In this document: piece after piece, positions 1 through 64,000 of the stretch
How the letters are laid out: every line of letters begins with the position of its first letter
Numbering within the stretch: the first letter of the stretch is position 1
DNA from: Eledone cirrhosa
Taxonomy: Eukaryota
Reading direction: 5' to 3'
Assembly (NCBI GenBank): GCA_964016885.1
Contig: OZ024741.1
Span: 338,334,001-338,398,000, forward strand
DNA: 64,000 bases
Program-made: the position numbers and the translations under genes
The notes under the pieces: model-generated
What the model was told of the DNA's origin: nothing
The model's database searches: none
What the model saw: the letters and a program-made list of their open reading frames with translations, nothing else

Positions 1-69
<69 letters not shown>

Positions 70-184
70 GGTGTTCCAGAGTCCCACATTTTACACAAAA
101 GTGTTTTTTTCTTAGCTCCCTATCCATTTTCTCATGCCATTTTGTATATTATCAATTTATAATGTAATTTTGATTATTTCAGAC

Positions 185-223
<39 letters not shown>

Positions 224-226
<3 letters not shown>

Positions 227-483
227 CCCGTTTGACCTGTGCGAAATTCTTTCCTTACTCACATTTCGACCAGGTTGGATGGTCTTTTTTCTCTCTCGTC
301 CACGATTTCACAGAACTTATGTTCATCGATTTCAGAGACTTGACTCCTTCTTCCTCCCGTTTGACCTGTGCGAAATTCTTTCCTTACTCACATTTCGACC
401 AGGTTGGATGGTCTTTTTTCTCTCTCGTCCACGATTTCACAGATCTTATGTTCATCGATTTCAGAGACTTGACTCCTTCTTCC
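224..483 (+). repeat. 129-bp tandem duplication in a probable PLE 3' remnant (copy B ~43343-43602)
   Basis: CCTCCCGTTTGACCTGTGCG at 224 and 353. Confidence 0.8.
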
Positions 484-705
484 TCACTTTTCGTTGCATT
501 ACCATCTTTGTTTGTTTACTGTCTCGCTCGTTCCCCCTATTTACGTGTCCCAACGACTTTCTTTAGCCGTTGCTTGCACCAACCAGAGGTATATGGTCTT
601 TATAGCGATGAAATACCAATGAAGGCTGGAAGATCACTAATGAAGTACTAAATTTATTCATATGTAACCCATTTGCAACCACGCAGCACGTCATGTTTTC
701 ATATT

Positions 706-744
<39 letters not shown>

Positions 745-750
<6 letters not shown>

Positions 751-1535
751 TAATAGATTAAAGTTTAAGCAAAGAATCGATGCTTTCACCCTTAACGGGA
801 TCTTCTGAAACTAAAAAAAAGTCAATCTGTGAAAGCAGAAGTAAATAAAGACCATGTGACCTCTGCGCCGCTGAGGCCCTGGAAATACTCTACGCCAAAG
901 ACCACATCTTAAACAAAAAATCTGAGGCTATTTCAGCTTGTAAACATAAATTGCACAAAACTTTCCTGTATTACAGCCCCACATTATACGCTAACGGATA
1001 ATACGAACTATACGCGGATATTTTACGTCTTGATGTGGTAGCTAAATATATGTTATGTTTATACCATTACTTATTTGTATAGGTAAGTATATATTTCCTG
1101 TATGTTTAGTGAAGGTATGTATACTTTCTCGTACGTATATTTGCTTGTATATGTTATGGCGTATATATTATATATACTGGTACATTTTCATTTGGTTTGT
1201 GTATACGTGAGTTTTGCGTCTATGTGAGTATGCGGGTTCGTGTGTAGGGTGTGTGTGTATGTGTACGTTGTGTTTTGGTTGACATACGTCTGCGAACATA
1301 TGTGTATTTACATGTAGGTATGTGTGTGCGCGCGTTATATACGTATTTATGTGTGTATATTTATTGACGTTTATTTAATTATATGTACACACACATATAT
1401 ATATATTTTTTTTTAATATATATTTTTGAAATATTTACTTCTGCGTTCACAGATTGACTTTTTTTAGTTTCAGAAGATCCCGTTAAGGGTGAAAGCAGCG
1501 ATTCTTTGCTTAAACTTTAATCTGTTATTTTAATA
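745..1535 (+). mobile_element. PLE 3' end with inverted partial pLTR (copy B ~43874-44663)
   Basis: 745-847 is the reverse complement of ~1431-1533; CDLCAAEALEIL..LNKKSEAISACKH resembles a PLE endonuclease C-terminus. Confidence 0.75.
1466..1516 (+). ncRNA. Hammerhead-like fold with CAGAAGA core (inverted copy 762-812; duplicates 43891-43941 and 44594-44644)
   Basis: AGTTT CAGAAGA TCCC-GTTAA-GGGT GAA AGCA-loop-TGCT T AAACT. Confidence 0.6.
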
Positions 1536-1644
1536 AATATTTGCTCTACGGTTCTTATATATTTGATATATATTTATCCTTATCGAGCCCTCTTTGGATT
1601 TTAGTCTTCAAATTTATTATTATTACTATTATTATTATTATTAC

Positions 1645-1679
<35 letters not shown>

Positions 1680-1685
1680 GGGGGG

Positions 1686-1768
<83 letters not shown>

Positions 1769-2069
1769 AAAATGGCGTAGACATACAATACAACAGGAGG
1801 AAACATAATAGTACCACTGATGATGTTGCAGATGTGCGACGAAAAAACTTTGACTATATATATATATGTATTTATATCTGTATTTTTTACCGTTGGTCAG
1901 TCAATGATAAACATTGATTGCTGAATTAATTAACTATGGAGATATAAAAGATACAGAAGCGAAAACCAACCAAACAGTGAGTTCTGTTATTATTTCTGGC
2001 AATAGTATTACAATATCTGTTTCGACACACGATTTCATATAAACCTCGCAAAACTAATTCATCGCCGTC

Positions 2070-2167
<98 letters not shown>

Positions 2168-2489
2168 ATAGTCGTCCCATCTTTTTCTCCTTCATCTCAA
2201 AATTTCCTTTTCTCTTTCACCATGTCCCAACTCACTCCCGCCCACCCTATTTCACCACCATTGCCACATCAACCAATCATACCTCTGCAGCACAAACTAG
2301 CAACCAGCTAACTCAATCTCCTCCTAGGACAGTTGTTTTTTGATCTGATGCTTGTTTCTGTATGGCTTATGGATTACTAAGTTGGAGCATTACTAATCGA
2401 CAAATATGAACCCACCAACCACTTCTGGACCATCGCACAATTGTTGTTCTTCTTTATTTCAGGCGTGTAAAACCAACACCAACTCTACC

Positions 2490-4680
2490 ACGGGGATCCC
2501 GGGGGCTTACGGGAACGGTCCTAGAAACGAGAAAGGCTTCAGACTACTGGAATTCTGTGACACCAATGACCTATTTATTAGTAACACGAATTTCAGAAAA
2601 CGAAACAGCCGCCCAATCACATATAAATCAGGTGACCTCGCCAGCCAAATTGATTTCATTGTTACTAGAAGACGAGACAGACTGGCTGTTAGGAACACAA
2701 AGTCCCTCCTCGCTGAAGAATGAACCTCCCAACAAAACCTAGTAGTTAACGACCTTATTGTTAGGTCTAGAAGAACTCAAAAACAGAAGCCAACCTAGAG
2801 GAGACGAGTATGGAAGTTAAAAGACCCATCAAACAATGACAAATTTAGGTAGCAGCAGCATCGTAAACTGCTACAAGGGAAAAGGAGATGCCCTAGATAG
2901 AGAAAACTATAGAGGCATTAAATTGGTTGACCAGGTTATGAAGGTCAGCTGATTAGAGAATATGTTAACATAGATGAAATGCAGTTTGGATTTGTCCCAG
3001 GTAAGAGTACCACAGATACCCTCTTCCTTGTAAGACAACTGCAGAAGTACCTAGCTAAGAGTAAGCCCCTCTACCTGGCTTTTGTCGACCTTGAAAAAGC
3101 TTTTGACGGACTCCATCGTTCCATTATCTTGTTGGCTCTTAGGAAACTAGAAGTTGACAAATGGCCTGTGAGGACAATTCAAGTAATGTATAGAAGAACA
3201 ACCAATAAGGTGAGACATAACAATGACTATAGTGAAGAATTTAGCGTGCAGGTTGGTATCCATCAGGGCTCTGTTCTTAGCCCTCTTCTGTTTATTATCG
3301 TTCTGTAGACAATAACGGAGGAGTTTAAGACCGGCTGCCCATGGGAACTTCTGTATGCTGATGACCTAACCCTTATAGACGAATCTATAGCTGAACTAGG
3401 GATGAAATTCCAGACCTGGAAGTAAGGCCTAGAATCTAAAGGTCTGAAAGTCAACCTGGCAAAGTCTAAAGTCCTAATAGGTAGAAGGGATAAAAAGGCC
3501 CAGATCTCCTCTGGGAAATGGCCCTGCTTAGTGTGCAGAAAAAGATTACCTAGGTAGAAATTCCATTCTATGTACCAAATGCAAGCAATGGGTACACAAG
3601 AGATGTAATGGGATCTCAGGCAGGCTAACAAAGAATATAGGTTTTACTTGTGCACAGGGGCAGTAAGTAACAAGAACCCTCAGAATACAACCACCTTCAA
3701 ATGCTCAAAGGGATCGGTTGAAGTGGTAGATAATTTCCGTTACCTGAGTGACTAAATCTGTAGTTAGGGAGGGTGTTCTGAAAGCACAGTAACCAGAGTG
3801 AGATCGGGTTGGAGTAAATTCAAGGAGGTACTACCGTTACTAGCTACAAAAGGTTTTTCTCTCAAAATGAAAGGCAGACTGTATGATGCATGTTTACGAA
3901 CAACAATGTTGCACAGCAGCGAGACCTGGGCACTGTGTGCTGAGAACCTGCGAAGATTGGAAAGAAATGAAGCCCCAAGCTTCGCTGGATGTGCAATAGC
4001 AATATACGTGAACGGCAAAGTATAAATATACTGCGTGAGAAATTAGTCATAAGAAGGTTCAGTTGTTGCATGCAGGAGAGGAGATTGCGTTGGTATGGAC
4101 AAGTGATGCGTATGAAGGATGACAGCTGTATAAGGTGCAGAGCGCTAAAAGTCGATGGTAGTTGAGGTGTGGACAGGCCTAAGAAGACTTGGGATGAGAT
4201 AAAAAAAAAGCTGACCTTGCACAATTACACCTCACAAAGGCAATGACACAGGACCGCGACCTCTGGCGTTACGCAATTTTACAGAAGGCCCACTCTCAGG
4301 ATGAGGCTTATACCTAGTAGGCAACACCTTCCTCAACATTCTATATCATCTTATTCACCTCCCTAAGCGGTAACCTTACTACCCTGTCCACATTTTCCCC
4401 AAGCTTCCTCGCCCCACCATTCCTAGTCACACGACAAAAGAACACAGGCCCCACTGTAAAGTGGTCGTCTCAGTGTCACGACAAAACGTGCCCAGTCCTC
4501 ACTGTAAAGTGGTCGTGTAGGTGTCACGACAAAAAGCACCCAGCACCCACTGTAAATGTGGTTGGCGGTAGGAAGGACACCCAGCTGTAGAAACCAAGCC
4601 AATATCTGCCCCAGGTGAGCTAAACAAGGGCCAATCCATCCTACCCATGAATGATGGACGCTAATCGACGAGGTTGATGA
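2490..4680 (+). mobile_element. Decayed, internally deleted RTE LINE (copy B ~45630-47822)
   Basis: [38 protein letters not shown], with stops and frameshifts. Confidence 0.9.
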
Positions 4681-4769
4681 TATATTTATGTGTGTATATT
4701 ATATGAAGTGTGTATGTATGTGTATGATATGTGTATGTATATTACATATATAGTATATGTATATGCACG

Positions 4770-4835
<66 letters not shown>

Positions 4836-4866
4836 TATATCATATCATTATCATGATATGTGTATG

Positions 4867-4934
<68 letters not shown>

Positions 4935-4939
4935 GTATT

Positions 4940-5211
4940 ATGCTGGTACCACAAAACATCCAGCCCACACTGTAAAGTTATCGTGTAGGTGTCACGACAA
5001 AAAGCACCCAGCCGACACTGTCAATGTGGCTGGTGTTAGGAAGGACATCCAGCCGTAGAAGACCAGCCAGAAACACTCATATATGAGCGAGAGACGGTCA
5101 CCCGACCCAACTTGCCTCTAAATGGGACAAACCCATCTAACCCATTCTAGCCTGGAAGATAGACGTTAATCGATGATGATGATGATAATGATGATGATGA
5201 TGTTGATGATG

Positions 5212-5212
<1 letters not shown>
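4940..5212 (+). mobile_element. RTE 3' UTR / SINE tail fragment (related pieces at ~18430-18680 minus and ~12890-13010)
   Basis: AAAAAGCACCCAG..CACTGT, GTTAGGAAGG.CATCCAG, (GAT)n tail. Confidence 0.7.
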
Positions 5213-5272
<60 letters not shown>

Positions 5273-6089
5273 AGATAGGGTGCGGTAAAATACTAGGTGG
5301 ACCATAACCCACCAGAGTAATCGATACTTGAGGTAGTAGAGTGGGTAATATGAAAAGATTTAGGGCCGCGACGGCTGAGCTCCGGCCGTTTCGACAGCTA
5401 GATCCGAACTAAGCCACCCGTATTAGAACGGTGGGAATGTAGCTGAACTTGTCAACGGGTGCAGTCCATATATGGGCATGCAGTCAAAGCAAAAGAGCAA
5501 AAAATCTAAGCAAAAAATCTTAAAGGTTTGTTGTTTTTCTTGTTTTTCTCCAGGAGTGGTCAGTGATCTGGAGTGGGGGTTACCTTAGATCAAATGGCTC
5601 GTTTCGTCCTGCTAAATGTCGTATATATAGTTTATTACCTTTTTAACAGGGGGGGGGGTGCAGCTAGACAGACCGAAATACAAGGGGGAAGGGGTTAGTA
5701 GACAAACTGACCTGAAAGTGCCAAGCCAGTCAGGTGAGCACACACGCCATTAAGAGAGATTTTTTATCCTAAACAATTATTCAAGAGGGAAAAAATCAAA
5801 GGAGAGAAAATATAATTTCGGCATATATAAGTCAAAGTGGATAGCGTAGTGTACTTATGTTTTATAAGTTTGCTTTATCTTACACTTTGCTAAAAGGCTA
5901 AGCATTTATAATTTATTACTAATTCAGCTCCTCATAGAGAAATGTAGTTATCAATTACTCTATGGCGCGGGCTCTCTAGTACTGTTGTAAATTAACTAAC
6001 GTTCTATAGCAAAGTAAATTCCTCAAAAAGCCTGAAAGTGTCAATTTAACATGTATGTCAAAGCTATCGCCAAATATTGGCAAAAGGAA

Positions 6090-6380
6090 AGAACTTAGAG
6101 ATACTTTCCCTAAACTACCAAAGGAGATACTTTTTCCCAAATTACCGAAGGGAAAACTTTGAGATAACGGTCTTCAACCTAAAGGGAGAGAACCTCCGGA
6201 TATCTTTCCCCAAACCTCCAAGAGAGAAACATTAGTGATACTTTCCCCAAACTGCCCAAGGGAGAGAACTTCGACATATTTTCCCAAAACTTCCCATGGG
6301 AGGGAAATCCGAGATACTTTTCCTTAAACTACAGTAAGAGAGAGAATTTCAAGATACCTTTCCCAAATCTACCGAATCAT
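6090..6380 (+). repeat. Degenerate ~37-bp minisatellite (GAGATACTTTCCCCAAACT..AAGGGAGAGAAC)
   Basis: About 7-8 diverged units. Confidence 0.65.
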
Positions 6381-6514
6381 AGGCTTATTATAAAAGCCCC
6401 AGAATACATTTATGGGGAATTTGCAGAAAGATGTGGAGAGGTTTCAGAACAGAATTTATGAAAAACTCACATATCAACCATTCACATGTATATGTATATC
6501 ATATATATATATGT

Positions 6515-7245
6515 ATAAGTATGTACACGTACATACATATATGTATACAGACGTACAGTAGTATGTATATATATATACATACATGCGCACATATATATAT
6601 GTACGTATGGATTCACCGAACATTTATTATAATGCTCGGTGTGTTTGTAAACAAACATCCCGTATTAAGCCGTAGTGTCCAGCAACCATCGTTGCTCGTT
6701 TGTTCAACACTGACAAAGGAACGCTGTACTAGTTTCGAGCTTATTAGCTATCGTCAGCAACGTATACCTTCCTACCAGATTGTTGAACGTATATACTTAC
6801 CTTATGCATATTAAAGGCTGAGTGGCCCAATTTGCATATCGAGTGGGTTAATCGACCGGGTGCACCGAAAACGATAAACGGAAAAAATGAAACGAAATTT
6901 CATTTCCCACTCTTAGTACGGCTGTTACTTAAATATAAGTATGTACACGTACATACATATATGTATACAGACGTACAGTAGTATGTATATATACATACAC
7001 GCACACATATATATATGTACGTATGGCTTAATACGGGATGTTTGTTTACAAACACACCGAGCATTATAATAAATGTTCGGTGAATCCATACGTACATATA
7101 TATATGTGTGTGCATGTATGTATATATATATATACATACTACTGTACGTCTGTATACATATATGTATGTACGTGTACATACTTATATTTAAGTAACAGCC
7201 GTACTAAGAGTGGGAAATGAAATTTCGTGTCATTTTTTCCGTTTA
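6515..7245. mobile_element. Same pLTR family, ~420-bp period with inversion at ~7026 (copy B ~49846-50577)
   Basis: Similar to 35106-36387; hammerhead at 6721-6763. Confidence 0.72.
6721..6763 (-). ncRNA. Minimal type I hammerhead ribozyme
   Basis: ACGTTG CTGACGA T AGCT-AATA-AGCT C GAA ACTAGT A CAGCGT; palindromic stem III, GUA site. Confidence 0.8.
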
Positions 7246-9209
7246 TATATATATGTATATTATACATATTTCGATTTTTGTAGTGGTCTTTTTCCTTCTC
7301 TAGAGGATTTTACCCGACTTTTATAAGCTATTTTACAGCAACTGTCTGTATTCACAGTTATTTTCTGCATCTAAGCTGCCTACGTCTTATAAATACATGT
7401 GTGTATGCGTGTATCCTTCAATAGAAACAACGTAAGTATCCTCTCTCTCACTTACTCCTTCCCACCCAACAACAGCTGAAAGTATAAATCACCATGGGAG
7501 CAAGGATGGTGGTTTAACGACTTCAGATAACTAGATATAAACGTGGCAGCCATCAGCAAGACCAGAATTTCTTAGTTAGACCCATTCACAGCCATCTTCA
7601 ATGGTTAGAATATGTATTACATTTTGTTGTCAGCCTACATCAGGGAGTGAAGTAGCTGTATTATTTCTGACATGAGCATCAACAACGGTGGTGCCTTCAG
7701 ACAGGAACAAGGTTTTCAGACATCTTTGGGTGTCTAGAAACATTCTGAGGAATGTCCTGCTCTTTAATACTAGAGACTGAAATGACATCTTAGACGCGTC
7801 GAGATTGTGTGGGGAGGATGAGGGAATAATTGATGGGAGGATGGTGCAATAGTGTCATAAAACTGTTCACACCTTTCCAAATATCTGGCAGGAACTGACT
7901 GGGTCTCCTGAAGATGTCATCTAGATTGTATCTAAATAGTCAGTAGACAAGATTAGAGTAGAGTATCCACATTTTCAACTGGTTGACTACACAGACCACA
8001 AATCTTTTAACTGCATGGTTGACCTAGATATAACACAGAAGCAAAAACTCTGCTACTGGGAGCTGAACACATCTGTCCCTGCAGGTAAAGCCTACAGAAA
8101 CTGGATTAGTGACTTAGTTAAGTGGCAACTGACAGGGGCTATCTACAACAACTGATAGTTGATTAATTTAAAGAGCAATTAGCATAGAATCAATAAGGTT
8201 TATTAAAGAAATAGCTTCTGGATTTGCGACCAGTATTTAGCATCAGTAATGGAAAGGCCAATGGAAACATTGTTTACTTGGTCAGATTAGACAAGTTCCA
8301 CTTCACTCGTTAAACAAATGAGGTCTGTGTGTGTGTGTAAACAGTAAACAGAAATAGCAAATTAGTAGGGAAATCAAATTAGATGTAGGGGAGGCTAGAG
8401 AACAATTTAGAGGGAGAAATTCAGAAAGTCATTGCAACTAACATGTTAGTAATAAGAATATCAAAACACAAAGGCTGTGTTCTCTGAGCTAATGCACTTG
8501 CTCTAAGACAGGATGGAATGAAAGCATTCAATAGAACTGAGTCACATAGGATAATATGGCAAGAAAACTATAATAGGTCTTTGACCGATTGGTGTAAACA
8601 CATGCTACTCGATGTCAAGTAGATGTATGTGCCTATTTAGCCACATTTTGCTCTACTGTTCAAGGTGAATGGTGGATGTGGACTGAAGATAGTTGTGAAC
8701 TTTAGTGGCTTGAAGTGGATTTTATCAGAAAATGCAAAGTGCTGCAAAAAAGCAAATAACAGCAGCTGAAATACAGATGGTGATAAGTAGTTATATGAGA
8801 GGCAGATCATCTGGTTTAGATAGTCTGCCCTATGAGTTTTACATATATATTTGCCAGTCTTATTCACTAACGACTTGGCTAATGTCTTAGATGTGTGTGC
8901 TTGAGGTTGGTAGCACTGCTGAGAAAAGGGATGAACAAAGGGGACAATAGTCATCATTTCCAGTTCATAAATGCAGCATTTAAGATTTTGGCCAGGTGTA
9001 CGGCTCAAAATCTTCAATACGTTCAATGTTAGCATCATCATTATTGACTAGTTCAAAAATAAAAAGAGACAAATTTTGCTGAAAATTGCTTTATTGATGT
9101 CTTAAGTTTCTATATATATATACATATATAATTGTGCGTGTGTGTGTATGTGTGTGTGTGTGTATTCATATATATATATATATATATATACATATATATA
9201 TTACAATTA

Positions 9210-9215
9210 TTTATT
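9210..9215 (-). terminator. Putative polyadenylation signal (second AATAAA at 9090-9095)
   Basis: AATAAA ~90 nt after the stop codon. Confidence 0.45.
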
Positions 9216-9305
9216 AGAATTACTAGAACTTAGATATAGCAGTATTATTGTTGATGTAAAAGTAGTTTCCGTGAAGCATTGTGTTTCTGATAGTTATTTT
9301 GTCGT

Positions 9306-9335
9306 TTAGAAATTGCTGCATTTGGAAAAGCGCAC
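9306..9335 (-). CDS. Copy A exon 8 (coding part VRFSKCSNF*)
   Basis: polypyrimidine tract + ttcag acceptor, phase 0, TAA at 9308-9306, AATAAA downstream. Confidence 0.78.
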   Translation of the reverse strand: MRFSKCSNF

Positions 9336-9838
9336 CTGAAAAACAACAACCATATCATTAGAAAAAACATTATTTTCAGTTGAGAATCCAAAACTTATTA
9401 CCAACATTAACTTGGTAATAAATATTTGTAGTTATTATATTTTGCATTGCTTCCTTGTAACAAGCATGTCTTATGTAACTGTGTGTGACAGAGTGTGTTT
9501 GTGTGTATGTGTACATTCGTGTGGGCACATGTGTGTGTGTGCACATGCATGTGTGTGTGTATGTGTGTGCATGTGTGTGTGTGCCCATGTGTGTGTGTAC
9601 GCATGTGTGTGCCCATGTGTGCGTGTATTCTCTACCCCTATGCATAGGGGTAGAGAATGTGCTTATGTCTGTGTGTAAGTATGTGTGTGTGTGTGCATAC
9701 AAGTCAAAGCATAGCGTCCGAAACGTTAAGACCCTCTTCCTGCTATTTCAAGCGTTAACCTAATATATTCCTTCCATATACTGTACCGATTGTGTTGTTA
9801 TTTGTGTTTACCTTTTACATAGATATATATATACATAC

Positions 9839-9872
<34 letters not shown>

Positions 9873-10158
9873 GTTAGGAAGGCAAGGCTGTGTGGTCACT
9901 GAGAACGAGTGATAGAAGGAAAGGTGACACAAACAAGAGATGAAAAGTTTCCCTTCGGCAGCTGTTTACCACGGGTCATGCATGTTTTGGTGTATTATAA
10001 ACAGAACATTGATCCATAGCGCACCCATGGCCTTTTATCTATAAAAAGGCCATGAGGGAAAGAAGTGATAGCGAAGAGAGAGAAAGAAAGAAAAAAGGGA
10101 AGAAGAAAAAAAGGAAAAAAACGAAGTAAACATACCAACATATATATGTATATATATA

Positions 10159-10213
<55 letters not shown>

Positions 10214-10426
10214 GAAAGTACAGCATATTCGAAGCTCGAGCCGCAGCTAAGCCGATGAATGCCTTCAGCAGTGCAGCCAAGCACTCGACAAGGTATAAAC
10301 CTCAGAGTAATAACATACAGTTTAAAGGGCTTTGCAAATTGAAGATAGCGACCGGTAATCCAGCCGCGTGGTATGTAGCAACGAAAGAACTGACTCGTGA
10401 GAAAAAATACATACACATATACATAT

Positions 10427-10457
<31 letters not shown>

Positions 10458-13400
10458 GTATATATATAGACATATATATATATATGCGTGTGTCTGTGTG
10501 CATGTGTGTTGTGTATATATATATACATATGTATTTTATGAGTAAATACCATATACCGTGTAGTGCAGCTTGTTTTGTTTTTTTCATCATTAAATGTTTG
10601 GTTAATGGTGTATAGAAGTTCAGTAATATAGTGAGAAAAATCATTTGTACTTTTAAGTGTCAAATATTACTTACATTTTTCATGTTTCCAACAAACTTAT
10701 TCATGGATCTATCTTCTGCAATAACCATTCCACATTTTGAAAGGGGAATAGAACCTGAAAATATATTTTGATAAATAACTATGTGTGATATGTATTCAAT
10801 TATATATGGCACATATGGAATTTCATCGATATAAATTTGAGTATTTGCTAGACAGTTATTATGATTTACATTGCTGTATATTGTAAATAACTTACCTAGA
10901 ATGCCATGTTATAAATTCTGATAAATTATATAATGTGTGTATTTAATGTGTATTCACCTCTTGGGGGAGATTCCACCAACAGTGTATGTGCACCATTACT
11001 AAACATCCATTGGAGTGACTGTCACCAAGACAGAGGTCCTTAAGGAGACCAAGATCGCCAGTAACAGACCACTTTTATGAAGACACAGTGGCGCTAGGTG
11101 ATGCATGTCTCCAGAAGGGCAAACCATCATCTTCCAAAACTCGTGTTCTACGGAGAATTGTCTTCTGGTTGTCGAAACAGCACTGCACCAAAGAAGTGGT
11201 ACAAATATGTGCTAAAAGAGACCCTGAGAATATGTAACATTGACCACCACCTGTGGACCTCTACCCAGGGAGGCTACCAGCACATTTGAGGCAAATCGTC
11301 ATGTCAGCCTGGGCATGAGGAGAGACTGGCAGGAGGGTGATGTCAAGGTGAAGCCAAGCACAACACAGTCATTTGATGGAGTCATAGGAGTATTGTCATG
11401 ACAAATGACATCGCATTGTCAGGTGATGCCCGTGAAGGTGTTTAATTGTTTCAGGACCCTAGCCTTGTCATCACCCATGGTAACACTGCCATGGTAACAC
11501 TTGCCTCGAAAAGTTCTGATGATTATTGAGGTGTGTGGCCAATTGATACACTTAGTCATGAATCGATATATATGTTTTGTTTCTTTTTTTTCTCACTTTG
11601 ATTATATATTTCTCTGTATTATATTTATTTAATCTTATATATTTGTTATGCATGTATGATCCCATAACTCTTGAGGGAGTCGTAGGGGCGCCGTATTGAC
11701 ATACAGCATTTCTAGAGCTTTTTTTTTTTTAATGGTGGAGCCCATCTTCTCTCCAAGTCTGAATACAGCAGATTTCTTCCAGAGAAGGATAGAGAGTGAG
11801 AGAATATGGAAGTGAGAAAGAGATATAGAGTTAAAATCAACCCCAGTACTAGACTGGTCCTTTTTTTATCGATCTCGAATGGAGGAAATGCAAAATTGAC
11901 CTCAGCAAGATTTGAAATGAGAGCCGGAACAAATACCGCAAAGCATTCTATCCAATGTTCTAAATGATTCTGTCAATTTGCCACCTTATATATTTGTTAT
12001 ACGGTAGTTAAAAAATTATGGAAAATTACCTGTTACAAACTCCTTTGAAATTTCAATGTTGTTAACGAGAAACGAAACTGAATTTGGGTCTTTCTTCATT
12101 GTGACGGTGTTCCAGTTCCCCAAAATCTGTGCAAGAAATAAAGTAAAATCTTAATAGTTAAAATTTCCTACATACGATCGTACTCTACGGAGAATTGTCT
12201 TCTAGCTATCGAAACAGTGGTGCACCCAAGAAAAGGTATCAAGATATGCTTTAAAAAAGACCCTGAATGTATGTAATATCAACCACCCCCAGTGAACCCT
12301 CGGCTGCTGACCACAATGCTTGGTGCCACACCATAATATAAAATTTTAAAAGTATGAAAAATACAATAAATAAATAAATAAATAAATAAATGTATATATA
12401 TAAATATATAAACAAATAAATAAGTTGGACTAGCGATATCTAGAAAAATTATTTTATTGTATTCAATAATAGTAAGTGTCAGCCTTTTGAGCCAGTAATG
12501 TAACTTCATACCATATAGACAAACAATCATTTATTTAATGAAAGTTCTCATATAAAACCATATAGATAGCATATAAGTACCATACAGATACCAAATAAAT
12601 AGTTACTGTACATTTCTATAAGCATAGAATTGTAGATAATAAAATGACATCGTTTTGGTATACAAACACCACTTTTGAATAAACATTTATAATACGGAAT
12701 AGACAAGGGCCCCATAAATGACGGTGAATGCAATACGTCTAGGAGAGCATTTACTTTGAAAGAAATAAGACTGCACGGGGTGGACATAGACTCTATAAGC
12801 CATAATGAAAACAACCTCTCTACGAGAGGTCACTCTTGATAAAAACTAATACAGGATAGAAAGGACCCTTAACTCCAGTCAAAAACCTCTCTAGTAGTGC
12901 TGATGGCACAATAAAATGCATCCACTATATGCTATAAAGTGATGAGTGATAGAAAGGGCATCCATCAAGAAAAGAAACTGCCAAAAATTATCATCATCAT
13001 CATCATCATGAAAAGTAGATGAAATGATGATGGGTCATGTTAATATTTTCATATATATGTAGATGCTCATATATTTACAAAATAATAATGTAAGATACTA
13101 ATATTTTTTATGGAAAGGAAATGAAACGGCTTCTGAAAATGAAAACTGGATTGAGAACTTTGCTCAGTCTAAATGTTAACTTCTAGTTTACAGTTCAAAT
13201 ATCAGTTGCTCTCTGGTAGGTTTGTGGTATTGCCTGCAGTAGTGGAGACTTCCGGCATTCTTGCACCCAGGACCACATCCCTGCTCACTGCTATCAGAGC
13301 AGAGTTGGTTGCCCACAGGTGTGAGCCCATGAGGTGGAGAGGCTGTTCCAGTATATCTCTCTTGCTGTCCTCCGGGGGGAGGGGAAGCAATGTATTCTCC

Positions 13401-16400
13401 ATCCTCTTAGTGAGCCAGGACCAAGAGGCAGAGAGTAAGTCAGTTAGAGATGAAGGATACTCGTTTGGACGTCACACATATACACACATACACAAAATAG
13501 ATAAAAAGAAACAATATTTGTAATGTTACAAAACTTTGTAAACTTACAAAGCCCATAAGCTACTGAAGTTTACAGTGTTCACAATATCAACAAAGAAATA
13601 TATTGATTAACTTACCACATTCGTTGACGATTCAATGTTTTTTATTCCAGTAATTGTTCTTACTTTTAGTAAAAAATTGACCGTGTTGCCATTAAGGCTG
13701 AAACTGAATGTTGCATCTTCTGTACAATTATTGTTGCTCATTAAAGCTGTTATTCTTGTATTTCCAAATGGCATTTGGAAATCCACAGACAGACCAAACC
13801 ATTCACCAAGTTCATTATTAGAAAAAAAAGGAACTCCTACAGTGGTGGTGCCATTGAAAATGGCAAAATCGTTATTGAAAGAAATAGCTTCGGCATTGAG
13901 GTAAACCGTTTCAGGGACTGTTTTTAAGTTTCCATTCAGAGGAGCTGTGAAGCTGAAACAGGTTGTAGCTGTAATGCAGGAAAAAGAATGTAAACAGATT
14001 TGCTGAATGTCTCATGAAATAAAAACGAAAAACAAAATGCAGGGTGAGTCATAAGTAACCAGGAAATCAATGCATTTTTTTTATTGCAAGGTTCACAGAT
14101 AACTTTTTGAACATCCACATATTTGTGTGGGATCAGCCATGATTGTATTGTTTTTACTTTTGTTTGATGTATTTATAATTTTGTAATTTACGACCAGAAT
14201 ATTAGTAAATATTATCATTTGAAATATAAATGTTGTACTGCCAGATTAGTTATAACTCACCCTGTATAATCAAGTGAAAATAATTAGAAAAAAATAATAA
14301 CATTGTCGTAAATGATTTCATAGAAACAAAGCAAAAATGTATTTGTTGAAATGTGGACTGCTTGCTTGGTGATAAGAATATGGAGAGGGAGGACATGAGG
14401 CCAACTGCTGTCGGTAGGAGTGGGTGAGCAGAAGTGAGTTGAATTAATGCCACTGACTTCTGCCACATCCACTTGGGGTTTACCTGAGTCATTTCATTGC
14501 TACATTATAGCATTCATACACACACATAGAAGTTGAGGTTATTTGGTTTATTTCATACCACAGCACAACTAACATTAAAATTCAACCTGCTACAGGATTG
14601 AATTTAGTCTAGTAAACCCATGAAAGGGCTATCTCAGCATGGTTACAAACTAAAGATTGAAACTAGTAAAAATAAAATAACAATAATTACGTTTGATATT
14701 CATATTAGAATCAATACATGTGCATAAAGTCATATTAAATTCCAGTCCTGCACCGCAGCTTCTTTCAACCCAATCCGATCCGACTTTCTGGAGATATTTT
14801 CCTTTCTCACCGGAAAGCTTATACAGAGATGAACATGCTGAAGTGAGATAAAAATAGAAAAGATGAAATTTATTTGATATTAAATTGCATCAGTGAATTT
14901 GTTAAAATTTATGAAATTACTAAAATTATCCAACAAAATATAGGTTACCAAAGTTTCACAGATTTTTTTTTTTTTACAAAATACTTTTGATAGAAAGATG
15001 GAGGTACTGGATATCATGTACAGGGTATGATTTCCGAAGGAAAAATCTACAATACTGGGTACACACCAAAAGTAAAGTGCCTACATTATATGCATCTGTA
15101 AACTCTAACTTTGCATGGTATAAGCAATAAACAGGATAAGCAATAAATTGATGGAGTCAATAGAATGTCAGATAGAATGTTTTGTAGTATTCATTTTCAC
15201 TTTCTGCTCTTGAAATCCCACCAAGGTCAACTTTGCCTTTCATCCATTCAACGTTGATAAAAAAAAGTACCAATCAAGTACTGGGGTCGATTCTTCCTCT
15301 ATATCTCTTTCTCACTTCCTTTCTGTCACTCTCTCTATCCGTCTCTAGAAGAAATCTGCTGTGAGAGAAATCTGCCAGGAGAGGAGATGAGCTCCACCAG
15401 GTTTTAAAATGCCCTAGAAATGCCATATGTCAATCAGGAGTTACAGGATGAAATAAAACAATAACAGGATATTCAGTTATGCTCAATTTTCAGCATAACA
15501 GTAACTCAAAATTAGTGATGCATTGGATCACAATATTTTATAGAGTAAGGCCTCTTCACAGTGTCATTTCACTTTACATATTGTGTTTTGTAGAGATATT
15601 CTTTATATACAGGCGACAAATTCAGAGTTATTAGAACATCGGATAGAATGCTTTGTGGTATTCATTTCAGCTCTCTGTTCTCTGAGTTCAAATCCCACCT
15701 TTAATCCATTTCTATTTCTCACTTCCTCTCTCCTTCTCTCTTTCTCTCTCTCTCTCTCCCACTTTATATCCTTCTCTGGGAGAAATCAGCTGTATTGAGA
15801 CCTGGAGAGGAGATGGGCTCTACCAGGTTTGAAAAAATGCCCTAAAAATGCTGTATGCCAATACAGCACCCCTACAACTCACTCAGGAGTTATAGGACCA
15901 TGCATGCAGGCATTCTTTATAAACCACATTCAGCAGTGGCACTTGATTAATCATCACAGAAACTGATCCCTTTTGTTTTTCGGTTTTTTTCACAAAGCTC
16001 AATTTTAAACAAAGGCTAATGATAGTATATAGTAAACAAAATATAGTTAGTATAATTTTTTAAATATTGATACAGAGTGAGTCAAAAGTAGTGTCCAATT
16101 CCTGTTTTAGGGTTATCAGTTGAAAGACATGTTTTCAAATGTATTACTTCTAATTATTCCATTTATTCAGGGAATAAGAGACTGTAACAGGCTATTTTAC
16201 TTTCAATGTTCAAAGTGTCCTCCCTCATAATCAATGCACAATTGTAACAAGCAAGCACAGAGTGACACACACGACTTCAGAATTCGCTATCAAACAGAGA
16301 AAAGTATAAACAACATCAAGGTTCAAATACCGCCACATCAACAACAACAACATGAGCATGACATCCCAGAAACTGGGCGCTACTTTTGACTCACCCACTT

Positions 16401-18098
16401 CTTCTTTGCCCACTTATTCCTGAGAGGGTCATGGGGGCAGTGTCCTCAAACACTCCTTCCAGCGGGTTCTCTCAGAAGCAACTGTCTCCAGATGATCCGG
16501 CTGGATCTCCAAGTGAGACTAGCTGGGCTCATGGGTGTTATCCAACCATCTTGCTTGAAGTCTACCCCTGAGTCTCCTGCCGGTTGGTTTTTGCCCGTAA
16601 AATCTGTCCAACGATTCTTTCCTGAGACATTCTAACTACATACCCATTGTATTGGAACTGTGATCTTTCAATTCAGAGAAGTAGCAACTCTACCTGGAGT
16701 GACTCTCTGATCTCCGAGCTACGCACTCTATCAAGTAATGTTACTCCAAAGACTCTTCGGAGGAACCCCATTTTGGTCGCTTGTATTTGCGATCATATTC
16801 TTTCAGTCATTACTCAAGATTCATGACCATAGTTAAGGGTTGGCACGAATACCAAATTGAACATAGCGAGTTTGGCTTTTATGCCTTCCTTCTTCTGATT
16901 ACTGAATTCTGAAGCAGGCACATTGCTGCACCAGCTCCTGCAATTCCAGCATTTAATTCAGCCTCCTGCCTTCCATCACTCAGGAACATGACCCCAAGGC
17001 ACTTGAACTTCTCTGCTTGCTTCAGTGAAACTCCATTCATATGTAGTGCACTGCACAGGCTTCCTTGAGGGGACGAGTGTCTCAGTTTTCACAGCACCAA
17101 TTTTCATTCCAGCCATGTAGCACTCGGCATCAAACATATCAGGTGCAAGTCGGAGATCACCATCTGTTGAATTAAGAAACACCATGTTGTCTGCAAATTC
17201 CAGCAGACTGATTTTGCACCCACCAGTCATGATACCACTTCCAACCCGGCTGTGCATGTCAATCCTGTTCATGTAAATGATGAACAGGAGAAGTGACAGT
17301 ACGTACCCTTGGAGGAGTCTGACTCCCACATTGAATGCTTTCAATTTAGCACCATTTATCTGAACACAAATACTTGGGCATTTGTATAGAGACATCAGGG
17401 CAGCAAGAAGCTGACCATCAAACCCATACTTATGCAGAACCTTCCACAGCAGGTCCCGAGGAACATGGTCATATGCCTTTTCAAGGTCGACAAAATAAGA
17501 ATAATTCTAATTTTCAAAAAGGGAAACAAGAGAGATTGTTCCAATAACAGAGGGATCTCCTTGTTAAGCCTCCCCAGTAAAGTCCATGCTAAGTGTCTAG
17601 CAAAGAGATTCAGGGAGATTGTTGAGTCCAAGCTAGCTGATGAACAGTGTAGTTTTCACCCCAGACACAGCACAGTCGAGCAAATATTCACACTACGGCA
17701 GGTCTTCGAGAAATCATGGGAGTATTGCCAAGAGGCATATTCTTGTTTTGTCGACCTTGAAAAAGCATATGACCCAGTATGTTATGACCTTTAATTTTTA
17801 AAGATTATTAAGATAATCAAAATAACAGAATAAAAATATTAAAAATATAACGCACAAGGAAGTTGAACCACAGAAGGGTTGCATGTAAGGTCCGACACAC
17901 ATTGTTGGTTGCTTTCAGAAAAGCGTTTTTCATTACCACAATTTTGAGATGTCACTGGTATATCTTGGACACATGAGAAGTATTTACTGCAACTGTTCAC
18001 ATCTTCCACCTTGGCACGGCCCTCACAACCTAGGATAATATAAAAATTTAAAAAAGTATTTAATATAATACAATAGATTATACACACACACACATATG

Positions 18099-18171
<73 letters not shown>

Positions 18172-20734
18172 TACACTAGAAAATATCACCTATGATACAC
18201 AGATAGTTGGTGTTACACTAAGAAATATCACCTATGATACACTGATACTTGGTGTTACACTATGAAATATCACCTATGATACACTGATACTTGGTGTTAC
18301 ACTAGAAAATATTACCTACACGAGGAAATATCACCTAAAAAAAATTCAAATACCACCAAACTAATACCAAAGTGTTCAAACCAGTAACTATTTTAATGTG
18401 CAGTTGACTCCTGCTTGTCATCACGTCATCATCTCGTCATCATTTAACATCCATTTTTCCATGCTAGCATGGGTTAGATGAGCTGTTCCATTGTGAGATA
18501 AGCCTGGTCGGATAACAATGTCTTGCTCATACAGAACTAATTTGGGGTTGGTTTCTACGACAGAATGCCTTTCCTAACACCAATCACATTTATAGTATGC
18601 ACTGAGTGTGTTTTTTGTTGTGACACCTACACGACCACTTTACAGTGTGTACTACATGCTTTTTATTGTTATACCTACATGACCTATAGTTTTTTATCTA
18701 ATTTAAGTTCACATGGTAAATGATGGTTAAAAGGCTTAAAATACTCATGAAATGCTAAAAGTATCCCCCATTACATTACAAATACTTCTCAGATTCAGAG
18801 AATATAAAATGCTGAGTCATGGCACCTGTCTCAAAGATTTATGCAGTTCTTAGAATTTCCTTAAAATAAATCCTTGTTGAAATATGGCAGTAGTGTACAA
18901 CAATTAAAACAAACTGTTAGTTTATTGTGGATTACTGTATGTGTTGTATGTTCACTAAGAAAGAAAGGAAGAGAGAAAGTGTGTGTGTGTAAGAGAGAGG
19001 GAAATAAATAGAGAAAAAAGAAAGAGAGGGTGAATGGGAGAGAGAGAGAGAGAGAAAGAGACATAAAGAAAGAGAGGAGGAACGTAAGAGAGAGAGAGAG
19101 AAAGAGACATAAAAAAGAGAGGGTGAATGGGAGAGAGAGAGAGAGAGAGAAAGAGACATAAAGAAAGAGAGGAGGAACGTAAGAGAGAGAGAGAGAAAGA
19201 GACATAAAGAAAGAGAGGAGGAACGTAAGAGAGAGAGAGAGAAAGAGACATAAAAAAGAGAGGGTGAATGGGAGAGAGAGAGAGAGAGAAAGAGACATAA
19301 AGAAAGAGAGGAGGAACGTAAGAGAGAGAGAGAGAAAGAGACATAAAGAAAGAGAGGAGGAACGTAAGAGAGAGAGAGAGAAAGAGACATAAAGAAAGAG
19401 AGGAGGAACGTAAGAGAGAGAGAGAGAAAGAGACATAAAAAAGAGAGGGTGAATGGGAGAGAGAGAAATAGTGAAATAATGATATATTTACTTGAAACAC
19501 AGGCGACGTTGATTTTATAATCACAGGTTAAACTTTCAGGATTGAAATAAAGGCCATCATTACAATTCATCTCACGACGAAAAAATCCGTTGGGTGTTGG
19601 TTCACACACAATGTACTTTTCACAACGGTAAGGATGCTTGCAAAAATAGGTATTTTGACAGCTGCAAAACTCTAAAATGATAAAAAGTAAATAATTTTCA
19701 TAAACAGATAGATAAATATTGTCTATAATATTAGAAGAACCCCATGCATTGCCCACATTTCAAAATAGCAATCTACATTCTAGGTTCAAATCCAGCCGAG
19801 GTTAAGCTTTGACTTTTATCCTTACAGATTCGTAAAAATAAATACCACTAATGCATTGGATTCGATTTTATTCAGTTTCTCCTCCTCCAAAAATTGTTAG
19901 CTTTGTACCTAAGTCAGAAAGAGCATATAGTTAGTAAGAAATTCTGAGGCATTTTTAATCTGATGCCCTAACACAACTCTATCAATTTGCCACACTAAAG
20001 CAAATGTTTATAAGTATCATTAGCTTCAGTTATTACTCTGTAATTACTATCTGTTATTACAGTTATTACTATCTGTTCTAAAATTCTGAATTGTTGACTT
20101 AGAAGCAGGTCGACATATTTTGTTTAGGTGTAAGGTTGCTTGAATTGGTTTTTGAATATATTAAAGGTATTTATTTTATTCATCTTCCAGAGAACTAAAT
20201 AGCAAAGTTCTGTTACAATCACTGTTTGAGATTGAGGAATGACTGTACAATAGAAATGCTAACCAAACATGTGATGGTTGATCTTCTACTAGACTTGTGG
20301 GTTCATGCTCTCAGTAAAGACTGCAATAGTATTCAACATATTTCATTTTCAGAGTCCAGGATCAGTATGCCATATAAACCAGAATTTCTGGGTATATGAA
20401 CAATCATCAAATTTGAAAAATAGCAATTTGATAAATTAATGGTTTGCATAAGAGAACCCCTGTAGTTTATGTTGATTACTGACACATGGAAGTGATTAAA
20501 GATAAAAATGTTCATTTAAATAATTTTTTTTTAAAGATATAATTGCATAAATGTTCAGCATGTATATACAAATGACATACACAATTAAATGTATTAGTAA
20601 CTTTGGAGAAATAACTATTTACAGGGATAAGAAGCCAGGATCCTATGATTGAAAAGCAAACTTCTTATAGCAAAATGATTGAGATAGGAAATGCATTGTG
20701 TGCATGTGTGTAAATTTTAAAGAGTTACAGACAA

Positions 20735-20814
<80 letters not shown>

Positions 20815-20906
20815 ACACATATATATATATACATATATATATATATACACATATATATATATACATATATATATATATACACATATATATATATACATAT
20901 ATATAT

Positions 20907-20944
<38 letters not shown>

Positions 20945-23900
20945 ATAGAGCAGGAGAAATCGTAGAAATGCTAGAGCGAAAGGAAGTTGATGTATGCTGT
21001 GTGCAAGAGACTAGATGGAGAGGAGGGTCTGCTAGAGTCCTCGTAGGAAAAAGCCAGTGCTACAAATTTTTCTGGGTGGGAAATGACGATGGGATGGGTG
21101 GTGTAGGTATACTATTAGCTGACAAGTGGGTAGATAAAGTAATCTCAGTGTACAGGGTAAATGCAAGAATCATTAAACTCAGACTAGTCCTGAATAAGAC
21201 AATTACCACAATAATATCAGCTTACGCACCCCAATCGGGGCTGCCAGACGAACTTAAGGATAGGTTTTACGAGTCCCTAATACACACTACTGCTCTAACA
21301 GACGACAAGGACTTCCTAATCATTGCAGGAGATTTTAACGGACACGTAGGTAAACACTGCGACGGCTTCAATAGAGTACATGGAGGCCATGGAGTTGGCA
21401 CAAGGAATGAGGAAGGATTCAGACTTCTAGAATTCTGCGACGCCAATGACATGTCGATATGTAACACAAACTTTAAAAAACCCGACAACCACCTGATCAC
21501 CTATAGATCAGGGGAGCACTCTAGTCAGTTAGATTTTATCCTCATCAGAGGACGTGACAGATGGACGGTCGTAAACACAAAAGCCTTCCCTAGTGAGGAA
21601 TGTACATCCCAACATAGCTTAGTTGTCAGCGACCTCACGGTCAGAACTAGACGAGCCCTGAAACAGAGGCCAACCTGGAGAAGAAAGATCTGGAAGCTGA
21701 AAGTCCCCTCAACCAGTAACAGATTTAAAGATATTTTACTCAACGCCTACGACAGTAAAGAAGAACAGATAGAGACATTTAACGTAGAAGAGAACTGGGA
21801 GTTCCTAAAAAATAACTTACTAGAGGCGACGGATGAGGTTTGTGGCTGGAGTAAGACCTCAAGCAGGAGGAGAGTGACTTGGTGGTGGAACAATAAGGTA
21901 GATGAAGCAGTCAAGGCCAAGAGACAGTCATGGAAAGAATGGAAGAACGGAGGGAGCAGGGTACATTACATAGAGACCAAGAGGGAAGCTAGGCGACAAG
22001 TATACTTAGCTAGGAGGGAAGCAGAGGATAGAAAATTCAAGCATGTTTTACAACGTGAGGACCAGAAACAGGAGGTATTCAAGATTGCGAGGCAGTGTGT
22101 CAGAGATAGTTGTGATGTCATTGGAGAGAAGTGTATCCGGAATGATAAAGGTGAGCTTGCCCTCACAAGTGCTGAGAAGAAAGATGCATGGAAGAGTCAT
22201 TATGATAGATTACTAAATGAGGAGAATGCATGGGAAGAGGAGACCCTACCCCACGTAGACCCTATAGAGGGACCAGCAGTACAAGTCAGCGGCAGCGTAG
22301 TAAGTAAGGCAATCAGAGATATGAAGATAGGGAAGGCAACCGGTCCATCGGGTATAGCTGCCGAGATGCTGAAGGCATCTGGGTCTGTAGATCACACTAT
22401 AACCACACGTATCGTTAACCAGGTAATACTAGAGGGGGCCATACCAAAAGATTGGTGCAGTAGCATCATTGTCAACTGCTACAAAGGTAAAGGCGATGCA
22501 CTAGATAGAGGAAACTATAGAGGTATAAAGTTGATGGACCAGGTCATGAAAGTAACAGAAAGAGTTATAGCACAGCTGATTAGGGACCGGGTGAATATAG
22601 ACGAGATGCAATTTGGGTTTGTACCAGGGAAAGGCACCACTGATGCCCTCTTCCTTGTGAGGCAATTACAGGAAAAGTACCTAGCTAAATGTAAGCCACT
22701 CTACTTGGCATTTGTCGACCTTGAGAAAGCCTTTGACAGAGTTCCACGTGCAGTAATCTGGTGGGCTCTTAGAAAACTAGGAGTAGATGAATGGCTTGTG
22801 AAAGCGGTACAAGCCATGTATAGGGGAGCAGTCAGCAAAGTTAGGATTGGCAATGAGTATAGCGAGGAATTTAGCGTACAGGTTGGGGTCCACCAGGGCT
22901 CTGTTCTTAGCCCTCTCCTGTTCATCATAGTCCTGCAGGCAATAACGGAGGAGTTTAAGACCGGATGCCCATGGGAACTCCTGTATGCTGATGACCTCGC
23001 ACTCATAGCTGAATCTATGGTAGAACTAGAGAATAAATTCCAAACCTGGAAGCAGGGACTAGAGAGAAAGGGCCTCAAAGTCAACATGACAAAGACTAAG
23101 GTCCTTATAAGTAGACGAGAAAACAGAACCCAGATCCCCTCAGGGAAATGGCCTTGCTCAGTATGTAGGAAAGGTGTAGGTAGGAACTCCATTCTCTGCC
23201 CCAAATGCAAACAATGGGTACACAAGAGATGTAGCGGGATCTCAGGAAGCTTAATTAAGAATGTAGGATTCACATGCAGCAGCTGTGCTGAAACAGCAAG
23301 CAAACAGCCACAGGAAACAAGTACCACCAATCTCTGGGATGGCCCTGTAGAAACAGTAGACAGCTTCTGCTACCTAGGTGACCGAATTAGCAACGGAGGT
23401 GGGTGCTCAGAAAGTACAATAACTAGGGTAAGAACGGGATGGAAGAAGTTTAGGGAACTACTACCACTGCTAGCTGCAAAAGGCTTCTCCCTCAGAATGA
23501 AAGGCAGACTGTATGATGCATGTATCCGAACAGCGATGTTGCATGGTAGTGAGACCTGGGCGTTGAAGGTGGAAGACTTACGTAGATTAGAGAGAAACGA
23601 AGCCTGCATGCTCCGATGGATGTGTAACAGTACTATACGTGAACGACAAAGCATAAAGGAATTGAGAGAGAGACTGAGCATAAGAGGAATCAAATGCTGC
23701 GTGCAGGAGAGGCGGTTACGCTGGTATGGACATGTGATGCGTATGAAGGATGACAGCTGCATAAAAAGGTGCAGAGCACTAGAAGTTGATGGAAACCGTG
23801 GAGTGGGGAGACCCAAGATGACTTGGGATGAGGTGATAAAAGCCGACCTTACCCAACTACACCTCTCAAAGTCAATGACACACGACCGTGACTTCTGGCG

Positions 23901-24248
23901 TCACGCAGTAATACAGGGTACCCGACCTCCCATGGGTACATGCTGAAGCATATAAACAATATGCCCCCCCCCCCCCACCGCAAGGTGGCCGTGGAGGTGC
24001 CACGGCAAAAAAGCACCCAGCCCACACTGTAAAGTGGACGTGTAGGCGCCACGAAAAAGCACCCAGCACTCACTGTAAATGAGGTTGGTGTTAGGAAGGG
24101 CATCCAGCTGTAGAAATCAAGCCAGATCAGTTCCTGTATGAGCAAGGCATGGTCAGCCGACCAGACACTGCCCACAACAGGACAACCCGTCTAACCCATG
24201 CTAGCGTGGAAGAACGGACGTAAAACGGTGATGATGATGATGATGATG

Positions 24249-24287
<39 letters not shown>

Positions 24288-24291
24288 TATG

Positions 24292-24369
<78 letters not shown>

Positions 24370-26799
24370 GACAAGTGTACTTCGCAAGAAGGGAAGCAGA
24401 GGAAACAAAGTTCAAGCATGTTCTACAACGTGAGGACCAAAAACGTGAGGTGTTCAGGATTGCCAGGCAATGTGTCAAGGAAAACCGTGATATTGTCGGG
24501 GAGAAGTGTGTGCTTAACGATGATGGCATACTTGCCATCACCGACGTTGATAAGAAGGTAGCTTGGAAGTGTCACTACGAAAGGCTTCTAAATGAGGAGA
24601 ACAAATGGGAGAAAGACAGTCTCCCCCACATCGACCCAATAGAGGGACCAGCAGTGTTAGTCCAGGGTAGTACAATAAGCAAGGAAATCAAAGATATGAA
24701 GACGGGTAAGGCGGCTGGTCCTTCGGAAATAGTTGCTGAGATGCTGAAGGCATCCGGTTCGGTGGGACACACCATGGTCACCCGGATAGTTAACCAAGTC
24801 GTACAGAATGGGGTTGTTCCGAAGGACTGGCGTAGCAGCATCATCGTTAACTGCTATAAGGGAAAAGGAGATGCCCTAGATAGGAGTAACTATAGAGGCA
24901 TTAAATTAATCGACCAGGTCATGAAGGTCACGGAAAAAGTAATAGCGCAACTAATCAGAGAGAGAATTGATCTAGATGAAATGCAGTTCGGGTTTGTGTC
25001 AGGCAAAAGTACCACAGACGCTCTTTTCATTGTACGACAACTACAGGAGAAGTACCTAGCTAAAAGTAAACCCCTATACTTAGCTTTCGTCGACTTGGAG
25101 AAAGCCTTCGACAGAGTCCCCCGTTCCATTATCTGGTGGTCTCTTAGAAAACTAGGTGTTGACGAATGGCTTGTGAGAGCTATAGAAGCCATGTATAAAG
25201 AAACAGTCAGTAAGGTTAGAATTAACAACGAATATAGTGAAGAGTTTAGCGTAAAAGTTGGTGTCCATCAGGGCTCTGTTCTTAGCCCCCTACTATTTAT
25301 TATTGCCCTTCAGGCTATAACAGAGGAGTTCAAGACCGGCTGCCCATGGGAACTCCTATACGCAGATGATCTAACGCTCATAGCTGAATCAATGACCGAA
25401 CTAGAGAAGAAATTCCAAACATGGAAGCACGGCCTAGAATCAAAAGGCCTTAAAATTAACCTGGCTAAGACAAAAGTTCTAGTTTGTAGGAAAGAAAATA
25501 TGGCGGCAGTCCCATCTGGGAAATGGCCATGCTCAGTGTGTAGGAAAGGCGTAGGTAGAAACTCCATTTTATGTCCCAAATGCAAAGTATGGGTGCATAA
25601 AAGATGTAGTGGGATCACAGGTAAGCTAACTAAGAACATAGATTTTACATGTGGCCGGTGCTCTGGTGCAATAAGTAGCAGCAAGTGCCCACAAAATACT
25701 AGCTCCTTCAACTGCGCAGAGGGTTCTATAGAAATAGTGGACAGCTTCCGTTACCTGGGTGACAAAATCAGCAGTGGGGGAGGGTGCTCTGAAAGTACAG
25801 TAGCTAGAGTCAGAACTGGATGGAAAAAGTTCAGAGAGCTTATACCACTATTAGCCGCTAGAGGGTTCTCCCTAAAAATGAAAGGCAGGTTATACGATGC
25901 CTGCATACGAACAGCAATGCTGCATGGCAGTGAGAACTGGGCATTGTGTGCAGAGGATATACGCAGACTAGAGAGGAACGAAGCTTGCATGCTCCGCTGG
26001 ATGTGCAATAGTAATATACGTAAACGGCAAAGCATAAACGAACTAAGGAAAAAATTAAAAATAAGAGGGATCAGATGTTGTTTACTCGAGAGAAGGCTAC
26101 GTTGGTACGGTCACGTGATGCGCATGAAAGACGACAGCTGTATAACAAAGTGCAGGGCAATAAAGATAGACGGTAGCCCCGGAGTAGGCAGACCCAGAAA
26201 AACATGGGACGAGCTGATAAATTCTGACCTCACACGCTTACACCTCTCCAAGACAATGTCACTGGACCGAGACCTTTGGCGGTACTCAGTAATAGAGAAG
26301 ACCCGCCTTACCTAAATACAAAGTAAAAACCTACTACAGTCAGTAGGCATCTCTATCAAAACACCCCCCCGTCCCACCACCTCCACCCCATCCACACCGC
26401 CCCTTTCAATGTACAGTTATGTTGGTCCCACAACATCCAGGCTGAAACAAATGAGATCGTGTAGGTGTCACGACAAAAAAACACACAGTCCACGCTGTAA
26501 TGTGGCCGTGTAGGCAACACGGTAAAAACCTCCCAGCCCCACACTGTAAATGTGGTTGGTGTTAGGAAGGGCATCCAGCTGTAGAAAACCCGCCAGACAG
26601 TCCACGCTGTAATGTGGCCGTGTAGGCAACACGGTAAAAACCTCCCAGCCCCACACTGTAAATGTGGTTGGTGTTAGGAAGGGCATCCAACTGTAGAAAA
26701 CCCGCCAGACAGTCCTATGCGAGCAAGACAACCACTCTTGCCTCAAGTGGGAAAACCCCCGTCCAAACCCATGCAAGCGTGGAACACGGACGCTAAACC

Positions 26800-26891
<92 letters not shown>

Positions 26892-26898
26892 TATATAC

Positions 26899-26981
<83 letters not shown>

Positions 26982-28132
26982 TGTACCACATGGCTTAGTG
27001 GTTAGAATGGAGGCACATGGCTTAGTGGTTAGAGCATTGGCCTTGCAATCGAATGGTTGTGAGTTCAATTCTCAGACCGGGTGATGTGTTGTTTCCTTGA
27101 GCAAGACACTTATTTCACATTGCTCCAGTTTACTCAGCTGTAGAAATGAGATGATAGGGACTGGCATCCACATCATTCCACTGCAAAGTGGTCGTGGAGG
27201 CGCCACGGCAAAAAAGCACCCAGCACTCACTGTAAATGAGGTTGGTGTTAGGAAGGGCATCCAGCTGTAGAAATCAAGCCAGAATCAGTTCCCGTCCCAC
27301 CCTTGCAAGCAGGGAAAAGCGGACGTAAAATGATGATGATGATGATGATGATATATATATATATATTATATATATATATAAAACGAAGGAAATATATATA
27401 TATATATATATAACGAACGAAATATATATATACAAACACACATGATGTATTATTATGATTGATAGCCCATTTAGCATTGGAGCCCTATCGTATGGAGATA
27501 TCTAGTTTAAAGATTGGAAGTTATCCATATATTTTCATGTACAAAAATGGAAGAAATAGAACAGGAGATGAAATAAAGGAGAGAAAAAAAGAGAATGATG
27601 AATGTTGAGAAAGAAGAAATTATCTTCCTGAACAATCAAATCAAAATTATCTTCCTGAACATTTCAGAGATCAGAGAGTCGTTCCAGGTAGAGCTGCTAT
27701 TTCTCCAAATTGAGATCATAGTTCCAGTACTATGGGCAATTTGGTTAGAATGTCTCAGGAAAGAATTGCTGGACAGATTTTACGGGCAAAACCAACCAGC
27801 AGGAAACCCAGGAGTAGAAGAAACCTGAATAAGATGGTTGGATAACATCCATGGGCTTTGCTGGTCTTGCTTGGTGGGATCTAATCAGATTAATTGTAGA
27901 TGGTTGCATCTAATAGGACCTGTTGGAATGAGTGTTTAAGGACTCTCTCAGGAATAAGTTGGCAAAGAAGAAGAAAAAGAAAAATATTTATTAAGGAATT
28001 TAGAACAAACATTATTGTAATCATAAATGAGAAAATACTGAGATACTTACGGTCCAAGTTTTGACCAAATATCATCCCAATAGACAGCAAAAGACAGACC
28101 GCAAAAAGTTGTTGAGGGCCTTGCATTTTCAT
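9306..28132 (-). CDS. Pif/BMSP/LamG3-like secreted chitin-binding + laminin-G protein, copy A (complete, 380 aa); complement(join(9306..9335,10675..10754,12030..12126,13616..13968,14691..14837,17856..18029,19492..19671,28051..28132))
   Basis: Manual splicing: all 7 introns GT-AG with matching phases (1,1,1,1,0,1,0); 1143 nt open to TAA. Signal peptide [23 protein letters not shown], Cys-rich CBM14-like modules, then LamG-like motifs [50 protein letters not shown] that resemble the C-terminal domain of molluscan Pif-family proteins (recognised from memory, no search run). Confidence 0.88.
10675..10754 (-). CDS. Copy A exon 7, LamG-like
   Basis: ttcag acceptor, gtaagt donor; [27 protein letters not shown]. 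Confidence 0.87.
10965..11290 (+). mobile_element. RTE/BovB-like 3' fragment (second piece ~12173-12300)
   Basis: [24 protein letters not shown]...KDxLK-type motif. Confidence 0.7.
12030..12126 (-). CDS. Copy A exon 6, LamG-like
   Basis: cacag acceptor, gtaatt donor; [32 protein letters not shown]. Confidence 0.87.
13190..13440 (+). mobile_element. Possible RLE-type (CRE/NeSL-like) non-LTR C-terminal fragment
   Basis: [24 protein letters not shown] resembles the KY..L...F.P.AVET.G motif. Confidence 0.4.
13616..13968 (-). CDS. Copy A exon 5, LamG-like domain N-terminal part
   Basis: tacag acceptor, gtaagt donor; 353 nt open: [14 protein letters not shown]...[21 protein letters not shown]...[10 protein letters not shown]. 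Confidence 0.9.
14040..14264. mobile_element. Tc1/mariner-type MITE (copy B ~57375-57599)
   Basis: Imperfect TIRs CAGGGTGAGTCATAAGTAA / TTAGTTATAACTCACCCTG followed by TA. Confidence 0.6.
14691..14837 (-). CDS. Copy A exon 4, degenerate chitin-binding-like module
   Basis: ttcag acceptor, gtaatt donor; [49 protein letters not shown]. Confidence 0.88.
16071..16397. mobile_element. Tc1/mariner-type MITE with right TIR cut by the LINE insertion
   Basis: TACAGAGTGAGTCAAAAGTAG / CTACTTTTGACTCACCC. Confidence 0.6.
16398..17776 (-). mobile_element. RTE/BovB-like LINE with 5' inversion (copy B ~59733-61111)
   Basis: Minus part: [18 protein letters not shown], (GAA)n tail at 16398. Plus part 17495-17776: [18 protein letters not shown]...FVDLEKAYD. 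Same-family 3' end at ~27660-27975 (+). Confidence 0.85.
17856..18029 (-). CDS. Copy A exon 3, second CBM14-like domain
   Basis: cctag acceptor, gtgcgt donor; [19 protein letters not shown]...[21 protein letters not shown]. Confidence 0.88.
18171..18340 (+). repeat. 42-bp minisatellite, ~3.5 copies (copy B ~61474-61640)
   Basis: TTACACTAGAAAATATCACCTATGATACACTGATACTTGGTG. Confidence 0.85.
19010..19468 (+). repeat. GA-rich compound VNTR next to the exon 2 donor (shorter in copy B, ~62310-62585)
   Basis: Mixed units ...GACATAAAGAAAGAGAGGAGGAACGTAA(GA)n and ...GAGGGTGAATGG(GA)n. Confidence 0.85.
19492..19671 (-). CDS. Copy A exon 2, CBM14/peritrophin-A chitin-binding domain
   Basis: tttag acceptor, gtaaat donor; [22 protein letters not shown]...[24 protein letters not shown]. 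Confidence 0.92.
20945..24250 (+). mobile_element. RTE-clade LINE, near full length, ORF open to 23946 (APE endonuclease + RT + PHD-like Zn finger), (GAT)n tail
   Basis: [57 protein letters not shown]; 5' end cut in (TA)n; the ORF-track N-terminus is microsatellite read-through. Confidence 0.95.
24369..26830 (+). mobile_element. RTE-clade LINE, 5'-truncated, RT ORF open to 26315, (GAT)n tail
   Basis: Related subfamily of the upstream element; LLYADD; 112-bp tandem duplication in the 3' UTR (26485-26714). Confidence 0.95.
27015..27350 (+). mobile_element. tRNA-derived SINE with RTE-derived 3' tail
   Basis: A-box TGGCTTAGTGG, B-box GAGTTCAATTC, core CCTTGAGCAAGACACTT, tail matching the RTE 3' UTR near 23980-24130, (GAT)n end. 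Confidence 0.8.
28051..28132 (-). CDS. Copy A exon 1 (signal peptide [27 protein letters not shown])
   Basis: ATG at 28132, hydrophobic core, donor C|GTAAGT; phase 1 matches exon 2. Confidence 0.8.
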
Positions 28133-28208
28133 TGTGTTACAGAGTATTGCTATGTATGTACCTATATCTTCATGCAAAAGAGGATTGAAAGTCTGTCAAA
28201 ATCTTGTA

Positions 28209-28216
28209 TTTATATA
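28209..28216 (-). promoter_or_regulatory. Putative TATA box of the Pif-like gene
   Basis: CTATATAAATA on the minus strand ~77 nt upstream of the ATG; position plausible, but the background is AT-rich. Confidence 0.5.
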
Positions 28217-28276
28217 GAACAGAGCCTGTGAAAGTTACTATGCATGTGTATTTACACGTGTTTAGATTAGAAATAT

Positions 28277-28485
28277 TCATCATCGTCATCATCATCGCCA
28301 TTGCCTTCGTCATCGTCATCATCATCGCCATTGCCTTCGTCATCGTCATCATCATCGCCATTGCCTTCGTCATCGTCATCATCATCGCCATTGCCTTCGT
28401 CATCGTCATCATCATCATCGTCGTCGTCGTCATCGTCGTCATCGTCATCATCATCATCATCATCATCATCATCAATAATAATAAT
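28277..28485 (+). repeat. 30-bp repeat plus (CAT/CGT)n microsatellite just upstream of the Pif-like promoter
   Basis: CATCGTCATCATCATCGCCATTGCCTTCGT x4. Confidence 0.85.
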
Positions 28486-29394
28486 ATTATGTGAGAAAGA
28501 AGGTGGAGCTAGTGCAAGTTTTGTCCGTCTCCCAGATCCTCCTACACCCTGACACATGTTTATTTGCAACGTATTAGAGCTAATATCTACATAAGCAACT
28601 AGGCATTTTTATTAAAGAATTAATAAAAGGCTTTAATAAAACCACAAAGGTAATTGTTTGAAAAAATATTCTTATTTTTTTAAAAAAAGCTTTACATGTT
28701 TTTTATGTTCAATTTCTTTATTTCTATTGCTTTAATTTCAAGATTATTTTATATATAAGAAATGAGAGAATTTTAATTTGAATAGAGAAATAAATAGCTT
28801 GATTGTGTTTTCAAGGACAGAAGACTAGTTATGAAAGTTGCATAAGCTAGAATATAAAAAGAAGAGACTAAATTATTCTCCCTTATCCACACCTTTGTGA
28901 ATAAATTACTATCTCTTCACAACAGAGTCTTTAATCACAAACCGGTTTAAACTCATTTTTATCCATTCACTCTTTTATACATTTCTGTTTCAATGAATTC
29001 ATTCTGACAAAGACAACAAAAGTCTTTAAAAATATGAAGAAGGTGGTTCCTGTTTAACATGATAGCTTTTAGATAGATCATTACAAAAATACAAACTCTT
29101 CAGCGACGCTTAAGTCGTTTTTTGCTTTATTGCTTGTAAAATATATATATGTGTGTCATCTCCCTCTCCTTCATCTACAAAAAAATGAGAGTAGGATGTA
29201 TAATTGTGTGACCTGGAGTCTGTTTAAAAGGAAAGATATTTGCTATACAATGTCAGGTTACTTAGTAAAAAAATGAATTTATTCGTAAATATTTCTTATA
29301 GGTTTACAAAACTGTGAATTAAACTTCTCAAGGGAGACTACTAGTCTTTATTTTTATATTTTCCTTATAAGGATTTATTAAGTTTTCATAATTA

Positions 29395-29585
29395 ATACGG
29401 TGGATTGGCAGTATCGGTAGAGAGTCGGGCGCCATGCTTTGAAGCATGTAGTTACCTCCCTTTATGATCTGAGTTCAAATCCCGCCAAGGTTAACTTTGC
29501 CTTTCATCCTTACGGAGTCGATAAAATAAAGTACCAGTAATGCACTGATATAATTGCTGGCCTTGTGCCAAAAGTAGAAACAATA
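29395..29585 (+). mobile_element. tRNA-derived SINE with Nin-type core (degenerate copies at ~11835-11985 minus, ~15145-15290, ~19780-19925)
   Basis: GAGTTCAAATCC B-box followed by ACTTTGCCTTTCATCCTT..GTCGATAAAATAAAGTACCAG. Confidence 0.65.
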
Positions 29586-29899
29586 ATTAATAATATAAAT
29601 AATGAAAGAAGGGGGAAGGGGTAAAGAAGGGCAGATCTGGCTGTATAGGAGAGTAAAGGAAAGGACTAAAAATGCCATAAATGAGAAGAAAAGGAAGGAA
29701 AGAAGCTAGGACTATTAGGCCATGGAAGAAATAGAGGGGGAAGGGGAAAGGATGACAGGCCCTGCACCTAAGTTGGGGCAGTAAGGTCTAACCTCAAGGT
29801 TTCTGATGAAAGGGTTAAAGAAAAGTCAAATTTCTACCAGGAAGGATGACTGATCATCTTTAACATTTGACTCTATGTATGATTTCCTTAAGAATTATA

Positions 29900-30770
29900 G
29901 TTGTTTGCAATCCAATAGCTGTAAAACAGTTCAGATTTTTTCAGATGTTTGGAATATTTCTTGAACATATTTGGTTTTTAGGAAATGGATGAAGAGGAAG
30001 AGCATCATGGTTGACACTTTTAGGAAAAAATATTCACAAGGAAATGGATTACAGTTCTAAGAAGGAAAATTTAAGGGAAGGGTTTAGAGTGAGATCTGGC
30101 TGATATGTGATAAGAGGGAGAGAAAAGATGAATAGGATGTATAGAAGGAATGTATCTAGAGTTCAGAGCAACAGAGACCACTGTAATAGCAAAAACAGCA
30201 TGCAAGACAGTAATTGAAGCATTTTAGTGGTTAACTCTTTGACAATTACTTCAATGGCTGTCTTTTCAATTAGTATATGCATCAGTAGATTTTGGTAGTA
30301 CTCCAGTTTTCTTCTTCTTGCATTTCGGTTGGTCTCAGGTTGTTGTCATTTGCTTGATCAAGATCAGAGCTCAGTGACCAATTTCCAGAGCCCTCCACGA
30401 GGAGGTCAACAAATTTGAGCTCTAATACTCCAGTAAGGAGAAAGGTTCAGCTCCATCAGACTTAAAATACTCAAGACTCAATCGTGTTCCTATGAATCTA
30501 TCAGGAGTTACAAATCCATTCATAAATTCAGTACTCCAGTGATGTTCTTGAGTTTTATAGAGAATTAGCTAATGATCAGAGCTGAAATAATTGCTGACAC
30601 TGAAGAGGACTCCTGGCCTTTCTGGTGCAGTTTTGCAATGTTATATGTGGAATCACCATAAGAGATAGTGATGGATTCAGAGGCCTAGCATTTATAATGA
30701 CAGCAACTATGTGGGTTTTAATTGTGTTATTTATGACCAGATAGATTGAGATGCAAGACTGCCTCCTAAA
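29900..30770 (-). mobile_element. Highly decayed CR1/Jockey-like LINE remnant (similar decayed sequence ~7430-8640)
   Basis: Minus-strand CYYSGLCCSEL resembles the CR1-type RYYxGxCSxEL C-terminus; otherwise broken. Confidence 0.4.
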
Positions 30771-31059
30771 TTTATATGGGGATTAAATATTTGTTATCTT
30801 GCAAAAGACATGGTTGTCATGTCCCTTGTGCATGCTTAACGCTCTTTCCTACATTCTTCTACACGCTACAGTCTTCTACACGCCACGCATCTCAACGTAC
30901 ATCCACTTACATCTCTCTCTCCACCACCGGATCTTGTTACCCGGAGATTTACCCATCTGCATTGTCGAGGCTTCCAAACGACTTAAAGAAATTTACCTTA
31001 TTATTCCACAATGCTTCAAGCAAACTTCAATACTCTCATATATATATATATATATATAT

Positions 31060-33560
31060 ATCAAAATGAAAATCCGAAGGCAAGGTAAAATTTCCAATCA
31101 TTTTAATCACGACACATGTTTCAATCAGAGAACTTAGAAAAAGCTACTGAAAAACTACACGGGCCAACCTGGATTTAATCAACACGGAGGCCAATAGCGT
31201 CATGACTAAACTGGGTATTGAGGATAAAACCGAACCCTTCCACCCTAGAACTCCGAGGATTTTGTTGAAGCACCACAAATTAAACTTTGAATTATCAAGA
31301 CCTGTCAGGCTGATAGCCCTTCGAAGTCGGACATAGGAATCATGAGTAAAAACATCCTTGATAAAATAATGCCCACTCTAGTTATGAGATCGAAGATTAA
31401 ATTATGGTCAGGAACAGCGAGGTAATTAACTGGTTTGAGAAGTCACAGAATAATAATAGCACTAAGTTTATACAGTTCGATATCTCTTAACTACTATTCT
31501 TCGATCTCTCCAACTCTTCTAGGTAGGGCCCTAAATTTTGCTAGCTTACACACCGACCTTACATCTGAAGAAATTAACATTATTCTCCTAGCTAGGAAAA
31601 CCTTAATTGAGTCCAACGGTGACTTGTGGACCAGGAAGGATTGGCCGGACAATTTCGACATCACCATGGGATCCACGGACTCGGCCCAGGTGACGGATCT
31701 GGTGGGCCTTTACTTCCTCGACTGTCTCTCAGTGGAAATGCCCACTTGGGAGGCGGCGCTTACCGTGACGACGTTTTATTTACTGTGTCGTTCCGTAATA
31801 ATAATATGGTAGAGAGGGTGAGGAAAAAACTAAGCAAATTCTTTAAGAACATAGACCTAAGTATAGTATTTGAAGAGAACTTAAAGATAGTTAATTTTCC
31901 AACCCTACCACAAACCCAATGAGAATTTAAACTATGTCAACGCTAAATCGAACCACCCTAGAATAGTCACTAACGGTATTACTAAAAGTGTCTCTAGTAG
32001 AATTTCAGGACTATCGTCCAATGAAGATACCTTTAATAGGATCTCGAATTACTATAATAGCGCGGAGCATAGCGAGGGAATCTCATTCAAACGTCCATTA
32101 GATAGTAGTAGCAACATTGCCTGCTATAGCTTAGGCCAAAATAGTGACACTTCTGTTAACAGCAGGCGGGATACGAGGGAGTATCAATATAGACTTCATG
32201 TTGTATTGCCTCCTAGTCCCAATGGAAACAACCACCCAGGTACTAACACGGGGTCAGAGCACCGTAATGCCAGCGGAAACTCTAATTGTAACCTTAATTG
32301 TAGAACTGATAAAACGACCGTTGAACGTAAAATGGAACGAGGGTCGAGTAGAGGGAATAGGGATAAATGTAGCAGGTGCATAGTGGATTTAACCCCGGCT
32401 ATCGATGGTAATCCAAATGGCTGCACGGGGGTACACCGCCCCGGACACTTGGGACGATTCCGAAAACAATCGGGACACCCCAGATCCACAGGCAGTTTTC
32501 AGTTATAATAGACCGGTAGCTACTAAGGAGACAGGTACCTCTAATATAGATAGTAAGAACAAGAGGCATCTGACCAGAAAAATCCTGTGGTATAACCCCC
32601 TTACTCCACTGGCCTGACCACTAGTATAGCTAAGCTTTTCTTTAGGGCCTTAGACAAATGCTTCCCTAGATCACACAGATACTATAAAATATTCAATAGG
32701 AATACCATCAAACTGTCCTACTCCACAACCAGTAACATAGCTCAGAATATAGCTAAGATGAATTATAGTAGACTTAGGACAGGGGGGGGATGAGACATGA
32801 CAGAACTAATGGCAGCTCTATGGATGAACGGACTCATACACGTGAGGCGAGTCAGGTCACACCAACACCTGAGAACTTACTCATAGAGCAGACAAGAACT
32901 GAGACCCGACCCCAAATGTACCGTGGCTCCTCTGGAACTACTCAGGTCGATAACAGAAAATGTAATTGCAGGAACACCGCCACTTGCCCCATGGCTGGGA
33001 AATGCCTCACCAAAAACATAGTCTACGACTGCAAGGTCTCCACTCTTGATAGATCCTTCAGGTATGTTGGGGAAACTGCCACTGAATTTAAGGGTAGATG
33101 GTATAATCACCGCCATACCTTTAATAGATTAGATAAAAAAAATAGCACGGCGCTTTCTGAATTAGTCTGCAAGCTTAAACAACAGATTGCTCAGCCCAGC
33201 CTTATAACGGCAGCACGGGCGTTTGTAATTTGTGTATAGCTGAAACCTTTAATATTATTAGAGGCGGCCCCCTATTAATCAATAGGAGAGCGGATTTTTT
33301 CAGCAACTGCCAACATAGAACCTCGAAAACTTTCCGCAGGATTTTTGGGAAGTAACCTACCACTAACTCCTCCCTCTCTACCTTAGCCATAGAGTTCTCT
33401 CAATTAGCGAAAAAACAGACAATCACACACTCAGGTAGTTAGACAGCTAAGATCGTTTGCGCACTTACAAACAGTACTCGGCCTGTCTCCACAGAGTTTT
33501 CACAGATGAGTGCACTTTAGAATACCTAGTTAGTAATTAGTTAGATTGATTACACACTCA
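31060..33560 (+). mobile_element. Decayed Penelope-like element (RT + C-terminal GIY-YIG)
   Basis: FDITMGSTDSAQVTDLVG, YRDD, SNHP, RKILWYNP, CNCRNTATCPMAGKCLTKNIVY..YVGETATEFKGRWYNH; several frameshifts. Confidence 0.88.
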
Positions 33561-33589
33561 GAATACCTAGTTAGTAAACGATGATGACA

Positions 33590-34265
33590 TCTTCTTTATT
33601 GTTGTTCCCGTCTGCTGTGGGCACAAAGGTGGCTGTGGAGACCGATCCTTGACTTGCAGGTCCGGGGACAGTGGAGACAGGGGAAGAGACCGGAGTCAGA
33701 CTGGTAACTCCCAGAGGTTACCTCCCCTGTTACCTCCACCTCTCGCCCATCGCTGCAGGGCTTTGGGAGTGCACGCTAAAGAAGAAACCTGTGCGGGAAA
33801 GGGTTATAGTGGGAGGGCCAGTGTACATTGACGGTCCCACTCACTCGGCCGCAGAAGCCAGAATCCGGTGGTACGGAGGACCGTCACGACCATGGACTTC
33901 CTTGGCTGCAGTGGATGGCCACGACGTCTGTACTGCCTTGCCATGCCCTAGCGCTCCACACCGCTTGCTGTCGCCGCCTTTGTGACCGTTGGGACGATGT
34001 TGTCCTCCTCCACTCATTCCGCCAGGTCCAGTCTTCGCATGCAGGGGCAGACATCCCCTATCTAACAGACCCGTCCGGCTATCCTCAACCTGGTTCGGCC
34101 CGTCAGCCAAGGCGGTTTACCGGGGTGTGGCCGCTGTCGCATTCTACAGCTTCTTGGGGCCACAGGTGAGAGCTGAGTGTCAGGTGGGACCCAATGCAGG
34201 ACGAGCTGTCCTGAAAAGGGAATGGCTAGCCCTCCCTACAGAGGTACATGCCCCTCCCTGACACC
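33590..34265 (-). mobile_element. GC-richer decayed non-LTR fragment (possibly L1/Tx1-like 3' end)
   Basis: Composition shift, AATAAAGAAGA-like 3' end at ~33590, weak Cys/AKEV remnants. Confidence 0.3.
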
Positions 34266-34524
34266 CTAAGCATATACATATACATACGTGCATGTGTATA
34301 TACATATTTACACAATTTTGGATGGCCGTAGACTCTTATGAGTTCTTCCACCCTTTGTCAGGTTTTGTTTTTTTGTCCTGCAGGGTGTCCAAAATCCCCC
34401 TCCTCACCAAGTAAACTTGGTGGGGTTGCCAGTTTAGTAGCTGACAACCCGACCATGCGACAGGTTGTACTAGTTTACATGTTACCAGTAGCACTCAAGA
34501 GTGACCTGGCATATATATATATAC

Positions 34525-34611
<87 letters not shown>

Positions 34612-34917
34612 TTATTTCCTCCTATCTTTATTTATTTCTTTCTTCTCTCCATACATTTCTCTCTCTCTCCGATATTTCTCCAGGTTTTCTTTCTTTCTAT
34701 CTTTCTTTCTCTCTCTCCGTCTTTGTTCTTTTCTCTCTCTCCGTCTTTTTTCGTTTTTCTTTTTCTTTATCTCCGTCTTTTTCTAATTGTGCTTAACACT
34801 ATGACTTATTAAAACAATATAAACAATTCACTATCCAGACAGCCTCCAAAAGTAATGGTTGTATTTTAAAAGGGTACGTCAAAGCTATTTGTAAAACTGT
34901 TATATATTGTATTTTGT

Positions 34918-34964
34918 CTGATGAAGGCATACCATAATTTAATATGGTATCCCTGAAATATGTA
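34918..34964 (+). ncRNA. Decayed hammerhead-like motif
   Basis: CTGATGA, long stem II (AGGCATACCATA/TATGGTATCCCT), GAAA; stems I and III poor. Confidence 0.45.
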
Positions 34965-35014
34965 TAATGAAATAAATATGGTTTTATAAATATAGTTTCC
35001 ATTTATTAATATCG

Positions 35015-35108
<94 letters not shown>

Positions 35109-35381
35109 GGAATAGAATGAAACGAAATTTCATTTCTCACTCTTAGTACGGCACTTACTTAAATGTAAGTATGTATGTATACGTACATACATATATGTAT
35201 ACAGACGACAGTAGCATGTATATATATACATACAGGCACACATATATACATGCACGTATCAGTTTACCAAACATTTATTATAATGCTCGGTTTGTTCGTT
35301 TGTAAACAAACAAACAGCCTGAATTAAGCCGTACAGTGTTTAGGCAACCACGTCACCTTTTTGTTCAACACTGACACAGGA

Positions 35382-35424
35382 ACGATGTACTGGTTTCAAG
35401 CTTATTAGCTATCGTCAGCACCGT
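35382..35424 (-). ncRNA. Minimal hammerhead
   Basis: ACGGTG CTGACGA TAGCTAATAAGCTT GAA ACCAGT A CATCGT. Confidence 0.75.
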
Positions 35425-36124
35425 ATACCTTTCTGCCAGATGGTTGAACGTCCGAAAGTATATACTTTCTTATGAAAATTAACGGCTGAGCAGCCTAATT
35501 TGCATATCGAGTGAGTTCAGTCGGCCAGTCGCACCGAAGACGATAAATGGAATAGAATAAAACGAACTTTCATTTCTCACTCTTAGTACGGCACTTACTT
35601 AAATGTAAGTATGTATGTATACGTACATACATATATGTATACAGACGTACAGTAGCATGTATATATATACATACAGGCACACATATATACATGCACGTAT
35701 CAGTTTACCGAACATTTATTATAATGCTCGGTTTGTTCGTTTGTAAACAAACAAACAGCCTGAATTACGGCGTACAGTGTTTAGGCAACCACGTCACCTT
35801 TTTGTTCAACACTGAACAAACCGAGCATTATAATAAATGTTCGGTAAACTGATACGTGCATGTATATATGTGTGCCTGTATGTATATATATACATGCTAC
35901 TGTACGTCTGTATACATATATGTATGTACGTATACATACTTACATTTAAGTAAGTGCCGTACTAAGAGTGAGAAATGAAATTTCGTTTCATTCTATTCCA
36001 TTTATCGTTTTCGGTGCGACTGGCCGACTGAACTCACTCGATATGCAAATTAGGCTGCTCAGCCGTTAATTTTCATAAGGAAAGTATATACTTTCGGACG
36101 TTCAACCATCTGGCAGAAAGGTAT

Positions 36125-36167
36125 ACGGTGCTGACGATAGCTAATAAGCTTGAAACTAGTACATCGT
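36125..36167 (+). ncRNA. Minimal hammerhead
   Basis: ACGGTG CTGACGA TAGCTAATAAGCTT GAA ACTAGT A CATCGT. Confidence 0.8.
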
Positions 36168-36405
36168 TCCTGTGTCAGTGTTGAACAAAAAGGTGACGTG
36201 GTTGCCTAAACACTGTACGGCGTAATTCAGGCTGTTTGTTTGTTTACAAACAAACAAACCGAGCATTATAATAAATGTTCGGTAAACTGATACGTGCATG
36301 TATATATGTGTGCCTGTATGTATATATATACATGCTACTGTACGTCTGTATACATATATGTATGTACGTATACATACATACTTACATATATATATATATA
36401 TATAC

Positions 36406-36565
<160 letters not shown>

Positions 36566-36582
36566 TATATATATATATATAC

Positions 36583-36654
<72 letters not shown>

Positions 36655-36744
36655 TTAAAACAACAGAATGCAAGACAATTTGGTGCATCATCGTTTACCA
36701 ACCAGAACAACCAGTTCTACTCGTTGCTAAACAACCTAATATAG

Positions 36745-36779
<35 letters not shown>

Positions 36780-36780
<1 letters not shown>

Positions 36781-37730
36781 CTATTGATGAACATTACGTT
36801 CATCAATACAACCCCTAGAGGTGAATTAGCTTACAAATTTAGAAGGGCCCGAGATAAACATAAACTCAATATTAAGATAGTAGAAAGACCAGGTACCTCC
36901 ATAAAAACACTTATTAGCAATACATACCCTTTTCAAAGACCTCCCTGTATAGATAAGAAATGAATAATCTGTAAACTAAGCCCTCATATTAACTGTAAAA
37001 CTAGAAATGTAGTATATAGCATAAGATGTACTGAAGGACAATGTAAAGATAAGAATATAGTGTACATAGGTGAGACAGCTCGTAGTATAAGAGAACGGTT
37101 AAATGAACACTGGCGAGAACTTCAAGATAAAAAATAACCAACATGCTAAAAAGCATCAACATGCTAAAATAGAACATAAGGGCAAATTAGAGAACATAGA
37201 AATGAAAATAGAATCTACACACAGAAAAGACGCAATGTTTAGACAAATCACAGAGGCAATAAACATAAATGAACTCCAACCAAATTAAATAGAAAATATG
37301 AATGGAATAGCAACATCACAACTTACAATTAAGGACAAAATGAAAACACACACACACACATAGAACAAACAACCAACCAGTAACATTTAAATAAACAAAT
37401 AAATAAACAAATAAAAACACACGCAGACACCCGGATGTAACACATGCGTAAACTAAGCACACAACACACACAAAAACAAGATGGCGTAGGACAGAACAAA
37501 GGAGAGGCACAAAACAAAGAAAAAATCCCCAGTCACTGAAGAGGTCACAGAATGTATGACGAAAGAACTTTGACAATATATGAACAACCGTCCGGTTATG
37601 GAACCAACAAACTAACCGGAAATTTATAAATTCTTAAATTTATAAATTTAATTTATAATAAATTGGAGTGAAAGCAACTGGTGCGTGTGTTTCTTATTGG
37701 CGACATGACCCTCCCAAAGCATAACAATAT
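36780..37730 (+). mobile_element. Penelope-like element 3' fragment (Cys linker + GIY-YIG + pLTR with hammerhead)
   Basis: Frame from 36781: TPRGELA..IKIVERPG..PF..CIDKK*IIC..NVVYSIRC..VYIGETARSIRERLNEH; flanked by (TA)n. Confidence 0.85.
37532..37574 (+). ncRNA. Minimal hammerhead in PLE pLTR (related, more decayed motifs at 1812-1854, 42809-42845, 44951-44993)
   Basis: GTCA CTGAAGA G GTCA-loop-TGAC GAA AGAACT T TGAC. Confidence 0.7.
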
Positions 37731-38246
37731 ATATATATATATATATACAGTGGCGGACTGGACAGGTTGCCAGGTTGCCCAATGACAAAAATAAAAAAAA
37801 ATTAAGTAAAGCAATTAGTTAACGAATTCCCCAGGGAATTAATAGAAACCAAAATATACGATAGTGTAAATAGCTGGAATCAATGGTTGTACATTCTACT
37901 AAATCTAAAGCTTAGAAAATCTATTCCTGAGTCCAACCATTCTCGTTGCTGTGGTAATGCGGCTGGACTGCCGATCGCTATATTTGATTTGCTAAGCTGT
38001 CTAAACGTATTGTTATTACTCTGGGGTACTATTCCCATTCGAGTGCTAAAGCTACATACCGAATTTGCATTCGTTAGCTTGGCCGCAAACAAAGGCTTCG
38101 TTAATGCTGTACTAAAATTTGTATATATATATATATACTTGAGGGCGGCCGACCGGGGTAGAAGCTGCTAAATGTTCGGTCGCCCTCATGTCTCTGATTT
38201 TCAGCCCCATGAATTGTGTCTATTATATTCCTTTGTTATATTTCGA

Positions 38247-38304
38247 ATACCTGATGATGTCACCGGATTCATACTGAACCCAGTCATTGAAATGATCATA
38301 GTAT
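38247..38304 (+). ncRNA. Minimal hammerhead with palindromic stem III
   Basis: ATAC CTGATGA [imperfect stem II] GAA ATGATCAT A GTAT. Confidence 0.68.
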
Positions 38305-38349
38305 AATAAACCTTTTAAGGAATTACACCAGTCCAGCCTCCTGTTATTT

Positions 38350-38388
<39 letters not shown>

Positions 38389-38390
<2 letters not shown>

Positions 38391-39240
38391 CACAAGTATG
38401 ACCCCGACGGCAGAGCTCAAGCCGTTTCGACGGCTATTTCTGGATTATTTTTGTATTAGTATTTTTCTATTAATATTTTTGTATTAATATTTTGTATTAG
38501 TATTTTTGTAGTAGTATTTTAGTATTTTTCTTCTCAACTTATTAACCTGTCATTGTAAGATAGCATTGGCTGATTACTAACTAACTATAGCAGTGATGTT
38601 AGACCCCCTGTAAAGCCGGCTTTAATTCTTTCACTACAATCTCGTATTTAGTATTTTTCCCACTCTCCACCTATTAAACTTTTCTATAGCTTAGCAATAC
38701 CAAAGAGAAACTGGGTGATTGTGGAAATGGAGTAGTAACCAGAAATTGTTTTTTATATATTTATTTCCTTATTCTTCTATTGGGCTTTTTTTACTCCCTT
38801 TCAATTTACCTATTCTTTCAACCACCTCTTCTTCTCCAGTACACTTTTTTCGACCTTTTATACACTATCCTTAGAATCTGCTGTATAGATTTCTCTTTCA
38901 ACGCTTGACTGGGTTTCCCCCACTCCCTCTTTGTTCTACCGGCAAGTTCAGCCACCCCTACCTCCCACCAAATGCCATGATAGATTCATCTGTCTTTACA
39001 ACAAATGTTTGACCAATCCTCTTGACAATTACTATCTTCCCATATAAGGAAATACCCCCTGAGAAGTTCGGCTATTTATTTACCAGGCTAAAAATTCTTA
39101 TTTAGTCCAGAAATAGCTGTCGAAACGGCTTGAGCTCTGCCGACGGGGTCATACTTGTTCCTATTACCCACTCTACTACCCTAAGTATTGAGTACTTTGG
39201 TGTGTTATGGTCCATCTGGTTCCTTACCACAATTCCTTCG
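38389..39240 (+). mobile_element. PLE-like remnant with inverted terminal duplication (same family at ~5275-5900, minus)
   Basis: 38389-38444 is the reverse complement of ~39106-39161; decayed hammerhead-like fold. Confidence 0.6.
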
Positions 39241-40303
39241 TTATATATATATAAGAAAGTAAGTTCATAGAATCAATTGATAAAATATATACAGTATTTC
39301 TTCTCCCAATCAGCATAATCAACCACATAAAAAATCAATTAAACGAGGCTATAAGTTTAAAATGTACCTATGAAGAAACAATAGATAAATAAATGATACC
39401 TATTTTATCCGCGATCCACAGCCACAGAAAATTTACCGAGTATTTCTAATAGCCCGTAGAAATTGACTAGACATATAGTTAACCATACACAATTCGGTAC
39501 AAAATCAAAGTTAGAAGAAAAAAATGTACATAAACATACCAAAATCATGTTTCTACCTCCGAAGGTTTCATTCGCTTTTTGGAAATATCCGATCATGGAT
39601 AAATCAACGAGTTTCGAAATCATCAGGAAACAAACTCAATTGGACAAAGATTTTTCTTAAATGATCCCCGCCAGAAACGAATTCAAAATGGCTAAGAATT
39701 GTCACATGGCTAGTAGTCAAGTCAGAAAGCTTGTGATTGGTGCCTGACGGCGAGTAGGCTGGTTGCTAGAAAGCGCAGCCGAATACTGCCTAAAGTTTTA
39801 TTCAACCTTACGAGAGTATATAAAATATAGAGGTTTACATATACATAAACTAGACAGAGCCATAGATATATGTCTAGTTTATGTACACTATGTGGACTAT
39901 GTATTGAAGAACGGATAAATATTCTAAGGAAATTACGCAATAGCGATTGCCTAAATTCAAGGAATGAAATCTTCTCACGTTGTCCACACGTCTGGAAACA
40001 TCTCTTGCATAACTACAAGCTCTAGATTGAATAACAGCAACATTTAATATTCTAATCAACTTATTCCGGACATTCACAGTTATCTCCCTTACACCTTACG
40101 CCCGTGGTTTTGTATCGCTTGGGTGAAGTGACCGTTTCTGCGCATGCGCGTTCATACGGTTGTTTTTCCTGTTCCGTATAACCATTACCAGTCCGAGCTG
40201 AAGATCCGCATAAGGTGAAACAATAGTTCTCGGTATGGTGAACTAACTGTCGTGTTACTAGTTCTACCAAACTTACTTCTTTTTTCAGCAAACAAAGGGA
40301 GAT

Positions 40304-40349
40304 AAGCTGACAGATCTCTGTTTCGTACTGTTGGTACTCCTCAGAGCTT
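40304..40349 (-). ncRNA. Hammerhead ribozyme, type I, canonical core
   Basis: AAGCT CTGAGGA GTAC-CAACA-GTAC GAA ACAGA-GA-TCTGT C AGCTT; GUC cleavage site; stem I extendable over 40271-40384. Confidence 0.88.
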
Positions 40350-40598
40350 ACCACTCCCTTTGTTTGCTGAAAAAAGAAGTAAGTGACATAGTCTTCAAAA
40401 TGCTTTTAATTAAGCATACAGTGTATTGCAAAATACACTATATATACATTCATATATATATATCGCTATTTCAGAGCACCAATTCTAATTTTCAATTTTT
40501 GCTGGACCGGCAACAGTTCTGTATAATCAGTTCCTCATTATTACTGGAATTCTATAAGAATCCAACGTTCATAATTTTCAGCAAACAAAGGGAGTGGT

Positions 40599-40635
40599 AA
40601 GCTCTGAGGAGTACGAAACAGATATCTGTCAGCTT
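40599..40635 (+). ncRNA. Hammerhead ribozyme copy with collapsed stem II
   Basis: AAGCT CTGAGGA GTAC GAA ACAGATATCTGT C AGCTT. Confidence 0.7.
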
Positions 40636-40772
40636 ATCTCCCTTTGTTTGCTGAAAAAAGAAGTAAGTGACATAGTCACTACTTTAAAACAATAGCGTAA
40701 GGTCTTCAAAATGCTTTTAATTAAGCATACAGTGTATTGTAAAATACACTATATATACATTCATATATATAT

Positions 40773-42412
40773 TAGAGTGTGCCATAAAAAGCTCCCTGTG
40801 TATTTTCCCATTATAAATGCCTCAATTGGTAAAATAAAACATATTTTGTATAAAATAAATTATTTTGATTCTTACCTATATCATGGTGATTATAGTGGAA
40901 AGTGTGATTATGTTGCATGAAATCATGAAAATGTGAAACCAAATATGACCATACAATAATTGTTTATTTTATTAATCCATTATATTTAATAAACCAGCTT
41001 TGAATATAAAGGCGTACAAGGAAGAAACAAGTTCAGTTAAGTTAACTCCAGTCATATTTTTTTCAGAGTTTCTTTTTTGAAATCCGGGACCTTACGACGA
41101 TGAGCTTCGACTACTTGAAGAACACACTGCTTCTCCTCCTCATTCTTGGTGATGGCAACAAAATCAGTTATCAACTTGACTGCTCTCTCCGCCAGATCGT
41201 TGACTACCTTGATATTGTGAACAACAGCACATGCATTTTGATATGACGCTTGTGATGACCAAGTTGCAGGTTACAGTTCAAGCCAAGTATCGTCGAGACC
41301 AAGGAGATCGAACAGAAGCCTTGATTTCTTCCCAACTAGATGAGGCAGCTTCGTGGACGACTTCAACTCGGGAAATACTGGAGCACCACGGTCGAGAGGC
41401 CCAGACGTTTTCGTTTTGACAAGACGTTGGGCTATTTGTTTCTTCTCGGACTCTTGGACCCGACTTGAAAACAGCGCTAGCGGAATGGCTTCCTCCGTCA
41501 GGTACCAAAGATGCCTGCTCAGAGCAGTAGTGGCTGCCTGCGAGAGACCTGTCAACCTTACTGTACTGTGTCAACTTCAACTAGAATTGAAGGTCATTGG
41601 ATGGTGCATCAGCACACTTGACTGCTATCAGCCAGTATCGCACGTAGAACAGAGCATTGAACATACAGATCCGGCGCAACCTTTCCATTTTAGCTTGATC
41701 GTAATTGAGTCGCTCACCAAATGCATACATCTTTGCACTATAGATGATTGTGGACACCAGAGATACTTTTTTCTGGCAACGCAGGGTTTCGAGAAATGTA
41801 GCATCTTCCATTTTCTGTTCATTATTACGAAGACGGTCTTTCAAAATTTTCTTTTCAACATCAGTATGTGCAATGTAGAAATACGAATCCAATTCAGAAA
41901 TAAATAGTGCTTCCTTTTCTTTGTTTGACTTAGAAACTTTGTTTTTTTTGTAAATTTCTATATTCACTGTACATGTTCATAATTTTCAGTTTCACTTTGT
42001 CTTTTCGTTAAGTCGCCACACCAGCTTTTTCACACTGACTAACTACTTCCATCACAAGCCTATCCGCAATAACACCATTGAAGCTCACATGCTTTTTGTG
42101 TTTCATAGGACCATCTTTCAGGTAGAAGAAATATCTTGTTGGTATTTTGTTTGGTGTAAAGGATGTAACATATTGCCCCAGGAGCCATATTTCTCGATCA
42201 TCACAACGTCACAACGGAGCGAGTATCTACAACTAGGCCCACTGGTTTCCGCCATTATTCTGCAAATTTGCAACTGTTAGGCAAGGCTTAAATTGTCTGA
42301 AATAATCAAAATTACATTATAAATTGATAATATACAAAATGGCATGAGAAAATGGATAGGGAGCTAAGAAATAAACACTTTTGTGTAAAATGTGGGATTC
42401 TGGAACACCCTA
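40773..42412 (-). mobile_element. hAT-superfamily (hATm-like) DNA transposon, internally deleted transposase
   Basis: Termini TAGAGTGTGCCA / TGGAACACCCTA set in (TA)n; remnants SAKMYAF, APSNDL, RHLWYLTEE, KVVNDLAERAVKLITDF, LQVVEAHRR; subgroup assigned from memory. Confidence 0.75.
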
Positions 42413-42512
<100 letters not shown>

Positions 42513-43109
42513 TGTTATACTTGGGGAGGGTCATATTTGCGTAATATTGCCAGAATTAATAACAGAACACACTCACTGTTTGGTTGGTTTTCGCTTATCG
42601 CTGTCTTTTATTATATCTGCGATCTAACTTACTCGGTCCTCAATGTTGCCATTGACTGACCGGCGGTCAAAAATAATACAGATACAATATAGACACAAAC
42701 ACATATATATATATATAGTTTACATAATTTACATAAATCTTTCGTTGCACAGACTGAATAAAAAATGGCGTAGACATACAACACAACAGGAGGAACAATG
42801 AATATAACACCACTGACGATGTTGCAGATGTGCAACGAAAGATTTATGTAAATTATGTAAACTATATATATATATATGTGTTTGTGTCTATATTGTATCT
42901 GTATTATTTTTGACCGCCGGTCAGTCAATGGCAACATTGAGGACCGAGTAAGTTAGATCGCAGATATAATAAAAGACAGCGAGAAGCGAAAACCAACCAA
43001 ACAGTGAGTGTGTTCTGTTATTAATTCTGGCAATATTACGCAAATATGACCCTCCCCAAGTATAACAATATCTGTTTCGACACACGATTTCATATAAAAA
43101 ACCTCGCAA

Positions 43110-43182
<73 letters not shown>

Positions 43183-43297
43183 GGTGTTCCAGAGTCCCAC
43201 ATTTTACACAAAAGTGTTTTTTTCTTAGCTCCCTATCCATTTTCTCATGCCATTTTGTATATTATCAATTTATAATGTGATTTTGATTATTTCAGAC

Positions 43298-43345
<48 letters not shown>

Positions 43346-43824
43346 CCCGTTTGACCTGTGCGAAATTCTTTCCTTACTCACATTTCGACCAGGTTGGATG
43401 GTCTTTTTTCTCTCTCGTCCACGATTTCACAGAACTTATGTTCATCGATTTCAGGGACTTGACTCCTTCTTCCTCCCGTTTGACCTGTGCGAAATTCTTT
43501 CCTTACTCACATTTCGACCAGGTTGAATGGTCTTTTTTCTCTCTCGTCCACGATTTCACAGATCTTATGTTCATCGATTTCAGAGACTTGACTCCTTCTT
43601 CCTCACTTTTCGTTGCATTACCATCTTTGTTTGTTTACTGTCTCGCTCGTTCCCCCTATTTACGTATCCCAACGACTTTCTTTAGCCGTTGCTTGCACCA
43701 ACCAGAGGTATATGGTCTTTATAGCGATGAAATACCAATGAAGGCTGGAAGATCTCTAATGAAGTACTAAATTTATTCATATGTAACCCATTTGCAACCA
43801 CGCAGCACGTCATGTTTTCATATT

Positions 43825-43879
<55 letters not shown>

Positions 43880-44772
43880 TAATAGATTAAAGTTTAAGCA
43901 AAGAATCGATGCTTTCACCCTTAACGGGATCTTCTGAAACTAAAAAAAAGTCAATCTGTGAAAGCAGAAGTAAATAAAGACCATGTGACCCCTGCGCCGC
44001 TGAGGCCCTGGAAATACTCTACGCCAAAGACCACATCTTAAACAAAAAATCTGAGGCTATTTCAGCTTGTAAACATAAATTGCACAAAACTTTCCTGTAT
44101 TACAGCCCCACATTATACGCTAACGGATAATACGAACTATACGCGGATATTTTACATCTTGATGTGGTAGCTAAATATATGTTATGTTTATACCATTACT
44201 TATTTGTATAGGTAAGTATATATTTCCTGTATGTTTAGTGAAGGTATGTATACTTTCTCGTACGTATATTTGCTTGTATATGTTATGGCGTATATATTAT
44301 ATATACTGGTACATTTTCATTTGGTTTGTGTATACGTGAGTTTTGCGTCTATGTGAGTATGCGGGTTCGTGTGTAGGGTGTGTGTGTATGTGTACGTTGT
44401 GTTTTGGTTGACATACGTCTGCGAACATATGTGTATTTACATGTAGGTATGTGTGTGAGCGCGTTATATACGTATTTATGTGTGTATATTTATTGACGTT
44501 TATTTAATTATATGTACACACACATATATATATATTTTTTTTTAATATATATTTTTGAAATATTTACTTCTGCGTTCACAGATTGACTTTTTTAGTTTCA
44601 GAAGATCCCGTTAAGGGTGAAAGCAGCGATTCTTTGCTTAAACTTTAATCTGTTATTTTAATAAATATTTGCTCTACGGTTCTTATATATTTGATATATA
44701 TTTATCCTTATCGAACCCTCTTTGGATTTTAGTCTTCAAATTTATTATTATTACTATTATTATTATTATTAC

Positions 44773-44888
<116 letters not shown>

Positions 44889-45206
44889 GAGAGAGAGAGA
44901 GAGAATAAAAATGGCGTAGACATACAATACAACAGGAGGAAACATAATAGTACCACTGATGATGTTGCAGATGTGCGACGAAAAAACTTTGACTATATAT
45001 ATATATGTATTTATATCTGTATTTTTTACCGTTGGTCAGTCAATGATAAACATTGATTGCTGAATTAATTAACTATGGAGATATAAAAGATACAGAAGCG
45101 AAAACCAACCAAACAGTGAGTTCTGTTATTATTTCTGGCAATAGTATTACAATATCTGTTTCGACACACGATTTCATATAAACCTCGCAAAACTAATTCA
45201 TCGCCG

Positions 45207-45308
<102 letters not shown>

Positions 45309-45629
45309 ATAGTCGTCCCATCTTTTTCTCCTTCATCTCAAAATTTCCTTTTCTCTTTCACCATGTCCCAACTCACTCCCGCCCACCCTATTTCACCACC
45401 ATTGCCACATCAACCAATCATACCTCTGCAGCACAAACTAGCAACCAGCTAACTCAATCTCCTCCTAGGACAGTTGTTTTTTGATCTGATGCTTGTTTCT
45501 GTATGGCTTATGGATTACTAAGTTGGAGCATTACTAATCGACAAATATGAACCCACCAACCACTTCTGGACCATCGCACAATTGTTGTTCTTCTTTATTT
45601 CAGGCGTGTAAAACCAACACCAACTCTAC

Positions 45630-47822
45630 CACGGGGATCCCCGGGGCTTACGGGAACGGTCCTAGAAACGAGAAAGGCTTCAGACTACTGGAATTCTGTG
45701 ACACCAATGACCTATTTATTAGTAACACGAATTTCAGAAAACGAAACAGCCGCCCAATCACATATAAATCAGGTGACCTCGCCAGCCAAATTGATTTCAT
45801 TGTTACTAGAAGACGAGACAGACTGGCTGTTAGGAACACAAAGTCCCTCCTCGCTGAAGAATGAACCTCCCAACAAAACCTAGTAGTTAACGACCTTATT
45901 GTTAGGTCTAGAAGAACTCAAAAACAGAAGCCAACCTAGAGGAGACGAGTATGGAAGTTAAAAGACCCATCAAACAATGACAAATTTAGGTAGCAGCAGC
46001 ATCGTAAACTGCTACAAGGGAAAAGGAGATGCCCTAGATAGAGAAAACTATAGAGGCATTAAATTGGTTGACCAGGTTATGAAGGTCAGCTGATTAGAGA
46101 ATATGTTAACATAGATGAAATGCAGTTTGGATTTGTCCCAGGTAAGAGTACCACAGATACCCTCTTCCTTGTAAGACAACTGCAGAAGTACCTAGCTAAG
46201 AGTAAGCCCCTCTACCTGGCTTTTGTCGACCTTGAAAAAGCTTTTGACGGAGTCCATCGTTCCATTATCTTGTTGGCTCTTAGGAAACTAGAAGTTGACA
46301 AATGGCCTGTGAGGACAATTCAAGTAATGTATAGAAGAACAACCAATAAGGTGAGACATAACAATGACTATAGTGAAGAATTTAGCGTGCAGGTTGGTAT
46401 CCATCAGGGCTCTGTTCTTAGCCCTCTTCTGTTTATTATCGTTCTGTAGACAATAACGGAGGAGTTTAAGACCGGCTGCCCATGGGAACTTCTGTATGCT
46501 GATGACCTAACCCTTATAGACGAATCTATAGCTGAACTAGGGATGAAATTCCAGACCTGGAAGTAAGGCCTAGAATCTAAAGGTCTGAAAGTCAACCTGG
46601 CAAAGTCTAAAGTCCTAATAGGTAGAAGGGATAGAAAGGCCCAGATCTCCTCTGGGAAATGGCCCTGCTTAGTGTGCAGAAAAAGATTACCTAGGTAGAA
46701 ATTCCATTCTATGTACCAAATGCAAGCAATGGGTACACAAGAGATGTAATGGGATCTCAGGCAGGCTAACAAAGAATATAGGTTTTACTTGTGCACAGGG
46801 GCAGTAAGTAACAAGAACCCTCAGAATACAACCACCTTCAAATGCTCAAAGGGATCGGTTGAAGTGGTAGATAATTTCCGTTACCTGAGTGACTAAATCT
46901 GTAGTTAGGGAGGGTGTTCTGAAAGCACAGTAACCAGAGTGAGATCGGGTTAGAGTAAATTCAAGGAGGTACTACCGTTACTAGCTACAAAAGGTTTTTC
47001 TCTCAAAATGAAAGGCAGACTGTATGATGCATGTATACGAACAACAATGTTGCACAGCAGCGAGACCTGGGCACTGTGTGCTTAGAACCTGCGAAGATTG
47101 GAAAGAAATGAAGCCCCAAGCTTCGCTGGATGTGCAATAGCAATATACGTGAACGGCAAAGTATAAATATACTGCGTGAGAAATTAGTCATAAGAAGGTT
47201 CAGTTGTTGCATGCAGGAGAGGAGATTGCGTTGGTATGGACAAATGATGCGTATGAAGGATGACAGCTGTATAAGGTGCAGAGTGCTAAAAGTCGATGGT
47301 AGTTGAGGTGTGGACAGGCCTAAAAAGACTTGGGATGAGATAAAAAAAAAAGCTGACCTTGCACAATTACACCTCACAAAGGCAATGACACAGGACCGCG
47401 ACCTCTGGCGTTACGCAATTTTACAGAAGGCCCACTCTCAGGATGAGGCTTATACCTAGTAGGCAACACCTTCCTCAACATTCTATATCATCTTATTCAC
47501 CTCCCTAAGCGGTAACCTTACTACCCTGTCCACATTTTCCCCAAGCTTCCTCGCCCCACCATCCCTAGTCACACGACAAAAGAACACAGGCCCCACTGTA
47601 AAGTGGTCGTCTCAGTGTCACGACAAAACGTGCCCAGTCCTCACTGTAAAGTGGTCGTGTAGGTGTCACGACAAAAAGCACCCAGCACCCACTGTAAATG
47701 TGGTTGGCGGTAGGAAGGACACCCAGCTGTAGAAACCAAGCCAATATCTGCCCCAGGTGAGCTAAACAAGGGCCAATCCATCCTACCCATGAATGATGGA
47801 CGCTAATCGACGAGGTTGATGA
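45630..47822 (+). mobile_element. Decayed RTE LINE (duplicate of 2490-4680)
   Basis: Near-identical to the copy A element. Confidence 0.9.
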
Positions 47823-47911
47823 TATATTTATGTGTGTATATTATATGAAGTGTGTATGTATGTGTATGATATGTGTATGTATATTACATATATAGTATAT
47901 GTATATGCACG

Positions 47912-48078
<167 letters not shown>

Positions 48079-48109
48079 TATATCATATCATTATCATGAT
48101 ATGTGCATG

Positions 48110-48219
<110 letters not shown>

Positions 48220-48538
48220 GTATTATGCTGGTACCACAAAACATCCAGCCCACACTGTAAAGTTATCGTGTAGGTGTCACGACAAAAAGCACCCAGCCGA
48301 CACTGTCAATGTGGCTGGTGTTAGGAAGGACATCCAGCCGTAGAAGACCAGCCAGAAACACTCATATATGAGCGAGAGACGGTCACCCGACCCAACTTGC
48401 CTCTAAATGGGACAAACCCATCTAACCCATTCTAGCCTGGAAGATAGACGTTAATCGATGATGATGATGATAATGATGATGTTGATGTTGATGATGATAT
48501 GTGTGTGTGTCTGTGTATGTGTGTGTGTGTGTGTGTGT

Positions 48539-48580
<42 letters not shown>

Positions 48581-50051
48581 CAGATAGGGTGCGGTAAAAT
48601 ACTAGGTGGACCATAACCCACCAGAGTAATCGATACTTGAGGTAGTAGAGTGGGTAATATGAAAAGATTCAGGGCCGCGACGGCTGAGCTCCGGCCGTTT
48701 CGACAGCTAGATCCGAACTAAGCCACCCGTATTAGAACGGTGGGAATGTAGCTGAACTTGTCAACGGGTGCAGTCCATATATGGGCATGCAGTCAAAGCA
48801 AAAAAGCAAAAAATCTAAGCAAAAAATCTTAAAAGTTTGTTGTTTTTCTTGTTTTTCTCCAGGAGTGGTCAGTGATCTGGAGTGGGGGTTACCTTAGATC
48901 AAATGGCTCGTTTCGTCCTGCTAAATGTCGTGTATATAGTTTATTACCTTTTTAACAGGGGGTGGGGGAGCTAGACAGACCGAAATACAAGGGGGAAGGG
49001 GTTAGTAGACAAACTGACCTGAAAGTGCCAAGCCAGTCAGGTGAGCACACACGCCATTAAGAGAGATTTTTTATCCTAAACAATTATTTCTAATATGTAG
49101 AAACTTCAATTCAAGAGGGAAAAAAACAAAGGAGAGAAAATATAATTTCGGCATATATAAGTCAAAGTGGATAGCGTAGTGTACTTATGTTTTTATAAGT
49201 TTGCTTTATCTTACACTTTGCTAAAAGGCTAAGCATTTATAATTTATTACTAATTCAGCTCCTCATAGAGAAATGTAGTTATCAATTACTCTATGGCGCG
49301 GGCTCTCTAGTACTGTTGTAAATTAGCTAACGTTCTATAGCAAAGTAAATTCCTCAAAAAGCCTGAAAGTGTCAATTTAACATGTATGTCAAAGCTATCG
49401 CCAAATATTGGCAAAAGGAAAGAACTTAGAGATACTTTCCCTAAACTACCAAAGGAGATACTTTTTCCCAAATTACCGAAGGGAAAACTTTGAGATAACG
49501 GTCTTCAACCTAAAGGGAGAGAACCTCCGGATATCTTTCCCCAAACCTCCAAGAGAGAAGCATTAGTGATACTTTCCCCAAACTGCCCAAGGGAGAGAAC
49601 TTCGACATATTTTCCCAAAACTTCCCATGGGAGGGAACTCCGAGATACTTTTCCTTAAACTACAGTAAGAGAGAGAATTTCAAGATACCTTTCCCAAATC
49701 TACCGAATCATAGGCTTATTATAAAAGCCCCAGAATACATTTATGGGGAATTTGCAGAAAGATGTGGAGAGGTTTCAGAACAGAATTTATGAAAAACTCA
49801 CATATCAACCATTCACATGTATATGTATATCATATATATATATGTATAAGTATGTACACGTACATACATATATGTATACAGACGTACAGTAGTATGTATA
49901 TATATATACATACATGCGCACATATATATATGTACGTATGGATTCACCGAACATTTATTATAATGCTCGGTGTGTTTGTAAACAAACATCCCGTATTAAG
50001 CCGTAGTGTCCAGCAACCATCGTTGCTCGTTTGTTCAACACTGACAAAGGA

Positions 50052-50094
50052 ACGCTGTACTAGTTTCGAGCTTATTAGCTATCGTCAGCAACGT
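50052..50094 (-). ncRNA. Minimal hammerhead (duplicate of 6721-6763)
   Basis: Identical sequence. Confidence 0.8.
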
Positions 50095-52637
50095 ATACCT
50101 TCCTACCAGATTGTTGAACGTATATACTTACCTTATGCATATTAAAGGCTGAGTGGCCCAATTTGCATATCGAGTGGGTTAATCGACCGGGTGCACCGAA
50201 AACGATAAACGGAAAAAATGAAACGAAATTTCATTTCCCACTCTTAGTACGGCTGTTACTTAAATATAAGTATGTACACGTACATACATATATGTATACA
50301 GACGTACAGTAGTATGTATATATACATACACGCACACATATATATATGTACGTATGGCTTAATACGGGATGTTTGTTTACAAACACACCGAGCATTATAA
50401 TAAATGTTCGGTGAATCCATACGTACATATATATATGTGTGTGCATGTATGTATATATATATATATACATACTACTGTACGTCTGTATACATATATGTAT
50501 GTACGTGTACATACTTATATTTAAGTAACAGCCGTACTAAGAGTGGGAAATGAAATTTCGTGTCATTTTTTCCGTTTATATATATATGTATATTATACAT
50601 ATTTCGATTTTTGTAGTGGTCTTTTTCTTTCTCTAGGGATTTTACCCGACTTTTATAAGCTATTTTACAGCAACTGTCTGTATTCACAGTTATTTTCTGC
50701 ATCTAAGCTGCCTACGTCTTATAAATACATGTGTGTATGCGTGTATCCTTCAATAGAAACAACGTAAGTATCCTCTCTCTCACTTACTCCTTCCCACCCA
50801 ACAACAGCTGAAAGTATAAATCACCATGGGAGCAAGGATGGTGGTTTAACGACTTCAGATAACTAGATATAAACGTGGCAGCCATCAGCAAGACCAGAAT
50901 TTCTTAGTTAGACCCATTCACAGCCATCTTCAATGGTTAGAATATGTATTACATTTTGTTGTCAGCCTACATCAGGGAGTGAAGTAGCTGTATTATTTCT
51001 GACATGAGCATCAACAACGGTGGTGCCTTCAGACAGGAACAAGGTTTTCAGGCATCTTTGGGTGTCTAGAAACATTCTGAGGAATGTCCTGCTCTTTAAT
51101 ACTAGAGACTGAAATGACATCTTAGACGCGTCGAGATTGTGTGGGGAGGATGAGGGAATAATTGATGGGAGGATGGTGCAATAGTGTCATAAAACTGTTC
51201 AGACCTTTCCAAATATCTGGCAGGAACTGACTGGGTCTCCTGAAGATGTCATCTAGATTGTATCTAAATAGTCAGTAGACAAGATTAGAGTAGAGTATCC
51301 ACATTTTCAACTGGTTGACTACACAGACCACAAATCTTTTAACTGCATGGTTGACCTAGATATAACACAGAAGCAAAAACTCTGCTACTGGGAGCTGAAC
51401 ACATCTGTCCCTGCAGGTAAAGCCTACAGAAACTGGATTAGTGACTTAGTTAAGTGGCAACTGACAGGGGCTATCTACAACAACTGATAGTTGATTAATT
51501 TAAAGAGCAATTAGCATAGAATCAATAAGGTTTATTAAAGAAATAGCTTCTGGATTTGCGACCAGTATTTAGCATCTGTAATGGAAAGGCCAATGGAAAC
51601 ATTGTTTACTTGGTCAGATTAGACAAGTTCCACTTCACTCGTTAAACAAATGAGGTCTGTGTGTGTGTGTAAACAGTAAACAGAAATAGCAAATTAGTAG
51701 GGAAATCAAATTAGATGTAGGGGAGGCTAGAGAACAATTTAGAGGGAGAAATTCAGAAAGTCATTGCAACTAACATGTTAGTAATAAGAATATCAAAACA
51801 CAAAGGCTGTGTTCTCTGAGCTAATGCACTTGCTCTAAGACAGGATGGAATGAAAGCATTCAATAGAACTGAGTCACATAGGATAATATGGCAAGAAAAC
51901 TATAATAGGTCTTTGACCGATTGGTGTAAACACATGCTACTCGATGTCAAGTAGATGTATGTGCCTATTTAGCCACATTTTGCTCTACTGTTCAAGGTGA
52001 ATGGTGGATGTGGACTGAAGATAGTTGTGAACTTTAGTGGCTTGAAGTGGATTTTATCAGAAAATGCAAAGTGCTGCAAAAAAGCAAATAACAGCAGCTG
52101 AAATACAGATGGTGATAAGTAGTTATATGAGAGGCAGATCATCTGGTTTAGATAGTCTGCCCTATGAGTTTTACATATATATTTGCCAGTCTTATTCACT
52201 AACGACTTGGCTAATGTCTTAGATGTGTGTGCTTGAGGTTGGTAGCACTGCTGAGAAAAGGGATGAACAAAGGGGACAATAGTCATCATTTCCAGTTCAT
52301 AAATGCAGCATTTAAGATTTTGGCCAGGTGTACGGCTCAAAATCTTCAATACGTTCAATGTTAGCATCATCATTATTGACTAGTTCAAAAATAAAAAGAG
52401 ACAAATTTTGCTGAAAATTGCTTTATTGATGTCTTAAGTTTCTATATATATATACATATATAATTGTGTGTGTGTGTGTATGTGTGTGTGTGTGTATTCA
52501 TATATATATATATATATATATACATATATATATTACAATTATTTATTAGAATTACTAGAACTTAGATATAGCAGTATTATTGTTGATGTAAAAGTAGTTT
52601 CCGTGAAGCATTGTGTTTCTGATAGTTATTTTGTCGT

Positions 52638-53190
52638 TTAGAAATTGCTGCATTTGGAAAAGTGCACCTGAAAAACAACAACCATATCATTAGAAAAAAC
52701 ATTATTTTCAGTTGAGAATCCAAAACTTATTACCAACATTAACTTGGTAATAAATATTTGTAGTTATTATATTTTGCATTGCTTCCTTGTAACAAGCATG
52801 TCTTATGTAACTGTGTGTGACAGAGTGTGTTTGTGTGTATGTGTACATTCGTGTGGGCACATGTGTGTGTGTGCACATGCATGTGTGTGTGTGTGTGCAT
52901 ATGTGTGTGTATGTGTGTGCATGTGTGTGTGTGCCCATGTGTGTGTGTGTACGCATGTGTGTGCCCATGTGTGCATGTATTCTCTACCCCTATGCATAGG
53001 GGTAGAGAATGTGCTTATGTCTGTGTGTAAGTATGTGTGTGTGTGTGCATACAAGTCAAAGCATAGCGTCCGAAACGTTAAGACCCTCTTCCTGCTATTT
53101 CAAGCGTTAACCTAATATATTCCTTCCATATACTGTACCGATTGTGTTGTTATTTGTGTTTACCTTTTACATAGATATATATATACATAC

Positions 53191-53222
<32 letters not shown>

Positions 53223-53508
53223 GTTAGGAAGGCAAGGCTGTGTGGTCACTGAGAACGAGTGATAGAAGGAAAGGTGACACAAACAAGAGATGAAAAGTTT
53301 CCCTTCGGCAGCTGTTTACCACGGGTCATGCATGTTTTGGTGTATTATAAACAGAACATTGATCCATAGCGCACCCATGGCCTTTTATCTATAAAAAGGC
53401 CATGAGGGAAAGAAGTGATAGCGAAGAGAGAGAAAGAAAGAAAAAAGGGAAGAAGAAAAAAAGGAAAAAAACGAAGTAAACATACCAACATATATATGTA
53501 TATATATA

Positions 53509-53568
<60 letters not shown>

Positions 53569-56500
53569 AGTACAGCATATTCGAAGCTCGAGCCGCAGCT
53601 AAGCCGATGAATGCCTTCAGCAGTGCAGCCAAGCACTCGACAAGGTATAAACCTCAGAGTAATAACATACAGTTTAAAGGGCTTTGCAAATTGAAGATAG
53701 TGACCGGTAATCCAGCCGCGTGGTATGTAGCAACGAAAGAACTGACTCGTGAGAAAAAATACATACACATATACATATACACATATATATATATATATAT
53801 AGTATATATATAGACATATATATATATATGCGTGTGTCTGTGTGTTGTGTATATATATATACATATGTATTTTATGAGTAAATACCATATACTGTGTAGT
53901 GCAGCTTGTTTTGTTTTTTTCATCATTAAATGTTTGGTTAATGGTGTATAGAAGTTCAGTAATATAGTGAGAAAAATCATTTGTACTTTTAAGTGTAAAA
54001 TATTACTTACATTTTTCATGTTTCCAACAAACTTATTCATGGATCTATCTTCTGCAATAACCATTCCACATTTTGAAAGGGGAATAGAACCTGAAAATAT
54101 ATTTTGATAAATAACTATGTGTGATATGTATTCAATTATATATGGCACATATGGAATTTCATCGATATAAATTTGAGTATTTGCTAGACAGTTATTATGA
54201 TTTACATTGCTGTATATTGTAAATAACTTACCTAGAATGCCATGTTATAAATTCTGATAAATTATATAATGTGTGTATTTAATGTGTATTCACCTCTTGG
54301 GGAGATTCCACCAACAGTGTATGTGCACCATTACTAAACATCCATTGGAGTGACTGTCACCAAGACAGTGGTCCTTAAGGAGACCAAGATCGCCAGTAAC
54401 AGACCACTTTTATGAAGACACAGTGGCGCTAGGTGATGCATGTCTCCAGAAGGGCAAACCATCATCTTCCAAAACTCGTGTTCTACGGAGAATTGTCTTC
54501 TGGTTGTCGAAACAGCACTGCACCAAAGAAGTGGTACAAATATGTGCTAAAAGAGACCCTGAGAATATGTAACATTGACCACCACCTGTGGACCTCTACC
54601 CAGGGAGGCTACCAGCACATTTGAGGCAAATCGTCATGTCAGCCTGGGCATGAGGAGAGACTGGCAGGAGGGTGATGTCAAGGTGAAGCCAAGCACAACA
54701 CAGTCATTTGATGGAGTCATAGGAGTATTGTCATGACAAATGACATCGCATTGTCAGGTGATGCCCGTGAAGGTGTTTAATTGTTTCAGGACCCTAGCCT
54801 TGTCATCACCCATGGTAACACTGACATGGTAACACTTGCCTCGAAAAGTTCTGATGATTATTGAGGTGTGTGGCCAATTGATACACTTAGTCATGAATCG
54901 ATATATATGTTTTGTTTCTTTTTTTTCTCACTTTGATTATATATTTCTCTGTATTATATTTATTTAATCTTATATATTTGTTATGCATGTATGATCCCAT
55001 AACTCTTGAGGGAGTCGTAGGGGCGCCGTATTGACATACAGCATTTCTAGAGCTTTTTTTTTTTTAATGGTGGAGCCCATCTTCTCTCCAAGTCTGAATA
55101 CAGCAGATTTCTTCCAGAGAAGGATAGAGAGTGAGAGAATATGGAAGTGAGAAAGAGATATAGAGTTAAAATCAACCCCAGTACTAGACTGGTCCTTTTT
55201 TTATCGATCTCGAATGGAGGAAATGCAAAATTGACCTCAGCAAGATTTGAAATGAGAGCCGGAACAAATACCGCAAAGCATTCTATCCAATGTTCTAAAT
55301 GATTCTGTCAATTTGCCACCTTATATATTTGTTATACGGTAGTTAAAAAATTATGGAAAATTACCTGTTACAAACTCCTTTGAAATTTCAATGTTGTTAA
55401 CGAGAAACGAAACTGAATTTGGGTCTTTCTTCATTGTGACGGTGTTCCAGTTCCCCAAAATCTGTGCAAGAAATAAAGAAAAATCTTAATAGTTAAAATT
55501 TCCTACATACGATCGTACTCTACGGAGAATTGTCTTCTAGCTATCGAAACAGTGGTGCACCCAAGAAAAGGTATCAAGATATGCTTTAAAAAAGACCCTG
55601 AATGTATGTAATATCAACCACCCCCAGTGAACCCTCGGCTGCTGACCACAATGCTTGGTGCCACACCATAATATAAAATTTTAAAAGTATGAAAAATACA
55701 ATAAATAAATAAATAAATAAATAAATGTATATATATAAATATATAAACAAATAAATAAGTTGGACTAGCGATATCTAGAAAAACTATTTTATTGTATTCA
55801 ATAATAGTAAGTGTCAGCCTTTTGAGCCAGTAATGTAACTTCATACCATATAGACAAACAATCATTTATTTAATGAAAGTTCTCATATAAAACCATATAG
55901 ATAGCATATAAATACCATACAGATACCAAATAAATAGTTACTGTACATTTCTATAAGCATAGAATTGTAGATAATAAAATGACATCGTTTTGGTATACAA
56001 ACACCACTTTTGAATAAACATTTATAATACGGAATAGACAAGGGCCCCATAAATGACGGTGAATGCAATACGTCTAGGAGAGCATTTACTTTGAATGAAA
56101 TAAGACTGCACGGGGTGGACATAGACTCTATAAGCCATAATGAAAACAACCTCTCTACGAGAGGTCACTCTTGATAAAAACTAATACAGGATAGAAAGGA
56201 CCCTTAACTCCAGTCAAAAACCTCTCTAGTAGTGCTGATGGCACAATAAAATGCATCCACTATATGCTATAAAGTGATGAGTGATAGAAAGGGCATCCAT
56301 CAAGAAAAGAAACTGCCAAAAATTATCATCATCATCATCATCATGAAAAGTAGATGAAATGATGATGGGTCATGTTAATATTTTCATATATATGTAGATG
56401 CTCATATATTTACAAAATAATAATGTAAGATACTAATATTTTTTATGGAAAGGAAATGAAACGGCTTCTGAAAATGAAAACTGGATTGAGAACTTTGCTC

Positions 56501-59500
56501 AGTCTAAATGTTAACTTCTAGTTTACAGTTCAAATATCAGTTGCTCTCTGGTAGGTTTGTGGTATTGCCTGCAGTAGTGGAGACTTCCGGCATTCTTGCA
56601 CCCAGGACCACATCCCTGCTCACTGCTATCAGAGCAGAGTTGGTTGCCCACAGGTGTGAGCCCATGAGGTGGAGAGGCTGTTCCAGTATATCTCTCTTGC
56701 TGTCCTCCGGGGGGAGGGGAAGCAATGTATTCTCCATCCTCTTAGTGAGCCAGGACCAAGAAGCAGAGAGTAAGTCAGTTAGAGATGAAGGATACTCGTT
56801 TGGACGTCACACATATACACACATACACAAAATAGATAAAAAGAAACAATATTTGTAATGTTACAAAACTTTGTAAACTTACAAAGCCCATAAGCTACTG
56901 AAGTTTACAGTGTTCACAATATCAACAAAGAAATATATTGATTAACTTACCACATTCGTTGACGATTCAATGTTTTTTATTCCAGTAATTGTTCTTACTT
57001 TTAGTAAAAAATTGACCGTGTTGCCATTAAGGCTGAAACTGAATGTTGCATCTTCTGTACAATTATTGTTGCTCATTAAAGCTGTTATTCCTGTATTTCC
57101 AAATGGCATTTGGAAATCCACAGACAGACCAAACCATTCACCAAGTTCATTATTAGAAAAAAAAGGAACTCCTACAGTGGTGGTGCCATTGAAAATGGCA
57201 AAATCGTTATTGAAAGAAATAGCTTCGGCATTGAGGTAAACCGTTTCAGGGACTGTTTCTAAGTTTCCATTCAGAGGAGCTGTGAAGCTGAAACAGGTTG
57301 TAGCTGTAATGCAGGAAAAAGAATGTAAACAGATTTGCTGAATGTCTCATGAAATAAAAACGAAAAACAAAATGCAGGGTGAGTCATAAGTAACCAGGAA
57401 ATCAATGCATTTTTTTTATTGCAAGGTTCACAGATAACTTTTTGAACATCCACATATTTGTGTGGGATCAGCCATGATTGTATTGTTTTTACTTTTGTTT
57501 GATGTATTTATAATTTTGTAATTTACGACCAGAATATTAGTAAATATTATCATTTGAAATATAAATGTTGTACTGCCAGATTAGTTATAACTCACCCTGT
57601 ATAATCAAGTGAAAATAATTAGAAAAAAATAATAACATTGTCGTAAATGATTTCATAGAAACAAAGCAAAAATGTATTTGTTGAAATGTGGACTGCTTGC
57701 TTGGTGATAAGAATATGGAGAGGGAGGACATGAGGCCAACTGCTGTCGGTAGGAGTGGGTGAGCAGAAGTGAGTTGAATTAATGCCACTGACTTCTGCCA
57801 CATCCACTTGGGGTTTACCTGAGTCATTTCATTGCTACATTATAGCATTCATACACACACATAGAAGTTGAGGTTATTTGGTTTATTTCATACCACAGCA
57901 CAACTAACATTAAAATTCAACCTGCTACAGGATTGAATTTAGTCTAGTAAACCCATGAAAGGGCTATCTCAGCATGGTTACAAACTAAAGATTGAAACTA
58001 GTAAAAATAAAATAACAATAATTACGTCTGATATTCACATTAGACTCAATACATGTGCATAAAGTCATATTAAATTCCAGTCCTGCACCGCAGCTTTTTT
58101 CAACCCAATCCGATCCGACTTTCTGGAGATATTTTCCTTTCTCACCGGAAAGCTGATACAGAGATGAACATGCTGAAGTGAGATAAAAATAGAAAAGATG
58201 AAATTTATTTGATATTAAATTGCATCAGTGAATTTGTTAAAATTTATGAAATTACTAAAATTATCCAACAAAATATAGGTTACCAAAGTTTCACAGATTT
58301 TTTTTTTTTTACAAAATACTTTTGATAGAAAGATGGAGGTACTGGATATCATGTACAGGGTATGATTTCCGAAGGAAAAATCTACAATACTGGGTACACA
58401 CCAAAAGTAAAGTGCCTACATTATATGCATCTGTAAACTCTAACTTTGCATGGTATAAGCAATAAACAGGATAAGCAATAAATTGATGGAGTCAATAGAA
58501 TGTCAGATAGAATGTTTTGTAGTATTCATTTTCACTTTCTGCTCTTGAAATCCCACCAAGGTCAACTTTGCCTTTCATCCATTCAACGTTGATAAAAAAA
58601 AGTACCAATCAAGTACTGGGGTCGATTCTTCCTCTATATCTCTTTCTCACTTCCTTTCTGTCACTCTCTCTATCCGTCTCTAGAAGAAATCTGCTGTGAG
58701 AGAAATCTGCCAGGAGAGGAGATGAGCTCCACCAGGTTTTAAAATGCCCTAGAAATGCCATATGTCAATCAGGAGTTACAGGATGAAATAAAACAATAAC
58801 AGGATATTCAGTTATGCTCAATTTTCAGCATAACAGTAACTCAAAATTAGTGATGCATTGGATCACAATATTTTATAGAGTAAGGCCTCTTCACAGTGTC
58901 ATTTCACTTTACATATTGTGTTTTGTAGAGATATTCTTTATATACAGGCGACAAATTCAGAGTTATTAGAACATCGGATATAATGCTTTGTGGTATTCAT
59001 TTCAGCTCTCTGTTCTCTGAGTTCAAATCCCACCTTTAATCCATTTCTATTTCTCACTTCCTCTCTCCTTCTCTCTTTCTCTCTCTCTCTCTCCCACTTT
59101 ATATCCTTCTCTGGGAGAAATCAGCTGTATTGAGACCTGGAGAGGAGATGGGCTCTACCAGGTTTGAAAAAATGCCCTAAAAATGCTGTATGCCAATACA
59201 GCACCCCTACAACTCACTCAGGAGTTATGGGACCATGCATGCAGGCATTCTTTATAAACCACATTCAGCAGTGGCACTTGATTAATCATCACAGAAACTG
59301 ATCCCTTTTGTTTTTCGGTTTTTTTCACAAAGCTCAATTTTAAACAAAGGCTAATGATAGTATATAGTAAACAAAATATAGTTAGTATAATTTTTTAAAT
59401 ATTGATACAGAGTGAGTCAAAAGTAGTGTCCAATTCCTGTTTTAGGGTTATCAGTTGAAAGACATGTTTTCAAATGTATTACTTCTAATTATTCCATTTA

Positions 59501-61433
59501 TTCAGGGAATAAGAGACTGTAACAGGCTATTTTACTTTCAATGTTCAAAGTGTCCTCCCTCATAATCAATGCACAATTGTAACAAGCAAGCACAGAGTGA
59601 CACACACGACTTCAGAATTCGCTATCAAACAGAGAAAAGTATAAACAACATCAAGGTTCAAATACCGCCACATCAACAACAACAACATGAGCATGACATC
59701 CCAGAAACTGGGCGCTACTTTTGACTCACCCACTTCTTCTTTGCCCACTTATTCCTGAGAGGGTCATGGGGGCAGTGTCCTCAAACACTCCTTCCAGCGG
59801 GTTCTCTCAGAAGCAACTGTCTCCAGCTGATCCGGCTGGATCTCCAAGTGAGACTAGCTGGGCTCATGGGTGTTATCCAACCATCTTGCTTGAAGTCTAC
59901 CCCTGAGTCTCCTGCCGGTTGGTTTTTGCCCGTAAAATCTGTCCAACGATTCTTTCCTGAGACATTCTAACTACATACCCATTGTATTGGAACTGTGATC
60001 TTTCAATTCAGAGAAGTAGCAACTCTACCTGGAGTGACTCTCTGATCTCCGAGCTACGCACTCTATCAAGTAATGTTACTCCAAAGACCCTTCGGAGGAA
60101 CCCCATTTTGGTCGCTTGTATTTGCGATCGTATTCTTTCAGTCATTACTCAAGATTCATGACCATAGTTAAGGGTTGGCACGAATACCAAATTGAACATA
60201 GCGAGTTTGGCTTTTATGCCTTCCTTCTTCTGATTACTGAATTCTGAAGCAGGCACATTGCTGCACCAGCTCCTGCAATTCCAGCATTTAATTCAGCCTC
60301 CTGCCTTCCATCACTCAGGAACATGACCCCAAGGCACTTGAACTTCTCTGCTTGCTTCAGTGAAACTCCATTCATATGTAGTGCACTGCACAGGCTTCCT
60401 TGAGGGGACGAGTGTCTCAGTTTTCACAGCACCAATTTTCATTCCAGCCATGTAGCACTCGGCATCAAACATATCAGGTGCAAGTCGGAGATCACCATCT
60501 GTTGAATTAAGAAACACCATGTTGTCTGCAAATTCCAGCAGACTGATTTTGCACCCACCAGTCATGATACCACTTCCAACCCGGCTGTGCATGTCAATCC
60601 TGTTCATGTAAATGATGAACAGGAGAAGTGACAGTACGTACCCTTGGAGGAGTCTGACTCCCACATTGAATGCTTTCAATTTAGCACCATTTATCTGAAC
60701 ACAAATACTTGGGCATTTGTATAGAGACATCAGGGCAGCAAGAAGCTGACCATCAAACCCATACTTATGCAGAACCTTCCACAGCAGGTCCCGAGGAACA
60801 TGGTCATATGCCTTTTCAAGGTCGACAAAATAAGAATAATTCTAATTTTCAAAAAGGGAAACAAGAGAGATTGTTCCAATAACAGAGGGATCTCCTTGTT
60901 AAGCCTCCCCAGTAAAGTCCATGCTAAGTGTCTAGCAAAGAGATTCAGGGAGATTGTTGAGTCCAAGCTAGCTGATGAACAGTGTAGTTTTCACCCCAGA
61001 CACAGCACAGTCGAGCAAATATTCACACTACGGCAGGTCTTCGAGAAATCATGGGAGTATTGCCAAGAGGCATATTCTTGTTTTGTCGACCTTGAAAAAG
61101 CATATGACCCAGTATGTTATGACCTTTAATTTTTAAAGATTATTAAGATAATCAAAATAACAGAATAAAAATATTAAAAATATAACGCACAAGGAAGTTG
61201 AACCACAGAAGGGTTGCATGTAAGGTCCGACACACATTGTTGGTTGCTTTCAGAAAAGCGTTTTTCATTACCACAATTTTGAGATGTCACTGGTATATCT
61301 TGGACACATGAGAAGTATTTACTGCAACTGTTCACATCTTCCACCTTGGCACGGCCCTCACAACCTAGGATAATATAAAAATTTAAAAAAGTATTTAATA
61401 TAATACAATAGATTATACACACACACACATATG

Positions 61434-61472
<39 letters not shown>

Positions 61473-62788
61473 CTTACACTAGAAAATATCACCTATGATA
61501 CACAGATAGTTGGTGTTACACTAAGAAATATCACCTATGATACACTGATACTTGGTGTTACACTATGAAATATCACCTATGATACACTGATACTTGGTGT
61601 TACACTAGAAAATATTACCTACACGAGGAAATATCACCTAAAAAAAATTCAAATACCACCAAACTAATACCAAAGTGTTCAAACCAGTAACTATTTTAAT
61701 GTGCAGTTGACTCCTGCTTGTCATCACGTCATCATCTCGTCATCATTTAACATCCATTTTTCCATGCTAGCATGGGTTAGATGAGCTGTTCCATTGTGAG
61801 ATAAGCCTGGTCGGATAACAATGTCTTGCTCATACAGAACTAATTTGGGGTTGGTTTCTACGACAGAATGCCTTTCCTAACACCAATCACATTTATAGTA
61901 TGCACTGAGTGTGTTTTTTGTTGTGACACCTACACGACCACTTTACAGTGTGTACTACATGCTTTTTATTGTTATACCTACATGACCTATAGTTTTTTAT
62001 CTAATTTAAGTTCACATGGTAAATGATGGTTAAAAGACTTAAAATACTCATGAAATGCTAAAAGTATCCCCCATTACATTACAAATACTTCTCAGATTCA
62101 GAGAATATAAAATGCTGAGTCATGGCACCTGTCTCAAAGATTTATGCAGTTCTTAGAATTTCCTTAAAATAAATCCTTGTTGAAATATGGCAGTAGTGTA
62201 CAACAATTAAAACAAACTGTTAGTTTATTGTGGATTACTGTATGTGTTGTATGTTCACTAAGAAAGAAAGGAAGAGAGAAAGTGTGTGTGTGTAAGAGAG
62301 AGGGAAATAAATAGAGAAAAAAGAAAGAGAGGGTGAATGGGAGAGAGAGAGAGAGAGAGAAAGAGACATAAAGAAAGAGAGGAGGAACGTAAGAGAGAGA
62401 GAGAGAAAGAGACATAAAGAAAGAGAGGAGGAACGTAAGAGAGAGAGAGAGAAAGAGACATAAAGAAAGAGAGGAGGAACGTAAGAGAGAGAGAGAGAAA
62501 GAGACATAAAGAAAGAGAGGAGGAACGTAAGAGAGAGAGAGAGAAAGAGACATAAAAAAGAGAGGGTGAATGGGAGAGAGAGAAATAGTGAAATAATGAT
62601 ATATTTACTTGAAACACAGGCGACGTTGATTTTATAATCACAGGTTAAACTTTCAGGATTGAAATAAAGGCCATCATTACAATTCATCTCACGACGAAAA
62701 AATCCGTTGGGTGTTGGTTCACACACAATGTACTTTTCACAACGGTAAGGATGCTTGCAAAAATAGGTATTTTGACAGCTGCAAAACT
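52638..62788 (-). CDS. Pif/LamG3-like gene, copy B (exons 2-8; exon 1 beyond the window); complement(join(52638..52667,54011..54090,55365..55461,56951..57303,58026..58172,61191..61364,62609..62788))
   Basis: Same exons and intact splice sites as copy A, no stops or frameshifts; 8 amino-acid differences. Confidence 0.86.
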
Positions 62789-63851
62789 CTAAAATGATAA
62801 AAAGTAAATAATTTTCATAAACAGATAGATAAATATTGTCTATAATATTAGAAGAACCCCATGCATTGCCCACATTTCAAAATAGCAATCTACATTCTAG
62901 GTTCAAATCCAGCCGAGGTTAAGCTTTGACTTTTATCCTTACAGATTCGTAAAAATAAATACCACTAATGCATTGGATTCGATTTTATTCAGTTTCTCCT
63001 CCTCCAAAAATTGTTAGCTTTGTACCTAAGTCAGAAAGAGCATATAGTTAGTAAGAAATTCTGAGGCATTTTTAATCTGATGCCCTAACACAACTCTATC
63101 AATTTGCCACACTAAAGCAAATGTTTATAAGTATCATTAGCTTCAGTTATTACTCTGTAATTACTATCTGTTATTACAGTTATTACTATCTGTTCTAAAA
63201 TTCTGAATTGTTGACTTAGAAGCAGGTCGACATATTTTGTTTAGGTGTAAGGTTGCTTGAATTGGTTTTTGAATATATTAAAGGTATTTATTTTATTCAT
63301 CTTCCAGAGAACTAAATAGCAAAGTTCTGTTACAATCACTGTTTGAGATTGAGGAATGACTGTACAATAGAAATGCTAACCAAACATGTGATGGTTGATC
63401 TTCTACTAGACTTGTGGGTTCATGCTCTCAGTAAAGACTGCAATAGTATTCAACATATTTCATTTTCAGAGTCCAGGATCAGTATGCCATATAAACCAGA
63501 ATTTCTGGGTATATGAACAATCATCAAATTTGAAAAATAGCAATTTGATAAATTAATGGTTTGCATAAGAGAACCCCTGTAGTTTATGTTGATTACTGAC
63601 ACATGGAAGTGATTAAAGATAAAAATGTTCATTTAAATAATTTTTTTTTAAAGATATAATTGCATAAATGTTCAGCATGTATATACAAATGACATACACA
63701 ATTAAATGTATTAGTAACTTTGGAGAAATAACTATTTACAGGGATAAGAAGCCAGGATCCTATGATTGAAAAGCAAACTTCTTATAGCAAAATGATTGAG
63801 ATAGGAAATGCATTGTGTGCATGTGTGTAAATTTTAAAGAGTTACAGACAA

Positions 63852-63933
<82 letters not shown>

Positions 63934-64000
63934 ACACATATATATATATACATATATATATATATACACATATATATATATACATATATATATATATACA

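Follow-up and report, generated by a model that had tools for sequence, protein, structure and literature searches.

The 64,000-nt window, i.e., the whole stretch of DNA that was analysed, contains a genuine spliced gene of eight minus-strand exons with a product predicted to be secreted. Judged by its architecture, with chitin-binding modules, a putative LamG domain and no VWA domain, the protein is likely a distant member of the LamG3 family. The explanation we favour, with slightly better than even confidence, is that an octopod gene of LamG3 architecture, duplicated recently and evolving fast, encodes a linker, not involved in mineralisation, of an epithelial matrix that contains chitin. 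Its parts, the exons spanning positions 28132-9306, are the following:

28207..28216, minus strand: TATA-like box about 75 bases 5' of the start codon, from a sequence scan, of putative function
28051..28132, minus strand: exon 1, start codon and predicted signal peptide, aa 1-27
19492..19671, minus strand: exon 2, CBM14 module 1, aa 28-87 (Pfam, PDB matches, 8-nt loose end in run X4)
17856..18029, minus strand: exon 3, CBM14 module 2, aa 88-145 (Pfam, loose ends in X4)
14691..14837, minus strand: exon 4, degenerate four-cysteine CBM14-like module 3, aa 146-194 (joint in X4)
13616..13968, minus strand: exon 5, first two thirds of the putative LamG-type domain, aa 195-312 (joints in X4)
12030..12126, minus strand: exon 6, putative LamG-type domain continued, aa 313-344 (joints in X4)
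10675..10754, minus strand: exon 7, putative LamG-type domain continued, aa 345-371 (joint in X4)
9306..9335, minus strand: exon 8, last nine codons and stop (14-nt loose end in X4)

When joined, the exons give a 380-aa frame plus stop (CDS of 1143 nt) free of internal stops, and all seven introns bear GT-AG ends, with phases 1,1,1,1,0,1,0, which bears out the gene structure proposed in an earlier interpretation of this DNA made from its letters (the sequence-only reading). The exon 1 product aligns with the N-termini of Octopus relatives, and AATAAA motifs start at 9215 and 9095, 3' of exon 8. For evidence of splicing, contigs from public runs were compared with the stretch 10560-18070, intron 1 lying outside of it. 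In run X4, exact joints skip 722, 1489 and 1275 bases with CT..AC ends, corresponding to introns 4, 5 and 6, while loose ends match the neighbouring exon at introns 2 (8 nt), 3 (12 and 20 nt) and 7 (14 nt). Of the seven junctions, three are thus seen in X4 as exact joints and three more as loose ends. The joints of introns 4, 5 and 6 are absent from runs X1, X2 and X5, the latter being a RAD-seq run with coverage almost entirely in repeats. Word depth of X4, summed over overlapping contigs, amounts to 10,871-61,575 in exon bins, about 24,000-25,000 at two joints and 3.3-11.3 in repeat-free intron bins, contig depth being a poor measure of expression and word depth of contigs not a copy number. 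As no run is on record as RNA, it is from this depth and the joints that we infer that X4 behaves as such.

Seven of the eight exons were submitted singly to Pfam, exon 8 being too short. Against a CBM_14 cut-off of 22.1 bits, exon 2 (E = 1.6e-8, 35 bits) and exon 3 (E = 4e-6, 27.3 bits) score above and exon 4 (E = 0.02, 15.5 bits) below; no Pfam family was called on the remaining four submitted exons, including no LamG call on exons 5-7. The tandem chitin-binding (ChtBD2/CBM14) arrangement of the LamG3 class is therefore present, with two of three modules above the cut-off, and a signal peptide, likewise a feature of this class, is predicted from a hydrophobic core at residues 9-21 (hydropathy). 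The PDB matches of exon 2 are CBM14s, among them squid beak chitin-binding protein 3 (E = 0.006). At the second position past the penultimate cysteine, module 1 has the aromatic Y79, aligned with aromatic residues of solved CBM14s; modules 2 and 3 have no aromatic there. PDB sequence searches with exon 3 and with a LamG profile both gave no matches.

A C-terminal LamG/concanavalin-like domain, the further element of the LamG3 class, is indicated indirectly, by way of relatives and a model. Two Lamellibrachia proteins can be aligned to residues 95-374, with identities of 26% (E = 1.6e-15) and 23% (E = 7e-13); the best of 50 shuffles in the control reached 24.3 bits, and Laminin_G_3 is above the Pfam cut-off in both proteins. 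For the O. sinensis relative the match to this family stays below the cut-off (E = 0.0023), and for the one from O. bimaculoides Pfam makes no such call. Atlas features for exon 5 are weak (best 0.90, unnamed; Laminin_G_3 cluster 0.85). For the fold of the O. bimaculoides relative, nine of ten Atlas structure rows list Laminin_G_3 in the aligned part or cluster (best TM 0.73), and LamG/LNS domains occupy the top two rows of the VIA comparison with Z of 7.6 and 7.5, tied with sialic-acid-binding CBM40 domains (rows 3, 6, 10 and 13), where the model folded was that of the P0007 domain, used as a substitute and predicted with low confidence (pLDDT 50.6), and Z values below 8 can reflect a common arrangement.

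No VWA domain was matched by Pfam in the seven exons, and the relatives that align over the entire protein have no VWA either. Aspartate and glutamate make up 8.7% of the protein and five of the last 60 residues, hence an acidic tail is not present, and the stop codon directly follows the LamG-type domain. Hydropathy, Pfam and the Lamellibrachia alignments accordingly agree with the composition given in the sequence-only reading, i.e., signal peptide, two CBM14 modules plus a degenerate one and a LamG-like end, lacking both VWA and an acidic Pif80-like tail. A crude scan for MIDAS motifs in intron 1 and 28133-43113 gave a single match, at 32954, where the DNA seems to stem from a transposon. 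Separately, a tract at 28276-28474 that looks as if coding for Asp might have represented an acidic tail since lost, but we discard this idea, as the tract is a GAT-based repeat located 5' of the TATA-like box and no splice acceptor is seen before it.

The closest proteins are XP_052828695.1 (O. bimaculoides LOC106873033; blastp E = 3e-74), XP_029645353.2 (O. sinensis LOC115219333; E = 2e-60) and CAI9733052.1 (O. vulgaris; E = 8e-62). At an identity of only 35-38%, these Octopus proteins with chitin-binding and LamG domains share the signal peptide, the three cysteine modules, the LamG domain and full-length colinearity, which in the best relative covers aa 7-377; the module 1 aromatic at Cys+2 is missing from all three. 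With the best relatives all from Octopus, an octopod is the probable source of the window. The O. bimaculoides and O. vulgaris members are themselves only 55% identical. Fragment ends of P0001, P0008 and P0003 at the exon 2/3 and 5/6 borders suggest that introns may be common with the relatives. Thus, the proposed HMMER and BLASTP check is borne out for CBM_14 on exons 2 and 3 and by the best relatives, whereas Laminin_G_3 remains uncalled on the window exons. As protein searches found no relative above about 40% identity, the gene may be called hidden, but only in this sense. Word-based searches returned none of 122 candidates with exon 5 against longer proteins, two of 1,658 with P0007 and two of 7,998 with the LamG profile, and a full HMMER search of representatives gave six matches; the HMMER matches P0004 (a repeat protein) and P0005 (a sushi protein) were dropped as unrelated and are outside alignments and tree. 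Only two non-cephalopod full-length relatives were found, both tubeworm proteins. In a tree of eight octopod-type and tubeworm-type rows (P0001 and P0008 omitted as parts of P0007), the window protein is placed outside the other four cephalopod-type rows with a support of 90/92, not starred; named molluscan Pif, BMSP or LamG3 proteins were not retrieved in the protein searches, so none is included. Literature full text naming LOC106873033, LOC115219333, XP_052828695 or XP_029645353 was not found, and the supplements searched hold no identifier tying the Octopus relatives to Ocbimv22010162m.

The combination of chitin-binding and LamG domains lacking VWA is the published definition of LamG3 (available parts of PMC10543319 and of the PMC13076209 supplement). 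Hence, the missing VWA, correctly noticed before, is not a peculiarity but a defining feature. Members of this LamG3 or Laminin G3 Pif-like class (Argonauta Aargo013232, O. bimaculoides Ocbimv22010162m, Nautilus, oyster) likewise combine a signal peptide with some three chitin-binding domains and LamG and lack VWA, and the eggcase LamG3 of Argonauta hians, as far as described in the sections available (bioRxiv 2021.07.10.451900), equals the window architecture with signal peptide, three ChtBD2 and Laminin_G3. Differences from the class are a LamG domain too diverged for a direct Pfam call and a tandem duplication of recent date in which every coding difference changes an amino acid, not mentioned for the class in the available parts of the literature. 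With Pif (Pif97/Pif80) and BMSP, chitin-binding and LG domains are common (PMC11291548, in part). However, Pif in the strict sense has a VWA before the chitin-binding domains and an acidic low-complexity Pif80 region, both missing here, and BMSP has one to four VWA domains (same source), the window protein none. The protein is therefore neither Pif nor BMSP. Tubeworm LamG+ChtBD2 proteins (Lamellibrachia P0010 and P0011; Paraescarpia LamGPs) show the same cassette of CBM14, degenerate module and LamG, P0010 and P0011 at 23-26% identity over 312-367 aligned columns, but have additional TSP1, VWD, TIL or EGF domains. Their family is tandemly expanded and present in the chitin tube proteome (PMC8476170, in part), with 65-140 copies versus two seen in the window.

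The second copy resides in a direct duplicate of the gene region:

43114..64000, no strand: direct duplicate of window positions 1 to ~20900, 0.30% substitutions over 17,445 repeat-masked columns
52638..62788, minus strand: copy B exons 2-8, frame open, splice sites intact
62788-62609, 61364-61191, 58172-58026, minus strand: copy B exons 2, 3 and 4
57303-56951, 55461-55365, 54090-54011, 52667-52638, minus strand: copy B exons 5, 6, 7 and 8

The gene had been called amplified, and indeed exons 2-8 recur at 62788-52638 within a direct duplicate of 43.1-43.3 kb and in the same orientation, with exon 1 of copy B expected outside the window. Copies A and B diverge by 0.27% outside exons. Their eight coding differences are all amino-acid-changing (none synonymous), five of them in module 3 (exon 4) and one, R373H, in exon 8. 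This compares with 2.9 coding differences expected at the noncoding rate (Poisson P = 0.010) and, for exon 4, with 0.4 (P = 6e-5 before correction for seven exons). That all eight are nonsynonymous does not depart significantly from neutrality (P = 0.09-0.16), so relaxed constraint also accounts for the pattern. On the sense strand, all six coding transitions are A/G versus 9 of 27 noncoding ones (Fisher P = 0.0045, post hoc), G being the contig majority letter at the five A/G coding sites covered by X1. Codon 152 reads CGG in X4, AAG in copy A and CAG in copy B.

Possible, albeit rather unlikely, is a real but single-copy gene, the 43-kb duplicate being a second haplotype joined by the assembler and the coding differences alleles. 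A noncoding divergence of 0.27% is inside the range that heterozygosity could produce, the copies are in the same orientation and no breakpoint is visible in the window, but there is also no N gap in the duplicate, and the contig path in samples S1 (X1, X2) and S2 (X4) is neither copy A nor copy B. It is B-type at 12144, 12577, 12761, 13756, 13924, 14693, 14703 and 14710 and A-type at 12449 and 13427, with identical choice in X1, X2 and X4, and S1 contigs stop directly beside the A/B differences 14762 (X2), 14820 and 15894 (both X1 and X2). Mixed path and contig ends together point to a sample with at least three sequence types, an indirect argument given that the contigs are bubble-popped. 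Moreover, A-type transcripts occur in X4 (2,520 of 27,529 depth at 14703). The public contigs thus suggest that a third sequence type exists, so true amplification is a better reading than a haplotig, and the second tandem copy is likely genuine.

In the favoured explanation as a secreted matrix linker, the N-terminal peptide would direct the protein out of the cell and module 1 would dock on chitin or chitosan fibrils. It is the only module with an aromatic at the position most critical in human chitotriosidase CBM14, where substitution of Trp465, having the same Cys+2 spacing as Y79, reduces binding most (PMC5459812, in part). Modules 2 and 3 might act as weak binders or spacers, while the LamG beta-sandwich might bind matrix proteins or glycans and so cross-link the fibrils. 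Having no acidic region, the protein would organise an organic scaffold and not nucleate calcium carbonate, and tandem copies would increase the dosage of an abundant matrix protein and diverge in module 3.

The identity of about 37% to the Octopus relatives and the all-nonsynonymous copy differences are, however, no less compatible with a role in recognition than with a structural one. A lectin secreted for surface defence or into gut or saliva, binding chitin or glycans of foreign origin such as those of fungi, parasites or crustacean prey, with copies diversifying under ligand selection, is nevertheless unlikely. CBM14 modules are also contained in immune proteins (PMC5459812, in part), and sialic-acid-binding domains tie with LamG in the fold matches. 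Rapid divergence within Octopus and from it, as well as an excess of exclusively amino-acid-changing differences concentrated in exon 4, point the same way, but eight nonsynonymous changes out of eight are no significant departure from neutrality, and a published immune role for LamG3 was not found in the literature consulted. Fast evolution is also typical of secreted matrix proteins. Quite doubtful is an extension according to which an octopod LamG3 paralogue has turned into a very abundant, tandemly amplifying and positively selected chitin/glycan-recognition family with module 3 as variable surface, whose young copies may gain G-to-A amino-acid changes maskable by A-to-I editing.

Many incirrate octopods retain chitinous stylets, and the product might, without any redeployment, still be a shell-field protein for this vestigial internal shell or, in an argonaut, part of the egg-case matrix, which we consider improbable. 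LAMG3 is kept in decapodiforms with reduced gladii, for which a basic shell role has been proposed (PMC13076209, in part), and the matrices of Nautilus shell and A. hians eggcase contain LamG3 (PMC9635652, in part). However, the very high X4 depth would require a library from the small shell sac, the protein has no acidic region, and a LamG3/Pif-like transcript is very high in arm and mantle epithelium of A. argo, the arm being outside any shell field (bioRxiv 2021.07.10.451900, in part). Finally, a chance join or dead pseudogene, to which the lack of a close database relative and of synonymous copy differences might point, is scarcely credible with colinear homology over aa 7-377 (E = 3e-74) and frame and splice sites intact in both copies, the chance join being refuted by the spliced joints in X4.

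Both the architecture and the idea of redeployment are already known, as is LamG3 in shell-less octopuses: it has been reported from Octopus with a non-shell role proposed (PMC9635652 section 8; bioRxiv 2021.07.10.451900; both in part), so that redeployment in a shell-less lineage was overstated in the sequence-only reading, whose target structures (beak, radula, sucker, gut, egg case) would be candidates only. New is a distant LamG3 member with a second, probably genuine tandem copy and exon differences that are only amino-acid-changing. In the available parts of the literature, the question why shell-less octopods keep LamG3 is unanswered, and a strongly expressed, divergent and duplicated member would be a concrete handle on it. 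From the copy differences, something may be learned about how a young duplicate evolves under selection, or under drift buffered by editing.

The window (37% GC, many microsatellites, zero N) carries on its minus strand an eight-exon gene, copy A, with GT-AG ends at 7/7 introns and a joined coding sequence of 380 codons plus stop:

28216-28207, minus strand, TATA-like box (sequence scan)
28132-28051, minus strand, exon 1, N-terminus, bounded by a GT-AG intron
19671-19492, minus strand, exon 2, CBM_14 (Pfam E=1.6e-8, above cut-off)
18029-17856, minus strand, exon 3, CBM_14 (Pfam E=4e-6, above cut-off)
14837-14691, minus strand, exon 4, CBM_14 (Pfam E=0.02, below cut-off)
13968-13616, minus strand, exon 5, no Pfam family
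12126-12030, minus strand, exon 6, no Pfam family
10754-10675, minus strand, exon 7, no Pfam family
9335-9306, minus strand, exon 8, final coding exon with stop
starts 9215 and 9095, minus strand, two AATAAA motifs (sequence scan)

Exons 2, 3 and 4 encode one cysteine module apiece (modules 1, 2 and 3), each flanked by phase-1 introns, while Pfam searches with the single exons 1, 5, 6 and 7 assigned no family. The sole strongly hydrophobic stretch of the protein spans residues 9-21, and acidic residues account for 8.7% overall and for 5 of the last 60. Directly upstream of the TATA-like box, at 28276-28474, lies a repeat built on GAT whose higher-order unit is 30 bases long, probably a microsatellite, which has a minus-strand frame of about 68 residues, mostly Asp, and another frame encoding poly-Met.

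A search of public sequencing runs with 13600-14850 listed seven runs, four of them containing the stretch and none recorded as RNA. The contigs of four runs, X1 and X2 (one sample), X4 (another sample) and X5 (RAD-seq), were compared over 10560-18070, a stretch reaching introns 2 to 7. X4 behaves as an RNA library, with a summed word depth of 10,871-61,575 in exon bins versus 3.3-11.3 in repeat-free intron bins. Moreover, three joints with CT..AC ends leave out 722, 1489 and 1275 bases, exactly introns 4, 5 and 6, and none of the three is present in X1, X2 or X5 over the compared stretch. Loose ends in X4 carry the final 8 letters of exon 2 and 14 letters of exon 8, and intron 3 is marked by such ends on both sides. 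Spliced reads, on which the sequence-only reading had made its hidden gene depend, are thus found at introns 4, 5 and 6 as joints (3/7) and at 2, 3 and 7 as loose ends (3/7), and the proposed gene model is correct, now with reads behind it. Exon 1 is predicted from homology with the N-termini of Octopus relatives. The depth in X4 suggests a very abundant transcript, contig depth being a poor basis for ranking genes.

Intron 1 harbours two plus-strand LINEs. The first (20950-23940) is a stop-free frame of 997 codons with endonuclease and reverse transcriptase (E=7e-32), and behind the latter a match to the PHD finger that clears the cut-off (E=3.8e-6). Passages of PMC9115989 on the octopus RTE LINE give it a C2H2 finger and do not mention PHD. 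The second (24372-26309) is 5'-truncated but stop-free over 646 codons, with reverse transcriptase and the same PHD match, and has relatives of about 76% identity at 2850-4290 and 45990-47430. Elsewhere, inverted repeats nested in a foldback-like arrangement span about 1.6 kb at 34957-36587, with long AT runs at the flanks and related pieces at 6490-7270 and 49820-50600.

For exon 5, HMMER against 1.84 billion representative proteins gave six matches, two of which were set aside as unrelated. The best two clusters are Octopus, comprising XP_052828695.1 (O. bimaculoides), CAI9733052.1 (O. vulgaris) and XP_029645353.2 (O. sinensis), and would point to an octopod source of the window. Alignments to these three follow the whole window protein, with identities of 35-38% (E down to 3e-74). 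The O. bimaculoides and O. vulgaris proteins themselves share just 55% identity, and the former as query returned, among 1,658 candidates, nothing beyond the same two clusters. The O. vulgaris entry is labelled "3-ketoacyl-CoA thiolase, mitochondrial" despite its CBM14 and LamG content, and the O. sinensis model seems mis-spliced, diverging from the family beyond about residue 336. A LamG profile search adds two Lamellibrachia tubeworm proteins with CBM_14 and Laminin_G_3 both above the Pfam cut-off; their alignments with the window protein (E=1.6e-15 and 7e-13) far outscore those of 50 shuffles. In the O. bimaculoides relative, residues 215-399 of the Atlas model match LamG clusters, and the AlphaFold C-terminal domain, of low confidence (pLDDT 50.6), has agrin and neurexin LamG as top structures, with Z scores of 7.6 and 7.5 that fall short of the safe level. 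In an eight-row tree of cephalopod-type and tubeworm-type rows, containing no named Pif, BMSP or LamG3, the window protein joins the cephalopod-type rows against the tubeworm-type rows (support 100/100) and lies outside the other four of them (90/92).

The product of the spliced transcript is rich in cysteine, with CBM14 modules followed by a LamG-type end. LamG3 proteins, which occur across lophotrochozoans, are defined as having chitin-binding and LamG domains but no VWA (PMC10543319, PMC13076209), while VWA is required in Pif and BMSP (PMC11291548); judged by architecture, the gene, a putative family member, fits the LamG3 definition and fails the other two. In A. hians, the eggcase protein combines a signal peptide with three ChtBD2 and a Laminin_G3 domain, and the A. 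argo transcript is very high in arm and mantle epithelium (bioRxiv 2021.07.10.451900).

The region from 1 to about 20,900 is repeated at 43,114-64,000 in unchanged orientation. Its copy B (62788-52638) contains exons 2-8 with open frame and intact splice sites, exon 1 being expected beyond the window. A repeat-masked comparison of 17,445 columns shows 53 substitutions between the copies, 45 noncoding (0.27%) and 8 coding. All eight of the latter change an amino acid (K152Q, R171K, D188E, M191V, K194R, K210E, R266G, R373H), which by itself fits neutrality (P=0.09-0.16). At the noncoding rate 2.9 coding changes would be expected, fewer than the eight observed (P=0.010), and exon 4 has five versus 0.4 expected (P=6e-5, uncorrected). 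Contigs of X1, X2 and X4 follow a single shared path, which is of B type at eight sites and of A type at two (12449 and 13427); contig breaks in X1/X2 adjoin 14762, 14820 and 15894. We read this path and these breaks as three or more sequence types within one sample, so that real amplification, as in the sequence-only reading, is probable; that the 43-kb duplicate is a haplotig appears unlikely, a question separate from protein function. Near the point where the duplicate becomes visible, a 470-base inverted repeat of 94% identity (42294-43298) is possibly a transposon end.

In X4, A-type transcripts make up about 9% of depth at 14703. At 14819 (codon 152) an X4 loose end reads CGG, the codon being AAG in copy A and CAG in copy B; CGG is either a third allele or the product of A-to-I editing. 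Coding transitions between the copies are A/G on the sense strand in 6/6 cases versus 9/27 noncoding (P=0.0045, post hoc), a bias partly explained by codon structure, since 406 of the 694 possible nonsynonymous transitions are A/G. As a lead and not a result, it brings to mind the hypothesis that in coleoids G-to-A changes are made permissible by editing (PMC6881472), in a literature including a correction (PMC8249491) and an argument for adaptive editing (PMC8382921).

As to function, the protein would be secreted. Module 1 may bind chitin or chitosan; its Y79 aligns with aromatic residues in solved CBM14s and lies two places past the penultimate cysteine, as does Trp465 of chitotriosidase (PMC5459812). 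Modules 2 and 3, lacking an aromatic at that position, would bind weakly or not at all, and the LamG end may contact matrix proteins or glycans. We lean towards a linker within an organic, unmineralised chitin matrix from epithelium. Among the 65-140 tandemly expanded LamG proteins of tubeworms, some occur in the chitin tube proteome (PMC8476170). Passages of PMC8700984 yielded no link to the three Octopus relatives. That the protein is a lectin of defence or digestion shaped by diversifying selection is rather doubtful. Retention as a stylet or eggcase protein is still less probable. An artefact is scarcely credible.

The suggested redeployment in a shell-less lineage had largely been published: lamG3 is present in O. 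bimaculoides with shell-unrelated functions suggested (PMC9635652), and shell-less octopods retain LamG3 for reasons unknown according to the authors (bioRxiv 2021.07.10.451900). New here are a divergent, apparently strongly expressed member, for which the protein searches found no close relative, and its young second copy with amino-acid changes in excess in module 3.
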